Assembly: GCA_903861835.1 (NCBI GenBank)
Contig: CAIOVX010000035.1
Coordinates: 2,220 to 66,219, forward strand
Length of the DNA stretch: 64,000 nt
DNA from: Candidatus Firestoneibacteriota bacterium
GTDB taxonomy: Bacteria; Oederibacteriota; D2-FULL-39-29; CAIOVX01
Direction: 5' to 3'
The translations under genes and the position numbers were made by a program. Positions 1 through 64,000 of this stretch are shown here, piece after piece. Position 1 is the stretch's first letter. Every line of letters starts with the position of its first letter. Under the pieces are notes generated by a model. It had not been told where the DNA came from. It ran no database searches and saw only the letters and a program-made list of their open reading frames with translations.

Positions 1-288
1 TTTCTTGAACATTCGAGGATTTTTCGGCTTAACAACAATGGCTCGCCGAGATTCTTCTTATCCTCTGCCGACTGGATGTCCAGGAATTTTGACCGCAGGA
101 TAGAATTACTTTTTGAAGTTGATAAAATTGAATTAAAGGAAGAACTAGACATGCTCCTTAATTGCCAGTGGAAGGATAACGATAAGACCAGGATACTCTA
201 TATGAACAAGGAGTACACGCGTCCGGAACCTGGAGGGCAAGACTTTAACTCTCAGGAATATCTAATTAAGCATTTTTCCAGAGCTTAG
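1..288 (+). CDS. ppk1: polyphosphate kinase 1, C-terminal fragment (5' end lies outside the window)
   Basis: Frame 1 is open from nt 1. The translation FLEHSRIFRLNNNGSPRFFLSSADWMSRNFDRRIELLFEV matches the conserved C-terminal PLD-like domain motifs of PPK1 (FLEHSR, SADWM-RN-DRR-E), recalled from the family consensus. The ORF-track ATG at 76 is internal. Confidence 0.8.
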   Translation, partial: FLEHSRIFRLNNNGSPRFFLSSADWMSRNFDRRIELLFEVDKIELKEELDMLLNCQWKDNDKTRILYMNKEYTRPEPGGQDFNSQEYLIKHFSRA

Positions 289-1250
289 CGGTCCGGAGAG
301 GCGGCAGCGGCCGCTCCGAGAATTATGGAATCATCGCCCAGAGTTGATTCCGCGATTATACAACCGGAAACCGTAGAGAGAAATGGATCTGATTCTGCAG
401 CCTTGCGAATTAAGGGCAGCATAAAGTCTCCGCAGGCCTCAATAACGCCACCCCCGAGAATGATATACTCGGGATCAACAATGTGCATTATGGAAACACA
501 GGCTGCTCCGAGGGCTTTTGAAGCTTCTTTGATTACCCGGGTTACCAGCGGGTCGTGTTTATCGAGCGCTTTTTTCAACAATCTGGACTTGATAGATTTA
601 AGTTTTCCCTGTCCGTACTTAGTAATAACAGTTTTTTCACCCTTTTTGACTGCTGCGCGTATTTCTTTTTCTATAGCCCACCTGCCGGCAAAAGCTTCCA
701 GACAGCCTTTCTTTCCGCAGGTACATTTAGGACCGTCCATCTGAATTATCATATGACCAAGTTCTCCGCCTGCAAAAAATGATCCCGTAATCAGCTTTCC
801 GCCAATAATTAACCCACCGCCGACACCTGTGCCTACCGATATGTTAACTATATTATGAGCATTACGGCCAAGTCCGGCGCGATGTTCACCGAGCGCGGCC
901 ATATTTGCGTCGTTGCCCACGGTAATATGCACCTTGAAGCTCTTTCTCAGTTCTGTGGCGAGGTTGATGCCGGTTAAGGGTAAGTTAGTTATGAGAAGAA
1001 CCTTGCCGTGCACTGGATCAATTACACCGGGTATGCCTATTCCTATGCCTGAGATTTCTTTTATGGAAATATCCCCTTCTGCTATTAGTTCCCTGACAAG
1101 GTTTACTACGGATAATACAAATTCTTTTTTAGTACACTTTAATGGAGTCTTGACTTTTCTACGAAGCAAAATCTTACCGCTGCTGGCTACCAGTCCGGCT
1201 TCCATCTTAGTCCCGCCTATGTCTATTCCAATCAGGTATTCTTTTAGCAT
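285..1250 (-). CDS. ROK-family sugar kinase (glucokinase-like)
   Basis: It has the N-terminal ATPase motif IGIDIGGTK, DNDANMAALGE, and the ROK zinc motif GHM...CTCGKKGCLEAF. Its stop codon overlaps the ppk1 stop on the opposite strand (TTAG at 285-288). Confidence 0.85.
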   Translation of the reverse strand: MLKEYLIGIDIGGTKMEAGLVASSGKILLRRKVKTPLKCTKKEFVLSVVNLVRELIAEGDISIKEISGIGIGIPGVIDPVHGKVLLITNLPLTGINLATELRKSFKVHITVGNDANMAALGEHRAGLGRNAHNIVNISVGTGVGGGLIIGGKLITGSFFAGGELGHMIIQMDGPKCTCGKKGCLEAFAGRWAIEKEIRAAVKKGEKTVITKYGQGKLKSIKSRLLKKALDKHDPLVTRVIKEASKALGAACVSIMHIVDPEYIILGGGVIEACGDFMLPLIRKAAESDPFLSTVSGCIIAESTLGDDSIILGAAAAASPDR

Positions 1251-1297
1251 ACGAAATTATAGCACTACCCTTGCGTTTAAGTCAATTCAACTCAAAA

Positions 1298-1351
1298 TTA
1301 ACACAATCTTAACAATACACTTAAACATTCTTAACAAATTTTTACTACTAT
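1298..1351 (+). promoter_or_regulatory. Pho-box-like array (four TTAACA-type direct repeats at about 11-bp phase) plus a -10 hexamer
   Basis: Repeats are TTAACA 1298-1303, TTAACA 1309-1314, TTAAAC 1321-1326 and TTAACA 1331-1336. TACTAT at 1346-1351 follows after a 9-nt gap. The region shares the 15-mer TTAACACAATCTTAA with the second pst promoter (7949-7963). Confidence 0.45.
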
Positions 1352-1448
1352 ACCTATGAAGGTTGTTGTAATTTTCGGCTTAAGGCTACCTGGGGGTGTA
1401 AAACATATTTCAAGGTTTTAGTGAAAGAATAAAATCCAGGGAGGAGAA

Positions 1449-2675
1449 ATGACAAAGTCAAAAGTAGTATCAGCAGTGGTAGCAGTACTTTGCATTACCG
1501 GCGTGGCTTTTGCCGGCGAAACAGATTTGTTAATCCAGAAACTTCTTGAGAAGAATGTCCTGGACGGCGGAGAAGCGGCGCAGTTAGTAGCAGAGACAAA
1601 AGACGAAGTCAGCAAGAACCTTGCGACCGCAAAAGCAGAAAACTTACCGGTCTGGGCGCAGAAGATCACTTGGTCGGGCTACACTCAGTTCTCTTTCACC
1701 GACAACCCGACACTCAGCGGTATTGAACCTTTTACGGTAAAGAGAGCAAGGATTGCAATGACCGCGAAGCTCAATGACTGGGCAACCTTCAAGATTCAGC
1801 CGGATTTCTCAGGAATTCAGATCAATAACGCGCAGACGACAGGATTGGTAACGTCAACGACTACCGGCGTAACTAACGCCGTGAAGTCAACGACCAACTT
1901 CCTGTCAGCCGTCCCAATGGTTGATGTGGCCTTCAAAGAAATCTGGGCAGACCTTATCGCGGACAGAGACTACGCGACATTCAGAATCGGACAGTATCAT
2001 CAGCCGTTCGGTTTTGAACTTCCGTATTCTTCTTCGAAAAAGAAACTTTTTGACACTCCTCAGTACATGACAAACGTTCTTGCCGCGGATTATGACTACG
2101 GCGTTCAGCTCTGGGGCAACCTTCCGGGCAGCGCAAAACAGTACTTGCAGTACCGTCTGGCAGTCATCAACGGCAGCACCTTTGGCGCGGAAACAAATCC
2201 TTACAAGGATTATTCAGTAAGGCTTTGCTCCACAGTATTGCCGGGACTTGAACTCTCCGGTTCTGCCTATTTAAGGAATCTTGCTGGCAGCTACCAGAAC
2301 AGCGAAGATCTTTATGCGAAATACGAAAGTGATTCATTCTTCTCTCTTATCGGCAACTGCCCTACTTTCTTCACTTTTGAAGTAGTCGGCGGCTATGACA
2401 AGAACAATGCAAATCAGGTACTTGATTCAATCGTAACTCTCGAAGTACAGCCCTTGGGCATAATTTCAAGCTGCCTTTCAGGCGTGGCGCCTGTATTGAG
2501 GGCGGAACAGTGGGACCCGAACCAGAACGACGGCGGAGCCGATATTATTAACTACTACACTGTTGGCGTAAACCTGTACCTTGACCCTGCGGTTAGGATT
2601 CTTGTTGACTACCGCATGAGGGACACGAAGCCGGAACTTAACCTCGCAAACGTAATGGTTCAACTCAACTACTAA
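1449..2675 (+). CDS. outer-membrane porin, phosphate-selective porin O/P family (probable)
   Basis: It has a signal peptide (VVAVLCITGVAFA), an N-terminal coiled segment, and the motif VKRARIAMTAKLNDWATFKIQPDF typical of Porin_O_P. The rest has alternating beta-strand character. A GGAGG SD is present, and the gene sits directly upstream of pstS. Confidence 0.65.
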   Translation: MTKSKVVSAVVAVLCITGVAFAGETDLLIQKLLEKNVLDGGEAAQLVAETKDEVSKNLATAKAENLPVWAQKITWSGYTQFSFTDNPTLSGIEPFTVKRARIAMTAKLNDWATFKIQPDFSGIQINNAQTTGLVTSTTTGVTNAVKSTTNFLSAVPMVDVAFKEIWADLIADRDYATFRIGQYHQPFGFELPYSSSKKKLFDTPQYMTNVLAADYDYGVQLWGNLPGSAKQYLQYRLAVINGSTFGAETNPYKDYSVRLCSTVLPGLELSGSAYLRNLAGSYQNSEDLYAKYESDSFFSLIGNCPTFFTFEVVGGYDKNNANQVLDSIVTLEVQPLGIISSCLSGVAPVLRAEQWDPNQNDGGADIINYYTVGVNLYLDPAVRILVDYRMRDTKPELNLANVMVQLNY

Positions 2676-2693
2676 ATCTAACAAGGAGGATAC

Positions 2694-3515
2694 ATGAAAT
2701 TACTTAAAGGTTTGGCCTTAACAGCAGTTTTGCTGGCTCTTTGCGGAACGGCGAATGCTGACAAGAAACTTCTTATCGACGGTTCAAGCACGATGCTGCC
2801 CATAGCGCAGGCTCTGGCAGAGAAGTATATGGACAAGACTCCCGGGATCACCATCAGCGTAAAGGGCGGCGGATCAGGGATAGGAGTTGCCTCCTTACAG
2901 GATTCAACATGCGACATCGCGGATTCCTCAAGGCCGATTAAGGGTTCTGAGATAGCAATAGCACTTACGAAGGGAGTTGATCCGAAAGCGACGGTGGTAG
3001 CCCTTGATGGAATTGCGATCATCGTAAACAAAGCAAACGGCATCACCAACCTTACGAAGAAACAGGTAAGAGGCATCTTTAACGGTTCTATTTCTAACTG
3101 GTCTCAGGTTGGCGGTACACCGGGCAAGATCCTTGCCATTTCCAGAGATACTTCCAGCGGGACTTACGAAGCCTTCATAGCTCTTGCTCTTGAAGGCGAC
3201 AAGATCAGGCCGGATGCAATGCTCCAGGCGGCCAGCCAGGCAGTAGCGACAACGGTCGCAAATACACCGGGCGCTATTGGTTATGTCGGAATCGGCTACA
3301 TAAGCGACACCACAAAAGTACTTACCGTGAACGGAGCAGAGTGCAAAAAAGAGAATGTTTTGAACAACAGCTATCCGTATTCAAGGCCGCTCTTTATGTA
3401 CACGAACGGAAAGCCTCAGGGAGACGCGAAAGTTTTTATTGATTATGTCCTGAGCGCGGAAGGACAGGCAGTTGTCGAAGAACAAGGCTTTGTAGCTCTT
3501 AAAAAGAAGCAGTAA
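2694..3515 (+). CDS. pstS: phosphate ABC transporter substrate-binding protein PstS (type I signal peptide)
   Basis: Motifs seen are GSSTMLPIAQALAE, KGGGSGIGV, SSRPIK, SRDTSSGTYE and YPYSRPLFMY, all typical of the PstS family. Confidence 0.9.
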   Translation: MKLLKGLALTAVLLALCGTANADKKLLIDGSSTMLPIAQALAEKYMDKTPGITISVKGGGSGIGVASLQDSTCDIADSSRPIKGSEIAIALTKGVDPKATVVALDGIAIIVNKANGITNLTKKQVRGIFNGSISNWSQVGGTPGKILAISRDTSSGTYEAFIALALEGDKIRPDAMLQAASQAVATTVANTPGAIGYVGIGYISDTTKVLTVNGAECKKENVLNNSYPYSRPLFMYTNGKPQGDAKVFIDYVLSAEGQAVVEEQGFVALKKKQ

Positions 3516-3522
3516 AAGGAGA

Positions 3523-3550
3523 GGGCGCCGGCCCTTAGAAGCCGGCGCCC
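3523..3550 (+). promoter_or_regulatory. intercistronic GC-rich hairpin between pstS and pstC (no T-tract)
   Basis: It is a perfect 10-bp stem, GGGCGCCGGC (3523-3532) with GCCGGCGCCC (3541-3550), and an 8-nt loop. No U-run follows, so it is more likely an mRNA stabiliser or attenuator than a full terminator. Confidence 0.5.
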
Positions 3551-3557
3551 GCCATAA

Positions 3558-4439
3558 ATGAAAATATCCGAAAAAATATATAAGAATGTTTTTATGGTTG
3601 TCGCGTTCTCTTCCCTTATATTTTTAACAGGGATAGTGCTGGTTTTGTTCATAGAAGGGCTCCCTGCTTTCTCGGTTACAGGTATTTTATCTTTTATTTT
3701 CGGAAAGAGCTGGTATCCAACTTCAACTCCTCCTGAGTTTGGCATAATGCCCTTAATATCCGCTTCATTTGTAGTTTCAGTTGGCGCAATGCTTTTCGCA
3801 ATTCCGGTAGGAATAGGCAGCGCACTTTACATACACGAGATTGCCGGCGAAAAACAAAAGATGTTCCTTAAGCCAATAATTGAACTCCTGGGAGCAATAC
3901 CCTCAATAATATTTGGCTTCTTCGGAATGGTCATAGTCGCTCCTCTGGTACAAAAAGTATTCAACCTTTCTACAGGTCAATGCGCCTTTACAGGAGCCCT
4001 TATTCTCGGTGTAATGGCAATCCCCGTAGTTTGCAGCATTGCTGAGGACGCATTGAGCGTCGTTCCAAAAAGCTTCAGAGAGGCTTCATTTGCTTTAGGA
4101 GCCAATAGATGGCAGACTCTTTTGAAAGTTATAATTCCTGCCGCAGGATCGGGAATATCAACGGCAATTGTGCTTGGTATCAGCAGGGTAATGGGAGAAA
4201 CTATGACCGTGCTTTTGGTTACCGGAGGCGCGGCCCAGATACCTAATTCTATATTCTCACCTGTCAGACCAATGACCTCGACTATAGCCGCTGAAATGGG
4301 GGAAGCTGCTGTTGGCGGGGTACATTTCCACGCGCTATTTGCTATAGGGCTTGTGCTCTTTATGATTACTTTGGTTTTGAACATGATAGCGGAATACATT
4401 GGAAGAAAATACAGGGTTAAACTGGGGCTTGACGTATGA
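3558..4439 (+). CDS. pstC: phosphate ABC transporter permease PstC
   Basis: It is a multi-TM protein with the motifs W.PTSTPPEFGI and EASFALGANRWQTLLKVIIPAA (EAA loop). It sits in pstS-C-A-B order. Confidence 0.9.
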   Translation: MKISEKIYKNVFMVVAFSSLIFLTGIVLVLFIEGLPAFSVTGILSFIFGKSWYPTSTPPEFGIMPLISASFVVSVGAMLFAIPVGIGSALYIHEIAGEKQKMFLKPIIELLGAIPSIIFGFFGMVIVAPLVQKVFNLSTGQCAFTGALILGVMAIPVVCSIAEDALSVVPKSFREASFALGANRWQTLLKVIIPAAGSGISTAIVLGISRVMGETMTVLLVTGGAAQIPNSIFSPVRPMTSTIAAEMGEAAVGGVHFHALFAIGLVLFMITLVLNMIAEYIGRKYRVKLGLDV

Positions 4440-5290
4440 TGATAAAAGCGGTCAACGCACAGAAACTGGGTTTCGCAGCTCTATTTGCGTGTATAATTAT
4501 CGCTCTATTAGTGCTGGGGTCATTGATCTATTTCATCTTTTCTAACGGAATAAGTTCATTTTCCTGGACATTTTTTACGGATATACCCAGAAAATCTATG
4601 ACAGCAGGGGGAGTAGGTCCTGCGATAATCGGCACAATTTATCTCGTTTTAGGATCAATTATTGTTTCCGTGCCGCTTGGTGTAATAACTGCAATCTATC
4701 TTTGCGAGTATTCTCCGAAAAATGTAATTGTCAATATTATCAGGTTAAGCGTGAATAATCTTGCCGGAGTCCCATCAGTCGTTTTCGGGCTTTTTGGCCT
4801 GGCAGTATTTGTTAAGCTCTTCAATTTTCATGTTTCAATACTCTCCGGGAGTCTAACGCTTGGAATACTCATTTTACCCGGCATAATATCGGCTTCATAT
4901 GAAGCTATAATCGCCGTGCCTCAGTCATTGCGCGAAGCCTCCTATGCGCTGGGCGCCACTCAGATTCAAACTATAGGACGAATTGTACTCCCGTCTGCTT
5001 TGCCGGGTATACTTACCGGAATTATACTGGGTGTCGGCAGAGCCGCAGGAGAAACCGCTCCAATATTATTTACGGCTGCAACCTTTTACGCTAGAAGTTA
5101 CCCCAGTTCCATAATGTCGGATACAATGGCGCTTCCTTATCATATCTATGTCCTGATGACTGAGGGGACAAAGCCGGAGATTCAAAAAATGATTGCATAT
5201 GGCTGCGCGCTCATCCTGCTGATATTAGTACTTGCGGTGTCGGCTATTGCAATTTATCTAAGACAAAGGCAAAGGAGAACGTATGGATAA
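4436..5290 (+). CDS. pstA: phosphate ABC transporter permease PstA
   Basis: It shows an ATGA start/stop overlap with pstC. Motifs are [10 protein letters not shown], the EAA loop [20 protein letters not shown], and [10 protein letters not shown]. Confidence 0.9.
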
Positions 5291-6056
5291 TAACTTCAAG
5301 GAAACCGTCAGAGTTAAAGCCGATAATATTAACTTCTTTTATGGCAGTAAGAAAGCGCTTAACGGTATAAATATGAACATTTACGCCAATAAGGTTACGG
5401 CGCTTATAGGCCCGTCAGGGTGCGGAAAATCCACTTTTTTAAGACTTATTAACAGAATGAACGACCTTGTCAGTTCCTCCAGAGTGGAAGGACAGCTGTT
5501 GCTGGACAATAAGAATATTTTTGACAAGGATATAGATGTAGTTGAACTCAGAAGAAGGGTTGGTATGGTTTTTCAGAAACCGAATCCGTTCCCGAAGTCT
5601 ATTTACGAAAATATGGCCTACGGGCTTGAAATTAAAGGGATAAAAGATAAGAAATACGTTGACGAAAAAGTATTTGAATCATTAAAGAAAGCGGCACTCT
5701 GGGACGAGATCAAGGACCGCCTGAACGACAGCGCTTTAAGGTTGTCCGGCGGGCAGCAGCAGCGCCTGTGCATAGCCAGATGCCTGGTGGTTGAGCCGGA
5801 AGTTATTCTTTTTGATGAGCCCTGCGCGAGCCTGGACCCTATATCTACGAGGAAAATAGAAGAACTTATTATAGAACTCAAGCAGTTCTACACTATTGTT
5901 ATCGTGACCCACAATATGCAGCAAGCCGCCCGTGTCTCTGATTACACGGCGTTCATGTATCTAGGGGATCTTATAGAATTCGGGCAGACAGAAAAACTCT
6001 TCACAGTTCCCAAAGATAAACGAACTGAAGAATATCTTACCGGAAAATTCGGTTGA
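5283..6056 (+). CDS. pstB: phosphate import ATP-binding protein PstB (all motifs canonical)
   Basis: All motifs are canonical: Walker [11 protein letters not shown]-loop [11 protein letters not shown], signature LSGGQQQRL, Walker B ILFDEP and H-loop VTHNMQQA. Confidence 0.95.
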
Positions 6057-6463
6057 GCCCGGAGCCTGTCATGCGGAACATACTTTTTGTCTGCGTTGAA
6101 AACGCCGGAAGGAGCCAGATGGCGGAGGTGTTCGGAAACTCTTTCGGTTACGGCAAAATAAAAGTTTTCAGCGCCGGCTCAAAGCCTAGAAAGCATGTTC
6201 ACGAATACGCAGTAGAGGTAATGAAAGAGAAACACATCGATATCTCAAATAGCAATCCGAAAGGCTTTGATGTGCTGCCCGTTGCAAGATTTGATTGTGT
6301 GGTTAATATCGGCTGCGAGGATGAATGTCCTGTTGTTCCGGTTCGCGAGGTCTTGACATGGGATATTCCTGACCCCAAAAACGGATCGGTTGAAAACTAC
6401 CGAAAAGTCAGGAATATAATCGAAAAAAAAGTAAAAACAATGATGGAAGCGCTCGATAACTAA
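6053..6463 (+). CDS. arsC: LMW-PTP-family arsenate reductase-like protein (ArsC, thioredoxin-type fold)
   Basis: It has the CX5R(S) P-loop [16 protein letters not shown] and downstream Cys residues (GCEDECP). The ORF-track start is TTG 6053; an alternative ATG at 6071 (MRNILFVC) is equally plausible. Confidence 0.7.
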
Positions 6464-6479
6464 GGAAAAACTCGGAGGA

Positions 6480-7133
6480 ATGATGCAGGAAAAAATAGAC
6501 GCCATAAGGAAGGAAATAACCGCATACGCCAGCTATATTGATAATATGGTTGAGAACAGCATTAAGGGGTTTTTCCTGAGAGACAAAGAACTGCTTAACA
6601 ATATCATTGAGAAGCTCGAACCAGTTGCGAACGACGAAGAAATACGGCTCGATGAGGTTTGTGTTAACTTCATCGCCAGGCAGCAGCCGGCCGGGAAGAA
6701 TTTGCGGCAGATTATTATGACGCTTAAAATGACGAATGACCTTGAGCGCATGGGCGATCACGCGGTAAATATCGCGCAGAGTTCTCTGCTTCTCGTGAAT
6801 AGCGAAGCAGTATACGAGTTCAAGGACATCAAAATAATGGGCGACGAGGCTATAAAGATGCTGCGCGACAGCCTTCAGTCCTTTATGACAGAAGATTCCG
6901 CGCTTGCGAAGTCGGTATGCAAGCATGATGATGTGGTCGACGAGTTGCGTGAACAAATACTCCGGCAAATTGTCGTTTCCGTAGGCAAAGATCCTTCTTT
7001 TGTCGAGCAGGGCCTTCACCTGGTGCGTATTATCAGCAACATAGAACGTATTGCGGATCTTGCCACTAACATCTGCGAAGATGTTATCTTTATAGCAGAA
7101 GGCACATCCATCAAACACAATAAAAACCTATAG
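6480..7133 (+). CDS. phoU: phosphate signalling complex protein PhoU
   Basis: It has the two PhoU repeats with metal-binding motifs DLERMGDHAVNIA and NIERIADLATNICED. Confidence 0.9.
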   Translation: MMQEKIDAIRKEITAYASYIDNMVENSIKGFFLRDKELLNNIIEKLEPVANDEEIRLDEVCVNFIARQQPAGKNLRQIIMTLKMTNDLERMGDHAVNIAQSSLLLVNSEAVYEFKDIKIMGDEAIKMLRDSLQSFMTEDSALAKSVCKHDDVVDELREQILRQIVVSVGKDPSFVEQGLHLVRIISNIERIADLATNICEDVIFIAEGTSIKHNKNL

Positions 7134-7169
7134 TTTGAAAAACTTTTTATCAACTTAAGCGGGGAATTC

Positions 7170-7855
7170 TTGATACGCAACTTTGAATATTTTCTTCGCG
7201 TTAAGGACAGACTTCTTTACCTCGGCAGCATCATAGAAACAATGATAATCAGTTCGGTCAAGGCCCTTGTAGAAAGAAGAGAAGTGCTTGTTAGTGCAGT
7301 TGAGTCTCAAAGAGCGGAAGCCGAAAAAGTCCGCAAAGAACTTGATGAAAAATGCATCTCGCTTATTGCCACGCAACAGCCAGCGGCAAACGGTCTTAGG
7401 TTCCTGACGTCTTCCATGAAAATAGCCGGAGAGCTGGGAAAACAGCTCTCCAGACTCACAACTTTACGGTTTCTTCCATTAAGATCCTTTCCTCAGGCGC
7501 GCCATTCCACATTGCTGATATCCCTGAACTGGCATATACCGCTAAAACAGTGCTATGTGAGTGCCTTGACGCTTTCGTTAAAAAAGATGAAAAGCTTGCG
7601 CTCTCTGTTCTTTCCGGAGGAGAACGTGCCGGAAAAATGAAAGAAAGGATATTAAAGGAACTGCTGGCAAAAATGGAAACAGAAAAGAAAAGCGTTGCTC
7701 CGTCGGGGGAACTTCTGCTTATTGAATGCTATCCGGAAATGACCGCCTGGAACGCAGTTAATGTCGCCGAGGACGCCCTGTTTATGCTAAATATCAGTAA
7801 AACGGTTTTCCCAAACCCTTATTCTTCTCCTGTCATTCTTTCCTTTAATAATTGA
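7170..7855 (+). pseudogene. degenerate PhoU paralog interrupted by a frameshift (ORF fragments 7170-7640 and 7400/7550-7855)
   Basis: Fragment 1 has a PhoU-like N-terminal half (LIATQQPAANGLRFLTSSMKIAGEL). The reading frame then continues in another frame that is open from 7400 (AGKTALQTHNFTVSSIKIL...LCECLDAFVKKDEKLA...NAVNVAEDALFML). The likely shift site is at GGGAAAACA around 7436-7444. Both E/DxxxD metal motifs are eroded. Confidence 0.6.
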
Positions 7856-7937
7856 TACACTTTCGAAAACAGCCGGTCAAGACAAGGAGCATACCGCGTA
7901 ATAGCTGATTCGACTTACCAGGTATGCTAATACAACC

Positions 7938-7980
7938 TTAACCATATCTTAACACAATCTTAATAATTGCCCTGTATAGT
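7938..7980 (+). promoter_or_regulatory. Pho-box-like array (three direct repeats at exact 11-bp phase) plus a -10 hexamer for the second pst operon
   Basis: Repeats are TTAACC 7938-7943, TTAACA 7949-7954 and TTAATA 7960-7965. TATAGT at 7975-7980 follows after a 9-nt gap, the same box-to-(-10) spacing as at 1336/1346. The ATG at 7987 lies 6 nt after the -10, so the transcript may be leaderless. Confidence 0.45.
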
Positions 7981-7986
7981 TTTCCT

Positions 7987-8919
7987 ATGATTTACAATAC
8001 TTTTCAGAGCAATTTACACAAAACCGATCCTAAAGCTAGTATTTTCTTAATAATAATTCTGCTCTTTTGTTTGCTCATTATCCCTGCAGGTTGCTCCAGA
8101 AGCAACGAAAAAGAATCCTCTAAATCACAATCTCTGCAGATAAAGGGCTCCGACACAATCGTAAACCTTGTTCAAGCCTGGGCAGAAGAGTATTCAAAAG
8201 CTAACTCCAGCGTGAATATAGGTATTACGGGGGGAGGTTCCGGAACAGGATTCGCGGCACTTCTGAATTCAACCTGTGACATCGCAATGTCTTCAAGGCC
8301 TGCAGAAGATAAAGAAATCAAAATAGCAACCGAAAAGAAGAAAGTTCTGAAAGAATTCAAGATAGGCCTTGACGGGCTGGTGGTGATCGTAAACCCGGAC
8401 AATCCGGTCTCCCAACTTACGCTGGACCAAGTCAGAGATATTTTCATGGGAAATAAAACCAACTGGAAATATTTTGGCGGCAATGACCTTAAGATAGTAA
8501 TTCTCTCCAGGGAAAGCAACTCGGGAACACATATGTTCTTTAAAGAGCATGTTCTAAGGAAGGGGAATAAAAAGGGGAAAGAGGAATTCTCGACCAGAGC
8601 CTTGCTTATGCCCTCCTCGCAGACAATCGTCAACGAGCTCGAGCAGAACCCTCACGCTGTCGGCTATGTCGGAATGGGTTATATTAATCCGCGGCTTAGG
8701 GCTGTTGCCATAGCGAAAAAAACTTCGACACATTATGTGGCGCCGGTCATCGAAAATGTGGTGAACGATTCATATCCTATTTCAAGACCTCTTTTCCTTT
8801 ACACTAACGGCGAACCTTCAGGGACAGCGAGAAGCTTCATAGATTACGCGCTGTCAGTTGAAGGACAGGTAATAGTCAGAAAAACCGATTTTGTTCCTAT
8901 CGTAAAGGCGGGGAAATAA
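7987..8919 (+). CDS. pstS: PstS-family phosphate-binding lipoprotein (second copy)
   Basis: It has the lipobox LIIPAGC. Motifs are GSDTIVNLVQAWAEEY, GGGSGTGF, SSRPAE, SRESNSGTH and YPISRPLFLYT. Confidence 0.85.
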   Translation: MIYNTFQSNLHKTDPKASIFLIIILLFCLLIIPAGCSRSNEKESSKSQSLQIKGSDTIVNLVQAWAEEYSKANSSVNIGITGGGSGTGFAALLNSTCDIAMSSRPAEDKEIKIATEKKKVLKEFKIGLDGLVVIVNPDNPVSQLTLDQVRDIFMGNKTNWKYFGGNDLKIVILSRESNSGTHMFFKEHVLRKGNKKGKEEFSTRALLMPSSQTIVNELEQNPHAVGYVGMGYINPRLRAVAIAKKTSTHYVAPVIENVVNDSYPISRPLFLYTNGEPSGTARSFIDYALSVEGQVIVRKTDFVPIVKAGK

Positions 8920-9785
8920 TGCGCAAGGGCTTCGACAAGTTCATAGAGAAGGCCATTTTTGCCTGCGGCCTGCTGGCAATAGTCTTTGTAGCGCTTATAT
9001 TTATATTCCTCTTAATTGAGGGCGGGAGTTTCTTTAAAGAATTTAGCTTCCTTAGTTTCCTTAGCGGCAAGTACTGGTATCCTACATCCACTCCCGCGCA
9101 GTTCGGCATACTTGCGCTTATTGCAGGTTCATTTGTTGTCACGCTCGGCGCTACAGTTGTTGCCGTGCCGCTTGGCGTCATGGCAGCACTCTATATTGCA
9201 GAAGTAGCGCCTGCAGGGATAAAGGATATATTAAAATCCGGTGTTGAATTGCTTGCCGCAATACCCAGTGTTGTTATCGGTTTTATAGGTATGGTTACCA
9301 TAGTCCCGTTAATCAGGACAACTTTCAACCTGTCAACAGGACTCTCGGCGTTCTCCGGAGCGCTTATGCTTGCGTTTATGGCCATGCCGACCATCGTTTC
9401 TATATCAGAGGACGCCATAAGGGCCGTTCCGTGGGCGTACAAAGAAGGAGCTCTCGCCTTGGGCGCTACAAAATGGCAAACGATGTACAGAATTGTTATT
9501 CCTGCGGCACTGCCGGGAATCATTGCTGCTGTGATGCTGGGTATCGGACGGGTAATAGGCGAAACCATGGCGGTAATGATGATAACCGGAAATGCGGCAG
9601 CAATTCCCCAGTCACTCTTTGACCCCGTAAGAACGATGACCGCGACCATAGCGGCAGAGATGGGGGAGACCGTAAAAGAATCTTCCCACTATCACGCGCT
9701 CTTCGCGATAGGACTGGTTCTTTTCATTATAACTTTCACTATTAATTTTATTGCCGACACCTATTTGCGGAAGGTGAAGAAATGA
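8919..9785 (+). CDS. pstC: phosphate ABC transporter permease PstC (second copy)
   Basis: It has YWYPTSTPAQFGI and the EAA loop EGALALGATKWQTMYRIVIPAA, and is co-linear with PstC at 3558-4439. Confidence 0.9.
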   Translation: MRKGFDKFIEKAIFACGLLAIVFVALIFIFLLIEGGSFFKEFSFLSFLSGKYWYPTSTPAQFGILALIAGSFVVTLGATVVAVPLGVMAALYIAEVAPAGIKDILKSGVELLAAIPSVVIGFIGMVTIVPLIRTTFNLSTGLSAFSGALMLAFMAMPTIVSISEDAIRAVPWAYKEGALALGATKWQTMYRIVIPAALPGIIAAVMLGIGRVIGETMAVMMITGNAAAIPQSLFDPVRTMTATIAAEMGETVKESSHYHALFAIGLVLFIITFTINFIADTYLRKVKK

Positions 9786-10636
9786 TAAGGCTCGACCCCA
9801 AAAGATCACAAAATATTGCCTTCGCGATCCTCTTGATAGTAACAATTCTAATAATTGTTCCGGTGTTGCTGATAATAGGCGTAATTGTAAAGGAAGGTTA
9901 TTCGGCTATTACCTGGGAATTCCTCACCGGTATGCCTAAAGACGGTATGCGCGGCGGAGGAATACTGCCGGCTATAGTCGGTACGCTGTCTATAGTTACC
10001 TGCGCTATTTGCATCACGCTGCCAATCGGAGTGCTCGCGGCCATCTACCTTAATGAGTACGCGAAAGATAATCTTCTGACCAGAATAATCAAGCTTTCAA
10101 TAGTTAACCTTGCCGGCGTGCCTTCCGTTGTATACGGCCTGTTTGGGCTCGGGCTTTTCGTAATGCTGCTTAAATTTGGCGTATCAATAATTGCCGGAGC
10201 GCTGACTCTATCGATAATGGAGTTGCCGGTTATTATTACAACTTCGCGCCAGGCTTTAAACAGCGTTCCATATTCATTCAGAGAGGCCAGCCTTTCTCTC
10301 GGCGTCTCAAGATGGCAGACTATCGCGCATGTGGTGCTGCCTAACGCGCTTCCGGGCATAATGACCGGAGCTATTCTCAGCATTGCGAGAATATCCGGAG
10401 AGACAGCCCCTATACTCTTTACGGCCGCCGCCTTTTACGTCCCGAGACTGCCTCACTCTGTTTTCGATCAGGTTATGGCTTTGCCTTACCACCTGTACAT
10501 TATTTCAACACAGATTCCGAATATGCCCAAGAATATCACTTATGGCACGGCTTTAGTGCTTCTCGTTATGGTTCTTACAATGAGCCTGACGGCCATAGTT
10601 ACCAGATACTATTTCCGCAAGAGGAAAAAATGGTAG
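9782..10636 (+). CDS. pstA: phosphate ABC transporter permease PstA (second copy)
   Basis: It shows an ATGA overlap with pstC. Motifs are GGGILPAIVGT, EASLSLGVSRWQTIAHVVLP and [11 protein letters not shown]. Confidence 0.9.
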   Translation: MIRLDPKRSQNIAFAILLIVTILIIVPVLLIIGVIVKEGYSAITWEFLTGMPKDGMRGGGILPAIVGTLSIVTCAICITLPIGVLAAIYLNEYAKDNLLTRIIKLSIVNLAGVPSVVYGLFGLGLFVMLLKFGVSIIAGALTLSIMELPVIITTSRQALNSVPYSFREASLSLGVSRWQTIAHVVLPNALPGIMTGAILSIARISGETAPILFTAAAFYVPRLPHSVFDQVMALPYHLYIISTQIPNMPKNITYGTALVLLVMVLTMSLTAIVTRYYFRKRKKW

Positions 10637-11379
10637 AAAAAATACTAGTACAGGGACTGAATTGCTGGTTTGGTGAATCGCACAGCGTAAAGTCGCTTAC
10701 TCTTGAGGTAAAAGAAAATGAGATTCTGGGAATCATTGGGCCGGCCAATAGCGGGAAGACTACTTTCCTGCGTACGATTAACAGACTTAACGACTTAAAT
10801 GAGCGATTCAGAATGAAAGGCTCGATTAAGATAGATTCCGAAGATATCTCTACTTTGGATCCAGAGGTTCTGAGAAAAAGATGCGGCATGGTCTTTGCCC
10901 TCCCGCTATCGCTGCCGATGTCGGTTTATGATAATGTAGCCTACGGCCCTAAAAGACACGGAAATAATGATAAAAAAGGCCTTGATGAGATAGTCGAAAA
11001 GGCCTTGAAAGCGGCATCCTTATGGCACGAGGTTAAAGACAGGCTTAACGCCTCAGCGCTTAAACTCTCCGGCGGACAACAGCAGCGGCTCTGTATGGCC
11101 AGGACCCTGGCAGTTGAACCGGAGATAATCCTTTTTGACGAACCCTGCTCCGGCCTTGACCCTATTTCCACCGCCAAGGTGGAAGAAACTATGTTGGAGC
11201 TTAAGAAGAAATATACTATCGTCCTTGTGACTAACAATGTTAAGCAGGCCTCGAGGGTCAGCGACAGAACTGCGTTCTTCCTTATGGGCGAGCTCATTGA
11301 AATTGATGTCACGCAGAACATCTTTGTTTCTCCAAAAGATAAGCGGACGGAAGATTATGTCACCGGACGGTTCGGATGA
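10630..11379 (+). CDS. PstB-like ATP-binding subunit with a degenerate nucleotide-binding core but an intact signature motif
   Basis: Walker A is GPANSGKT. The Q-loop Gln is replaced (GMVFA) and the H-loop His is replaced (VTNNVKQA). The signature LSGGQQQRL and Walker B ILFDEP are intact. Confidence 0.85.
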   Translation: MVEKILVQGLNCWFGESHSVKSLTLEVKENEILGIIGPANSGKTTFLRTINRLNDLNERFRMKGSIKIDSEDISTLDPEVLRKRCGMVFALPLSLPMSVYDNVAYGPKRHGNNDKKGLDEIVEKALKAASLWHEVKDRLNASALKLSGGQQQRLCMARTLAVEPEIILFDEPCSGLDPISTAKVEETMLELKKKYTIVLVTNNVKQASRVSDRTAFFLMGELIEIDVTQNIFVSPKDKRTEDYVTGRFG

Positions 11380-11391
11380 GGAAATACTAAA

Positions 11392-12156
11392 ATGAACACA
11401 CAAATACCGGTAATAAAGACTGTGGATCTTAACCTTTTCTATGGAGATTTTCACGCGCTGAAAAATGTTAATATAGAGGTAGCAGGCAACAGAATAACCT
11501 CTATTATCGGCCCCTCAGGCTGCGGCAAATCAACTTTGCTTCGCGTTTTCAACAGGATAAATGACACCATAGAAGGCGTGAGCGTGAAAGGAAAGGCCTA
11601 CTTTGAAAATACCGATATTTATCATCATTCCTGCGATATCGACCTGCTGCGCAGGAAGGTGGGAATGGTTTTCCAAAGACCAAATCCATTTCCGCTTTCC
11701 GTCTATGAAAATGTAGCTTTTGGACTCCGGGTTCACAACCAAGCCGGAGGAGGAACACTTGACGCCATTGTCGAAGAGAGTTTGCGGTCTGTGCTGCTCT
11801 GGAACGAATTAAAAGACAGATTGAATGAGTCCGCCCTCGATCTTTCTCTTGAACAGAAACAGAGACTCTGTGTGGCGAGGTTGGTGGCTGTCAGGCCGGA
11901 TGTAATTTTGCTGGACGAGCCCTGCTCCACGCTGGACCCTATGGCAACCATGAAGATTGAAGAATTAATGGTTGAACTCAAGAAAAAATACACTATAATA
12001 ATAGTCACTCATAATATGCAGCAGGCAGCGCGGGTTTCCGACGACACAGGCTTTATGCTGCTTGGTGAGCTTATTGAATTCGGAAAAACTTCGGCTATCT
12101 TCACTTCTCCGGAAAAGAAGGAGACCGAAGACTACATCACAGGCCGTTTCGGCTGA
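11392..12156 (+). CDS. pstB: PstB ATP-binding subunit with a canonical core but a degenerate ABC signature
   Basis: Canonical motifs are Walker [11 protein letters not shown]-loop GMVFQRPNPFP, Walker B ILLDEP and H-loop VTHNMQQA. The signature reads LSLEQKQRL instead of LSGGQQQRL. Confidence 0.85.
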   Translation: MNTQIPVIKTVDLNLFYGDFHALKNVNIEVAGNRITSIIGPSGCGKSTLLRVFNRINDTIEGVSVKGKAYFENTDIYHHSCDIDLLRRKVGMVFQRPNPFPLSVYENVAFGLRVHNQAGGGTLDAIVEESLRSVLLWNELKDRLNESALDLSLEQKQRLCVARLVAVRPDVILLDEPCSTLDPMATMKIEELMVELKKKYTIIIVTHNMQQAARVSDDTGFMLLGELIEFGKTSAIFTSPEKKETEDYITGRFG

Positions 12157-12168
12157 GGCGGAGGGTAA

Positions 12169-12837
12169 ATGACAAGGCATTTTGAAGAAGAATTGAATGA
12201 ATTAAAAGAAAGGCTGCTGTATATGGGCAGTTTGGTTGAGGCAATGATTCAGTATTCCATAAAAATACTGGTCGAGAGAAAGGAAGATCTCGCTAAGGAT
12301 ATCAGGAAACACGAAGAGGACGTGAACCATATCCAGGTTGAGATTGACGAGATATGTTTAAAACTACTGGCCCTTTACCAGCCGACTGCTGGAGATTTAA
12401 GGTTTATCACTTCCGCGATGAAGATTAACTCTGACCTGGAGCGAATGGGCGATCAGGCTGTGAACATTGCTGAAAACTCCTTGGATCTTCTCAAAGCGCC
12501 GCCGCTCAAACCGCTTATCGATCTTCCCAGAATGGCTGAGATAGTAAAGAATATGGTAAAGAATTGTCTGGATGCATTTGTCAGCAAAGATCCTGAGCTT
12601 GCAGGAAAAGTGCTGCAGACGGATGATCAAGTGGATAAGTTCAAGGACGATATTTTTAAAGAACTGCTGGTATATATGAGCCAGGATCCCAACAATATCT
12701 CGCGGGCAATGGACCTTGTCCTGGTATCCAGAAACCTGGAACGAATCGGGGATCACGCGACAAATATTGCAGAGGATGTTATTTTTATGGTATCAGGAAA
12801 AGACATCAGGCATCATCTGCTCGAGAATAAAGAGTAA
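12169..12837 (+). CDS. phoU: phosphate signalling complex protein PhoU (second intact copy)
   Basis: Motifs are DLERMGDQAVNIAE and NLERIGDHATNIAEDVIFMV. It has the two-repeat PhoU architecture. Confidence 0.9.
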   Translation: MTRHFEEELNELKERLLYMGSLVEAMIQYSIKILVERKEDLAKDIRKHEEDVNHIQVEIDEICLKLLALYQPTAGDLRFITSAMKINSDLERMGDQAVNIAENSLDLLKAPPLKPLIDLPRMAEIVKNMVKNCLDAFVSKDPELAGKVLQTDDQVDKFKDDIFKELLVYMSQDPNNISRAMDLVLVSRNLERIGDHATNIAEDVIFMVSGKDIRHHLLENKE

Positions 12838-12851
12838 AAAGATGATTAATT

Positions 12852-12880
12852 AAAAGGGGGCGCGTCGCGCCCCCTTTTTT
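12852..12880. terminator. bidirectional rho-independent terminator between convergent genes
   Basis: The sequence is AAAAGGGGGCGCG-TC-GCGCCCCCTTTTTT, a GC stem flanked by an A-tract and a T-tract. It lies between the phoU stop (12837) and the stop of the minus-strand gene (12895). Confidence 0.8.
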
Positions 12881-12894
12881 ATTCCATTCGCAGG

Positions 12895-14751
12895 CTACTG
12901 CGCAGTATATTCGAGTAAATAGCCGTCGTCTGTAGAAAGGTAAAGTCTTGAAGTTCCGTCGTTTCTTCCTGCAAAAATCTGCATATCATTAACCCAGCCG
13001 GTCGTTCCGCCTATGCGTACGATTGAATATTCCGATGTTCCGCTGAGCCAGGAAAGCTGAAAGATATCCCGGTTGGTCGTTGCGGCATAAATATTCACAT
13101 AGCCGTCCGGTGTGACATTACCGGCAACTATTGCCGTTATGGCGTTGGTAAGACTTCCGCTATCGGTGTTCGTCCAGGCCGTCGGAGAAGTTGAAGTTAA
13201 TTCATAAACGTGGCCGTCTCCGCCGCCGTAGTAAAGTCTTTTCACACCGTCATTTCTGCAGGTTCCGGTAGTAAGCGTTTTCAGCGTTGTGCTGGGCGAA
13301 ATAGATATAGAATTAGTTGCTATCGTAGTTTCGGTAAAATTTGTCACAGTGGCAGAGGAGGTCCAGGTGTACTCATAAACCTTGCCATTATCGGCGGCTG
13401 CGTAGATTCGCTTCTTGGTATCCGAAGTTTTCAAACTGTCACAAAGAACGCTGTAGTTCTTATTGGTCATACCCGTTGAGTTGATGGACACTTCGCCGTA
13501 AACGCCTGTAGTATAGTAGGACTGATAAACCTTAGTTAAATCATCAACGGAAAACACTTTATTTATTATTGTCGGACCGGCGGCATCAGTGGCATCCGGA
13601 CTCGCCACAATAACATCGTGATTTAGATTGCCTGAACGAGTTGTAGAAACTGCCGGCGTAGTCCATATAAAAGTGTGTCCGGCAAGATTGTAGTTTATTT
13701 CCCCTACGGCGCTTGTGCCTATGTTTGACGTTAAGCTGGTTCCTAAGGCATAAACCAACCTGGGGGTTCCGTCATTCTTGGTGTTACCGATGGCAATCGC
13801 TCTCACTATAGAGTTCCAAGTAGTTATTCTCGTGGAGTTAATGGAAACAGGGGTAGCATCTGTCATTGCCCAGCCGGCGCCGTAGGCGTAGGTGAACTCT
13901 TTTACGGAATAGACAGGGGAATTCAACCCGCAATAGATTCTGTTGGTCGCATCGTTCCTGCCGTTTCCGAATGCCATCTTGTAAAGAGCCACGGGATTGG
14001 TGAAACTGGAGGTGTTGCATACGGTTGCAACATTCCAGGTGTAAAGTGAGGTTGTTACGGTGGTTGTATTTGAGTAGACCGAGTTTCCCAAAACATTGAA
14101 AGCCCTTGTACGGAAGGTGTAAGGCGAATTCTGCAAAAGTCCGGTCCAGGTGTAGGCCGCTGACTTTCTTGCAACTGTTACCGTAGAACTAAAAGTACCG
14201 CTCCCGACCGCCAGCTCAATATAGAACCCGGCTTCATTGACGGAATTAACAGTCCAATAAAGCGAGACGGAACTGGCGCCTGCAGACGCTCCGGTAAGGT
14301 TTGTCGGAGCCGTCGGCGGCGCTGTCATGTTTGTGTCTTCGTTTGAGACTTTTGTAAGGCCGGCAGGAGTTATCGCGCGCAGCCTATAAATATATGTATT
14401 ATTCGCAGTAACTAAATTATCGGCGTAGGAGGTTGCCGAAGGCGCGGCGGTGGCAATAGTCGTGTAACTGCCGCCCCAAAGTTGCCGCTGTATTATAATA
14501 TTTGTTTGACCCGGTGTATTATTCTGCCAGGATAGATCTATCTCGGTCCAGCCGATAAGAGCAGCGGATAGATTGCCCGGAGGAGGGGCATCAATCGGTA
14601 TCAGGCCCTTTGACTGACCGTCTTTGATTGTGTTACTTACGGCTCCGCCGGAACCGAAACCAACAAAGAACGAATGCGCTTTTTCACCGGTTGATATCAA
14701 CAGGGTAATAAGAAAGAGAAGAAATAAAGAAACAAATAGCGCTTTTTTCAT
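12895..14751 (-). CDS. secreted protein with two fibronectin type III domains followed by about seven beta-propeller-like repeats
   Basis: It has a signal peptide and two FN3-like modules (LSWQNN...YIYRLRA; LYWTV...YTFRTRAFN). Repeated blades have the pattern G..RNDG..R(L/I)Y....DG.(V/L)(Y/F)E(Y/L), for example GTCRNDGVKRLYYGGGDGHVYEL and AGRNDGTSRLYLSTDDGYLLEY. Confidence 0.6.
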   Translation of the reverse strand: MKKALFVSLFLLFLITLLISTGEKAHSFFVGFGSGGAVSNTIKDGQSKGLIPIDAPPPGNLSAALIGWTEIDLSWQNNTPGQTNIIIQRQLWGGSYTTIATAAPSATSYADNLVTANNTYIYRLRAITPAGLTKVSNEDTNMTAPPTAPTNLTGASAGASSVSLYWTVNSVNEAGFYIELAVGSGTFSSTVTVARKSAAYTWTGLLQNSPYTFRTRAFNVLGNSVYSNTTTVTTSLYTWNVATVCNTSSFTNPVALYKMAFGNGRNDATNRIYCGLNSPVYSVKEFTYAYGAGWAMTDATPVSINSTRITTWNSIVRAIAIGNTKNDGTPRLVYALGTSLTSNIGTSAVGEINYNLAGHTFIWTTPAVSTTRSGNLNHDVIVASPDATDAAGPTIINKVFSVDDLTKVYQSYYTTGVYGEVSINSTGMTNKNYSVLCDSLKTSDTKKRIYAAADNGKVYEYTWTSSATVTNFTETTIATNSISISPSTTLKTLTTGTCRNDGVKRLYYGGGDGHVYELTSTSPTAWTNTDSGSLTNAITAIVAGNVTPDGYVNIYAATTNRDIFQLSWLSGTSEYSIVRIGGTTGWVNDMQIFAGRNDGTSRLYLSTDDGYLLEYTAQ

Positions 14752-14766
14752 TCAGCCACCCGCCTT

Positions 14767-15258
14767 TTAGAAGTAATAAGTTACGCCCAGATTAATTACT
14801 ATGCCGAAATCGCTGATACTGCCGAGATCACTTGAAATGGAAATAAAATAAGGTCCCGCATCAAGGCCGACACCAATGTTCTTTGCGACAAATATTTCAC
14901 CTCCGAAGAAAACCCCGCATTCAAAACCGGAAGTCAAAACATTGGAAAATGGGATTCCTATCTCTATACCTGTATAGGGCTGAAGAGGCGGTTGCCCGCT
15001 AAGCTTCGGCAGGACATAGTAGCCCCTGACAGCGAGCAAAAGGTTGTCCCCGCTGTACTGACCCCGTATTTCAGCCAGGAAATTGCTGCCGACATCCATC
15101 CTGACCTGCGCTCCGGTCCAATTGAAACCCACGCCGATTTTACCTTTGAAAAGATTGGAGTTTAGGGCTTCTTCTTGTTCCAACAGCATAACCTCAGCGG
15201 AAAGGAACAGCGTGAAAGAGAGCAGGAAAACCAGGGAAAGGAATACCTTCTTTGCCAT
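14767..15258 (-). CDS. small outer-membrane beta-barrel protein
   Basis: It has a signal peptide, alternating hydrophobic beta-strand pattern with Gly/aromatic-rich segments, and a C-terminal ...GVTYYF (terminal Phe typical of OMPs). It lies 15 nt upstream of the FN3/propeller gene, so the two probably form an operon. Confidence 0.55.
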   Translation of the reverse strand: MAKKVFLSLVFLLSFTLFLSAEVMLLEQEEALNSNLFKGKIGVGFNWTGAQVRMDVGSNFLAEIRGQYSGDNLLLAVRGYYVLPKLSGQPPLQPYTGIEIGIPFSNVLTSGFECGVFFGGEIFVAKNIGVGLDAGPYFISISSDLGSISDFGIVINLGVTYYF

Positions 15259-15441
15259 TTAATTCTCCCTATAAGGATTTTAGTTAAACAATTATATTCC
15301 TTTCTCTATCCATATGTCAATCGCGGTTTGTCCTCTTTCGTAGTTTAACCCGACTTATCACCAGAAACTCCTACAAGTTAAACTGGCTAATTCGCACAAC
15401 AACGGGTATGATTAACTAAAGAAACTGACCCGGAGGGCGAT

Positions 15442-16926
15442 ATGCATACATCTGTAATGGAACCGGTAAGATACCTGTCATCCGAAGAGATGCAGCGTAT
15501 TCACGAGAACGCCTGCAAGATACTGGAAGAAATTGGCATGAAGATTGATCATCTAAAGTCGCTCGATTACCTGCGCAACGCGGGTTGCAGCGTCGACTTT
15601 GAAAAAAGAACCGTGAAATTCCCAAGACAAATAATAGAAAACGCAGTCGCTAAGATGAAGACCAATTATTCTTGCTCAAAAAGACTTCCCAAGAGAATGT
15701 CTGTCCGCTATTCCCAGGTAGGCTTCGATAAAAAGCCTTTCAAGATTCAAGGTGATTTCTCCGTCTCATCCGGAGGGTTTTGCTGTTTTGTGTTGGGTCT
15801 CGACGGCAAAAGAAGGGCGGCCTCTATTTCCGATGTCAGAGATTCCCTGAAACTTGCCGACAAACTTGATCAGATTACCTACACCGGTCTGCCGGTTGCT
15901 GCGCAAGAAGTGCCGGTGGGAGTCAGAACTGTCGTTATGGCTGCGGAACTCGCAAAGGCCACAAAGAAGTTCGGTGGCATTGAAACCTTTAAGGCTCGCG
16001 ATGTAGAGTACATCTCAAGAATAGGCGAAGTTGTGCAAGGCGGCAAGAAAGGGCTTCAAGAAAGCCCTATCCTCGTCGGTTATGCGGAAGTAAGATCTCC
16101 GCTCTGCCTTGATGAAGTTATGGCGGATGTGCTGATAGCGCATCTGGAAAGAGGCTTGCCGCAGACCATTGAGTCTATGCCTAACGCCGGAGCCACAACG
16201 CCGATGTCTGCCGCCGGAACACTTTCCATGGGAGCTGCCGAAACACTCGGCGGGCTGGTACTCGGTTTTGCCGTAAATCCGGACGCAACAATAGGCGTGG
16301 ATATCAATCCCGGGTACTGCGATATGCGCTCTATGCTCTTCGGTTACGCAGGCGCTGAGAGAGTGCCTTTGCTTTCGGCAAGGATACAACTTATCAGCGA
16401 GTTCTACGGCTGCCCCTCAGGCGTCCACGGCGGCAAGACAAACGCCTGTGTTGCAGGTATTCAGGCAGGGGTTGAGAAGGGTATCTCAATGCTGGCGCCT
16501 GTACTTGCAGGCGCTATAGGGTTTGGAACGGTAGGCCATCTGGAGAACGCCATAACTTTTTCTCCGCTGCAGCTTGTCATTGACAACGAAATTGCCCGCT
16601 ATGTTCGGCGCGCCGTAAAGGGAGTTGAAGTTACTGAGGAAACGCTTGATTTCGAAACCGTAAAAAACTCAGGTATCGGCGGAAATACGGTAAGCAGCGA
16701 AAGCACCATGATGCGTTTTAAAGAAGAGGAACTGCTCTCGCCTTTCTTTGACGCTCTTTCGTGGGGCACGGGCGATTCACTGGAGAGCCGCAGGTTCGAA
16801 AAGCTCGCGGCAGCCAAGGCCGAGGAACTTCTCGCTGCGGAATCAGAATCTCCGCTAAACCGGGAACAAATAAAAGCAATCGACGAAATTGTTGAGGAAG
16901 CTAGAAAAGACCCTCTGATGAAATAG
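15442..16926 (+). CDS. MttB-superfamily (trimethylamine methyltransferase-like) protein, non-pyrrolysine type
   Basis: The N-terminus LSSEEMQRIHENACKILEEIGMKI and the overall length (494 aa) are typical of the MttB family. The frame is uninterrupted, with no in-frame TAG. A GGAGGG SD is present. Confidence 0.8.
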   Translation: MHTSVMEPVRYLSSEEMQRIHENACKILEEIGMKIDHLKSLDYLRNAGCSVDFEKRTVKFPRQIIENAVAKMKTNYSCSKRLPKRMSVRYSQVGFDKKPFKIQGDFSVSSGGFCCFVLGLDGKRRAASISDVRDSLKLADKLDQITYTGLPVAAQEVPVGVRTVVMAAELAKATKKFGGIETFKARDVEYISRIGEVVQGGKKGLQESPILVGYAEVRSPLCLDEVMADVLIAHLERGLPQTIESMPNAGATTPMSAAGTLSMGAAETLGGLVLGFAVNPDATIGVDINPGYCDMRSMLFGYAGAERVPLLSARIQLISEFYGCPSGVHGGKTNACVAGIQAGVEKGISMLAPVLAGAIGFGTVGHLENAITFSPLQLVIDNEIARYVRRAVKGVEVTEETLDFETVKNSGIGGNTVSSESTMMRFKEEELLSPFFDALSWGTGDSLESRRFEKLAAAKAEELLAAESESPLNREQIKAIDEIVEEARKDPLMK

Positions 16927-17101
16927 CTCTTATGACGAAACCTCACGCCGTTTAGTTTTTCTGCAATTTGCGCCTTTATATTTGTTTTTTATCCGATATA
17001 CCTTTCTATTTGTTTTTATCTCAATAAATTCTCCGCTTACTCCTTGAACAGCGTTCTTTATTGATATAAGATATAGTAAGTTTGCGCAGGGAGGGTTCAC
17101 A

Positions 17102-17566
17102 ATGCAGCATTCCAAGGATGAGGTATTAAAACGGCTGAAAGAAAGCCAGGTTGCAGTTATCGCGACCAATGACAACAAGGGCGGACAGATACGGCTTCGC
17201 CTTATGTATTACGGAATTTCAGAAAGGTTTGAGTGCTACTTGATGACTCTCAAAGACAGCCCTAAGCTTACACACCTCGCTGATGCCGGCAAAGTGAGCG
17301 TGCTGGTGCACAGCCTTGAAACTCCTTTTGATCTTTCCTGGGAATGCGAGCTTAATGGTTATGTGAGCGTTATTGATTCCGAGCAAGAACAGGGACGCGC
17401 GCTGCAAGAACTGAAGGGAAGAAATCCTTTTGCCGATGTTGCCCTCGAGGCGGGGCTGACTGCGGAACATTTCGTTTTTCTAAAACTTTCTCCTATGCTG
17501 CTGCGCTTCCGTGTTTACAGCGAGGCTTTAAACGATGAAGCTCCCACGGTAATTGAGTTCAAATGA
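17102..17566 (+). CDS. pyridoxamine 5'-phosphate oxidase-like (FMN-binding split-barrel) family protein
   Basis: The size (154 aa) and pattern (QVAVIATNDNKGGQIRLRLMYY...YLMTLKDSPK...GKVSVLV) resemble the PNPOx-like / general stress protein 26 fold. Its stop overlaps the start of the downstream kinase (ATGA). Confidence 0.45.
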   Translation: MQHSKDEVLKRLKESQVAVIATNDNKGGQIRLRLMYYGISERFECYLMTLKDSPKLTHLADAGKVSVLVHSLETPFDLSWECELNGYVSVIDSEQEQGRALQELKGRNPFADVALEAGLTAEHFVFLKLSPMLLRFRVYSEALNDEAPTVIEFK

Positions 17567-18651
17567 AAACCAATTGCTGGGAAATACTTGATTGTCCGCA
17601 AAAGGAATGTCCTGCGCACGGCGAGCCGAATGAGAAATGCTGGCTGCTGGGTGGAACTTTCTGCAACGATAAGATCAGCGGGTCCTGCATAGAGAAGATG
17701 TCTGCCTGCCTTGACTGCAGGGTTTTTGAGGATAATTTCGATCCGGCCGACTGTCTTCAAACACTCGAGGTCATGTCGGAGCAATTTAGATCTGTCACAA
17801 AGAAACTGCTGGCAGAAAAGGAAGAACTTAACGAGACCCAGAAGAAACTGTCGGAATTTAAAACCACAAGCGTTTATCTCTTAAAGGAACTGGATAAAAA
17901 GAACAGGGAGATAGGCGAGACCGTCAAGAATAGAACGGCTGAACTGAAGGAGGCGGAATCCAGACTCTCACAGGCGGCAAAGGTAGCCGCTCTGAGCAGG
18001 TTCTCCGCCGGCATCGCGCACGAGATAAACAACCCGCTGGGAGCCGTGATCAATTACATAAGAACCGCTCTTTCTGATCCGGAGCTCAAGACAGACGCAA
18101 GAAATTACTTGGAACAAAGCTTAAAGGGCCTGTTTCGAATAGATAATGTAGTTAAACAGATTCTCAGCTATTCCGGGCGGCAGAATCTCGAACCCGTGGA
18201 CATCAATAAATTGCTTTTAGAACTTGCCGAATTCAACAGATTTAGACTTAAAGAGAAATCTGTCAAAGTGACTCTGGAACTCGCACCGGACCTGCCGAGG
18301 ACATACGCCGACCCATCTCAGTTGAGCCAGGTTTTTAACAATATCTTAAAGAATGCGGCTGATGCGATGGAGAAAACAGAAAGAAAGGAGGCTGTGGTCT
18401 CGACTTTTTCTAACAGTGCCGGTATCTTAATCGTTTTCAAGGACAGCGGAGTAGGCATAACGCCTGAGCAAAAAGAAAAACTCTTCACGCCTTTCTTTAC
18501 TACAAAGGAAGTAGGAGAAGGGACAGGCCTCGGTTTGTTTATTAGTTATAATATTATTCAGGTGCTTAGAGGCACACTCGACATCAATAACATTCCGAAA
18601 GGCGGCACGGCCGTCACCATAACCTTGCCGGCATATAAGGAGCTCAAATGA
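17563..18651 (+). CDS. cytoplasmic sensor histidine kinase with a Cys-rich N-terminal domain
   Basis: There are no TM segments. The first 64 aa carry 9 Cys, including two CW motifs (NCWEILDC, KCWLLGGTFC). A coiled coil follows, then the H-box AGIAHEINNPLGAV and HATPase N/G boxes (NILKNAADA, DSGVGI, GTGLGL). Confidence 0.85.
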   Translation: MKTNCWEILDCPQKECPAHGEPNEKCWLLGGTFCNDKISGSCIEKMSACLDCRVFEDNFDPADCLQTLEVMSEQFRSVTKKLLAEKEELNETQKKLSEFKTTSVYLLKELDKKNREIGETVKNRTAELKEAESRLSQAAKVAALSRFSAGIAHEINNPLGAVINYIRTALSDPELKTDARNYLEQSLKGLFRIDNVVKQILSYSGRQNLEPVDINKLLLELAEFNRFRLKEKSVKVTLELAPDLPRTYADPSQLSQVFNNILKNAADAMEKTERKEAVVSTFSNSAGILIVFKDSGVGITPEQKEKLFTPFFTTKEVGEGTGLGLFISYNIIQVLRGTLDINNIPKGGTAVTITLPAYKELK

Positions 18652-19994
18652 CAGAACGCGGTCCGCGGATACTTTTAATAGAAGATGACGACCTTATGCT
18701 CAATATGCTTGAGGATAATCTAGGCAGAGCCGGGTTTTCAACGGCTTCCGCCATTGACGGCATTGAAGGCGTAGACAAATTCAAGAAAAGTGATTTCGAG
18801 TTGGTCATCCTGGACTTAAAATTGCCGAAACTTGACGGAATTTCCGTACTTAAACGCATTAAAGAGGCGGCTCCGGATACCGTATGTATCATTATGACTG
18901 GTTACGGCACGGTAGAAACAGCCGTCCAGGCGATGAAACTTGGCGCTTTCGATTACCTGACTAAACCGTTCCTGGTTGAAGAGATGCTGCTGCTTGTTAA
19001 AAACGGCCTTGAACTGCAGTCCCTCAAAAAAGAAAATATGATACTAAGAAACAGGATTGGCCCTTCCGGCTCGCTCGGAAATATAATAGGAAAGAGCAGG
19101 GTAATGGAAAATGTCTTCAGACTTATAGAGTCCGTCGCCCAATACAACACCACGGTTCTCATTCAAGGGGAAAACGGCACCGGCAAGGAACTGGCCGCGG
19201 AAGCCATACATAAACTCAGCCCGAGAAAAAACGGGCCGCTCATCAAATTAAACTGCAGCGCTTTGCCTGAAGCCCTGCTGGAAAGCGAGCTCTTCGGTCA
19301 TGAGAAAGGCGCTTTTACGGATGCCATCAGAAAAAAAATAGGAAGGTTTGAGCTTGCCGACGGCGGCACAATCTTTCTTGACGACATTGATGATATGAAA
19401 CCTTCGGCTCAGGTTAAATTGCTCAGGGTTCTTCAGCAACGGGAGTTTGAGCGGGTAGGCGGAACCGAGACCATAAAAACAGATGTCAGGGTTATTTCTG
19501 CCACCAAAGCTGACCTTCGGGAAAAAATAAAAGACGGTTCCTTTAGAGAAGATCTTTATTACAGACTGAATGTAGTCCAGGTTAACCTGCCGCCGCTAAG
19601 GGAACGGAGCGGAGATATTCCCTCCCTGGCGTCGCATTTCCTAAAGAAGTTCAATGGCACAACAAAGAAAGAAACTGAACTGGATCCGGCAGTGCTGCTG
19701 GCAATGGGGAGTTATTACTGGCCGGGAAATATACGTGAACTTGAAAACATGATGGAACGCCTAGTAAGCCTTGCGGCAAAGAAAGAGATAACGGTCTCAG
19801 AACTCCCCGCCTATTTTATAGAGAAGACAGCCTGGAAAGAATCCAGCCTTGATTCTGTCGTAAGGAAGGCGGAGAAGGAACACATACTGCTTACTTTAGA
19901 ACACGCCGGCGGCGTAAAGAAGAAGACAGCGGAGATACTTGGAATTTCAGCAAAAACACTCTGGGAAAAGTCCAAAGAATACGGAATAGACTAA
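18648..19994 (+). CDS. sigma-54-dependent response regulator (NtrC family: REC + AAA+ + Fis-type HTH)
   Basis: The REC domain has ILLIEDD...VILDLKLP. The AAA+ domain has Walker A GENGTGKE and the sigma-54 contact loop ESELFGHEKGAFTDA, plus GNIRELEN. The C-terminal HTH is KKKTAEILGISAKTLWEK. It overlaps the kinase stop. Confidence 0.9.
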   Translation: MTERGPRILLIEDDDLMLNMLEDNLGRAGFSTASAIDGIEGVDKFKKSDFELVILDLKLPKLDGISVLKRIKEAAPDTVCIIMTGYGTVETAVQAMKLGAFDYLTKPFLVEEMLLLVKNGLELQSLKKENMILRNRIGPSGSLGNIIGKSRVMENVFRLIESVAQYNTTVLIQGENGTGKELAAEAIHKLSPRKNGPLIKLNCSALPEALLESELFGHEKGAFTDAIRKKIGRFELADGGTIFLDDIDDMKPSAQVKLLRVLQQREFERVGGTETIKTDVRVISATKADLREKIKDGSFREDLYYRLNVVQVNLPPLRERSGDIPSLASHFLKKFNGTTKKETELDPAVLLAMGSYYWPGNIRELENMMERLVSLAAKKEITVSELPAYFIEKTAWKESSLDSVVRKAEKEHILLTLEHAGGVKKKTAEILGISAKTLWEKSKEYGID

Positions 19995-20148
19995 TTTGGC
20001 GTCTTAAGCGCTTTTATTTACACTCTCCCATTAATCACTGCCTTTTGTTATTCCGCGCTTTCATTACATTTTGAGTTAACGTTACCTTTTCGTAATGCCT
20101 CCGGATGCTCTGCCTCAATAAAACCCTTATTTTACAATGCTACTGTTC

Positions 20149-20164
20149 TGGCATGCTTCTTGCT
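20149..20164 (+). promoter_or_regulatory. sigma-54 (-24/-12) promoter
   Basis: The sequence is TGGCAT-GCTTC-TTGCT, against the consensus TGGCAC-N5-TTGCW. It lies 155 nt downstream of the EBP gene stop and 16 nt upstream of a GGAGG SD (20180-20184). Confidence 0.7.
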
Positions 20165-20188
20165 CTAATATTATATGACGGAGGAAAC

Positions 20189-20566
20189 TTGACTGTGCCG
20201 AAACTAAACATAAGGCCTTTTGACCTCGCCTTTTCAATCATTATATTGGCCTTACTTTTTGCCGTTCCTTACTGGTATCAACACAGGGATTCAGGGGTAC
20301 TAAAAGAAGTTAAAGTATTCAAAGAGAATAAACTGATTGCTGTTGGGCCAATTGACGCGGACAGGCTGATAACGGTCGGAAAGATGGAGATAGAGATCAA
20401 GAACGGCAAAGTTAGGGTTTTACACTCTGACTGTCCCAAAGGACTCTGCGTTGGCTTTGGACGGATATCTTCCCCGGGAGAGTCTATTGTATGCGTGGCA
20501 AACAAAGTTTTGGTAGAAGTGTCCGGTAAGACGGGCGACGACGATATCGTTGCAATGAGCTACTAA
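20189..20566 (+). CDS. NusG domain II-containing membrane-anchored protein
   Basis: It has an N-terminal TM anchor (FDLAFSIIILALLFAVPYW) and the NusG_II signature region IEIKNGKVRVLHSDCPKGLCVGFGRISSPGESIVCVANKVLVEV. The start is moved from the ORF-track ATG 20105, which lies upstream of the sigma-54 promoter, to TTG 20189. GTG 20195 is an alternative start. Confidence 0.55.
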   Translation: MTVPKLNIRPFDLAFSIIILALLFAVPYWYQHRDSGVLKEVKVFKENKLIAVGPIDADRLITVGKMEIEIKNGKVRVLHSDCPKGLCVGFGRISSPGESIVCVANKVLVEVSGKTGDDDIVAMSY

Positions 20567-20567
20567 A

Positions 20568-21671
20568 ATGAAAAACGAAAAGAAAATACAGAAAATAGCG
20601 CTGCTCGTCTCCTGCGCATCTGTGCTGCAGGCAGCCGAGTTTTTGGTACCGAGCCCAATTCCCGGCGTAAAACTCGGGCTCGCGAACATAATAACGCTTA
20701 TTGTCCTCGCCGACATGGGCTTCATTCCGGCCCTTGAAATCGCGATTCTCAGAACTGTTGTGAGTTCTCTTTTCCTGGGGACTTTCCTTTCACCTACATT
20801 TATTATGAGCCTGTCCGGCGCGCTCACGAGCACGCTCCTCATGGGCCTGACATTTCGATACCTGGGATTTATCAGCACAAGCGTCTTAGGGTCTGTTGTC
20901 CACGTTCTTACCCAGTTGCTTGTGGTTTACATTCTGATAATACGCCATCCAGGCGTCTTCGTTCTTATGCCTTGGCTCGGAGCAAGCGCGGTGGTAATGG
21001 GCTGGCTCACAGGGGCGGTCGCTATGAATGTATTCGCCAGAATCAAAGAAGGAGGAATTGCCGATACGCTTCCGGAAGCTCAAGGCATAAAAAAGATTAC
21101 GCGCAATGCGGCTTTTTCCGCGCCAGCAATGATAAAGATAATTCTTACGGCAATAATCTGCACTCTTGTCCTTCTGGTCAACGATCTTAGACTTTATGCG
21201 CTTGTGTTCAGTTTACTCCTTGCCGCCTCTTCAATCCTGAAAACGACTGTTTCAGTTATGTTCTCTGGAGTAAAAAGGCTGCGCATGTTCCTTGTTTTCT
21301 CGCTTATTATCCCGGTGCTTTTCAACCGCGGCGGCGCGGAACTATTCTCTTTCTGGCTGCTTAAGGTTACGCAATCAGGGCTCTTGACCGGGTTACTCTT
21401 CGCATTCAGGCTCATTCTTTTAATGATGGCAACAGGCTTGCTTTCCGCTTCAACTCCTGCCGAAGAACTTGCAGGGAGTCTTAAGAAGATTATCGGGGAA
21501 AGGCTTTCCCGAATAGTAATGATTGCCTGGGAAAACATACCTGTATTCTGGGAGAGGTCACGCCTCTATATAAAACAACATAAGTTTGACAGTTCTATAT
21601 TTAAAAAAGCATTGCCGGTTGCGATAAATCTCGTAGCTTTACTCTACGCGGAGACAGAGAAGGCGCGATAA
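20568..21671 (+). CDS. fusion protein: Gx-transporter family (Hpre_diP_synt_I-like, ECF S-component-like) N-half plus EcfT/CbiQ-like C-half
   Basis: The N-half motif PIPGVKLGLANIITLIVLADMGF...LRTVVSSLFLGTFLSPTF is typical of the Gx transporter family. The C-half (from about aa 185) has the EcfT-like pattern LLTGLLFAFRLILLMMATGLLSASTPAEELAGSLKKI. The whole protein has about 10 predicted TM segments. Confidence 0.6.
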   Translation: MKNEKKIQKIALLVSCASVLQAAEFLVPSPIPGVKLGLANIITLIVLADMGFIPALEIAILRTVVSSLFLGTFLSPTFIMSLSGALTSTLLMGLTFRYLGFISTSVLGSVVHVLTQLLVVYILIIRHPGVFVLMPWLGASAVVMGWLTGAVAMNVFARIKEGGIADTLPEAQGIKKITRNAAFSAPAMIKIILTAIICTLVLLVNDLRLYALVFSLLLAASSILKTTVSVMFSGVKRLRMFLVFSLIIPVLFNRGGAELFSFWLLKVTQSGLLTGLLFAFRLILLMMATGLLSASTPAEELAGSLKKIIGERLSRIVMIAWENIPVFWERSRLYIKQHKFDSSIFKKALPVAINLVALLYAETEKAR

Positions 21672-21729
21672 CGGAGGAATCATTTATTCCGCAACACCGC
21701 AAAAAAACGTAAAAAATATAGGAGGCAGG

Positions 21730-23025
21730 ATGAAAAGTAAATTCATAAAGTTAACAATGTGCGCGGCGTTTCTTTCGCTTCTTTCCGCGGTTAACGCGCA
21801 GGAAACCTCGGTTTCCACAAAAAGCGACGCCCAGTCCGGCACAAAGGCAGCGCCATCAGCGCTCAACACCGAGCTCAAGCCCGCGCCGGAAAAAGCAGAA
21901 GCCAAAACTTCCGCAAATTCAGGGAATAGCGGCGGAACAGTAGGAGGGAACTTCAAGTTCTATCTGTATGACAAATCGGAGGGAGTAACCAACGGGTCTG
22001 CTTCAAGCGAGAGAGCTCTTACCGGCATGACCAGTTTCTATATGTTCATAAACAAAGATCTCTCAGAAAACGTTTCCCTCGAAATAGATCCTGAAATATC
22101 AGTAAGCGGAGGTGCAACCCCTAAACTGGGAGCGGCATTTCCGTCTCCGTCAACAAGCCCGACGCTCAGTCTCGGATTACTTAAAGCCCAGATCACCGTA
22201 AAACTCCCGGAAAGTGTGGAACTAACCGCCGGATCTCTGCGCACTCTTTTCACTGAAGATTATGGAAACATGCTCTGGTACGAGGATGAGTTTTTTGGCA
22301 ACTACGCGGTATGCGGGGGATATTACGGAACCCTCGATGATACAGGCATAGAGCTTTACAAGAACTTTGAGCTTGGTCCGGTTTCTCTGCCGTCATATTT
22401 ATATATCCTTGGCGGCGGCATGAACATGCTCGTCAGTAACACCAATTCCAGAGGTTTCCTCGCTCACATTACTCCCGAGATAGGGCCGTTCAAGTTTATG
22501 GGCTCGTATTTCTCGACCATGGACGTTTCCGGCAATAACCCGATTAACAGATATTCTGCCGGCGTTGCGTTTAATTACGACGCGTTTATGTTTAGGTCTG
22601 AGTATATGGGAGGAACCTGGAATAACGTCAAGATGTACGCCAATACTGATATCAATGACGCAACTCAGGTCACGAGAAACCTCACCCCTCACTCATATTA
22701 CATGAAAGCGGGTTACAAGATATTGCCGTGGGTGAGGTTCTTGATGGTATATGCTCACTATGACCAGGATTTCAGCAGTTTACCGAAGTCTGCTGCGGTA
22801 ATTGGCGGCGGAGCGACTGCAGCGGCGAACAAACAATCTTTTGCCTATGAAACATACACTGAACTGTCGCCTATTTTGAACTTCTATGTAACTCCTGATT
22901 CCATTATTTACCTTCAGGTAATAAATGTAGAGAATTCCAGCATAAGCCTTTTGCCAAGCGCTGCTTACAGCACCGCCGAACTGAACTATAACCGGTTGGT
23001 AGTTGGCTGGAGAACAACTTTCTAA
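21730..23025 (+). CDS. porin-like outer-membrane beta-barrel protein
   Basis: It has a signal peptide (AAFLSLLSAVNA/QE) and a low-complexity linker. Amphipathic beta-strands rich in Y/G/N follow, and the C-terminus is LVVGWRTTF (terminal Phe). A GGAGG SD is present. Confidence 0.5.
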   Translation: MKSKFIKLTMCAAFLSLLSAVNAQETSVSTKSDAQSGTKAAPSALNTELKPAPEKAEAKTSANSGNSGGTVGGNFKFYLYDKSEGVTNGSASSERALTGMTSFYMFINKDLSENVSLEIDPEISVSGGATPKLGAAFPSPSTSPTLSLGLLKAQITVKLPESVELTAGSLRTLFTEDYGNMLWYEDEFFGNYAVCGGYYGTLDDTGIELYKNFELGPVSLPSYLYILGGGMNMLVSNTNSRGFLAHITPEIGPFKFMGSYFSTMDVSGNNPINRYSAGVAFNYDAFMFRSEYMGGTWNNVKMYANTDINDATQVTRNLTPHSYYMKAGYKILPWVRFLMVYAHYDQDFSSLPKSAAVIGGGATAAANKQSFAYETYTELSPILNFYVTPDSIIYLQVINVENSSISLLPSAAYSTAELNYNRLVVGWRTTF

Positions 23026-23040
23026 GAGATTGCAAAGGCG

Positions 23041-23064
23041 GGCGGCCGGGTAAAACCGGCCGCC
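23041..23064 (+). promoter_or_regulatory. intercistronic GC-rich hairpin (porin gene to apbE), no T-tract
   Basis: It is a perfect 9-bp stem, GGCGGCCGG (23041-23049) with CCGGCCGCC (23056-23064), and the loop GTAAAA. Confidence 0.4.
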
Positions 23065-23086
23065 TTCCAAACCAAAGAGGCATAAG

Positions 23087-24103
23087 ATGAGGCTGACGGT
23101 AAAGTTACTCAACATAGCGTTCTTTTGCGCGGCTCTTCCGCTGTTCTCATCAACCGGTCCGGACGGTGAGCTGACCAAAAGGACGCGCTACCTGATGGAC
23201 ACCTATTGTTCCGTCCTGGCTCCTGTAAAAGGAGACATGAAGACAGCGGCGGCGCTTGATCTTGCCCTGGACAGAGTCGAGGAGCTTGACAAAAAGTTCA
23301 GCGCTTTCAGGCCCGGCGGACAGGTATATGAGTTTAATAAAAATGGTACTCCGATAACTGATCCGGAGACGCTTGAACTTGTAAAGAGATGCCTTGATAT
23401 GAATGTAAAAAGCGGGGGAGCCTTTGATATCACCGTCACTCCTCTTGTAAGGCTCTGGGGTTTCTACGGAGAACTTCCCAAAAAGCCGAAGATTCCCGGG
23501 AAGGAAGAGATTGCTGCCGCTATGAAACAAATTGGGCCGGGAAGCATCGAATTGAAAGACGGCAGGCTTATCAAACTGCGCGCTTCGGCGGAAATTGACC
23601 TGGGAGCCGGGGCAAAGGCGTATGCAGTAGGCGAAGCTATGAAAAGCCTGAAAGCGTCCGGCGTAAAGAGCGCGATGGTGGACCTTGGAGGCGACCTTTA
23701 CGCAATAGGACTGTACAACGGTAAAGCATGGAAAGCAGGCATAAAAAAACCCCGCGGCGAGGGCGCTCTTGGAATAATCGGAATGACAGACCTTTCAATG
23801 TCGACTTCCGGAGATTACGAGCGATTTTACGAAATTGACGGGAAGCGTTACTGCCATATAATAGATCCGGTAAAAGGCGTTCCCGCTTCGGAACTCATTA
23901 GTGTTGCCATTATTACCCCTGATGCAACGATGGCCAACCTGCTTTCGACTTCGGTCTTCGTGCTTGGAAGGGATAAAGGGCTCAAGCTAATAGAGAAATA
24001 TCCCGGGACTGAAGCTATTATAATACGCGCGAACGGAGAGATTACTCTCACTGAGGGGCTAAAAAAGCTATTTTCTCTAAAAGAGAAAGGAGGAAAGAAA
24101 TGA
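23087..24103 (+). CDS. apbE: FAD:protein FMN transferase (ApbE family), exported
   Basis: It has a signal peptide. ApbE-like blocks are present: MDTYCSVLA (the MGT-type N-terminal block), FDITVTPLVRLWGF, IDLGAGAKAYAVGEA, VDLGGDLYAIG, MSTSGDYERFY and HIIDPVKG. Confidence 0.85.
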   Translation: MRLTVKLLNIAFFCAALPLFSSTGPDGELTKRTRYLMDTYCSVLAPVKGDMKTAAALDLALDRVEELDKKFSAFRPGGQVYEFNKNGTPITDPETLELVKRCLDMNVKSGGAFDITVTPLVRLWGFYGELPKKPKIPGKEEIAAAMKQIGPGSIELKDGRLIKLRASAEIDLGAGAKAYAVGEAMKSLKASGVKSAMVDLGGDLYAIGLYNGKAWKAGIKKPRGEGALGIIGMTDLSMSTSGDYERFYEIDGKRYCHIIDPVKGVPASELISVAIITPDATMANLLSTSVFVLGRDKGLKLIEKYPGTEAIIIRANGEITLTEGLKKLFSLKEKGGKK

Positions 24104-24675
24104 AAAATAGAATGTTTGCACTTGCAATGGGAGTTGTATGTTTTCTTGCGTTAAGCGGCACCTGCCGCGCTGTTGAGCTTTTGACAAGCGACCAGGCTGT
24201 CAAGGAAATGTTTCCTGATGCCGACAAGGTTGACACCGTGAAGAAAACTCTCGATGCCAAACAGCTTGCCGCAATAAAGGAGAAACTTGGAGGCACGCTT
24301 GTTTACAAAGGTTCTGGAAAAGGCAACACCTGGAAACCTGAAACGGAATATACTGTTTACTATGGGGTTAAGGGCGGAGAAAAGACCGGCGTGGCTATAA
24401 TGGAAGAGGAACCGGGCAAGTGGGGACCGGTAAAATATATAGTTCTTCTTGACCCCAAGACTGCCAAAGTAAAAAACATGGCTGTTATGTCCCTCTCGGA
24501 AAAACGCGGGCGCCCTATCTCAACAAAAAACTTCCTTTCCCAGTTCACGGGTAAAGGGGAAGGCGTGTCAATAGGCAAAGGCGTCACCGGTGTTTCCGGC
24601 GCCACAATTTCCTCGGAATGCACCTGTTTTACGGTAAACAAGGTCATAGCTATCTACCAGGAGCTGTCAAAGTAG
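24100..24675 (+). CDS. secreted FMN_bind-domain protein (predicted ApbE flavinylation substrate)
   Basis: It has a signal peptide (VCFLALSGTCRA/VE) and the C-terminal flavinylation-type motif GVTGVSGATISSE (S-G-A-T). It shows an ATGA overlap with apbE. Confidence 0.7.
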   Translation: MKNRMFALAMGVVCFLALSGTCRAVELLTSDQAVKEMFPDADKVDTVKKTLDAKQLAAIKEKLGGTLVYKGSGKGNTWKPETEYTVYYGVKGGEKTGVAIMEEEPGKWGPVKYIVLLDPKTAKVKNMAVMSLSEKRGRPISTKNFLSQFTGKGEGVSIGKGVTGVSGATISSECTCFTVNKVIAIYQELSK

Positions 24676-24682
24676 TTTCCCC

Positions 24683-26050
24683 ATGGAACTCAGAGACGCA
24701 TTTCCGCTAAATATCCCTGCCGGTAACGAGGTCGGTGAACGGAACAAGTGGTTCATCGACCTCCGCTGGCTTGCCGTAATCGGCGTGGCAGGTGTAGTGA
24801 CCTCAGCCGCGGTAATATTCAAAATAACGCTGCCGCTTGGCTACTTATACACCGGAGCAGCGCTGCTTGCAGGATACAACGCAGGCTTTCTGTTTTACTG
24901 GAAACGTCTCGCTTCAAGTCCTAAAGAAGACAATGGAGGGCATAACCTGTTCGCGAATGTGCAGGTCGCCATGGACCTGCTTATACTGACCTACTTTCTG
25001 CATTTCGGCGGGAGCATTGAAAATCCATTTGTTTACTATTTCATATTTCACATGGTCATCGCGGGTATTCTGCTTTCCAACAGGGCAGCCTACGCTCACG
25101 GCGCTTTTGCCGTGTTTTTGATAGGGTCAACTTCTTTCCTTGAATACGCCGGCGTTATTCCCCATTACCATGTGGCAGGATTCCCTGACTCTGAGATGAT
25201 CTACAACTTCAAATACCTCATAGGATCTCTCGGAGTACTTTCTTCAACGCTCTTCATTACCATATTTATGGCGGCCACCGTCGTCAACAAACTGAGAGAC
25301 CGTGAAGAAAAACTTGACGCGGCGAACAAATTGCTTGCGGAGCAGGACAGCCTCAAGTCGCAGTACGTGCTGACGGTTTCCCATGACCTCAAGTCCTCGG
25401 TATCAACTATCCAAAGCTGCCTTAAGGTTGTGCTGAAAGGTCTGACCGGCAGTATTGGGCCTAAATCTGCGGAAATGTTATCCAGAGCGGAGCGCCGCAG
25501 CATTTACATGCTTGACTTCATAAGCGACCTGTTAAATCTTTCAAGCATAAGAGCCGACAGGAACCTGCGAAAAAGTCAAGTATCCATCTCTATGATTGCT
25601 GAACGCATGGTTGACAATTTTGGGCAGCGTTTCACAGCCAAAAAAATCAAGTTTGAGTTTAACGATCTGCTCGAAGAAGCAATTATTTTAGCGAATGAGG
25701 ACTCAATTGAAAGGGTCTTCGTAAACCTTCTGGAAAACGCAGTAAGATATACGCCTTCAGGCGGAAAAATAAGCATGGAATTAAAGAACAAAGACGGTAA
25801 TATAGAGGTAGCAGTAAAAGACACCGGTATAGGAATCGCTGAAGAAGACCAGAAATCACTCTTTAAGGATTTTTACAGGGCAGAGAATGCCCGTATGATT
25901 GAGAAAGACGGTACCGGCCTGGGCCTATCTATTGTAAAACAGATACTTGATTCTCATGAAGGGAAAATATGGCTTGAAAGCAGGCTTGGTCAGGGCAGCA
26001 GGTTCATATTTACGCTGCCTGCCGCAACCGGGTATCCGGGGGAGGTTTAA
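24683..26050 (+). CDS. membrane-embedded sensor histidine kinase (about 6 TM, no large periplasmic domain)
   Basis: It has hydrophobic N-terminal helices, then the H-box LTVSHDLKSS and HATPase boxes (NLLENAVRYT, DTGIGI, GTGLGLSIV). It starts 8 nt after the FMN_bind gene. Confidence 0.85.
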   Translation: MELRDAFPLNIPAGNEVGERNKWFIDLRWLAVIGVAGVVTSAAVIFKITLPLGYLYTGAALLAGYNAGFLFYWKRLASSPKEDNGGHNLFANVQVAMDLLILTYFLHFGGSIENPFVYYFIFHMVIAGILLSNRAAYAHGAFAVFLIGSTSFLEYAGVIPHYHVAGFPDSEMIYNFKYLIGSLGVLSSTLFITIFMAATVVNKLRDREEKLDAANKLLAEQDSLKSQYVLTVSHDLKSSVSTIQSCLKVVLKGLTGSIGPKSAEMLSRAERRSIYMLDFISDLLNLSSIRADRNLRKSQVSISMIAERMVDNFGQRFTAKKIKFEFNDLLEEAIILANEDSIERVFVNLLENAVRYTPSGGKISMELKNKDGNIEVAVKDTGIGIAEEDQKSLFKDFYRAENARMIEKDGTGLGLSIVKQILDSHEGKIWLESRLGQGSRFIFTLPAATGYPGEV

Positions 26051-26054
26051 AGCT

Positions 26055-26561
26055 ATGAAGGAAATTAAGACAGTTTTGCTCGCTGACGATGATATTGACC
26101 TTGTAGAGACCATGAAGATAGTCCTCGAGGCCGAAGGATTCTCCACTATAACCGCTTACGATACTGCCGCGGCCTTCACTAAGCTTAAGACAGAAAAACC
26201 TGATCTAATGGTACTTGATGTTATGTTCGGCCCCGGAGGCAAAACCAACGGACTTGAACTCGTATCTAAGATTCGCCAGGATGCTGCAGTTTCCGGAACT
26301 CTCATACTGATGATAACTTCGGTAAACCTAAAACTGCCCGTATTTGACAGCCTGCCGGATATGGACGGAATGCCGGTGCCGGCTGAAACAGGCAGAGGGA
26401 AAGAGAACGCCGCGGACGAACTCTTTACCCTTGATGTGCCGACTTACCTTCCTGTCGACGGGTTCATCAACAAACCCGCGCAGCCCGAAGAGCTGGTCGC
26501 CAAGGTCAGGGCCCTGCTAGAAAAGAAAGTGAGCAAGTGGGCCGGCTGGAAAAAAAAGTAG
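26055..26561 (+). CDS. stand-alone receiver-domain response regulator with a long internal insertion
   Basis: The start is placed at ATG 26055 (MKEIKTVLLADDD), preceded by a GGAGG SD. The phospho-acceptor context is DLMVLDVMF and the conserved Lys context is FINKP. The ORF-track start 25947 lies inside the upstream kinase gene. Confidence 0.75.
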   Translation: MKEIKTVLLADDDIDLVETMKIVLEAEGFSTITAYDTAAAFTKLKTEKPDLMVLDVMFGPGGKTNGLELVSKIRQDAAVSGTLILMITSVNLKLPVFDSLPDMDGMPVPAETGRGKENAADELFTLDVPTYLPVDGFINKPAQPEELVAKVRALLEKKVSKWAGWKKK

Positions 26562-26609
26562 TTTTAACGCGGTAAATATGGTAATTTATTGAATCCGAAC
26601 GGAGGGTTT

Positions 26610-27083
26610 ATGTCTTTGTACTTTATGCTTGTCGGGCTGCATGTCTTCGGCTTAGATGTAGGTATAGGAACTTGCACCGTGACCTATGTGCTCGGGGCCT
26701 ATGGAATGTTTAACCCGAAAATAATGCCCAAGGCAGTAGCTGTCTTTAAAATACTCTCCTTGCTCATCTGGGCCGGACTTTTCCTGTTGATAACCTCGGG
26801 CGTCGCGCTTTACTTTACGTCTGCGGCGACTTACGGCGACGCGATTAAATCAAAACTCTTTCTCATGAAAATGATTTTTGTCGGACTGCTGACCCTAAAC
26901 GGACTCTTCTTGAATGTAATAGTAAACCCGATGATGGACAAAGCAGTTGCACTTCCAAACTTTGAAAAAACTCCTGAGTACCGAAAAGCGCTAATCTTCG
27001 GCGCAATTGGAGCCGGAATATCCGCGACCTGCTGGTACGGAGCTTTTTCACTTGGCCTCTATATATTCAGACTAATGGTGTAG
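26610..27083 (+). CDS. small integral membrane protein (4 TM), function unknown
   Basis: It has four hydrophobic helices. ATG 26610 is preceded by GGAGGG at 26601-26606, whereas the ORF-track TTG 26589 has no SD. Confidence 0.4.
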   Translation: MSLYFMLVGLHVFGLDVGIGTCTVTYVLGAYGMFNPKIMPKAVAVFKILSLLIWAGLFLLITSGVALYFTSAATYGDAIKSKLFLMKMIFVGLLTLNGLFLNVIVNPMMDKAVALPNFEKTPEYRKALIFGAIGAGISATCWYGAFSLGLYIFRLMV

Positions 27084-27098
27084 AATCCGGCTTTCAGG

Positions 27099-27127
27099 TT
27101 GACACCTGCTCTAAATTCTGTTAAAAA
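27099..27127 (+). promoter_or_regulatory. sigma-70-type promoter (TTGACA - 17 nt - TAAAAA, with TGn extended -10)
   Basis: TTGACA is at 27099-27104 and TAAAAA at 27122-27127, preceded by TGT. The ATG at 27138 follows 10 nt later with no SD. Confidence 0.4.
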
Positions 27128-27137
27128 CAGCACATCC

Positions 27138-29642
27138 ATGACGAAACCATTCCGCGGTTTATTTTTTTCCATATTCCTCGCCCTCCCGTTGTACGCCAGC
27201 CCTGAACCTGTAACACTTAATATGTGGGATGTCCCTGAAGCCTGGAATATTCAAGGCAGAGTTGTCTTCGATGCTTTCGTAAAACTACATCCTGAAATCA
27301 ATATCGTCAGAACAAGAGGCATCTCCGTTACCGGAAACGCTGCCGAGTCAGGCTTTATGATGGCGATGGCCGCGGGAACGGCGCCGGACATATTCGAAGT
27401 GAGCTTCCGGGGGCTAAAGCTCTATATGGATCAGGGCTTCCTTTGCCCTCTTAATGAGTATTACGAGAAGGACAAAAACCTCTTCGCACCTTTCATGCTG
27501 GATAAATTCAAACCAATATATTATGACAGGCGCGGGGGAGATATCTATGGAGTACCCGTAAGTTTCAGCGAAGCCTTTGGATTGTATTACAGGAAAGATC
27601 TTTTCAAGAAAGCGGGGCTGGATCCAGAAAAACCGCCCAGAAACTGGGATGAACTTTATGAATATGCTCAAAAACTCACAGATGACAGCGTGGGCCAGTA
27701 TGGTCTGGGACTTGGCCTCGGAATCTGGGGCGGCTGGCTCTTGCCAAATTTTGTATGGCAGGCGGGCGGAGAGATGGCCCGGGAATATAAAGAGTGTCCT
27801 CTTTGCAAAGAAATCAACAAACAACTTGATGGGAAGTACGACGGCGGCTGGGCAATATACCCTGATAAATGCATAAAGTGCAGCTCTGATATCTCAAAAG
27901 TTGACAAATATGTTTGGAGAGTAACGTTCAACGAGAAACCCGGAATTGAAGCGCTGGAATTTCTTAAAAAGTTCAGGTATGGCAAGTATACGCGCCAAGG
28001 TAAAAGCTATCAGGGTTGCGCGAAAGTCCTTGTTGATTATGACTATGCGATGAAGGAATTCCTTAAAGGAAGCGTCGCCATGATTTTCAGCTACGCCAAC
28101 GGAGATATGATTGCCGCCAATTCAGGATTCTCTCCTTCGGAAGTAGGAATAGCGACCCTGCCTGCCGGCCCTACCGGGATTGAAGCAAATAACATGCAGA
28201 CCATTACCTGGTGCATAAACTCTCAAATCAAAGATAAGAAAAAAAGAGACGCCGCCTGGGAATACATTAAATTCCAGGCGTCAGAAGAAGCCGCAAGACT
28301 CAGAATCAAATCTATCGTTGAATCGGGGCAGGCCCAATATGCCAACCCCGAGCTGCTTAAGAAATTCGGTTATGAAGAATACTGTGAGCAAATACCCGCC
28401 TCATGGGTGCGTTCATATAAGAGGCAGATACAAAACGCGCGTCCGGAGCCTTACGCTACGGGTTATAAATCAGTTGCTACGGTGGTACTCCCGCTGGCGG
28501 TGGACAAAGCCCTAACGGAAGAAGACAGCAACATCCCTTCCGAGCTGGACAAGGTTGTAGAAAAATCAAACAAGGTTCTGCTCGGCGTAAAAGACCCGGT
28601 TGAAATGAATAAGAAGCGCGCCTGGGCCAACGGTATTTTCTTTGTACTGGTCGCGCTTCTCATTTGGCTTATGATAATCGCGGGTAAAAATCTCGTGGGA
28701 ATATTCGCTTCTGACCGGCAAAGAAATATTCATGAAGGACCGGAAGGCCTTAAAGGAAAACACAGAACCACGGCTCTTGCCTGGCTGTTTATGCTGCCCG
28801 CCTTGCTTTCAGTCGCAGTCTGGCAATATTATCCGCTTCTGAATGGCGTCAGGTTGGCCTTCCTTGATTACAAAATAGTAGGCTCCAGCACTTTTATTTG
28901 GCTTGACAATTTCATCGATGTATTTTCGTCTCCGCTTTTCTGGAAATCCATCACGAATACTCTCATTTTTGTTTCACTCACGCTGGGACTTGGTTTTTTC
29001 CTTCCGATAATAGTAGCGCTCGTACTTTCAGAGATACCGAAAGGCAAGGTCTTCTTTCGGACGCTTTTCTACACGCCCGCGCTCACAACTTCGCTTGTGC
29101 TGCTTATCCTCTGGATGAGTTTTTATGATCCGGCGCCTACGGGATTATTAAATATTGTAGTAGGTTTTTTTGGTATCGGCGCGCAAAAATGGCTTCAGGA
29201 TGCTCAGCATCCGATAGTCCCTATGCTCTGCGTTATAATACCGAACATCTGGGCAGGCGCAGGTCCGGGCAGCATCATTTACCTTGCGGCCCTTCAGGGT
29301 ATTCCGGATGACCTTTATGAAGCGGCTGATGTTGACGGGGCCTCAGCCTGGCAGAAAATAAAATTTGTAACTTTGCCGCAGCTCCGGCCGCTGATAATTA
29401 TAAACTTCGTTGGGGCGTTCATCGGCGCTTTCCAGGGAATGGGAAATATCCTGGTAATGACGGGCGGCGGTCCGAGCCACGCGACTCACGTGTTGGGACT
29501 CGAGATTTGGATGGATGCGTTCCTCTTTCTCCGTTTCGGTTATGCAACAGCAATAGCGTGGATTATGGGAATGATGCTCATTGGCTTCACAATTTACCAA
29601 CTGAGAATCCTGAAAAGAGTTACATTTAAAGTCGCAAGATAA
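27138..29642 (+). CDS. fusion protein: family-1 (CUT1-type) extracellular solute-binding protein plus MalF-type ABC permease
   Basis: It has a signal peptide (FFSIFLALPLYA/SPEP) and an SBP_bac_1-like region of about 480 aa (GTAPDIF..., YGVPVSF..GLYYRKDLF...). An extra TM follows (IFFVLVALLIWLMIIAG), then a 6-TM permease with the EAA loop YEAADVDGASAWQKIKFVTLPQLRP. The start is moved from TTG 27099, which is the -35 box, to ATG 27138. Confidence 0.75.
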   Translation: MTKPFRGLFFSIFLALPLYASPEPVTLNMWDVPEAWNIQGRVVFDAFVKLHPEINIVRTRGISVTGNAAESGFMMAMAAGTAPDIFEVSFRGLKLYMDQGFLCPLNEYYEKDKNLFAPFMLDKFKPIYYDRRGGDIYGVPVSFSEAFGLYYRKDLFKKAGLDPEKPPRNWDELYEYAQKLTDDSVGQYGLGLGLGIWGGWLLPNFVWQAGGEMAREYKECPLCKEINKQLDGKYDGGWAIYPDKCIKCSSDISKVDKYVWRVTFNEKPGIEALEFLKKFRYGKYTRQGKSYQGCAKVLVDYDYAMKEFLKGSVAMIFSYANGDMIAANSGFSPSEVGIATLPAGPTGIEANNMQTITWCINSQIKDKKKRDAAWEYIKFQASEEAARLRIKSIVESGQAQYANPELLKKFGYEEYCEQIPASWVRSYKRQIQNARPEPYATGYKSVATVVLPLAVDKALTEEDSNIPSELDKVVEKSNKVLLGVKDPVEMNKKRAWANGIFFVLVALLIWLMIIAGKNLVGIFASDRQRNIHEGPEGLKGKHRTTALAWLFMLPALLSVAVWQYYPLLNGVRLAFLDYKIVGSSTFIWLDNFIDVFSSPLFWKSITNTLIFVSLTLGLGFFLPIIVALVLSEIPKGKVFFRTLFYTPALTTSLVLLILWMSFYDPAPTGLLNIVVGFFGIGAQKWLQDAQHPIVPMLCVIIPNIWAGAGPGSIIYLAALQGIPDDLYEAADVDGASAWQKIKFVTLPQLRPLIIINFVGAFIGAFQGMGNILVMTGGGPSHATHVLGLEIWMDAFLFLRFGYATAIAWIMGMMLIGFTIYQLRILKRVTFKVAR

Positions 29643-29720
29643 TTTGGATGCTCAGAAGCTCGGATAGTCGGATGATTAGACGCGTGTTATGATGCCTGAG
29701 AACTGAGAGAGGGGGATAGA

Positions 29721-30203
29721 ATGCCTATAATAGCAATGGTTGGAAGGAAGAGCCTGAAGAGCAAGCTGTTCTTTGCTCTACTTTATCTTTTCTGCGTCCT
29801 CGGCTCCGTTATTTTTACCTATCCTTTTCTGCTTATGCTCTCAAGTTCCACGACAAACTCCGTAGATTATCAAGACTTCAAGCTGGTGCCAAGGTTCTAT
29901 TTTGACGATGATGCTCTCTACCGCAAGTACCTTAACCTGAAGTATACAGACAGGTACCGCGGCGGAGAGAAGAACATCCTGCCTCTTAACAGCCTGTATA
30001 AGACGGACTACCCGGCATACAAGGATATAACTCCGATTTACCCTGAGGTTTCAGGAGAAGGGGTCAAGGCGCGTCTTACAGACTATGAACATTTCCTCTC
30101 ACAATTAGCTCCTGAGTACTGGACGCGCGGCTTAAATTATTACCTTCTGAAGGACTACAGGTCTGAAGAAAAGATGCGCTTCAAAGATATTGAACATTTA
30201 TAA
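29721..30203 (+). CDS. MalG-type ABC permease, N-terminal fragment (TM1 plus the start of a very large periplasmic loop)
   Basis: The TM1 context LFFALLYLFCVLGSVIFTYPFLLMLSSSTTN is typical of MalG-class permeases. The frame ends at 30203, and the next frame is open from 30151. Confidence 0.55.
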   Translation: MPIIAMVGRKSLKSKLFFALLYLFCVLGSVIFTYPFLLMLSSSTTNSVDYQDFKLVPRFYFDDDALYRKYLNLKYTDRYRGGEKNILPLNSLYKTDYPAYKDITPIYPEVSGEGVKARLTDYEHFLSQLAPEYWTRGLNYYLLKDYRSEEKMRFKDIEHL

Positions 30204-31602
30204 TGGCTATGCCGAAACTCTCTCAAGTTTTGAATTCCTGCTATTCCCAGTTGACGAGCCGCTTACCAGGTCCTGGAAACCAGATCAGGAAAGCGCAAAA
30301 TGGAATAATTACCTGAAGTTTAAGGCAAAACTTCCTCCAAGCCATCGCATTCCCGCCTTGCTTGAAAAAAGATACACAGAATATCTCAAGTTGAGTTTAT
30401 ATCTGGAGATCGGAAAACTTAACGCCGAGTGGGGAACAACGTATAAGACCTTTGATGAGATAAGCCTGCGAGAAACCCTGCCGGTTAATCCGAAAGAAGC
30501 AGAGTGCTGGACTAACTATGTCAGGAGCAAGATACCGTACCGCTATATAAAGCTTTCAGGAAAGGGGGGTGAATATGCCTCCTACTTGAAGAACAAGTAT
30601 GGCAATTTTGACCGCTTGAACCGTTATTACAAAACCGCTTATTCCGGGTTTAACGAGATCAAACTTCCATTTTTCGAACCGGCAGGCGACGGGCAGCTAA
30701 AACTTGACTGGAGAAATTACTGTGACACGGCCGCGCCGGTCGACTCGATTCATATCTTCGACTCGTCACATAAATACGCAGAATTTCTTGGCTCCTTGTA
30801 CGGTCAAACGGGCCCAATGAACAGAGCCTACGGAAGCAACTATATTTCTTTCTCGGACGTTCCAATGCCGCTGAAAGAGGAGGACCGCTCATATTTTCTC
30901 TCGCATAAAGCAGGTCTCAGGTTTGGATTCATCATTAACAACTACTCTGATGTTCTAAGTTATATGCTTCTGAATGGACGGGCAAGCGTAAATACTGTAA
31001 TCCTTGTGCTTGCTATGCTGCTGACAAGCCTCACCGTGAACCCTTTATGCGCCTACGCTCTCTCAAGATATAATCTGACTTACGCTTACAGGATTCTACT
31101 GTTCCTTTTGGCAACTATGGCTTTCCCTGCGGAAGTCGGAATGATACCGGGATTTTTACTTTTAAAACAACTTGGCTTTCTTAACACTTTCTGGGCGCTC
31201 ATTCTCCCCGGCATGGCGAGCGGCTACAATATTTTCATACTAAAAGGCTTCTTTGACAGTTTACCTAAGGACCTCTATGAATCCGCCGACCTTGACGGCG
31301 CAAGCGAAGCTCAAATGTTTTGGCACATCACGCTGCCTCTCAGCAAGCCCGTTTTCGCGGTTATAGCTCTCTGGACCTTTGTCTCGACTTACGGCGGCTT
31401 TATGTGGGCATTCATAATATGTCAGGACCCTAAGATGTGGACAATTATGGTCTCTCTGTATCAGTTTCAGCAGTCAAGCGGCGCTAACGGCCAGCATCTT
31501 GTCATGGCGGCGCTTACATTCGCGGCCTTGCCAGTCCTTCTCGTCTTCATTTTCGCCCAAAGAATAATTATGCAGGGTATTATCCTGCCGGTTGAGAAAT
31601 AG
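30190..31602 (+). CDS. MalG-type ABC permease, C-terminal part (rest of the periplasmic loop, TM2-6, EAA motif)
   Basis: About 255 aa of soluble sequence are followed by 5 TM helices and the EAA loop YESADLDGASEAQMFWHITLPLSKP. Topology only makes sense if this part is fused to the upstream fragment. Confidence 0.7.
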   Translation: MNIYNGYAETLSSFEFLLFPVDEPLTRSWKPDQESAKWNNYLKFKAKLPPSHRIPALLEKRYTEYLKLSLYLEIGKLNAEWGTTYKTFDEISLRETLPVNPKEAECWTNYVRSKIPYRYIKLSGKGGEYASYLKNKYGNFDRLNRYYKTAYSGFNEIKLPFFEPAGDGQLKLDWRNYCDTAAPVDSIHIFDSSHKYAEFLGSLYGQTGPMNRAYGSNYISFSDVPMPLKEEDRSYFLSHKAGLRFGFIINNYSDVLSYMLLNGRASVNTVILVLAMLLTSLTVNPLCAYALSRYNLTYAYRILLFLLATMAFPAEVGMIPGFLLLKQLGFLNTFWALILPGMASGYNIFILKGFFDSLPKDLYESADLDGASEAQMFWHITLPLSKPVFAVIALWTFVSTYGGFMWAFIICQDPKMWTIMVSLYQFQQSSGANGQHLVMAALTFAALPVLLVFIFAQRIIMQGIILPVEK

Positions 31603-31619
31603 GAAGAATCAAATTGGAA

Positions 31620-31648
31620 TTGCTAAAACCCGCCATTTTTGCTAAAAT
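31620..31648 (+). promoter_or_regulatory. sigma-70-type promoter for tRNA-Thr (TTGCTA - 17 nt - TAAAAT)
   Basis: TTGCTA is at 31620-31625 and TAAAAT at 31643-31648. The mature tRNA 5' end is 10 nt downstream of the -10. Confidence 0.45.
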
Positions 31649-31658
31649 AACATGCTTG

Positions 31659-31734
<76 letters not shown>

Positions 31735-31741
31735 TTAAAGA

Positions 31742-31812
31742 CAATTGCTGATTGCTAATTACTAATTACTGATTAAGGAAATCAGCAATAAGCAATAAGA
31801 AATCAGCAATTG
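31742..31812. repeat. long imperfect inverted repeat (about 33-nt arms) built from ATTGCTGATT / ATTACT words, immediately 3' of the tRNA
   Basis: The left arm is CAATTGCTGATTGCTAATTACTAATTACTGATT (31742-31774), the loop is AAGGAA, and the right arm is ATCAGCAATAAGCAATAAGAAATCAGCAATTG (31781-31812). The mismatches are A/C on the + strand, which are G-U compatible on the - strand. It shares a 16-mer with 49581-49613. Confidence 0.6.
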
Positions 31813-31831
31813 TTGTCATTGAGGCTAATGA

Positions 31832-33295
31832 ATGAAAAGGTCAATTCTTTTTATAGCCGCGGCAGTACTTCTATTTAGCATTTCCGCGAAACCGGCTGAG
31901 GGTTCTCCTGCCCGGGGCCTTGAAAACCGTAAAGAATGGTTTAATATTAATCTCAAGAATTCCAAAGTAGGATACACTTTTACTGCCTATGAGCCCGCTG
32001 AATACGGCGGCCGTGAATGTCTGAAATTCTCAACCTATATGAAGTTCGGTCTCCTAAGGATGGGTTCTCCTGTTGAGATGGAGGCTGAAGGAACCGCCTT
32101 CATTACCTCGGAACTTGTTCCGCTTTACTTTAAGTTTACCGAACGCCAGGCAGCCAAAGAAAAAACCGTAGAGGGAGTGCTTAACAAAGATAACCTTTCC
32201 CTGACTATAAATGTAGCCGGTCAGGAAACTCACAAGGATATTGTTTATGAGGAAAACGCCATTTTTGCTGACGCCGGAGATTTCTTCGCTCGGCGCAAGG
32301 GCCTGAGGGACGGCGAAAAGTTTACGGTAAGGGTTTTTAATCCGGACTCTCTCACTTTCGAAGACCTAAAGTGCTCTGTTTATTTTGATAAAGAAAACAA
32401 AGGCGGCTTTGTGCTTCATACCGAAGTGCTCGGCGTTGACACGGTGCACTATCTGGATAAAGACGGGAATACGATCCGTTCAACCGTGCCGGCCCTCGGA
32501 GCCGAGATGGTAAAGACCGGAGAGAAAGACGCGCTTGCTTTTGCACCTTCGGAACTTGATATTATGAAAGAAACTTGTGTTGCCTCAAACATCAGTATAA
32601 AGAATACTTCGATGGTGACTGCATTGGAAGCCCGGATGAGTTTCAAAAACGCAGTTCCGGAACGGTTAAAAAGCAATCTCCCTGCAGGAGCTGAACTTTC
32701 AGCGGACGGAAGGAGCATTCTTTTTAAGAACAAGCGGGACAACTTTCCGGAAGCAGCCGCGCTTCCGTTGCCGGTCAGAGCAAAAGAGCTAACACGCTAT
32801 CTGATACCAAGCACCTACGAACAATCTGCCGACAGCCGTATAATAGCCGCGGCAGTAGATGCGGCGGGAGACGAGAAGAACTCCTACCGCGCGGCAAAAA
32901 AGATAATTTATTGGGTCAATCACTACTTGAATAAAAAGAATTTCAACACCGGTTTTGCTTCTGCCTTAGAAGCGCTCACCGGCAGGCAGGGCGACTGCAA
33001 GGACCACTCGGTTCTCGCCATAGCGATGCTAAGGGCTGCGGGCATTCCCGCGAGGGCAAGCGCAGGGCTTTTCCCTCTTGGTTCGAAATTCTATTATCAT
33101 ATGTGGGTAGAGGCCTATGTCGGCCAATGGGTCGCTCTGGACCCTACTTTTGACGAAGCTCCGGCTGACGCTGCGCACATCAAATTGAATGACGGGGTAC
33201 TGGATGAAGCAGGAAGATACAATCTAATGTTGGACATTCTGCAGTACTTTGATAAGATAAGCATAGAAATATTAAAGCTCGAAGAAAAGGGGTAA
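31832..33295 (+). CDS. secreted transglutaminase-like cysteine protease-fold protein
   Basis: It has a signal peptide and a C-terminal transglutaminase core: GRQGDCKDHSVLAIAMLRAAGIPAR (catalytic Cys), then YHMWVEAYVGQWVALDPT (His/Asp). Confidence 0.75.
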   Translation: MKRSILFIAAAVLLFSISAKPAEGSPARGLENRKEWFNINLKNSKVGYTFTAYEPAEYGGRECLKFSTYMKFGLLRMGSPVEMEAEGTAFITSELVPLYFKFTERQAAKEKTVEGVLNKDNLSLTINVAGQETHKDIVYEENAIFADAGDFFARRKGLRDGEKFTVRVFNPDSLTFEDLKCSVYFDKENKGGFVLHTEVLGVDTVHYLDKDGNTIRSTVPALGAEMVKTGEKDALAFAPSELDIMKETCVASNISIKNTSMVTALEARMSFKNAVPERLKSNLPAGAELSADGRSILFKNKRDNFPEAAALPLPVRAKELTRYLIPSTYEQSADSRIIAAAVDAAGDEKNSYRAAKKIIYWVNHYLNKKNFNTGFASALEALTGRQGDCKDHSVLAIAMLRAAGIPARASAGLFPLGSKFYYHMWVEAYVGQWVALDPTFDEAPADAAHIKLNDGVLDEAGRYNLMLDILQYFDKISIEILKLEEKG

Positions 33296-33297
33296 AT

Positions 33298-34752
33298 ATG
33301 GCCAGGGAATACACAACAGTAATAGGGTTGGAAGTTCATGTGCAGTTAAAAACTGAGTCAAAGCTCTTCTGCGGCTGCTCAACCGGATTTGGCGCGGAAC
33401 AGAATACTCACACCTGCCCTGTCTGCTTAGGATTGCCCGGCGTGCTTCCGGTCGCTAATCAAAAAGCAGTTGAACTTACGCTGCTAACGGCGCTGGCGCT
33501 GAACTGCGAAATTCAAAAATACAGCAAATTTGACAGAAAGAATTATTTCTATCCTGACCTGCCGAAAAACTACCAAACCTCGCAGTTTGACAAGCCTTTC
33601 TCAAAGAACGGCAGGCTTGAAATAACGGTGGACGGAGTGAAAAAGGTGATAGGCGTGACAAGGGCCCACCTGGAGGAAGATGCCGGCAAGTTGGTACATG
33701 TCGGCGCCGGAGGCCAGATTGGCTCCGCAGAAGAATCCCTGGTGGACTTAAACCGCACGGGTATTCCGCTTCTCGAGATAGTCTCAGAGCCGGATATGCG
33801 CTCTCCGCTTGAAGCTTATGAATATCTCTCAACGCTCAAGAGTTTGATCCAATACATCGGAGCTTCCGATTGCGATATGGAAAAGGGAACGCTGCGCTGC
33901 GACGCTAATGTTTCGCTGATGGAAAAAGGCGCGGATAAATTCGGAGAGAAGATAGAGATAAAGAACCTCAACTCGTTTAAGAATGTCCAGAAGGCGCTTG
34001 AATATGAGGTGGCGAGACAGACCCAGGCCCTAAATAGCGGGGAAAAACTCCGTCAGGAGACTCGCCTTTTTAACGCTGACCTCGGAGAAACTGTTCCGAT
34101 GCGCTCAAAAGAAGAGGCGCACGATTACAGGTACTTTCCGGAACCGGACCTCGTGGCTTTTGAGTTCACCGACGCTATTATAGAAGAGATACGCGCTAAA
34201 CTGGTTGAACTGCCCTCTGCCCGCACTTCCCGTTTTGCTTCACAGTACGGACTGCCGGAATATGACGCGGGGGTGCTTACGGCGGCAAAAGACACGGCCG
34301 ACTATTTTGAAAGTTGCGTTAAGCTGCTCAACAAGCCCAAAGCCCTCAGCAACCTAATAATGACCGATTTGGGCGGGTTGCTGAACGAGAATAAAATGGA
34401 AATAAAACATTCCCCTGTGACACCCGAAAATCTCGTCAAACTGGTAAAACTTGTAGAGAGCGGAACCATTAGCGGCAAAATGGCAAAGACGGTATTTGCT
34501 GAGATGTTTTCCACCAAGGGTGACCCGGAAAGTATAGTTAAAAAGAATGGGCTTGTGCAGATCTCGGATGAAGGAGCCATAGCGCAGGTAGTAGAAAAGG
34601 TTTTGACGGATAACCCAAAAGCAGTCCAGGACTTTAAGAGCGGAAATGAGAGAGCATTAGGCAGTCTTGTAGGACAGGTAATGAAGGCGACCGGAGGCAA
34701 GGCAAACCCGGCTGTAGTGAACAAACTTCTAAAGGAGAAACTAATAAAATGA
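33298..34752 (+). CDS. gatB: Asp-tRNA(Asn)/Glu-tRNA(Gln) amidotransferase subunit B
   Basis: Motifs are VIGLEVHVQLKTESKLFCGC, NTHTCPVCLGLPGVLP and YFYPDLPKNYQ(T)SQ, plus a C-terminal YqeY-like tail. Confidence 0.95.
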   Translation: MAREYTTVIGLEVHVQLKTESKLFCGCSTGFGAEQNTHTCPVCLGLPGVLPVANQKAVELTLLTALALNCEIQKYSKFDRKNYFYPDLPKNYQTSQFDKPFSKNGRLEITVDGVKKVIGVTRAHLEEDAGKLVHVGAGGQIGSAEESLVDLNRTGIPLLEIVSEPDMRSPLEAYEYLSTLKSLIQYIGASDCDMEKGTLRCDANVSLMEKGADKFGEKIEIKNLNSFKNVQKALEYEVARQTQALNSGEKLRQETRLFNADLGETVPMRSKEEAHDYRYFPEPDLVAFEFTDAIIEEIRAKLVELPSARTSRFASQYGLPEYDAGVLTAAKDTADYFESCVKLLNKPKALSNLIMTDLGGLLNENKMEIKHSPVTPENLVKLVKLVESGTISGKMAKTVFAEMFSTKGDPESIVKKNGLVQISDEGAIAQVVEKVLTDNPKAVQDFKSGNERALGSLVGQVMKATGGKANPAVVNKLLKEKLIK

Positions 34753-36692
34753 ACCAGCCGGTGAGAGTAGGACAGAGAGTAACGCTTAAGATAGACGAAC
34801 TTGCATATTCGCCGGACGGAATCGGCAGATTTGAAAATTTCATAGTTTTCGTTCCCTACTCAGCGCCGGGCGACGAGCTCGAAGTGCTGATAACGGAGGT
34901 CCGCAAGAACTTCTCGCGCGGAAAGATCGAAAAAATACTAAAACCCTCGCCTGACAGGATAGAGACGCCCTGCCCGGTTTTTGGGGAATGCGGCGGCTGT
35001 CACTGGCAGCACCTGAATTATCAAAAGCAGCTCGAGTATAAAGAAAAGATAGTAAGGAACGCTCTTAGGGCTTTCGAGGATGTTAAAATCGAGAAGACCA
35101 TACCCGCGGACGAGCACTATTATTACCGAAACAAGAGCCAGTTCCCTGTGGATGTAAACGGCAAAAAAACCGGACTTTACGCGTTAAAAAGCCACTATGT
35201 GGTTGATGTTGAGACCTGCCCTCTCATTCTGCGGGAACTCAACGAGATTTACTCATTTATCAGAAAATACCTCATTGCGAATGCCTTTCCAATCACAAAT
35301 CTCCGCCATATTGTTGTCCGGGGCAGCGAAACGAAGAAGGCTTCTTCGGTGGTCCTTGTGTTGCGTGACGGCAGCCTGGATGAAGCGACAAAACTGGCAA
35401 ATCTGCTGCGGGAGGAATTCAAGGCTATCTCCGTTCTCTTTAATATTAATAACACGGACACAAATATAATAATGGGAATGCAGACCATAATGATGTTCGG
35501 AGACGGCACTCTTGTCGAAGAATGGCCGGACATTAAATACAGCGTTTCTCCGACATCCTTCTTCCAGACTAATACCTCTCAAATGCGGAAGATGTACGAC
35601 CTTGTCAGCAGTCTTGTAAGTGAAGACTTGACTGCGGAAGCTTGCGATCTCTACTGCGGCGCAGGAACCATCTCGCTGCTCATAGCGAAGAAGTTCAGGA
35701 AAGTCATAGGCATAGACGAAGTGAAACCCGCAATAGCCGATGCTAAGCTAAATGCCGAGTTAAACAAGATTGAAAACTGTGAGTTCTTGAACGGCAGAGT
35801 TGAGGATATTACGGCTAATTCCCTGAAAACCGGATATAAACCTAAGGTCGTGATTCTTGACCCGCCGAGAAAAGGTTGCGAGAAGAGCGTACTGTTAAAC
35901 ATCGGGAAACTTGGAGCTGAGGAAGTTGTCTATGTTTCCTGTGATGTGATGACGCTGGCAAGAGACCTGCTCGAGTTGAAGGCGGCCGGCTATAAGCCGA
36001 TCTTTATACAGCCGCTAGATATGTTCCCCAACACTTTCCACGTTGAGGTAATTGTTAAGTTGATCCGCGACGAAAGTTTTATCGCTCCGGAACCTGCACC
36101 AAAAGTAGAAGTTGAAGTATCTACGGTGGCTATTCATGAAAGCGCTCCGCGTTCTTTACCCCGTGAAACAAAAATAGCACCGGTCCGCAGCAGGGAAAGT
36201 AAACCGCGCCCTTTAGCCGCGGCTGCCAAGACGGAACAAGTCCGCGAAAAAACCGCCTTTGTGAAGCAGGAAAGGCAGCATGATTCCGCGCCTGCAGAAG
36301 CGCGCCCTGTAAAAAAACACCTAAGACCTGAGCGTGATAAGGGGAGAAACCGAAAGAAGTTTTCTCCTGTAAGAAAGAGCGAGGGCTACCGCAAACAGGA
36401 ACACGTCCCCTTTCAGGGCACTACGCAGAGACAGAGAAAGTATTTATCCTCGGCAGACACTACGGGAGCGGCAGTAGTAGTTGCGGCGCGTCCAGAAAAG
36501 AAAGCTTACAGGCCTGACCGTGGAAGCCCTGCCTCACGGGAAAGAACTCCTTATGGAGGGCGCAGCAAAGGCTACAAGGGAAAATCCAAAGCGGGTGACA
36601 GGAAAGGGAAGAAATTCGGCGGGCCGTCGAAATCACGCTACAAGGGCGGCAGCAGCGGTCCAAGTAAAGGAAGAAGAGATGGCCGGCGATAA
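34749..36692 (+). CDS. 23S rRNA (uracil-C5)-methyltransferase RlmD/RumA-like, with a C-terminal basic low-complexity extension of about 210 aa
   Basis: It has a TRAM domain and the Fe-S Cys motif CPVFGECGGCHWQH. SAM-MTase motifs are FFQTN, DLYCGAGT, DPPRKG and VYVSCD. From about nt 36070 the frame continues into a K/R/P/S/G-rich tail (...GGRSKGYKGKSKAGDRKGKKFGGPSKSRYKGGSSGPSKGRRDGRR). Confidence 0.85.
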   Translation: MNQPVRVGQRVTLKIDELAYSPDGIGRFENFIVFVPYSAPGDELEVLITEVRKNFSRGKIEKILKPSPDRIETPCPVFGECGGCHWQHLNYQKQLEYKEKIVRNALRAFEDVKIEKTIPADEHYYYRNKSQFPVDVNGKKTGLYALKSHYVVDVETCPLILRELNEIYSFIRKYLIANAFPITNLRHIVVRGSETKKASSVVLVLRDGSLDEATKLANLLREEFKAISVLFNINNTDTNIIMGMQTIMMFGDGTLVEEWPDIKYSVSPTSFFQTNTSQMRKMYDLVSSLVSEDLTAEACDLYCGAGTISLLIAKKFRKVIGIDEVKPAIADAKLNAELNKIENCEFLNGRVEDITANSLKTGYKPKVVILDPPRKGCEKSVLLNIGKLGAEEVVYVSCDVMTLARDLLELKAAGYKPIFIQPLDMFPNTFHVEVIVKLIRDESFIAPEPAPKVEVEVSTVAIHESAPRSLPRETKIAPVRSRESKPRPLAAAAKTEQVREKTAFVKQERQHDSAPAEARPVKKHLRPERDKGRNRKKFSPVRKSEGYRKQEHVPFQGTTQRQRKYLSSADTTGAAVVVAARPEKKAYRPDRGSPASRERTPYGGRSKGYKGKSKAGDRKGKKFGGPSKSRYKGGSSGPSKGRRDGRR

Positions 36693-37458
36693 AAAACTCT
36701 TAGCTACAGCGGTCAGAGCCGTAAAGGAAGCCGGACGCATACACCTGAAATATTTCAGGAGACTCAAAAGTTACGGTTTCAAGGAATATGTCACAAATAT
36801 CGTGACAAAAGCCGATCTTGAGTCCGAAAAGGCTATAAAGGATATTATCCGCAAAACTTATCCTTCACACGGCTTCCTCGCCGAAGAGTCCGGGGAAGAA
36901 AACTCCACAGGAGAATACCGCTGGATAATAGACCCGCTGGACGGCACGGTTAACTATGCCCATGGCTTTCCTCTTTTTTGTTCGTCGGTTGCCGTACAGA
37001 AAAAAGGCGTCACACTGGCAGGCGCTGTCTTCGCCGCCTATATAGGTGAACTCTATACTGCAAGGAAAGGCAAAGGCGCTTTCCTCAACGGAAAACGGCT
37101 TAGGGTCTCCGGAGAGAAAAGGTTAAATAAATCACTGACAGGAACCGGCTTTCCGTATTCAATATACTTTGAACAGGGAAATCAATTCGAGCGGTTTAGA
37201 AATATTGCTACCACCGGCCCTGTGAGGCGCGGAGGAGCAGCGGCTCTTGACCTCTGCTATGTTGCCTCCGGGGTTTTTGAAGGTTTTTTCGAACAAGGGC
37301 TAAAACCCTGGGATACTGCGGCTGCAGCTCTTTTGGTTGAAGAGGCCGGCGGTAAATTAACAAATTATTCAGGCGGTAAGTTTGATATCTTCGGGAACGA
37401 AACTCTGGCATCAAACGGCAGAATACATAATCAACTTTCAAAATTACTTGCGAAGTAA
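36679..37458 (+). CDS. suhB: inositol monophosphatase family protein (SuhB-like)
   Basis: The start is placed at ATG 36679 (MAGDKKLLATAVRAVKEAG). IMPase motifs are FLAEESG, WIIDPLDGTVNYAHG and WDTAAAALLVEEAGG. The ORF-track start 36481 overlaps the upstream gene in another frame. Confidence 0.85.
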   Translation: MAGDKKLLATAVRAVKEAGRIHLKYFRRLKSYGFKEYVTNIVTKADLESEKAIKDIIRKTYPSHGFLAEESGEENSTGEYRWIIDPLDGTVNYAHGFPLFCSSVAVQKKGVTLAGAVFAAYIGELYTARKGKGAFLNGKRLRVSGEKRLNKSLTGTGFPYSIYFEQGNQFERFRNIATTGPVRRGGAAALDLCYVASGVFEGFFEQGLKPWDTAAAALLVEEAGGKLTNYSGGKFDIFGNETLASNGRIHNQLSKLLAK

Positions 37459-37511
37459 GCCCCGGAATGCAATGCAGAAAACCGGAGGCGGCTCTTTAGC
37501 GGGAGAGTCAC

Positions 37512-37976
37512 TTGGCTGACAATGATATTCTCGTAGAAAGGAGAGCCTATCCGAGATGGACCATTGATCTTGAATTAACCTTCAAGCAGGTTAAGAGCGA
37601 TAACTCAAGAGCACTCTCGCAAATACTGGCAAAAAGCTTCAAAGCTGTCACAGTGAATATTTCCGGGGGCGGAACACTGTTGCTAACTGACCATACGCTC
37701 GTCCCGGGAGAACGGCTGGATATAAATTTGCGCTTGCAAAGCTCTGAAAACGCTGTTAAAATTCTTGCCGAAGTTGCCAGGGTTGAGGCCGGTAAAGCAG
37801 CACTCAAATTTCTGAAGATTTCAACTGAAAGCGACGAACTTTTGCAGGGCATGATCCGCCAGAAAATGAGGTTCTCGGCAAGGACAAAAATGACCCAACA
37901 GGAAGCCCTTGCGCTTGCTCAGAAAGAGTTTTTTTTAAGGATGTTAGATGAAGAGCTTACTTCTCGAAATATGTGA
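37512..37976 (+). CDS. PilZ-domain protein (putative c-di-GMP receptor)
   Basis: It has the PilZ motifs RRxxxR (ERRAYPR) and (D/N)xSxxG (NISGGG) at typical spacing. Confidence 0.7.
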   Translation: MADNDILVERRAYPRWTIDLELTFKQVKSDNSRALSQILAKSFKAVTVNISGGGTLLLTDHTLVPGERLDINLRLQSSENAVKILAEVARVEAGKAALKFLKISTESDELLQGMIRQKMRFSARTKMTQQEALALAQKEFFLRMLDEELTSRNM

Positions 37977-38006
37977 TTAAATCGGAATGCTAATTTGGAG
38001 GAAAAG

Positions 38007-39359
38007 ATGAAGAATTACAAAATAGTCTTTGTTGGAGCAAGTTACCTGTTTTGCCACAGAGTCTTCAAAGACCTGGTCAAGATTGAAGAATTAAGAAACT
38101 CAACGGTAGTGCTTTTTGACATAAATCCCGAGCCTATAAAATACATCTCGGCGGTCTGCAAAATAATGAACGAAATCTCCGGGACTAACATAAAAGTTGA
38201 AGGTACGACGGACAGAAAGAAAGCGCTGGCAGGCGCTGATTACGTTATGCTTTGTATAAATGTCGGCGGTGAACGGGCCGATATGGAGGCAGGGAAGATC
38301 TGCCGCAAATATCGGATCAGCAATACAGTCGGAGACACTATGGGGCCCTCCGCGCTGGTCAGGTCTTTGAGAAACATAGAAGCGCTGATGGTAATTGTTA
38401 AGGACATGGAAAAGCTCTGCCCCGAAGCCTGGCTCATCAACTTCACAAACCCCATGAGCCAGCTGACCTCCGTGGTTCAACGGTACAGCAAGATTAAATG
38501 CGTCGGTTTATGCCATGCCATAGGCGGCGTTGAAGAGATGGTGTGCAAGATTTACGGCGCCGAGAAAAAAGAAATTAATGTTTTTGCCGCCGGAACAAAT
38601 CATTTCACCTGGGTCAAAGAAATATGGGTCAAAGGGGAGAACAAGACCGCCTCCTGGTACGGGGACTTCTGCAAATACATTACTAAACCAAAAGCAGTAA
38701 AGAAGAAGAGCAAAGACTGGCTGGAGCAGGAACGCCTTCATGAGAAATGGGATATAACGGCAAAACTCTTTAAATGGTACGGGATGATGCCGGTAGCGGG
38801 AGATAATCACATTGTGGAATTTTTCCCGCATTTCCTTGACCCTAACTCAAAGAACGGCAATGACTTCGGCCTCAAGAAGAGGGATTTCAATAAAGCTATC
38901 AAAGGTAAACTTAATTCAAAGGAACTTTTAAAGAAATGGATTTCAAGAGTTGAAGATCCCTGGGATATGGACAAACCTTCCGGAGAGGAAGCACATAACA
39001 TCATGATGTCCATCATCAGGAACAAAGGAGATATAAATCCCGCTGTAAACATCCTAAATAACGGAAGCGTAAGTAATCTGCCTGACGACTATTGCCTTGA
39101 AATACCTGCGGTTTTTGGCCAGTTTGGCTACAAAGCGCTTTCACTGGGCGCTTTAAGCAGACCGGTGGCAGAAGTTGTCGGAAGGATGGGAGCAATCCAC
39201 AAACTTACCGCTGATTCGGCAATGACGGGAGACCGAAAACTTGCCATGCAAGCTTTAATGCTGGATCCGCTCCTTAAGGATTTTAAAAACGCGGAAGTCC
39301 TTTTGGAAGAAATGCTGACAAAACAAAAACAATATTTACCGAGATTCTTTAAAAATTAA
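38007..39359 (+). CDS. glycoside hydrolase family 4 (NAD+/Mn2+-dependent alpha-glucosidase / 6-phospho-glucosidase type)
   Basis: It has the N-terminal Rossmann segment KIVFVGASY, FTNPMSQLT and VGLCHAIGG (catalytic Cys-His region). ATG 38007 is preceded by GGAGG, and the ORF-track TTG 37995 overlaps that SD. Confidence 0.8.
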   Translation: MKNYKIVFVGASYLFCHRVFKDLVKIEELRNSTVVLFDINPEPIKYISAVCKIMNEISGTNIKVEGTTDRKKALAGADYVMLCINVGGERADMEAGKICRKYRISNTVGDTMGPSALVRSLRNIEALMVIVKDMEKLCPEAWLINFTNPMSQLTSVVQRYSKIKCVGLCHAIGGVEEMVCKIYGAEKKEINVFAAGTNHFTWVKEIWVKGENKTASWYGDFCKYITKPKAVKKKSKDWLEQERLHEKWDITAKLFKWYGMMPVAGDNHIVEFFPHFLDPNSKNGNDFGLKKRDFNKAIKGKLNSKELLKKWISRVEDPWDMDKPSGEEAHNIMMSIIRNKGDINPAVNILNNGSVSNLPDDYCLEIPAVFGQFGYKALSLGALSRPVAEVVGRMGAIHKLTADSAMTGDRKLAMQALMLDPLLKDFKNAEVLLEEMLTKQKQYLPRFFKN

Positions 39360-40810
39360 TGCAGACAACTCCAAAGAAAACAAAGAGAGGAACCGCTATA
39401 CTGGGCGCTGTGGGAATAATTACCGGACTTGCCATAGCTGCAGGACTGGGCCTTTCCTCCTCAGGAAAGACTGCGTCCGGCGCGCGCCAGGCAGAGAGCC
39501 TGCAGGAGTCTTTTGTTTCAGTTTCAGAAAGCCTGGCACCGAGCGTCGTAAACATCAGCACGGAACAGGTTCTTAAATACCGCTACAACGGCTACAATTT
39601 CAACGACCTTTTTGACCGTTTCTTTAATTTAGATGAAGAAGCCCGTCCGCGCGAACGGCAGTTTAAGCGCACAGGTCTCGGCACGGGTCTTATTGTCTCC
39701 GAGGACGGCTACATTCTTACTAATTTTCACGTTATAAAAGAGATGACAAAGATCACAGTCATATTCTCAGACAAAAGCAGTTATGCCGGAAAGGTGACGG
39801 GAACGGATAAAGCCAGGGACCTCGCATTGATAAAGATAGAGCCCGGGAAAAAACTTATCAAGGCCGTTCTGGGGGATTCTTCAAAGGTAAGAGTGGGTCA
39901 ATGGGCAGTTGCGGTCGGCAATCCTTTCGGCTATGATCACACGGTAACAGCCGGTATTGTCAGCGCAACCGGGCGCGTTTTCGAAGACAGCGATGCAACC
40001 GGAGTGAGAAGACTCCCAAACCTGATACAGACAGATGCGGCAATTAACCCAGGCAATTCAGGCGGACCTCTTTCTAATATAAACGGAGAGGTAATCGGTA
40101 TAAATGTGGCGATAGTTTCTACTTCAGGTTCCTACGCCGGGATAGGTTTTGCTATACCCATAAATGACGCCAAAGAAGCAATCGCAGGAATGATGAAGAA
40201 CGGCCCTGCAAAAAGCTATTCCGCGTGGCTTGGTTTGAAACTCCAGGAACTAACAGGCGGTTTAAAAAAGAAATTTGCTGTTGAGAACGGTGCGCTTGTC
40301 AGTTTCGTTGAAGCCGGCAGCCCGGCAGCTCAAGCGGGGTTCGCCGCCGGAGACATAGTAGCAGAGGCTGACGGAATAAAGATAACAGGCACGGATCAGT
40401 TCTCGTCACTGATGAATATTAAGTTGCCGGGTCAAACAATGCGTTTCGCTGTAATCAGGAACGGCTCTGCCTTAATCGCAACACTTAAGTTAGGACAAGT
40501 GTCAGGTAAAGAGAAAGTTTTAAGCGGGGCCAATTACCTCGGGATGTATGTTTCAGACCTAACACCGGGAATGGTTGCAAAATATGACATCTCGGAACAC
40601 GCCGGCGCTGTGATAATTGCAATAGACAGGAACAGCAAAGCAATGTCTGGCGGACTAAATGAAGGAGACCTGATAGTTGAGATAGACAAGCAACCGGTCA
40701 GAAATACCGAGGATTTCAATAAAATCACCTCAAAAGCAAGCCTGGATAACGGCGTTTTGATTGTTATCACTCGCTCAGGAAAATCCATGTATACCGTGCT
40801 TTACAGATAA
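39359..40810 (+). CDS. htrA: periplasmic serine endoprotease HtrA/DegP family (trypsin domain plus two PDZ domains)
   Basis: The catalytic triad contexts are TNFHVI, RDLALIKI and GNSGGPL. Two PDZ-like segments follow (GALVSFVEAGSPAAQAG; GAVIIAIDRNSKAMSGGLNEGD). Confidence 0.9.
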   Translation: MQTTPKKTKRGTAILGAVGIITGLAIAAGLGLSSSGKTASGARQAESLQESFVSVSESLAPSVVNISTEQVLKYRYNGYNFNDLFDRFFNLDEEARPRERQFKRTGLGTGLIVSEDGYILTNFHVIKEMTKITVIFSDKSSYAGKVTGTDKARDLALIKIEPGKKLIKAVLGDSSKVRVGQWAVAVGNPFGYDHTVTAGIVSATGRVFEDSDATGVRRLPNLIQTDAAINPGNSGGPLSNINGEVIGINVAIVSTSGSYAGIGFAIPINDAKEAIAGMMKNGPAKSYSAWLGLKLQELTGGLKKKFAVENGALVSFVEAGSPAAQAGFAAGDIVAEADGIKITGTDQFSSLMNIKLPGQTMRFAVIRNGSALIATLKLGQVSGKEKVLSGANYLGMYVSDLTPGMVAKYDISEHAGAVIIAIDRNSKAMSGGLNEGDLIVEIDKQPVRNTEDFNKITSKASLDNGVLIVITRSGKSMYTVLYR

Positions 40811-40832
40811 TCCCTTCAAACGCAAGTGCTTA

Positions 40833-40861
40833 TTGACAAGTATACCTGCCTTTGATATTAT
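40833..40861 (+). promoter_or_regulatory. sigma-70-type promoter upstream of ftsK (TTGACA - 17 nt - TATTAT)
   Basis: TTGACA is at 40833-40838 and TATTAT at 40856-40861. A leader of about 100 nt precedes the ATG at 40967. Confidence 0.4.
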
Positions 40862-40966
40862 GTAAACGCAGAAAAGTTAATTAAAACAAGGCTTTTCTGA
40901 GTATCCGGTCCCTTCAAAAACGACAGCGGCGCTAAAACGAGGCCGCATCGAATAACTAGAGGAATT

Positions 40967-43051
40967 ATGAAGAAAAAGAATGAATTATTTGGCATAATCT
41001 GGTTTGCCGCGGGTCTTTTTCTTTTTATTGCTCTTATTCCGCTCAACATTCTTGGAGTTTTCGGTAAATACCTGAGTTCTGCTTTCTACCTGCTTTTCGG
41101 TTATATTTCCCTCCTATTTCCGTTACTCTTCGGTGTCATTGGATTCTATAGCTTCACGGGAAAGGAAATTGAAAAACGCCAACTAAAGGGAGCCGGTGTT
41201 TTCGCTATAATGACCGGCCTCTGCGTCTTCCAGAATCTTCTCGGCTTAGATAAGATAATGAATGTGAATTATATCAGCGCTCTTTCTGATAATGACCAGT
41301 TCGGATTATTACTGGGAAAGTTCCTGACACAATACACAGGACTCTTTGGGGCTTCTTTCATAGCGTTTCTCGCGCTGGTATTCGGCGTCTATCTGCTTGA
41401 GTTTGACGGACATGCGAAAGGGCTGATAACCCGCTGCTTTGCCTGGATCATGAGCCTCTTTAAGAACAGCGCTTCTGCTGATACTTCGCCCAAGGTGAAG
41501 CCGGCTGATAAACCTGTGAAAAGCGACATAATTATTCCCAAAATACCCGATGCGCCTGCCTCAAAAGAAGAAAAACCTCAAAAAGAGTCAAAACCTGAGA
41601 AGAGGAAGGAAGCGGTCAAAAAAAGTACCGGAGAGTCTGTAACTTATGAGCTGCCACAGATTGAACTGCTTTCCGAGAGACCGGCTCAGGTATCTACTGC
41701 CGAAGACATAAAGTTATACTCCGAAATTATTGAAAAGACTCTTGCCACCTTTGACATAAAAGTAAGAGTCATAAACGCAGTTTCCGGCCCTGTTATCACA
41801 AGGTTTGAATTAAAACCTGATGCCGGGACTAAAGTAAGCAAAATCTCCGCCCTGCAAAATGATCTGGCCTTGAACTTGAAAGCCACCAGGATACGGATCA
41901 TCGCGCCGCTTCCCGGGGTTGGCGCTGTGGGCATAGAAGTCCCAAACAAGAAACCGGTAAATGTCAGCTTGCGCGAGATGCTTGAAGACACCCAGTTCAC
42001 GGGCTCTGAAGGTAAGATGCCGGTAGTTATCGGAAAAACCGTTGACGGCAAAGCTGTTATTGCAGACCTTGCCGACATGCCGCATCTGCTCGTTGCCGGA
42101 GCAACAGGCTCGGGCAAGAGCGTCTGTCTAAACACCATCATTATGAGCTTGCTCTTCCGTTTCGATCCTTCGGAGCTCAAACTCCTGCTAATCGATCCTA
42201 AACGCGTTGAATTCAGTCTTTACCGTGATATCCCGCATCTTTATACTCCGATAATAACTGATACTAAAAAAGCGACACAGGCCCTAAAGGCCGTAAGTTT
42301 TGAGATGCATAACAGATACACAAAACTCTCGGAAATAGGCGCGCGCGACATATCTTCCTATAACGCTTCCGTGGAAGAGAGCATGAAAATGCCCTACATT
42401 GTTGTAATTATTGACGAACTGGCAGATTTAATGCTGCTTGAGGCAAGACAGGTTGAAGAGGTGATAACACGCTTGGCCCAGCTCTCGCGCGCGGTAGGCA
42501 TTCATCTGGTCTTCGCCACACAGCGCCCTTCCGCGGACATAATCACGGGCGTAATTAAAGCCAACTTCCCCTCAAGGATTGCGCTCCAAGTCTTCTCGCA
42601 GATTGATTCACGGGTCATCCTAGATACCGGAGGGGCCGAGAACCTTCTTGGGAAAGGCGATATGCTCTTTTCACTCGCTTCTTTTCCGGAGCCGGAGAGG
42701 GTTCAATGCCCTTATGTCTCTTCCGCTGAAGTGAAAATTGTTATGGAGTTTTGGAAAGGGCAGGCTAAACCGGAATACTCGCAGATTGAGGCCGCTCCTT
42801 CGTCGACAGGCTTGGATGAAGCAGGAGACGAAGACGGACTGCTAAGAAACGCCTTGATCGTGGTCAAAGAAAGAAAAAGGGCTTCGGCTACTCTGCTCAA
42901 AGGAGCGTTGCATGTCAGCGACGGCAAGGCAGCAAACCTGATCAGCCTTATGGAAACAAACGGACTAATTGGTCCTGCGCAGGGTTCAAAAGCTCGCGAC
43001 ATCTATTATGATAAAATTGAAGAGATTCTAAAGAAAAATGCTCAAAAATAA
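40967..43051 (+). CDS. ftsK: DNA translocase FtsK/SpoIIIE
   Basis: It has N-terminal TM helices, a Pro/Lys-rich linker, the motor domain with Walker A GATGSGKS and Walker B VVIIDELADL, and a C-terminal winged-helix gamma-like domain. Confidence 0.9.
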   Translation: MKKKNELFGIIWFAAGLFLFIALIPLNILGVFGKYLSSAFYLLFGYISLLFPLLFGVIGFYSFTGKEIEKRQLKGAGVFAIMTGLCVFQNLLGLDKIMNVNYISALSDNDQFGLLLGKFLTQYTGLFGASFIAFLALVFGVYLLEFDGHAKGLITRCFAWIMSLFKNSASADTSPKVKPADKPVKSDIIIPKIPDAPASKEEKPQKESKPEKRKEAVKKSTGESVTYELPQIELLSERPAQVSTAEDIKLYSEIIEKTLATFDIKVRVINAVSGPVITRFELKPDAGTKVSKISALQNDLALNLKATRIRIIAPLPGVGAVGIEVPNKKPVNVSLREMLEDTQFTGSEGKMPVVIGKTVDGKAVIADLADMPHLLVAGATGSGKSVCLNTIIMSLLFRFDPSELKLLLIDPKRVEFSLYRDIPHLYTPIITDTKKATQALKAVSFEMHNRYTKLSEIGARDISSYNASVEESMKMPYIVVIIDELADLMLLEARQVEEVITRLAQLSRAVGIHLVFATQRPSADIITGVIKANFPSRIALQVFSQIDSRVILDTGGAENLLGKGDMLFSLASFPEPERVQCPYVSSAEVKIVMEFWKGQAKPEYSQIEAAPSSTGLDEAGDEDGLLRNALIVVKERKRASATLLKGALHVSDGKAANLISLMETNGLIGPAQGSKARDIYYDKIEEILKKNAQK

Positions 43052-43694
43052 GATCAAAATACTCCTCCCGTGTATTCTGCTCGGACTGCAGCTTTCCGCA
43101 ATGACGGGAGATGAGGCCGTAAGTTATTTTGAAGCTTTTTTTGCGCAGAAAGTAACGGTTTTCAAGGCCGATATCGAGCAGGCAACATATTCGGACCTTT
43201 CAGATGTTTCTGTGATGAAAGGGCGCCTGACTCTTAAAAACCCTGATAAATTCTCAATTGAGTACGAGGAACCGGAAAAGCAGGTTGTGAAATGCGACGG
43301 CAAAGTTGTTTGGGTCTATGTGCCGTCAATGAATCAAGCGGTAACGCAAGAAGTAAAAAATGTCAAAAACCGCGACAATATTCTCTTCGGTTTTGGAAAA
43401 TTTCTCGCTACGCTGCGGCGGGACTTCAGCAACAATCTAAACAAACTGCCGGGCAAAGAAAACCTGTTGGAGATTGAGTCGGTGCCCAAAGCAGCAGGCT
43501 GTGATTTCAGAAAAGTTGTTTTTCTTGTTGACCGGGAAGTTTGGCTGCCGGTTAAGATAACCGTCTACTACACTGAGACCAGTTTTGTTTATGTGAATTT
43601 CTTTAATCCAAAGACCAATACCGGAGCGGCGGACTCGCTATTTGAGTTCACTCCGCCCGAGGGCACTACTATAGTTGAGGCGCCGCTCAAATAG
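43038..43694 (+). CDS. lolA: outer-membrane lipoprotein carrier protein LolA-like
   Basis: It has a signal peptide and the LolA-like pattern (F.A...Q......G.L.LK.PDKF...YEEPEKQVV.CDGK.VWVY). The ftsK-lolA adjacency is conserved, as in E. coli. Confidence 0.7.
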   Translation: MLKNKIKILLPCILLGLQLSAMTGDEAVSYFEAFFAQKVTVFKADIEQATYSDLSDVSVMKGRLTLKNPDKFSIEYEEPEKQVVKCDGKVVWVYVPSMNQAVTQEVKNVKNRDNILFGFGKFLATLRRDFSNNLNKLPGKENLLEIESVPKAAGCDFRKVVFLVDREVWLPVKITVYYTETSFVYVNFFNPKTNTGAADSLFEFTPPEGTTIVEAPLK

Positions 43695-43715
43695 GCGCCC
43701 GTGAAAGGAGAGGCA

Positions 43716-44432
43716 ATGGACGAGAAAGCGTTTGGAAGCAAAATAAAAGCGGAACGGGAATCAAAAGGCTGGGCACTTGAAAAAATCTCCGATGAACTGC
43801 GCATACCCGTTAAATTTCTTGAGGGAATAGAGCGGAACGATTACAACGGTTTTCCGGGAATTACTTATGAAAAAGCTTTCCTCCGGACCTATTGCAAACA
43901 CCTCGGATTAAATAGCGACGATTTTATAGCGCTCTTGAAAGAATTAAAAGGTGAGAAGAACATCCCCGCAGAAAAGCTGGAACAGGAGCTCACTCCTGAG
44001 ACTACGCATCTGGCGTCCCGCAAAAAGCCTAAGTTCATAGTCCCCGACAAAGCTAAGTATGGAGCACTGGCAGTGCTTGCGCTTGTTCTATTAATCCTTT
44101 TTGTCGCAGGGATAAGGCAATGCGGCGGCGCGGCGGGCAGCGGAGCAGCAGGGACCTCGGTACCCGGCGGACCGAAACTGTTGCTTACCGCCGATGTTAC
44201 CGACGATTGCTGGTTTGAAATTGTTACTGACAATGAGCCCGCGAACAAAATGATGTTGAAGGCCGGAGATAAAAGGGAATGGCAGGCGAATAATGAGTTT
44301 GTTCTCGTCATAGGGAAGAAGGATGCTTTAAAACTTGAGTTCAACGGTAAACCGGTAGAACTCGGTTCACACGATAAATATCCGATTAAGGACCTGACTT
44401 TAAAAAGGGAGGGCGCTAAAGATGCCAAATGA
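43716..44432 (+). CDS. RodZ-like protein (HTH domain, TM segment, C-terminal DUF4115-like domain)
   Basis: It has an N-terminal XRE-type HTH (FGSKIKAERESKGWALEKISDELRIPVKFLEGIE), a single TM (YGALAVLALVLLILFVAGI), and a C-terminal beta-rich domain (CWFEIVTDNEP...KLEFNGKPVEL). ATG 43716 follows an AAGGAGAGG SD. Confidence 0.65.
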   Translation: MDEKAFGSKIKAERESKGWALEKISDELRIPVKFLEGIERNDYNGFPGITYEKAFLRTYCKHLGLNSDDFIALLKELKGEKNIPAEKLEQELTPETTHLASRKKPKFIVPDKAKYGALAVLALVLLILFVAGIRQCGGAAGSGAAGTSVPGGPKLLLTADVTDDCWFEIVTDNEPANKMMLKAGDKREWQANNEFVLVIGKKDALKLEFNGKPVELGSHDKYPIKDLTLKREGAKDAK

Positions 44433-44919
44433 ATTTTCTTATGATGTCGTGTCTTCAATAAACATGCAGGAAGCGGATAACGCGATTAACCAATCCCAAA
44501 AGGAACTCGCGAACCGTTTTGATTTCAAAGGCGCTCCGGCTGAAATAACCTTTGATAAGACAAAAAAGGAGATAGGCCTCATGGCGGCGGATGAGTTCAA
44601 GATTAAGAACCTCTGGGACATCGTAGAGTCCAAACTAATCAAAAGAGGCATCTCCGCGAAATCCATTGACGCCGGCAAAATTGAACCGTCAGGCAATATG
44701 ACGGTGAGGCAAAAAATAACTTTAAAAGAAGGAATTCCGCAGGAAAAAGCTAAAGAGATTACAAAATACATACGCGATGCCAAGTTCAAAGTTAATGCCC
44801 AGATCCAGGGGGAACAGCTTCGCATAGTCAGCAAGAGCAAGGACGACCTGCAGGCCGTCATGGCGGCCCTGCGCGCCAAGGATTTCGGATTGTCACTGCA
44901 GTTCACCAATTTCAGGTAA
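44422..44919 (+). CDS. yajQ: YajQ-family nucleotide (c-di-GMP)-binding protein
   Basis: It is 165 aa long. Motifs are FSYDVVS...[21 protein letters not shown] and [22 protein letters not shown], typical of UPF0234/YajQ. Confidence 0.85.
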
Positions 44920-44930
44920 AAGAGGCAGTT

Positions 44931-45974
44931 GTGGATTATAAAGACTACTACAAAATACTCGGCGTTGAAAAAAAGGCCGAGGAAAAGACAATTAAGGACG
45001 CTTACAGGAAACTTGCCAGAAAATTCCACCCGGACTTAAATCCCGGAAACAAGCGCGCCGAGGAAAAGTTCAAAGAGATCAACGAGGCCTACGAGGTCCT
45101 CTCTGACGCAGGAAAGCGCTCAAAGTATGATCAGCTCGGTTCCAACTGGGAGCAATATTCAGGGCAAAAGGGTGGGCAGCAGGGGGGGCGACCGCAATAC
45201 TCCGGAGGGAATCAGGGTGATTTTGGCGGTTTCAAATTCGATGAAGACATGTTCGGCGGAGAAGGCGCGGAAGATTTCTCTGATTTCTTTAGAACATTTT
45301 TCGGCGGCAACTTAGGGAACGCCGCCGGAAAACAACAGCCTGGCGCGCGCGGCGGCAACCCGGATGTTGAAGCCAATATTGAACTGGACCTTAAAGAGGC
45401 CTTTCTTGGCGGCGAGAAAACTTTTCAATTATCGGCAAACGATGATTGCGATTCTTGCGGCGGGAACGGCAGGCTGGCACGAAACGCGGTTTGCCCTTCG
45501 TGCGGCGGCGCAGGCCGCTTGTCCAAGAGCAAAAGACTCACCGTAAATATTCCAGCCGGCGTAAAAGACGGTTCTAAAATAAGGATAGCCGGACAGGGTA
45601 ATCCTTCCAGAAGAGGAGCCAAAGGAGATCTCTTCCTGGTCGTGAAGGTTAAGCCACACAGTTTTTTTGAAGTTAAAGAGGATAATCTACACTGCGAAAT
45701 GCCGGTCGCGCTCTACGAACTTGCTCTCGGGGCCTCAATAGATATCCCGGTATTCAAGGGTAAGGTAACAATAAAAATACCCGCAAATACACAGAACGGT
45801 TCTATTTTCCGGCTCAAAGGACAGGGACTCGCGGGAAATGGCGGGGAAAGAGGAGATCTGCTTGTAAAAGTCAAGGCAGTTATTCCTAAAGCTCTTACCT
45901 TAAAAACTAAGGCCCTCTTTGAAGAGTTGCGAAAGGAAAACAAAGACGATCCGAGAGCCCACATCAGGTTATAG
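44931..45974 (+). CDS. J-domain co-chaperone (DnaJ/CbpA family) with a reduced zinc-finger region
   Basis: The J domain reads DYYKILGV...[17 protein letters not shown]...[11 protein letters not shown]-rich linker follows. Only two CxxCxGxG motifs are present ([16 protein letters not shown]), then C-terminal beta domains. The start codon is GTG with an SD. Confidence 0.85.
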
Positions 45975-46054
45975 TATTAAGATTTATTTTGTGCTAACAT
46001 TGCCCTTGTAATTAACGTCATAATAGCCGGGTAATCCGGGGAAAAGGAGAACAA

Positions 46055-47773
46055 ATGGCAAAGATAAAGAAACCGAGGATTGCTTCAGATATTGATATTG
46101 CCCAGTCTATAAAGACCAAACCCATAATTGAAATCGCGGCAAAATGCGGAATCAAAAGGGATGAACTTGAACTTTACGGCGACGATAAAGCAAAAATAAA
46201 ACTTGAGCTCCTTGACCGCCTTAAAACCAAGAAACTTGGCAAATACATCGATGTAACAGCAATAACTCCGACCCCTCTCGGTGAAGGCAAGACTGTCACT
46301 ACCATCGGTCTTTCACTCGGCCTCGGCGCAATCGGCAAGAAAGTCATTACCTGCATCAGACAACCCTCTCTGGGCCCGGTGTTCGGTATAAAGGGCGGCG
46401 CGGCAGGCGGAGGCTATTCGCAGGTCCTTCCGATGGAGGATTTCAACCTGCACCTGACAGGAGATGTCCATGCAGTCACAATGGCTCACAACCTGTGCTC
46501 GGCATTCCTGGACAATCACCTGCAAAAAGGCAATAAACTTAACATTGAAATAAACAACATCCTATGGCGGAGGGTTATGGATATCTCCGACAGGTCTTTG
46601 CGCAATATAGTTGTGGGCCTCGGCGGAAAGGATGACGGCGTTTCCAGGCAGACCGGGTTTGACATCTCGGTCGCTTCCGAAGTGATGGCTATACTTGCCC
46701 TGACAACAAGCCTTAAAGATCTGCGCGCGCGCCTCGGCAGGATAGTGGTTGCATTTACAAAGGACGGCAAACCTGTAACTACCGAGGATCTCGGGGTAGC
46801 GGGTTCTATGACCGTACTTATGAAGGACGCGATAAAGCCGACGCTGCTGCAGACTACGGAACATACGGCTGCTTTCGTGCACGCCGGGCCTTTCGCCAAC
46901 ATAGCGCACGGAAATAATTCAATTATTGCGGACCAGATGGCGCTTAGGCTTGCGGATTACGTCGTCACCGAATCAGGCTTTGCCGCGGATATGGGAATGG
47001 AAAAGTTCATGAACATCAAATGCCGCTACTCCAAGCTTGTACCGAACTGCGTGGTTATGGTCTGTACCGTAAGGGCTCTTAAGATGCATTCCGGCAAGTA
47101 TAACATAGTTCCGGGAAGACCTATTCCTGACGAGCTCCTAAGAGAGAACCTGCCGGCGCTTGCCGAAGGAATCTCTAACCTTGAAAAGCAGATTGAGAAT
47201 GCGAAACTTTTCGGCGTGCCTGTTGTAGTCGCCATAAACAAGTTCAGCGACGACACTGAGAAGGAAATTGAGTTCATTAAACAGAAATCCCTGGAATTCG
47301 GCGCAGAAGCTGCATGTCTTTCGGAGGTTCACGCAAAAGGCGGTCAGGGCGGGAAGGAGCTGGCGGCGGCAGTGGTCGCAGCCTGCGAAAAGAAGAGCAA
47401 TTTCAAATTCTTGTACCCTCTTGAGGTTTCAATAAAAGAAAAAATACGCACTATTGCCACAAAAATATATGGCGCCAGGGATGTATCTTTCACCTCTGCT
47501 GCTGAAGAAAAAATCCGTCTCTACACTCAGTTGGGCTGGGATAAACTTCCGATTTGCATGGCAAAGACGCACCTTTCGCTGTCGCACGACCCGGCGCTCA
47601 AAGGCAGGCCCAAAGATTTCATTCTGCCTGTGCGTGATATAAGAGCTTCTATCGGAGCCGGCTTTCTGTATCCGCTTTGCGGCGATATGCGCACGATGCC
47701 GGGGCTTCCTTCCGTGCCGGCAGGCGTTAAGATTGACATAGATAAGAACGGCAAAGTAGTTGGTTTGTTTTAA
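46055..47773 (+). CDS. fhs: formate--tetrahydrofolate ligase
   Basis: Motifs are TPTPLGEGKTVTTIGL, GPVFGIKGGAAGGGYSQV, HAGPFANIAHGNNS and MAKTHLSLSHDP. Confidence 0.95.
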   Translation: MAKIKKPRIASDIDIAQSIKTKPIIEIAAKCGIKRDELELYGDDKAKIKLELLDRLKTKKLGKYIDVTAITPTPLGEGKTVTTIGLSLGLGAIGKKVITCIRQPSLGPVFGIKGGAAGGGYSQVLPMEDFNLHLTGDVHAVTMAHNLCSAFLDNHLQKGNKLNIEINNILWRRVMDISDRSLRNIVVGLGGKDDGVSRQTGFDISVASEVMAILALTTSLKDLRARLGRIVVAFTKDGKPVTTEDLGVAGSMTVLMKDAIKPTLLQTTEHTAAFVHAGPFANIAHGNNSIIADQMALRLADYVVTESGFAADMGMEKFMNIKCRYSKLVPNCVVMVCTVRALKMHSGKYNIVPGRPIPDELLRENLPALAEGISNLEKQIENAKLFGVPVVVAINKFSDDTEKEIEFIKQKSLEFGAEAACLSEVHAKGGQGGKELAAAVVAACEKKSNFKFLYPLEVSIKEKIRTIATKIYGARDVSFTSAAEEKIRLYTQLGWDKLPICMAKTHLSLSHDPALKGRPKDFILPVRDIRASIGAGFLYPLCGDMRTMPGLPSVPAGVKIDIDKNGKVVGLF

Positions 47774-47784
47774 GCTGTATTACT

Positions 47785-47821
47785 AAGAGCCGCTTTCTAA
47801 ACGGAAAGCGGCTCTTTTTTT
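47785..47821 (+). terminator. rho-independent terminator after fhs
   Basis: The stem is AAGAGCCGCTTTC (47785-47797) with GAAAGCGGCTCTT (47804-47816), followed by a T-run. Confidence 0.8.
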
Positions 47822-47918
47822 ATCCAAAACATTAAAACCAACAATTTAGCGTATTATATACCAAACACCTGTTCTTGAAAACTATCGAAAGTTTAAAGAT
47901 AATATCTATGGAGGCTAT

Positions 47919-48230
47919 ATGATTATAAAAGACCTGAAAGAAGGCGCGAAAATATCCATTGGCGAGACTCTTAATCTCGAGGTAGGGTTTGTCCCTTTAA
48001 AGAAGAATGAAAAGAATAAACTCGGGTTGCACCCGGACGAAGAAGAGGCCTACATAATACTTTCGGGTGAGGCCCTGCTCTTACTCGGTGAGGAAGAACG
48101 GAAAGTTAAGAAGGGTCAGCTGGTTTATGTTCCGGCTAACACACTGCATCAGTTTACTTCTCTTACTGATGATTTTGAATATGTCTATGCAGCCACTTGG
48201 CCGGAAGAACTTAAAGGCAGAAAAGCTTAA
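47919..48230 (+). CDS. cupin-domain protein
   Basis: It is 103 aa long and has a cupin-like two-motif pattern (GLHPDEEEAYIILSGEA ... VYVPANTLHQF). A GGAGG SD is present. Confidence 0.6.
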   Translation: MIIKDLKEGAKISIGETLNLEVGFVPLKKNEKNKLGLHPDEEEAYIILSGEALLLLGEEERKVKKGQLVYVPANTLHQFTSLTDDFEYVYAATWPEELKGRKA

Positions 48231-48372
48231 CCTGCAGAATTAACCGCCTTTCACGCAAGTATTTTAGCAATACCCGGCGTTGCAGAGCTTCTGTTGACTT
48301 GTGTCCGGGAAAGAGCGTAAAATTAGTTTCGGGCTGAATTACTTTTTTAGCCGTAACCCCTAAGGAGAACTT

Positions 48373-49575
48373 ATGAGTGTATTTGACCTTGATGCCGTGA
48401 AGAATGTGCTCGCTGGCAACGAGAACGCGCGTCAGATACTTATGCGCTCCGAAAAGAAAACCATACTTGATATCAATATCTGGCTCGACAGCAAAACACT
48501 CATAGTCGCTGACGCCTATGTGGTTTATCATAACACTGCGAGAGGACCGGCCAAAGGCGGTATCAGGATAGACGCGAATGTAACCCTCGAGGAAACAACG
48601 GATCTTGCCGAAAGAATGACCTTTAAGACAGCTCTGACCGGAATTCCGTTCGGCGGAGGGAAGTCCGGCATACGTTTTGACAGCCACAAACTTGATACTT
48701 ATATGAAGCGCCATCTTATACAGGAATTTGTCCATATGATGCGGGCTGACCTGGTAAGCGGAGTTTATATCCCTGCTCCGGATATGGGAACAACGCCAAA
48801 AGAGATGGCTGTTATTTACGGAGACCTGCATATTCCTGAGTGTGTGACCGGAAAACCGCTCGGTGTCGGAGGTCTCCCCGGAAGAAAAGAGGCAACAGGA
48901 AGAGGCGTGGCTTATTCCGCCGGAGCGGCAGCCTCTAAGTGCTTGAAAACTGAGATTAAAGGCCTAAGATGCGCTGTCCAGGGCTTTGGCAATGTTGGAA
49001 GTTGGACCTGTTATTTCCTTCACCAGATGGGAGCTAAAGTGACCGCTGTCTCGGATTTGGCCGGCGGAATATTCAATAAGAACGGCTTGGACATCCCTGC
49101 TCTGATGCAGCACGGCGAGAAGACCGGCGGGTTAGCAGGATTTGAAGGAGACCGCTTAACCAATGAAGAACTACTCTCGCTTGATTGCGACATCCTGCTG
49201 CCGGCCGCAAGAGAAGACGTGCTGACTGATAAGACCGCAAACGCCGTAAAGGCAAGAATGGTGGTTGAAGCGGCCAACGGCCCTACAACCAAAGCCGCAG
49301 ATGAAATATTGCGTAATAAAGATATTATCGTCATACCCGATATACTGGCGAACAGCGGCGGAGTTATCGCTTCCTATATAGAATGGAGGAGCGCTAAATC
49401 CGGAGTTTTAACTTCTTCTGAAGAAGTCTTTGATTTCATTGACACAACCATAGGGAAAAGTTTTGAGAGAATCCTGGCGCTTTCAAAAGATAGAAAAATG
49501 ACCCATAAAGACGCTGCCTTGACGCTTGCGACAGAGGAAGTAGTGGCTGCGATGGGAAGCAGGGGCTGGATTTAA
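48373..49575 (+). CDS. Glu/Leu/Phe/Val dehydrogenase family (glutamate dehydrogenase-like)
   Basis: It has the catalytic Lys region GPAKGGIRI, FGGGKSGI, and the Rossmann motif VQGFGNVGS. Confidence 0.9.
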   Translation: MSVFDLDAVKNVLAGNENARQILMRSEKKTILDINIWLDSKTLIVADAYVVYHNTARGPAKGGIRIDANVTLEETTDLAERMTFKTALTGIPFGGGKSGIRFDSHKLDTYMKRHLIQEFVHMMRADLVSGVYIPAPDMGTTPKEMAVIYGDLHIPECVTGKPLGVGGLPGRKEATGRGVAYSAGAAASKCLKTEIKGLRCAVQGFGNVGSWTCYFLHQMGAKVTAVSDLAGGIFNKNGLDIPALMQHGEKTGGLAGFEGDRLTNEELLSLDCDILLPAAREDVLTDKTANAVKARMVVEAANGPTTKAADEILRNKDIIVIPDILANSGGVIASYIEWRSAKSGVLTSSEEVFDFIDTTIGKSFERILALSKDRKMTHKDAALTLATEEVVAAMGSRGWI

Positions 49576-49580
49576 ATGCG

Positions 49581-49613
49581 ATTACTGATTGCTAATTACT
49601 GATTGCTGATTAC
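49581..49613. repeat. short tandem/dispersed repeat, (ATTACTGATTGCTR)x2 plus ATTAC, related to the tRNA-adjacent hairpin
   Basis: The sequence is ATTACTGATTGCTAATTACTGATTGCTGATTAC. It shares CTGATTGCTAATTACT with 31748-31763. It lies in the 52-nt gap between gdh and the aminotransferase gene. Confidence 0.5.
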
Positions 49614-49627
49614 ACAGGAGGAAGGAG

Positions 49628-51064
49628 ATGGCTAAGGAATTTGAGTTGAAGGTTGAGAAAATAAAGAAAGTTAAGACGAAATACAGGGAGATGAAGACAA
49701 CTACCTTCCCGGTACAGGCCTCGGTAAAGATACTGAAGAACCTGAGAAAATATGAACCCCGGTCAATGTCAGGGCAGCCGCTGGCACTTTGGGACCACGC
49801 CAAGGGCTTTAATGTTTATGACAAGTTCGGAAACAAATGGCTCGACTGGAGTTCAGGCGTGCTGGTAGCTAATGCCGGCCACTCCAATCCGGCAATAGTT
49901 AACGCTATAATCAAACAGGCAAAGCACGGATTGCTCCACAATTACTGCTTTCCTTCAGAAATGAGGGAAAAACTCACGGAAAAATTCGCGAAGATTGCGC
50001 CTAAGCCGCTGAAGAAAGTCTTCCTGCTTACAACCGGTTCTGAAACAAACGAGGTAGCTTTCAAACTCTGCCGCACCTGGGGGCATAAGAAGCACGGCCC
50101 GAAGAAGATCGCAATGGTATCTTTCACCGGAGCTTTCCACGGAAGAACGCTTGCGTCTCAGTTGCTTGGCGGCAGCCCTGCGCTTAAAGAATGGATAGTC
50201 AACAAGGATAAAGATATCTGTCAGGCGCCGTTCCCTAACTGCTTTCGCTGCCCGTGGGGCAAGAAGGATTACGAAGGCTGCGATGATTTCTGTTTCAAGA
50301 ATTTCTCGAACTATCTGAAAAAGAATCTCAAACTTGACGCAAAATCCAGAATCGCAGGGATAATAGTTGAAACTTATCAGGGCGGCGGCTCCACCTTCGC
50401 GCCAATAGGATTCATGAAACAGCTGCGCAAATTCTGCACACAGAACAGGATACTTCTTGTGATGGATGAAGTTCAGGCCGGCTTTGGCAGATGCGGCACA
50501 TTCTTCGGATTTGAATACTACGGCATAGTGCCGGATATTGCGGTCTTCGGCAAAGGTATCACCTCGTCGCTGCCGCTATCCGCGGTTCTTGGAAGACCTG
50601 ATGTTATGGACCTCTATGAACCAAACACTATGACCAGCACACATACCGGCAACCCTGTCTGCTGCGCAGCGGCTCTTGCGAATATTGACTATATCGTAAA
50701 GAATAAACTTGTCGCAAAATGCGCAAAATCAGGAAAGTTACTGCAGGCTGAACTTGCCAAAATCAAAGCGAGGCATTCCGACATCATCGGCGCCTTGCAC
50801 GGCACAGGACTCGTTTTCGCGTTTCACATGGTTAAACCCGGCGGCAAAGATCCGGATGCCGATATGGCGCACGAGATTGTAAAAAAGTGCCTGCAAAAGG
50901 GACTTATGATGTTCGCCCCCGTAGGCTTCGGCAGCGCTTCAGTCAAGATTGCTCCTCCGCTTATCACTCCTGAGGCCGCTCTGCTTGAAGGCGTCAAAGT
51001 ATTGGAAGAAGCGATAATAGAGGCAAAAGAAGAGGCGATGGGAAAAGGTGACTCCGATATTTAG
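49628..51064 (+). CDS. class III pyridoxal-phosphate-dependent aminotransferase
   Basis: Motifs are GHSNPAIV, TGSETNEVAFKL, the DEVQAGFGRCG motif and FGKGITSS (PLP Lys). An AGGAGG SD is present. Confidence 0.85.
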   Translation: MAKEFELKVEKIKKVKTKYREMKTTTFPVQASVKILKNLRKYEPRSMSGQPLALWDHAKGFNVYDKFGNKWLDWSSGVLVANAGHSNPAIVNAIIKQAKHGLLHNYCFPSEMREKLTEKFAKIAPKPLKKVFLLTTGSETNEVAFKLCRTWGHKKHGPKKIAMVSFTGAFHGRTLASQLLGGSPALKEWIVNKDKDICQAPFPNCFRCPWGKKDYEGCDDFCFKNFSNYLKKNLKLDAKSRIAGIIVETYQGGGSTFAPIGFMKQLRKFCTQNRILLVMDEVQAGFGRCGTFFGFEYYGIVPDIAVFGKGITSSLPLSAVLGRPDVMDLYEPNTMTSTHTGNPVCCAAALANIDYIVKNKLVAKCAKSGKLLQAELAKIKARHSDIIGALHGTGLVFAFHMVKPGGKDPDADMAHEIVKKCLQKGLMMFAPVGFGSASVKIAPPLITPEAALLEGVKVLEEAIIEAKEEAMGKGDSDI

Positions 51065-51992
51065 CAGCGGCGCAGCCGGCAATATATTCTTTTCGGTACT
51101 GGGAATACTCGTAATGGTGCTCGCGGGCTACGTAGCCGCCAAGAAAGGTTTAATTACACAGGGCGGGATAGGGGAACTGTCGAAGATAGTCTTCAACATC
51201 TCTATCCCGTCGCTGATATTTGTAAAAATGTTGACCAGTTACAAACCGGAAATGTTTTTTACCTCGTTATACCTGCCGCTCTTTGCCGTGATAAACATTC
51301 TCTTAGTTAATCATCTTCTAGCGCGCGCCGCGGCAAAGTTGCTGAAAGTTAAAGGAAGGGATAAGAATGTATTCCTTTATCTGAATACTTTTCAAAATTA
51401 CACCTATATGCCTCTTCCGCTGGTTGCTATGCTTTTTGGTCCCGACAAGATGATTTACGTAATACTGTTCGGGGTTGCCGGTGACGTGCTCAATTACACC
51501 TTAGGCATCAAACTCTTCAATGAAAAGCGGTCCTTTTTCTCCAGGAAACTCTTAAGCACACCGGCGCTTGCTGCTACGCTTTTTGGCTTCGCTTTTGTTT
51601 TCCTTAAAATACAGGTGCCGTCCGGACTGCTTAAACCTCTGGCTTTTCTCGGTGACACTACGGTGCCATTAGCAATGATAGTTACCGGAGGTGTGGTTGC
51701 GGGCATAAAACTTAAGGATGCATTTATAATGCTTACGGAGAAGAAAATTATTGCGCTGGTACTGCTAAAGCTTATAATTGCCCCTTTGATTGTTCTCCTT
51801 ATAACGATACCGTTTCACCTGAACCCGGTAATTCGCGCAATCATCGTCCTGCAGGCTTCAATGCCTTCCGCTTTTGCCGCGATAATATTCTCTAAGCAAT
51901 ACGGAAAGAATGCGGACCTGGCCGCGGCCGGCGCGCTGGTCACCACCCTGCTTTCAGCGCTGACGGTCCCGGTGATATTCTCCCTGCTGTAA
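51048..51992 (+). CDS. AEC (auxin efflux carrier) family transporter
   Basis: It has about 10 TM helices arranged as 5+5 around a central loop, which is typical of the Mem_trans family. The start codon is GTG and overlaps the upstream gene. Confidence 0.75.
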   Translation: MTPIFSSGAAGNIFFSVLGILVMVLAGYVAAKKGLITQGGIGELSKIVFNISIPSLIFVKMLTSYKPEMFFTSLYLPLFAVINILLVNHLLARAAAKLLKVKGRDKNVFLYLNTFQNYTYMPLPLVAMLFGPDKMIYVILFGVAGDVLNYTLGIKLFNEKRSFFSRKLLSTPALAATLFGFAFVFLKIQVPSGLLKPLAFLGDTTVPLAMIVTGGVVAGIKLKDAFIMLTEKKIIALVLLKLIIAPLIVLLITIPFHLNPVIRAIIVLQASMPSAFAAIIFSKQYGKNADLAAAGALVTTLLSALTVPVIFSLL

Positions 51993-52033
51993 CTGCCTGC
52001 GGTACCGATTGTCTTTCTATTTCACTCTCCATT

Positions 52034-52042
52034 TGTTATAAT
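52034..52042 (+). promoter_or_regulatory. extended -10 promoter element (TGtTATAAT) 8 nt upstream of the helicase ATG
   Basis: TGTTATAAT is at 52034-52042. No SD lies between it and ATG 52051, which suggests a leaderless or near-leaderless mRNA. Confidence 0.4.
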
Positions 52043-52050
52043 CTCGGCTC

Positions 52051-54939
52051 ATGGACAAGATTAAAGAACTTATTAACCATCTCAGCTGCGATCCTGCCCA
52101 CAAGGAAGCGCTGATACATATCCACCGCATCCCGGAAAAAGCAGGGAAGTACGCGCCTTTGCCCGATAGTCTCTCGGAAGGCACGAAGAGCTTTCTTGCC
52201 GGGAAAGGAATCACGAAGCTCTATTCCCACCAAGTTGAAGCCCTAAAGATTATAGCCGAAGGAAAGAACGCGGCGATTGTCACGCCAACCGCAAGCGGCA
52301 AGACAATGATTTACAATATACCGGTCATTGAAAGACGCCTAAAAGAAACCGGCGCAAAAGCGCTTTACCTTTATCCCCTAAAAGCGCTCGCTCAGGATCA
52401 GTTCAAAACCATCCTGGAGTTCGGCGAAGCTCTCTTCCCGAAGGGAACCAACCTTGCCGCCATCTATGACGGCGACACCTCTGCTTACCGGCGGCTTAAG
52501 ATAAGGCAAAACTGCCCAAGTATTGTTGTTACAAATCCAGATATGCTGCATCTGGGAATACTCCCTTATCATTCTGCCTGGGCAGCGCTCTTTAAAAATC
52601 TCAAATATGTGGTCATTGATGAGGTGCATTCCTATAGAGGCGTATTCGGCTCGCATGTAGCGCATATAATCCGCCGGCTCAGACGCGTCTGCGAATACTA
52701 CGGCAGCAACCCGCAATTCATAACCTCAAGCGCAACCATAGCCAATCCCGGGAAGTTTATCAAGGAACTGACCGGCCTTGAGTTTGCGGTTGTAACCGAG
52801 AGCGGAGCTCCCCAGTCAGGAAAATATTTTTGCCTCTGGAATCCGTTGGAATCGCCCTACACCGAAGCTGCTCACCTGATGCGGGAATGCTTAAACAGCG
52901 GACTGAAGACTATTGTTTTTACAAAAGCAAGAAAGGTAACGGAACTCATTTACCAATGGATAACACAGCTTGCACCAAAATACAGCAAGAAGATAGCCGC
53001 CTACCGAGCAGGCTATCTTCCGGAAGAACGAAGACAGATTGAACAGAAACTCTTCTCCGAAGAACTGCTCGGAGTCATCTCCACATCGGCGCTGGAAGTG
53101 GGCATAGATATCGGAGGGCTGGATGCCTGTATTATGGTCGGCTATCCGGGCAGCATGATGAGCACCTGGCAGAGAAGCGGAAGGGTAGGAAGGATTGACA
53201 GCGCCCTCGTTATCCTCATAACTCTGCAGGACGCCATAGACCAGTTTTTCGCGCTGCACCCGGAAAACTTCTTTACGAAAGAGACAGAAGCTGCGATAGT
53301 GGATGTGAATAATAGCATCATTTCGGAGGCTCATTTCGCCTGCGCCGCCTTCGAACTCCCTCTTGATCAGCTCAAAGACGCCAAATTTTACGCTACCGGC
53401 ATTCAGGCCGCCCTGGAAGCCCTGGCAGCAAAGAACAGGCTCCAGAAGAGCGTGGAAGGCCTTTATTTCAGCTGCCAGAGACATCCTGAGCGCTTTGTAG
53501 GCATCCGCTCTATTGGCGACTCCTTTATGATAATAGACTCAGACAAGAGCAGCATCATAGGCGAGATCGACTATCCGCGGGTTCTCTCGGAGTGTTTCCC
53601 CTCAGCCATCTATCTTCACTCCGGGCTGCAGTACGAAGTCCGAGAACTTGACCTGCTGAACAAAAAAGTAAAAGCAGCGGAAATCGACGCAGATTACTAC
53701 ACCCAGCCAAGATCCACCGAGGAAGTTGAGATACTTGAAATCTTCAAACATAAATCCTACGGTAAGATAACCGTAAAGTACGGGCGGGTCCGGGTAACCG
53801 AGCAGGTAACCGGCTACGTTAGAAAAAAAATGTATAACCAGGTTATATTTGACGAGCACGAATTGACACTGCCGGCCCATATTTTCGAGACCACCGCAAT
53901 CTGGTTTGAGATACCCAATACGCTAAAGGAAACGATACGCGACTCTGATATCGGGGATTTCAAGGGGGGAATACACGCCGCCGAACATGCCCTGATATCA
54001 ATTTTCCCGCTATTTGCGCTTTGCGACAGGCTTGACCTCGGCGGGGTTTCGTACGACTTTTACACACAGTTCAATTCTCCGGGAATATTTATTTATGACG
54101 CGCATTCCGGAGGAGTGGGGCTTTCAGAAAAGGCTTATGAAATAATCCACGAACTTGTGCCTGCTACTCTTAAAATGATTCTCTCTTGTCCCTGCGATGA
54201 TGGCTGTCCTTCCTGCATTCAATCTAACAAGTGCGGGAATGGCAACAAGCCCCTGGATAAGACCGCGGCGGAGCATATCCTAAAGGCTTTTCTGACGGAA
54301 GAAGGAATCGGCAAAGAGGTAATTCCTGCCGCCTGCCAGCCAAAAGCGGCAGCGCCTGAAGTTAAAGCGCCGCAAAAAGCGGACTTTTCAGGCAAGAACA
54401 TTGTTTTTCTTGATATTGAGACCCAGCTTTCAGCCCAGGAAGTCGGCGGTTGGAATAAAAAGCATCTGATGAAGATCGCCTGTCTGGTGCTCTATTCTAC
54501 TCGCCAGGGCAAATATCTCTCCTATACGGAAGAGAATATAAATGAGGCAGTGGAAGAGATAAAAAAAGCGGATATAGTAGTAGGGTTCAACATAAAGAGC
54601 TTTGACTGGGCAGTTCTCGCGCCTTACACTCAACTTGACCTTTTAAAAATACCGACGCTTGACCTGCTTGAAGAAGTAAAGAAACAAATCAATTTCAGGC
54701 TGAGCCTTGACCATTTATCGATGACAAACCTGAGCAAGGGAAAATCTGCTGATGGGCTGCAGTCACTCCAATGGTTCCGGGAAGGAAAAATACAACAAGT
54801 GATTGAATACTGCCAGTTTGATGTCCAGCTTACTAAAGAGCTCTTTGAACTCGCGCTCGAAAGAGGCTACTTGCTCTATGTAACCAGGGAAGGAAGGCAG
54901 CTTCAAATCCCGCTGGACCTAACTAAGAACATTTTCTAA
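52051..54939 (+). CDS. MrfA/YprA-like DExH helicase with a DUF1998 (MZB) zinc domain, fused to a C-terminal RNase H-fold 3'-5' exonuclease domain
   Basis: Helicase motifs are I PTASGKT, II DEVH, III SSAT and VI QRSGRVGR. The DUF1998 four-Cys cluster is CPCDDGCPSC...KCGNGN. The C-terminal roughly 185 aa carry DEDD-type motifs (VFLDIET; GFNIKSFDWAVL; YCQFDVQLT). Confidence 0.85.
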   Translation: MDKIKELINHLSCDPAHKEALIHIHRIPEKAGKYAPLPDSLSEGTKSFLAGKGITKLYSHQVEALKIIAEGKNAAIVTPTASGKTMIYNIPVIERRLKETGAKALYLYPLKALAQDQFKTILEFGEALFPKGTNLAAIYDGDTSAYRRLKIRQNCPSIVVTNPDMLHLGILPYHSAWAALFKNLKYVVIDEVHSYRGVFGSHVAHIIRRLRRVCEYYGSNPQFITSSATIANPGKFIKELTGLEFAVVTESGAPQSGKYFCLWNPLESPYTEAAHLMRECLNSGLKTIVFTKARKVTELIYQWITQLAPKYSKKIAAYRAGYLPEERRQIEQKLFSEELLGVISTSALEVGIDIGGLDACIMVGYPGSMMSTWQRSGRVGRIDSALVILITLQDAIDQFFALHPENFFTKETEAAIVDVNNSIISEAHFACAAFELPLDQLKDAKFYATGIQAALEALAAKNRLQKSVEGLYFSCQRHPERFVGIRSIGDSFMIIDSDKSSIIGEIDYPRVLSECFPSAIYLHSGLQYEVRELDLLNKKVKAAEIDADYYTQPRSTEEVEILEIFKHKSYGKITVKYGRVRVTEQVTGYVRKKMYNQVIFDEHELTLPAHIFETTAIWFEIPNTLKETIRDSDIGDFKGGIHAAEHALISIFPLFALCDRLDLGGVSYDFYTQFNSPGIFIYDAHSGGVGLSEKAYEIIHELVPATLKMILSCPCDDGCPSCIQSNKCGNGNKPLDKTAAEHILKAFLTEEGIGKEVIPAACQPKAAAPEVKAPQKADFSGKNIVFLDIETQLSAQEVGGWNKKHLMKIACLVLYSTRQGKYLSYTEENINEAVEEIKKADIVVGFNIKSFDWAVLAPYTQLDLLKIPTLDLLEEVKKQINFRLSLDHLSMTNLSKGKSADGLQSLQWFREGKIQQVIEYCQFDVQLTKELFELALERGYLLYVTREGRQLQIPLDLTKNIF

Positions 54940-54955
54940 CGAAAAGGGGCGAGCA

Positions 54956-56401
54956 ATGCGCATATTCCGCAACTTATTTCCAGGGACCAAAAATAATATT
55001 TTTACTTCAGGTACGCTTAAATACACATTTGGCGGAATGGTTATTCTTTTCATCTGGCTCTTGTGGGGAGATTTCATTTTTAATATATTCGACATTGCGC
55101 TGCTCCAGCAGGTAATGCCTCTAAAGCTAAAAGCTCTCGGGGCTTCTGACACCTTGAACGCCGCCGTAAACAAGTCGCTTGCCGCGTTCATAACATTTTT
55201 CATGACGCCGTTCATAAGCTTCCGCTCTGACCGCCATCGCGGGAAGACGGGACGCAGAATACCTTTTCTCCGATGGTCAACGCCTTTTGTCGGACTTTTT
55301 ATGGTGCTGATGGGGTTTTCTGACTCTTTTGCGGCGCTGCTATCCGGAACATCACAGGTATTTCAGATTGCCGGGCTTACGATAACCAAACCTGTCTTGA
55401 CGCTGATATTGATTTCTATTTTTCTGGTAGGCTTTGACTTTACTTCTTCTTATGTCAACACGCTCTTCTGGTATCTGATAAATGATGTGGTTCCGCAAAA
55501 AACTATGTCACGGTTCATAGCAATGTTCAAGATTATCGGATTTCTTGCGGTCATGCTCTTCAACAAGTACATTTTTCCATCATCTCTGGACCATTTCAGG
55601 CTGATTTTTGCCGTCTCAGGAGCAGCCTATGTAATCGGCTTCATGATAATGTGCTTTACAGTCAAGGAAGGGGAGTATCCTCCGCCTCCATCAGGAGAGC
55701 AGCCGGGATTTATTCCGGCAATAAAGACCTACTGGCGCGAGTGCTTCAGTCACAGAATCTACATGCTGGTCTTCATGACGAGCGTGTTCTACCTGCTTTC
55801 GTCTGCTTCCTCGAATTTCGCGATACTCAGAAACACGGCTGCACTCGGGTTATCTATGAAAGATGTAGGCAATATGAATTTTTATACAGGGATAGTTAAC
55901 CTGGCGGTTCTTTTCCCCGCTGCCTGGCTGGCGGACAGGTTCCATCCGCTCAGAACATTTCTCTGGGGGCTTATCGCATATTTTGTACTTCACCTGTTCC
56001 AGTGTGTTTGGATATTTAAAGATTTCGGAGAAGCAAACCTGAGCTTGTTGTACATGTTTACGATAGCGCAGAACTGTATCATGGCGATACTTATGACCTC
56101 CGAAATACCAATGTATATGAGAATATTTCCGCGCGCGCAGTACGGGCAGTTCTGCGGCGCAAACGCCATGATAAGGACTCTTTTCTTCATACCGGGAAGT
56201 ATACTGGCCGGCTACTGTTTTGATATGCTGCATAAGTTCACCGGCCCCGGCGACTGGCAGTATAGATACTATCCTCTTTGGACTGCAGTTGTAATATTGC
56301 CGGGTATCTTTTTTGCTTTCAGTTTGCGCAGAGAGTGGAAACGCCTCGGAGGCGCGTCAGATTTTAGGCCGCCTGAACAGGTACCTCCTTGCGGTCTCTG
56401 A
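54956..56401 (+). CDS. MFS-type transporter (12 TM)
   Basis: It has twelve hydrophobic helices in a 6+6 arrangement and a loop motif RSDRHRGKTGRRIPF after TM2 (MFS signature-like). Confidence 0.6.
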   Translation: MRIFRNLFPGTKNNIFTSGTLKYTFGGMVILFIWLLWGDFIFNIFDIALLQQVMPLKLKALGASDTLNAAVNKSLAAFITFFMTPFISFRSDRHRGKTGRRIPFLRWSTPFVGLFMVLMGFSDSFAALLSGTSQVFQIAGLTITKPVLTLILISIFLVGFDFTSSYVNTLFWYLINDVVPQKTMSRFIAMFKIIGFLAVMLFNKYIFPSSLDHFRLIFAVSGAAYVIGFMIMCFTVKEGEYPPPPSGEQPGFIPAIKTYWRECFSHRIYMLVFMTSVFYLLSSASSNFAILRNTAALGLSMKDVGNMNFYTGIVNLAVLFPAAWLADRFHPLRTFLWGLIAYFVLHLFQCVWIFKDFGEANLSLLYMFTIAQNCIMAILMTSEIPMYMRIFPRAQYGQFCGANAMIRTLFFIPGSILAGYCFDMLHKFTGPGDWQYRYYPLWTAVVILPGIFFAFSLRREWKRLGGASDFRPPEQVPPCGL

Positions 56402-56437
56402 TAAGCCTTTGCCTGATCGCCTGCTGAAAATTAGATG

Positions 56438-56467
56438 ATTGTCATTATCAGCCTGATTTGCTAAAAT
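56438..56467 (+). promoter_or_regulatory. sigma-70-type promoter (TTGTCA - 18 nt - TAAAAT), 6 nt upstream of the cinA ATG
   Basis: TTGTCA is at 56438-56443 and TAAAAT at 56462-56467. The start is ATG 56474, with no SD. Confidence 0.4.
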
Positions 56468-56473
56468 AATTAA

Positions 56474-57748
56474 ATGACAGAATATTTCAAACAGGTCTCC
56501 GCCGAAATAGTAACCGTAGGCACGGAACTCCTGCTTGGCCATCTTATTGATACCAACTCCGCTTACCTCGGGCAAAAACTCGCTGAGATAGGCATAAATG
56601 TCTACTTTAAGAGCTCCGTCGGAGATAACGACGATCGCCTCCTGCAGGTCCTCAAACAAGCAGCAGACAGAGCTGATATTGTCGTAATTACGGGAGGACT
56701 GGGGCCCACGGTCGACGATATCACAAAGAACGCAGTTGTAAAACTCTTGAACAGAAAACTTATTCTCAATGAAAGGATACTGGAGAAGCTGCGCGCTTTT
56801 TTTTCTGCCAGAAATATTACAATGGCTCAAAATAACGTTTCCCAGGCACTGGTCCCTTCAGGAGCCGTAATTATAGAGAATAACAACGGTACTGCGCCCG
56901 GTCTCAGGCTGCAGAATGAAAACGGGAAAGTATTTATTCTTATGCCGGGCGTTCCGAGAGAAATGAAATTGATGACAGAGGAAAGCGTTCTCCCGTTCCT
57001 GAAAGAGACTTTCCGCCTTGAAGAAACTATACGTTCCCGGACTCTAAAATGTTTCGGGCTCGGCGAATCCACCGTTGACGAAAAGATTAATGACCTCTTT
57101 ACGCATTCGACCAACCCCACTATTGCTCTGCTTGCTTCGCATACTGAAGTCATGATACGCCTTACTTCAAAAGCCAAATCGGTAGAGGCCGCAGCCGAGG
57201 CAATAGGAAGAGTGGAAACAGAGATACTGCGCAGGTTGGGCGAAAATATTTTTGCCGCCGATGAAGGGAGTATGGAAAGAACGGTAGCCGGGTTGCTGAC
57301 TGCCGCCAAACTGCAGTTATCCGTAGCTGAATCCTGCACCGGCGGCTTAATCGCTAATAAGTTGACCGATATCCCGGGAGCTTCAAAGTTTCTTAAGCTC
57401 GGCATAGTTTGCTACAGCAATGATTCCAAAGAGGAGCTTCTAAAAGTGCCCGCCACTGCGCTCACAAAGTACGGAGCGGTAAGCAGTCAAGTAGCAGAAG
57501 AAATGGCCCTTGGAGTTAAAAAACTATCCGGTACCGCTCTGGGGCTTGCCGTAACAGGCATTGCCGGACCTGGCGGCGAGACCGCCGGAAAACCGGTCGG
57601 GCTGGTCTATATAGCCCTTTCTACGCCGGCTGGAATGCAATTTAAAGAGTGCAGATTCAACGGAGACAGGGTTAAAATAAAAGAGCAGTCTGCTCAGACT
57701 GCTCTTGATATGCTCAGAAGATACCTTCTTGCCTCTCAAACACGCTGA
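56474..57748 (+). CDS. cinA: CinA family protein (MoCF-biosynthesis-like domain plus nicotinamide-nucleotide amidohydrolase PncC domain)
   Basis: Motifs are AEIVTVGTELLLGHLIDTNSAYL, VVITGGLGPTVDDIT, and the C-terminal SVAESCTGGLIA and GIAGPGG. Confidence 0.9.
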   Translation: MTEYFKQVSAEIVTVGTELLLGHLIDTNSAYLGQKLAEIGINVYFKSSVGDNDDRLLQVLKQAADRADIVVITGGLGPTVDDITKNAVVKLLNRKLILNERILEKLRAFFSARNITMAQNNVSQALVPSGAVIIENNNGTAPGLRLQNENGKVFILMPGVPREMKLMTEESVLPFLKETFRLEETIRSRTLKCFGLGESTVDEKINDLFTHSTNPTIALLASHTEVMIRLTSKAKSVEAAAEAIGRVETEILRRLGENIFAADEGSMERTVAGLLTAAKLQLSVAESCTGGLIANKLTDIPGASKFLKLGIVCYSNDSKEELLKVPATALTKYGAVSSQVAEEMALGVKKLSGTALGLAVTGIAGPGGETAGKPVGLVYIALSTPAGMQFKECRFNGDRVKIKEQSAQTALDMLRRYLLASQTR

Positions 57749-57758
57749 CGAGCCGGCT

Positions 57759-59516
57759 TTATTGCCCCAGCGCCTCCGCTATTATTCTCTTGGCTACAGG
57801 CGCCGCGACTTCCATCCCTTTGCCGCTCCCGTCACAGAGTATTGCCATCGCAATTTTCGGATTATCCGCAGGAGCAAAACAGACAAACCAGCCGTCCAGT
57901 CCTTTTGAAGTTGTCCTGGCCGTTCCGGTCTTGCCTGCCACTTTCATTCCCTGCACGCGGGCCTTCTGCCCCAAACCGCGCTCAACAGCATCTACCATGT
58001 AAAGCGTCAGCTGCGCGGCGGTTTCCTTCTTAATGACATTCTTCATAACTACAGGTTCTTCTTTGTAGACAACCTCACCAAGAATATTCCGAACTTCTTT
58101 GACTAAATAGGGCTTCATTAACACTCCGCCGTTAGCTACGGTAGACGCCATGCAGGCAGCAATAAGGGGAGTGATGCGGAAATGCTTTCCGAGCCCGGTA
58201 GATCTGTCAGCAAGGTCGTACTTGGTCTCGCACTCAAGCGGAATGTTACTCGTAGCCACGGACAGCTGCAGGTCTATCGGGGTATTAAAACCGTATTTAT
58301 TGGCATACTCATATATTTTGTCGTAGCCGAGAACCGCCCCTATCTTCTGGAAAGCGATATTGCAGGACTGGTCAATAGCTTCCTCAACACTTTTAACGTT
58401 ACCGTGTTTCTCCCAGCAGAAGAAGACCTTGCCGTCTATTACAAGAGAACCTTTGCACTTTACGGGGAAGATATCTTTCTCTGATACGCCGCTCTCAATC
58501 ATAGCCGAGGTTGTTATGATTTTGCAAATAGAACCCGGCTCATACAGGCCTTCGAACGCCCTGTTGAGGAAAACATTGTTCTGCATGGCCTTGTACCTTG
58601 AAAGTTCTTTTTCTATCTTGTCCGGATGGAATTTGGGGTTTGATACCGCGGCAAGGATTGCGCCGGTCTTAGGATCAAGAACCACAACAGCGCCCGGAGT
58701 ATTAAGGGCGGAGGAGGCGATACGCTGCATTCTGGAATCAATACATAAAGTAATCGTATTTCCCGGGAAGTTCTTTCCCATCTTATCGAGTAGGCCGAGT
58801 TTGAGTTTGTCGCTGTTGTAGCCGATAATCTTATCCATATTTCCTTCGGCGGAAAAGATGAGTTTTCCTTTTGCGACACTGCGCCGAAGCACCGGCACGC
58901 CGTTGGTGTCTAAAATATAGTCTATGGCGTCCTTATCTTTCTGTTTCTGTGCGAGCTCAAGGTATTTTGTCAGATCAGAGTTCCCGGGAGAGACCACAAG
59001 GCCTTTTTTGTAAACATCAATTGCTTCCTGGATTTTTTCCAGAGCGTGTAGGCTGATCCCCTGGCCGAGCATTCCTTTCTTGTCTCCGGGAATAAGTTTG
59101 TTGTAGTGTTCAAACTCTATAAGAGCCTGTTCGTATTTACCCTTTTTGAGATATTCCTGGCCGTACTTCCTGTGTTCTAATATTCCGCTGTATTTCATTC
59201 CTTTTTCTATCGCCTGAGCATAGTAATCTCTTGCCTGCGCAGAATCTTCTTTTGAGTTGTACATGAAACCAAACCCGTCATATATGAGCGGGTTTGAACT
59301 GTCAAGCGCAAGCGCTTTGTTCAATTCATCGGTCGCGGAATTATAGTTGCCGGCAAGTACATAACTCTTGGAATGCCGCACAAAACCCGCCAATTTCGCA
59401 TTTTTTCCGAAACATCCCTTGTATACCACAAAAGTTAGGAACACAAGGGCTAGGAGTGCCAGGAATCTGACAAACACCGAAAAGTCTTTATTTTTCCTGC
59501 CTAAATTGGTCTTCAA
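57759..59516 (-). CDS. class B penicillin-binding protein transpeptidase with an N-terminal TM anchor and TPR repeats
   Basis: It has a TM anchor (FLALLALVFLTFVVY) and about 4 TPR-like repeats (aa about 55-200). Transpeptidase motifs are SxxK (GSICK), SxN (SCN) and KTG (GKTGT). The start codon is TTG with a GGAGG SD. Confidence 0.85.
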   Translation of the reverse strand: MKTNLGRKNKDFSVFVRFLALLALVFLTFVVYKGCFGKNAKLAGFVRHSKSYVLAGNYNSATDELNKALALDSSNPLIYDGFGFMYNSKEDSAQARDYYAQAIEKGMKYSGILEHRKYGQEYLKKGKYEQALIEFEHYNKLIPGDKKGMLGQGISLHALEKIQEAIDVYKKGLVVSPGNSDLTKYLELAQKQKDKDAIDYILDTNGVPVLRRSVAKGKLIFSAEGNMDKIIGYNSDKLKLGLLDKMGKNFPGNTITLCIDSRMQRIASSALNTPGAVVVLDPKTGAILAAVSNPKFHPDKIEKELSRYKAMQNNVFLNRAFEGLYEPGSICKIITTSAMIESGVSEKDIFPVKCKGSLVIDGKVFFCWEKHGNVKSVEEAIDQSCNIAFQKIGAVLGYDKIYEYANKYGFNTPIDLQLSVATSNIPLECETKYDLADRSTGLGKHFRITPLIAACMASTVANGGVLMKPYLVKEVRNILGEVVYKEEPVVMKNVIKKETAAQLTLYMVDAVERGLGQKARVQGMKVAGKTGTARTTSKGLDGWFVCFAPADNPKIAMAILCDGSGKGMEVAAPVAKRIIAEALGQ

Positions 59517-59592
59517 GGTTTTGCCTCCAAATGCTATATAATGCTGGTAAATGATACTTTATTGCGTATCAGTGTGTCAATACTTAAAAGGC

Positions 59593-59621
59593 TTGACAAC
59601 ATAAGGATTTCGGTATATACT
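59593..59621 (+). promoter_or_regulatory. sigma-70-type promoter for the HU gene (TTGACA - 17 nt - TATACT)
   Basis: TTGACA is at 59593-59598 and TATACT at 59616-59621. A leader of about 50 nt contains a small hairpin (TACCCC...GGGGTA) and an AGGAGG SD. Confidence 0.5.
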
Positions 59622-59676
59622 TTGGAAAAGATACCCCACCATTAAAGATCGGGGTACAAATCAGGAGGTGCCGAAA

Positions 59677-59949
59677 ATGGCAAAGACGGACATAGTAGAA
59701 AAGATTGCTGAAATTGCAAAGATCAACAAAGCTGAAGCGGGAAGGGCTCTTGACGGGCTTGTTGCGTACATAACGGCAGAGCTCAAATCTGGACAGAAAG
59801 TAAAGATTGCAGGTATGGGAACGTTCGTAGTGAAAGACAGAGCTGCAAGAAAGGCAAGGAACCCGAAAACCGGTGAAATGGTTGATGTTCCGGCGAAGAA
59901 AGCTGTAAGGTTTAGATCCAGCAAATCTTTGAAGCTCGCGGTCCTGTAA
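59677..59949 (+). CDS. hup: HU-family DNA-binding protein
   Basis: It is 90 aa long: MAKTDIVEKIAE...GQKVKIAGMGTFVVKDRAARKARNPKTGEMVDVPAKKAVRFRSSKSLK. ATG 59677 lies 8 nt after AGGAGG, and the ORF-track GTG 59668 overlaps the SD. Confidence 0.9.
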   Translation: MAKTDIVEKIAEIAKINKAEAGRALDGLVAYITAELKSGQKVKIAGMGTFVVKDRAARKARNPKTGEMVDVPAKKAVRFRSSKSLKLAVL

Positions 59950-59967
59950 GCTAATTTCGGCACTAAG

Positions 59968-60003
59968 AAAAGCCCCGCTTGTATTCAAGCGGGGCTTTTT
60001 TTT
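59968..60003 (+). terminator. rho-independent terminator after hup
   Basis: The stem is AGCCCCGCTTG (59971-59981) with CAAGCGGGGCT (59986-59996), followed by a T8 run. Confidence 0.8.
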
Positions 60004-60110
60004 GCTTAGACTTTCCCCGTAGTGTAATCGTCCCGCGCAGCCCACAACATATGGTATAGTTTTTGCCTCGCTGGTACCTGCCTTATTGAAGAAAATAGAA
60101 GTTGTTTGTA

Positions 60111-60139
60111 TTGCATACTACTCGCAAAAGTATTATAAT
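60111..60139 (+). promoter_or_regulatory. sigma-70-type promoter (TTGCAT - 17 nt - TATAAT), 8 nt upstream of ATG 60148
   Basis: TTGCAT is at 60111-60116 and TATAAT at 60134-60139. There is no SD before the ATG. Confidence 0.5.
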
Positions 60140-60147
60140 TTTTCACT

Positions 60148-61836
60148 ATGAGATATTTATCCATCCTTTTACTCATAATAATCTTTCTTTCCGGCTGCTC
60201 CTCCGTAAAACAAATCGCAAAGAGCGCTTTTGAATACCCGCCCGAACGCGCCTATACGCATTTCTCGCTTGGCACATTTTATAGCAGAAACTTAGCCCCC
60301 GAAGCGGCAATCGGAGAGTTCAAACTGGCCTTAAAGGCAGATCCTGATTCTATTTCTATACGCGAGGCGCTTGCAGAGGAATACATTAAAGACAACAAAA
60401 CAGAGGAAGCAGCAGCTGTGCTGCTGGACCTTTACGTTAGGACTAAGAACCCTGATGCCGGAATCGCGCTCTCAAAGGTCTATATTGAAGACGGAAGAGT
60501 CTTGAAGGCGATTGAAATGCTGAAAGAGATAATTATTGCTCATCCTGAGAGTTCCGCGGCTAATTTCTTCCTGGGGAATGCTTTCTTCAAGCTGGACTGT
60601 GTCGAAGAAGCGGCAAATGCATTTAAAAAAGCAGCGAAGCTGGAACCTTCAAACGAAGCCACCTATTACAATCTCGGGCTGGTTCTCTCAAAAATGGCTG
60701 ACCTGGCCGGCGCCGAAGCCGCTTACCTCAAAGCCGTAGAGCTTGACAGTGAATATGTCTCCGCTCAGTACGCTCTCGGACTTCTTTACCAGTTTTTAGG
60801 CAAGTATTCCGAGGCCGTTGAACGTTACGCAATTGTTGAAAGTCTGACTCCCTTTGATCCCAGGGTTTATTCCCGTATGGGCACCGCTTTTTCACAACAG
60901 GATAAGAACGACGAAGCGCTTAAGTACCTGTTAAAGGCAGTTGAGCTGGCGCCGCAGGAAGCCGACCCTTCTTACAGACTCTGCCTTGTTTACCTCCACC
61001 TTAAAAAATACAATGAAGCCCTCGTCGCGATAAACCGCGCGCTTTTGCTCGGCGCAAATAGCGAGATGCTGCAGGTGAAAGGTATCCTGCAGCTGGAAAG
61101 CAAAGATTCCGAGGGAGCCATTAAGACTTTTGAGATTCTAAAAGCGAAAGATCCCGGAAATGTATCCGGCTATCTTTACCTCTCATTCCTTTACAATAAA
61201 CGCAAAGACACAAAAGCGGCGGCGGCCGTGCTTGAAGAAGGAGTCTCTCGACTGCCGGAGAACACTGACCTTAAACTATACCTTGGAGGGGCTTATCTTG
61301 ACAAAAAAGATTATGACGGGGCTGAGCTCCAATACAGAGCCCTGCTTGCGTTAAAGGCAACTGACGTTAGAGGCAATTACTTCCTGGGCGTCTGCTGCGA
61401 GAGAAAGAAGAATTTCGCAGAGGCTTTTCAAAGATTCAGAAAAGTAGTAGAGCTCGATCCGCAAAATGCCGATGCTTTGAATTATCTAGGCTTTATGTAC
61501 GCGGACAGAGGAGAGAACCTTCAGGAAGCCCATGCCTGGCTTAAAAAAGCCTGCGAGCTTGAACCCGGCAACGGGGCTTACGTTGACAGCCTGGGATGGG
61601 TACTCTATAAACTCGGAAAAAACGCTGAGGCAAGGATTAAGCTGGAGGAAGCAGTTAAATTGCTTAAAGAAAACGGGCAGGAAGATTCTCTGGTATTTGA
61701 ACACCTTGGCGATATATACTTAAAAGACTCAGCCATAGAGAAGGCGAAATCTATGTACGCGTTATCCATTAAAACTGACGGGGAAAATGAGAATGCGAGA
61801 ACCAAACTTAAGGAACTTGAAACTCCTGTCCGCTAA
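60148..61836 (+). CDS. TPR-repeat lipoprotein
   Basis: It has the lipobox IIFLSGC and more than 12 tandem TPR motifs (A..F..A..L.P....A...LG..Y). Confidence 0.8.
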   Translation: MRYLSILLLIIIFLSGCSSVKQIAKSAFEYPPERAYTHFSLGTFYSRNLAPEAAIGEFKLALKADPDSISIREALAEEYIKDNKTEEAAAVLLDLYVRTKNPDAGIALSKVYIEDGRVLKAIEMLKEIIIAHPESSAANFFLGNAFFKLDCVEEAANAFKKAAKLEPSNEATYYNLGLVLSKMADLAGAEAAYLKAVELDSEYVSAQYALGLLYQFLGKYSEAVERYAIVESLTPFDPRVYSRMGTAFSQQDKNDEALKYLLKAVELAPQEADPSYRLCLVYLHLKKYNEALVAINRALLLGANSEMLQVKGILQLESKDSEGAIKTFEILKAKDPGNVSGYLYLSFLYNKRKDTKAAAAVLEEGVSRLPENTDLKLYLGGAYLDKKDYDGAELQYRALLALKATDVRGNYFLGVCCERKKNFAEAFQRFRKVVELDPQNADALNYLGFMYADRGENLQEAHAWLKKACELEPGNGAYVDSLGWVLYKLGKNAEARIKLEEAVKLLKENGQEDSLVFEHLGDIYLKDSAIEKAKSMYALSIKTDGENENARTKLKELETPVR

Positions 61837-62413
61837 AATAGCGGCGGCAGCCGTCATTGCAGGCCTCCTGGCCGGTTGCGCCGCAGTCTCTCCTGTAACC
61901 AAGAACCCGGCAGCGGTAAAGTCTCAGGTAATGGTCACACTTAGTTCTCCTAATGGAAAACTTAAGAAGAAATGCACGCTTCTCTGGTCCGAACCCTTTT
62001 TCAGGATGGAAATCCGCGGCTTTCTGAACGAACCTGTAGTTGGTCTCTCCGCTGACAATGAAAGGCTTAAAATCTACTTTTACCAGACGAATTTATTCTA
62101 TGATGAACAGGTTATGAATGCCGGTCCTGCCATTTGCAGGCTTTTCTCCGGGAAGGGCAATAACCCCTTCGAGCTTAAGCTCAGCAAAAACACGCTTCGT
62201 TTCAAACTGGCCTATACAGCTTCCGGGGATAATGCAGAACTCCCCTATATTGTCGAACTTTACGGGAAGGAGGGCAGCGCTCGGATAAGTTTCATTAAGC
62301 CTGACACTTCCTATAATTTCACCCGGGATTCATTCCCGCTGAAGATACCCGCAAACGCGGTAAAGATCAGCGAAGAAGCCCTAATGAGGTCTTTTGAAAC
62401 ATGGATAAATTGA
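61787..62413 (+). CDS. lipoprotein, possibly LolB-like (assigned on position only)
   Basis: It has the lipobox GLLAGC. The gene sits directly upstream of ispE, as lolB does in E. coli. I saw no diagnostic sequence motif. The exact start is uncertain because the ORF overlaps the upstream gene by 50 nt. Confidence 0.4.
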   Translation: MRMREPNLRNLKLLSAKIAAAAVIAGLLAGCAAVSPVTKNPAAVKSQVMVTLSSPNGKLKKKCTLLWSEPFFRMEIRGFLNEPVVGLSADNERLKIYFYQTNLFYDEQVMNAGPAICRLFSGKGNNPFELKLSKNTLRFKLAYTASGDNAELPYIVELYGKEGSARISFIKPDTSYNFTRDSFPLKIPANAVKISEEALMRSFETWIN

Positions 62414-63297
62414 CGCTTTTTTCTCCCGGCAAAATAAATCTTTACTTAAAGATTACCAGTAAGAGACCGGACGGCTATCATGAGCTAAAGACTCTAATGC
62501 AGGCAGTGGAATTATTTGACGAACTCAGCATTGAGAAAAGCAACGGAGGAATTGAAGTAACATGCGACGATCCTTCAATTCCAGGCGGCAGCAAAAACAT
62601 TGTATATAAAGCGGCAGAACTGCTCTTGGGCTCTCTAAAGAGCGGGGTCAGGATACACCTCAAAAAACAGATACCGGCGCTCGCGGGACTTGGCGGCGGC
62701 TCCGGGAATGCAGCTTTTGCCCTTACAGGGATTAACAGCCTTTTCAACCTTAATACTCCGGCTTCAAAACTTGAAAGTTTGGCTTTGCAGTGCGGCGCGG
62801 ATGTTCCGTTCTTCCTTTCGCCGGGCAGGGCTTTAGCCGAAGGCATCGGTGAGAGACTTACCAAAATAGAATATCCTGAAGAGCTTTTTATCATCCTTGT
62901 AAACCCAGGCATTACAAAACCTTCGACAAAAGCAATCTACGAAAGGTTTAAATTTGGATTGACAAAACAGTCTGTTTTGGACAATAATACCCTATTAGAT
63001 ATTTCTAATAATAAGCTATGCGGGATACTCCACAACGATCTAGAACCGGTTGTCGCAGAAATGTATCCCGTCATCTACGCCATAAAAGAAGACCTCATAA
63101 AAGCCGGAGCAAAAGACGCTCTTATGAGCGGCAGCGGGCTTACCGTTTTCGGCCTGGCCGGAAATCACCGGGAGGCAGAAGCAATCGCGGAGCGACTCGC
63201 TTCAAAATATAAGTGGGTAAGGGCCGTAAAGTCGTTTCGTGGACAAGCAGGTACGGGAGGCGGATATGGAGATCACGGAAGTAAGGATTCACCTTAG
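62401..63297 (+). CDS. ispE: 4-(cytidine 5'-diphospho)-2-C-methyl-D-erythritol kinase
   Basis: It has the GHMP kinase motifs KINLYLKITSKRPDGYHEL and PALAGLGGGSGNAA. Its 3' end overlaps spoVG by 32 nt. Confidence 0.9.
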   Translation: MDKLTLFSPGKINLYLKITSKRPDGYHELKTLMQAVELFDELSIEKSNGGIEVTCDDPSIPGGSKNIVYKAAELLLGSLKSGVRIHLKKQIPALAGLGGGSGNAAFALTGINSLFNLNTPASKLESLALQCGADVPFFLSPGRALAEGIGERLTKIEYPEELFIILVNPGITKPSTKAIYERFKFGLTKQSVLDNNTLLDISNNKLCGILHNDLEPVVAEMYPVIYAIKEDLIKAGAKDALMSGSGLTVFGLAGNHREAEAIAERLASKYKWVRAVKSFRGQAGTGGGYGDHGSKDSP

Positions 63298-63604
63298 GAA
63301 CGAGGAGAAACTCAAGGCCTACGCGGCCGTCACATTTGATAAATGTTTCGTGATAAGAGATCTGAAAGTGATAAACGGAAACACCGGAATTTTTATAGCA
63401 ATGCCGAGCAGAAAGAAACCTGATGGAACTTTCAAAGACATCGCCCACCCGCTTGACAACGAAACAAGGCAGAAACTAGAAACAAAAATATTGTCGGCCT
63501 ACCTGGAAGAACTGCACAGGTTGAATACTTTGCCGCCGTCTATAGAGCAACCCGCAGAAAGACTTGACCCCGCTAAGGTCGCGGAAAACGAACCGAGGAA
63601 ATAG
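63266..63604 (+). CDS. spoVG: septation protein SpoVG
   Basis: The sequence MEITEVRIHLRNEEKLKAYAAVTFDKCFVIRDLKVINGNTGIFIAMPSRKKPDGTFKDIAHP matches SpoVG closely. ATG 63266 is preceded by GGGAGG. Confidence 0.9.
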   Translation: MEITEVRIHLRNEEKLKAYAAVTFDKCFVIRDLKVINGNTGIFIAMPSRKKPDGTFKDIAHPLDNETRQKLETKILSAYLEELHRLNTLPPSIEQPAERLDPAKVAENEPRK

Positions 63605-63643
63605 CCGGCGCCCAAGAAAGTTCCCTGAGAGTCAAAGCGCATT

Positions 63644-64000
63644 TTAGGAATACTTTTCTCTTACATAAACTGCCGTCAGACAGATGAAAAGAATAAAATG
63701 GCCCAGAAACATCCCCGAGAAACTCTGCAGGAAAGGACTTACACCGGTAGCAGTAAGCATAACCGCCGAAAACAGTCCCGCCAACATAAGTTTGCGGTTT
63801 GCGTTTTCCTTTTTTTCCGTAAAATACGAAACAGCTGTGTAATACGCAAAAATTGCGGCTGCGTAATGAGAGAGCCAGGCGGACGGCGAAATGTAAAAGA
63901 CCAGCAGAAACAAAAGTGAGTATTCCAATTTGCGCACTTTTTTTGGAGAACCGCTGAAAAGAAAACCGAAAAATATAATCAAGAAAACTTTGAATCCTGC
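63644..64000 (-). CDS. integral membrane protein, C-terminal part (5' end beyond the window)
   Basis: The minus-strand frame is open to the window edge (…AGFKVFLIIFFGFLFSG…), and several hydrophobic helices are visible. Function is unknown. Confidence 0.4.
   Translation of the reverse strand, partial: AGFKVFLIIFFGFLFSGSPKKVRKLEYSLLFLLVFYISPSAWLSHYAAAIFAYYTAVSYFTEKKENANRKLMLAGLFSAVMLTATGVSPFLQSFSGMFLGHFILFICLTAVYVREKYS

Follow-up and report, generated by a model that had tools for sequence, protein, structure and literature searches.

The window analysed here, a 64,000-nucleotide stretch of Candidatus Firestonebacteria DNA, encodes on its forward strand a regulatory triad followed by a tightly packed operon. 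The ten genes of a preliminary description, its ATGA overlaps and its -24/-12 element were all confirmed, and HMM searches upheld its domain assignments (NusG_II, PF07456, EcfT, ApbE and FMN_bind). The triad opens with a PNPOx-like split-barrel protein (17102-17566; PNPOx_N PF01243, 34.5 bits against a cut-off of 28.1), whose gene overlaps by ATGA, at 17563, that of a soluble two-CW histidine kinase (17563-18651) with HisKA and HATPase_c domains and a Cys-rich two-CW domain at the N-terminus (NF045718 two_CW_domain, 37.8 bits against a cut-off of 35). The PNPOx-like gene lies upstream of this kinase in all Firestonebacteria variants. Another ATGA overlap, at 18648, leads into an NtrC-type sigma-54 enhancer-binding response regulator (18648-19994; Response_reg 92.5, Sigma54_activat 240.7 and HTH_8 46.2 bits), for which the two-CW kinase is presumed to be the sensor.

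The near-consensus sigma-54 -24/-12 promoter reported downstream of the activator, TGGCATgcttcTTGCT, is present at 20149-20164, with the activator stop codon 155 nt upstream. The match by itself is not above chance (with one mismatch at most, the window holds four sites where 3.5 are expected), but the element is conserved: TGGCAC-N5-TTGCT is perfect in three other Firestonebacteria variants (L002, L016 and L017), within intergenic DNA that has otherwise diverged. Across the four variants compared (76-86% identity), this region holds just two conserved islands, the promoter and an upstream palindrome. The upstream site (20062-20096), which comprises CATTAC (20062-20067) and the palindrome GTTAC-N6-GTAAT (20081-20096), lies about 53 nt 5' of the -24 element, includes an 18-mer that occurs once in the window and is a candidate activator-binding site. 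The start of the first operon gene was revised to TTG 20189, which is preceded by GGAGG (20180-20184), aligns with the GTG of a relative and agrees with 125-aa gene calls; the mechanically called ATG 20105 was rejected, as its reading frame would contain the promoter. Linkage to sigma-54 is frequent in related loci but not universal, being seen in Firestonebacteria, several Desulfobacterales and one Latescibacteria locus, and in Desulfobacterales the sigma-54-type promoters follow HAMP-type activators.

Behind the promoter lie an eetA homologue with an N-terminal TM anchor followed by NusG_II (20189-20566; PF07009, 73 bits), an eetB::ecfT fusion (20568-21671), a 431-aa porin (21730-23025), an exported ApbE FAD:protein FMN transferase (23087-24103), a stand-alone RnfG-like FMN_bind protein (24100-24675), a membrane histidine kinase (24683-26050) and a 168-aa receiver-only response regulator (26055-26561). 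From eetA onward the genes are -4 to 61 nt apart and no canonical terminator intervenes, which suggests a single transcript that would cover the receiver gene as a minimum and probably extend to 27083. Only one of the two ATGA junctions originally placed within the operon lies there (24100), as the remaining two overlaps belong to the triad. The seven genes are tightly packed behind the activator and promoter as proposed, but an eighth, encoding a 157-aa four-TM protein (26610-27083), is co-conserved with them in all Firestonebacteria variants and in Firestonebacteria only. This protein has no Pfam match above cut-off (CopD, 15 bits), and kinship to Aq_1264_TM was rejected (hhalign probability 0.1). 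Between the porin gene and apbE, the hairpin previously noted at 23041-23064 is real and maps to 23037-23068 as a GC-rich stem-loop (-28 kcal/mol, z = -2.65) without a U tract, which terminator prediction did not call as a terminator. It is conserved in three variants, with its stem kept in L016 and L017 and absent in L021. It is possibly an mRNA stabiliser or partial attenuator, and could to some degree reduce co-expression of apbE and later genes with those before it.

The inner-membrane flavin exporter itself is not new and matches the known FAD exporter of flavin-based extracellular electron transfer. In Data Set S1 of Rivera-Lugo (PMC9973259), PF07009 carries the label EetA, and the same study identified PF07456 as EetB, an ECF-S protein exporting FAD, with FmnA as ECF-T, and published EetB::ECF-T fusions and the co-localisation of eetB with apbE in 2,169 genomes (Rivera-Lugo 2023, PMC9973259). 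FLEET-type genes were previously reported in diderm candidate phyla (PMC11323493, PMC12057145). The earlier impression of a flavin conduit outside any described flavinylation system does not hold, as EetA, EetB, ECF-T, ApbE and FMN_bind are the flavin branch of Listeria FLEET. By its domain matches, the N-terminal half of the fusion is a predicted ECF-S-like FAD exporter (PF07456, 116.5 bits, aa 13-153) and the C-terminal half a truncated ECF-T (CbiQ/EcfT PF02361, 36.6 bits, aa 184-329), whose alignment to PDB 4hzu_T (E = 4.5e-9) is restricted to EcfT residues 23-143. EetB and EcfT are fused in all related loci (367-483 aa), and the Firestonebacteria ECF-T half is shorter by a further ~18 aa. 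As this half is truncated, its coupling to ECF ATPases, none of which is encoded in the window, may differ from that in Listeria. Homology to the experimentally characterised Listeria EetB/FmnA suggests that EetB::EcfT, with EetA and ATPases encoded elsewhere, would export FAD to the periplasm; we infer this direction from a distant homologue.

ApbE (PF02424, 256 bits, full length) has a visible N-terminal hydrophobic signal, and the FMN_bind protein (PF04205, 28.4 bits) carries a signal peptide with an AxA-type cleavage site and the flavinylation motif VSGATISS (Thr169, codon 24604-24606). The latter matches RnfG by profile along its full length (9eri_G, E = 1e-8), and [S/T]GAT, mostly as SGATISS, occurs in every FMN_bind relative save one truncated ORF. 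It is the predicted ApbE substrate, and homology together with the invariant motif suggests that ApbE would move FMN from FAD onto Thr169.

Were transport to run inwards, the locus could serve flavin acquisition, with the porin admitting external flavins, ApbE acting as an Ftp-type FAD pyrophosphatase, the FMN_bind protein holding flavin and EetB::EcfT importing it. Import is the classical function of ECF transporters, anion- and phosphate-selective porins are relatives of the porin here, and Treponema pallidum ApbE/Ftp is reported to hydrolyse FAD in the periplasm (PMC4767422). We consider this scheme very unlikely: Listeria EetB is strictly an exporter that cannot replace RibU in uptake (PMC9973259), the near-invariant [S/T]GAT points to covalent flavinylation rather than transient binding, the neighbours in related loci are respiratory and extracellular electron transfer genes rather than vitamin-salvage genes, and no FMN riboswitch was found.

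Neither Pfam nor NCBIfam has a match for the 431-aa protein. AF2 (pLDDT 74, pTM 0.72) models it as a beta-barrel of the porin type, with 16 predicted strands counted from the AF2 strand list; a signal peptide and a disordered linker (aa 24-68) come before the barrel, and the last residue is Phe. Foldseek places it closest to PorB, Omp32 and OprP/OprO (E 1e-11 to 1e-8; 1e-11 to 1e-9 for PorB, Omp32 and OprP), and at the sequence level it shows no detectable similarity to the OprP-like porin encoded by the Pst operon of the same window. The ATPxxG loop of the porin resembles the NqrB flavinylation site. The family is small (81 cluster representatives); remote members match Pfam Porin_O_P, some members bear an N-terminal coiled coil or SLH domain, as trimeric porins do, and two loop motifs, ATPxLG in L2 and FTxDYGxxLW in L3, are family specific. 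Synteny was assessed over 48 distinct loci, all from uncultured organisms of the Firestonebacteria, Omnitrophota, Elusimicrobia, Latescibacteria and Desulfobacterales. In 42 of 43 loci the gene right after the porin encodes ApbE; FMN_bind accompanies the porin in 37 of 40 and EetB::T lies upstream in 33 of 40. The NusG_II-Gx-porin-ApbE-FMN_bind order recurs widely, and the view of the porin as dedicated to the module gains support from its fold and its recurrent adjacency to ApbE. The family appears to be an undescribed component of the module.

The ATPxxG loop is invariant in all 44 distinct porin sequences, and A129-T130-P131 is the sole three-residue invariant run in the first 14-sequence alignment, in the loop joining strands 3 and 4 (Thr130 codon 22117-22119). 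This conservation would suit a flavinylated porin, in which ApbE also places FMN on Thr130 before outer-membrane assembly. Such a porin would form a relay with the RnfG-like flavoprotein across or at the outer membrane, a flavin counterpart of porin-cytochrome conduits; from it, electrons would go on to MtrC-like cytochromes in Desulfobacterales, and in Firestonebacteria straight to external acceptors. NqrB proteins of related loci carry DAVT[A/T]ATPL at the known NqrB flavinylation position, with the same xATP core lacking Gly, and substitution of Gly by Ala leaves about 50% flavinylation (PMC12052999). Latescibacteria porins possess a canonical TGAT, the insoluble ~420-aa DUF3570 protein flavinylated by ApbE offers a precedent (PMC8238504), and the porin is the sole outer-membrane protein in Desulfobacterales clusters that end in MtrC-like cytochromes. 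However, only a minority of the porins have the canonical [S/T]GA[S/T]; Ala is preceded by G, S, A or E, and position -6 lacks Asp. By its inferred topology L2 also faces the extracellular side, far from a periplasmic partner unless folded into the pore, and its conservation could equally reflect a trimer latch or pore lining. Neither porin fusions to FMN_bind or ApbE nor a Pfam DUF3570 match were found, and the FMN_bind substrate in essentially every locus already explains the adjacency of ApbE. We regard flavinylation of the porin as unlikely.

The surroundings of the module in other lineages point to electron transfer. Omnitrophota and Elusimicrobia relatives carry it alongside NqrB-F, UbiA and polyprenyl synthase, Latescibacteria with a multihaem cytochrome and NqrA-F, and one locus (L006) near a PsrABC-like molybdoenzyme, and approximately 20 Desulfobacterales loci add cytochrome b561, multihaem cytochromes and an MtrC/OmcA-like protein (175 bits). 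The window itself encodes no electron donor, membrane electron-transfer protein, quinone-synthesis gene or cytochrome. Thus the module is better read as one for electron transfer, and its portrayal as self-contained is doubtful. Electron flow through it is a candidate function in this organism.

The kinase encoded within the operon has a PilS-like 6TM input domain by domain search, and its orthologues score 400-770 bits, against an HMM made for this analysis, in seven related loci, L006 and L014 among them. The kinase and receiver pair is conserved with the module in Firestonebacteria, Elusimicrobia, Omnitrophota and Latescibacteria loci, and the receiver-only partners in other phyla are 130-144 aa long. 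Response_reg is the sole domain of the regulator, with no output domain found beyond it, and feed-forward transcriptional control by a second two-component system, as initially suggested, finds no support. The pair could read the flavoprotein, the flavinylated RnfG-like protein feeding the 6TM kinase and the receiver reporting periplasmic or extracellular redox state, with no respiratory flux. Proximity would fit, as no more than a few genes separate the pair from FMN_bind in the loci examined from these four groups and the pair directly follows FMN_bind in Firestonebacteria and L014; so would a kinase with a membrane domain only and no periplasmic domain, and a regulator without DNA-binding output. 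A sensor, however, has no obvious need for a dedicated porin and FAD exporter, the ~20 Desulfobacterales loci keep EetA-EetB::T-porin-ApbE-FMN_bind with cytochromes in place of the pair, and embedding in Nqr/quinone loci indicates electron flux. A purely sensory role seems highly improbable.

We think it probable that the locus represents, in Candidatus Firestonebacteria, an electron-transfer module conserved among diderms. Under this reading, the NtrC-type activator would be phosphorylated by the two-CW kinase, perhaps aided by the PNPOx-like protein, and would bind the conserved palindrome and open the sigma-54 promoter. The flavinylated RnfG-like protein would act as a one-flavin periplasmic carrier from an inner-membrane donor, which is not encoded in the window, to the outer membrane. 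There the porin, given its relatedness to anion-selective porins and its conserved loops, would most likely be a channel passing anionic flavin nucleotides or other small redox shuttles. The 6TM kinase and receiver may have belonged to the module ancestrally, as an accessory whose output is not transcriptional.

Among named systems, the FLEET locus of Listeria monocytogenes, reportedly described by Light in 2018 (EetA, EetB, FmnA, FmnB and PplA), offers matching families in EetA, EetB, FmnA (ECF-T), ApbE/FmnB and an extracytosolic FMN_bind acceptor with SGAT. In both, the ECF ATPases lie outside the cluster, and the UbiA and polyprenyl-synthase genes of Elusimicrobia and Omnitrophota parallel DmkA and DmkB. 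In contrast to FLEET, the host here is diderm, EetB and a truncated ECF-T are fused, the acceptor is a single-domain RnfG-like secreted protein rather than a two-domain lipoprotein like PplA, Ndh2 and Dmk genes are missing from the window, a porin stands between exporter and ApbE, and the operon is predicted to be under sigma-54 control and includes a kinase/receiver pair.

The FMN_bind protein shares its full-length alignment and flavinylated Thr motif with RnfG/NqrC, but its score of 47 is far short of the NCBIfam RnfG cut-off of 205, and its N-terminus resembles a cleavable signal peptide rather than a membrane anchor; no RnfA-E or NqrA-F is encoded in the window. As in the MtrCAB, Pcc and OetABI conduits, genes for an outer-membrane barrel and a periplasmic redox protein occur together, and Desulfobacterales relatives add a surface cytochrome and inner-membrane cytochrome b, as porin-cytochrome conduits do. 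MtrB is a 26-strand barrel, whereas the predicted 16-strand general-porin fold here would be too narrow to enclose a protein, and the periplasmic partner is a one-flavin protein rather than a multihaem cytochrome. The Oet cluster papers make no mention of ApbE or FMN. DUF3570 (Meheust 2021, PMC8238504) resembles the porin in size, ApbE adjacency and a conserved Thr motif, but has two canonical [S/T]GA[S/T] motifs and DsbD, thioredoxin and DUF4266 neighbours, as opposed to one degenerate xATP beside EetAB and FMN_bind in a porin without a PF12094 match. Compared with PorB, Omp32 and OprP/OprO, the L2 and L3 motifs are peculiar to the module's porin family. A known FAD exporter and a flavin-attaching enzyme are here combined with a dedicated outer-membrane porin under predicted sigma-54 control, and the porin module recurs in several double-membraned lineages beside respiratory and surface-cytochrome genes.

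Flavin-based extracellular electron transfer was first defined in Gram-positive bacteria, and metagenome surveys have placed FLEET genes in double-membraned candidate phyla, none of them stating how the outer membrane is crossed. At the window locus and in about 47 relatives we find a porin family of its own kind, whose genes nearly always accompany those for ApbE and an RnfG-like flavoprotein. On one side of the porin are genes for electron input at the inner membrane, either Nqr and quinone genes or cytochrome b with multihaem cytochromes; on the other, in Desulfobacterales, are surface cytochromes of the MtrC type. Given these constant partners and its placement in electron-transfer loci, we consider it a concrete candidate for the outer-membrane step.

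The locus, from an uncultured Candidatus Firestonebacteria, comprises ten ORFs, all on the + strand. A PNPOx_N gene (17102-17566, 34.5 bits) is followed by a soluble HisKA/HATPase_c kinase (17563-18651) with a two-CW Cys-rich N-terminus (NF045718, 37.8 bits; cut-off 35) and by an activator combining receiver, Sigma54_activat (240 bits) and HTH_8 domains (18648-19994). The seven-gene operon then encodes the NusG_II protein EetA (20189-20566; PF07009, 73 bits), the PF07456 and CbiQ/EcfT fusion EetB::EcfT (20568-21671; 116.5 and 36.6 bits), the 431-aa porin (21730-23025), ApbE (23087-24103; PF02424, 256 bits), an FMN_bind protein (24100-24675; PF04205, 28.4 bits; cut-off 22), a kinase with a PilS-like 6TM domain (24683-26050) and a receiver-only regulator (26055-26561). 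ATGA overlaps occur at three junctions (PNPOx/kinase, kinase/activator and ApbE/FMN_bind). Every domain proposed in the preliminary description was recovered with Pfam and NCBIfam, and the observation holds as a whole with small corrections; its interpretation stands in part, the core being a known kind of system.

Elsewhere the 64 kb of the window encode two Pst phosphate operons, a sugar ABC transporter, an MttB-family protein and housekeeping functions; no genes for Rnf, Nqr, quinone synthesis, cytochromes or ECF ATPases were found there. The Pst-type phosphate ABC transporter operons lie in tandem (1449-12837; PBP_like_2, two permeases, ATPases), the first preceded by an OprP-like porin (1449-2675; Porin_O_P, 29.5 bits), and the region also contains three full PhoU genes, a low-molecular-weight phosphatase and a short PhoU-domain gene (7170-7640, 156 aa). 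A pair of genes on the - strand (12895-15258), encoding a secreted protein of 618 aa that has fn3-like repeats and then a 163-aa signal-peptide protein that matches no family, is divergent from the MttB-family methyltransferase gene (15442-16926). The latter, together with a formate-tetrahydrofolate ligase (46055-47773, 870 bits), is compatible with an organism that metabolises C1 compounds or methylated amines anaerobically.

By homology to characterised proteins, EetA and EetB::EcfT form a predicted FAD exporter. PF07456, whose substrate-binding membrane domain spans aa 13-153 of the fusion, is EetB, an ECF-S-like FAD-binding protein, and Data Set S1 of the same study gives PF07009 the label EetA (Rivera-Lugo et al. 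2023, PMC9973259). In Listeria, supplying the ApbE enzyme FmnB with exported FAD needs EetB, the ECF-T protein FmnA and shared EcfA/A' ATPases, which in that organism are encoded elsewhere; in 3,328 genomes eetB co-localises with eetA, in 2,169 with apbE, and EetB::ECF-T fusions are already on record (PMC9973259). The FmnA-like half of our fusion exceeds the PF02361 cut-off of 25 bits and matches PDB EcfT (E = 4.5e-9) over EcfT residues 23-143 only, and thus appears truncated. The ABC ATPases of the window are all Pst-type, with no EcfA or EcfA'; in related loci the 10 kb around the module are free of ABC ATPases, except for Pst fragments that end two Firestonebacteria loci. Thus, given the EetA, EetB and ECF-T identities in PMC9973259, what had been proposed as the module's own flavin conduit is the known flavin branch of FLEET.

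ApbE matches its profile over the full length (positions 1-266 of 266), and an N-terminal signal sequence apparent in the translation indicates extracytosolic targeting. Its predicted substrate, the FMN_bind protein, carries a cleavable-looking signal peptide and the motif S166-G167-A168-T169 (within SGATISS), invariant in a five-sequence alignment; [S/T]GAT is present in all FMN_bind relatives but one truncated sequence. Along its full length the protein is a stand-alone homologue of RnfG (PDB 9eri_G, E = 1e-8). An apparently invariant Cys of its signal peptide was considered as a lipobox and rejected, being unconserved in the wider set, where the pattern is that of an AxA signal-peptidase I site. 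In a related Firestonebacteria genome (loci L002/L015) the DNA is about 86% identical over window positions 20361-34106 while the ApbE and FMN_bind proteins are identical to those of the window, which suggests that part of the operon is mosaic or was recently exchanged.

The porin has no Pfam match. In its AF2 model (pLDDT 74, pTM 0.72) a signal peptide and a disordered linker lead into a barrel, one loop of which is long, helical and L3-like; 16 strands were counted by eye from the DSSP string of the model. Foldseek matches to PorB, Omp32, OprP/O and other general porins (E 1e-11 to 1e-8) and an aromatic last residue (...WRTTF) place it with the general, 16-strand porins. Paralogy with the OprP-like porin at 1449-2675 was rejected, the two sharing no detectable sequence similarity. 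The family is small: a word-indexed search gave 14 matches, and of 1.84 billion cluster representatives 81 match at E <= 1e-30. Distant relatives have weak Porin_O_P or Porin_4 matches, N-terminal coiled coils (L009, P0138 and P0163) or an SLH domain; the SLH domain is fused N-terminally in one member (locus L011, 13187-14617), an OmpM-like arrangement for outer-membrane attachment. Among longer family members we found no fusions with FMN_bind or ApbE, the extensions being coiled coil, DUF302 and SLH.

Synteny around the porin was assessed in 48 distinct loci, 41 retrieved with the porin profile and seven more from neighbourhood look-ups, in which six-frame ORFs were scored with HMMs built from the window and its first relatives. 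In 42 of the 43 loci with enough flank, the gene immediately after the porin is ApbE, the RnfG-like FMN_bind gene comes next in 37 of 40, and EetA-EetB::EcfT is upstream in 33 of 40. Four genomic contexts were evident. In Desulfobacterales (about 20 loci), two multihaem cytochromes and a cytochrome b561 precede EetA, EetB::EcfT, porin, ApbE and FMN_bind, and one to three MtrC/OmcA-like cytochromes follow (Mtrc-MtrF_II-IV_dom, 175 bits; OmcA-like_N, 49 bits); upstream stands a HAMP-type sigma-54 activator preceded by a PhnD-like sensor. This cluster, which contains no MtrB-type barrel, is conserved in L034 (114-15195) and about 20 other Desulfobacterales loci, among them L022, L024, L027, L030, L035, L038, L041, L045, L046, L049, L050 and L053.

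In Omnitrophota and Elusimicrobia, the second context, NqrB-F, UbiA and a polyprenyl synthase lead into the five module genes, followed by Aq_1264_TM, a receiver and a kinase; one such locus extends into a PsrABC-like molybdoenzyme. Latescibacteria loci run from a sensor, kinase and sigma-54 activator through a multihaem cytochrome, Aq_1264_TM, porin, ApbE and FMN_bind to a polyprenyl synthase, kinase, receiver and NqrA-F. The Firestonebacteria locus of the window is a minimal form with its own regulators. These contexts speak against the earlier view of a self-contained module and show a recurrent part of envelope electron-transfer loci.

The 150-aa membrane protein Aq_1264_TM (PF27139 in precomputed annotations) recurs beside porin, ApbE and FMN_bind in Omnitrophota, Elusimicrobia and Latescibacteria (L008, 12911-13363; L011, 12373-12828; L013, 6706-7158; also L018, L023, L026, L031 and L047) and may be the missing inner-membrane electron-transfer partner. 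Its slot is taken by cytochrome b561 in Desulfobacterales and, in the window, by an unrelated 157-aa transmembrane protein (26610-27083) whose sole Pfam match is a sub-threshold CopD; that this protein is a divergent Aq_1264_TM was considered and rejected (hhalign probability 0.1). The 6TM kinase and receiver-only regulator are a conserved accessory in Firestonebacteria, Elusimicrobia, Omnitrophota and Latescibacteria loci (HMM 400-770 bits), and a rival reading is that the flavoprotein is a redox sensor acting with this kinase.

The porin itself might be flavinylated. In an initial alignment of 14 sequences, A129-T130-P131 is the only place where three successive residues are invariant, and ATPxxG, in loop L2 (aa 127-144) joining strands 3 and 4, is invariant in 44 of 44 distinct porin sequences. 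Were ApbE to place FMN on Thr130, a flavinylated outer-membrane channel and the RnfG-like flavoprotein would offer a haem-free electron route to the surface, feeding MtrC-like cytochromes in Desulfobacterales. It would be the flavin counterpart of porin-cytochrome conduits, in lineages of five taxa or more. NqrB proteins of related loci read DAVT[A/T]ATPL where NqrB is known to be flavinylated, and a canonical TGAT is present in the porins of Latescibacteria. When Gly of the ApbE motif is replaced by Ala, about 50% flavinylation remains (PMC12052999), and DUF3570 shows that ApbE can have a large insoluble substrate, in that case of about 420 aa (PMC8238504). However, the residue before the Ala of the porin motif varies (G, S, A or E), Asp is absent from position -6, the loop is probably extracellular, and FMN_bind already accounts for the adjacency of ApbE, so that we consider porin flavinylation improbable. 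Nor is the porin a DUF3570 protein, as it has no PF12094 match and one conserved degenerate xATP motif against two [S/T]GA[S/T]. A second GGAT in the window porin (aa 360-363, 22807-22818, VIGGGATAAANK) lies in a low-confidence loop and does not belong to the positions that at least 95% of the family share.

Upstream of eetA, a sigma-54 promoter candidate, TGGCATgcttcTTGCT, lies at 20149-20164. In the window alone the pattern is not significant (four sites with <=1 mismatch against 3.5 expected), and the case for it rests instead on conservation across variants. Against three other Firestonebacteria variants (DNA 76-86% identical overall), column identity in this intergenic region falls to 66%, and only the promoter, a palindrome with a half-site and a GGAGG ribosome-binding site are conserved. 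The three relatives have the perfect consensus TGGCAC-N5-TTGCT, and the palindrome GTTAC-N6-GTAAT (20081-20096), with a CATTAC half-site at 20062-20067, is a candidate activator site. A promoter conserved in four variants, an adjoining activator gene and a conserved candidate palindrome together point to a sigma-54 operon. As the promoter falls within a mechanical ORF beginning at 20105, the true eetA start is TTG 20189, which is four bases past GGAGG, aligns with GTG in a relative and agrees with 125-aa gene calls.

Outside Firestonebacteria no sigma-54 promoter lies directly before eetA, which is there internal to longer operons, and at least five Desulfobacterales loci have sigma-54-type promoters downstream of their HAMP-type activators. 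A hairpin that separates the porin gene from apbE (23037-23068, -28 kcal/mol) is kept in three variants and has neither a U tract nor a terminator call. No FMN riboswitch or other Rfam family was detected in 15000-28000 at E <= 1.

We propose that the two-CW kinase activates the NtrC-type regulator, which from the conserved palindrome would open the sigma-54 promoter; the locus would also illustrate clearly how sigma-54 and a two-CW kinase can govern cofactor export in one circuit. The operon would provide the FAD exporter, with ATPases from elsewhere, and ApbE, like its characterised homologues, would flavinylate Thr169 of the secreted RnfG-like protein. This flavoprotein may carry electrons within the periplasm, from a donor not encoded in the window. 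Kinship with anion-selective porins suggests that the porin is an outer-membrane passage, most plausibly for anionic flavin nucleotides or other small shuttles. Such a passage could also belong to a flavin uptake module, a rival to the export predicted from the homology of EetA and EetB::EcfT.

Known systems resemble the locus in part. The RnfA/D/E (NqrB/D/E) membrane subunits of Rnf and Na+-NQR are absent from the window, and the FMN_bind protein scores 47, 28 and 22 bits with RnfG NCBIfam models against cut-offs of 205, 230 and 102. A complete FLEET system would include Ndh2 and the DmkA/DmkB quinone genes, which are absent from the 64-kb window; unlike the window, Omnitrophota and Elusimicrobia relatives do have UbiA/polyprenyl-synthase and Nqr genes. 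The Desulfobacterales cluster was compared with the published OetABI conduit, and the match was rejected, the Oet paper making no mention of ApbE or FMN. FLEET-type genes in diderm candidate phyla have been reported, with no mention of an outer-membrane component (PMC11323493, PMC12057145), and we found no description of the porin or the Desulfobacterales cluster in the openly accessible literature. The core of the system is of a known kind, and what appears new here is the dedicated porin and the cross-phylum module to which it belongs.
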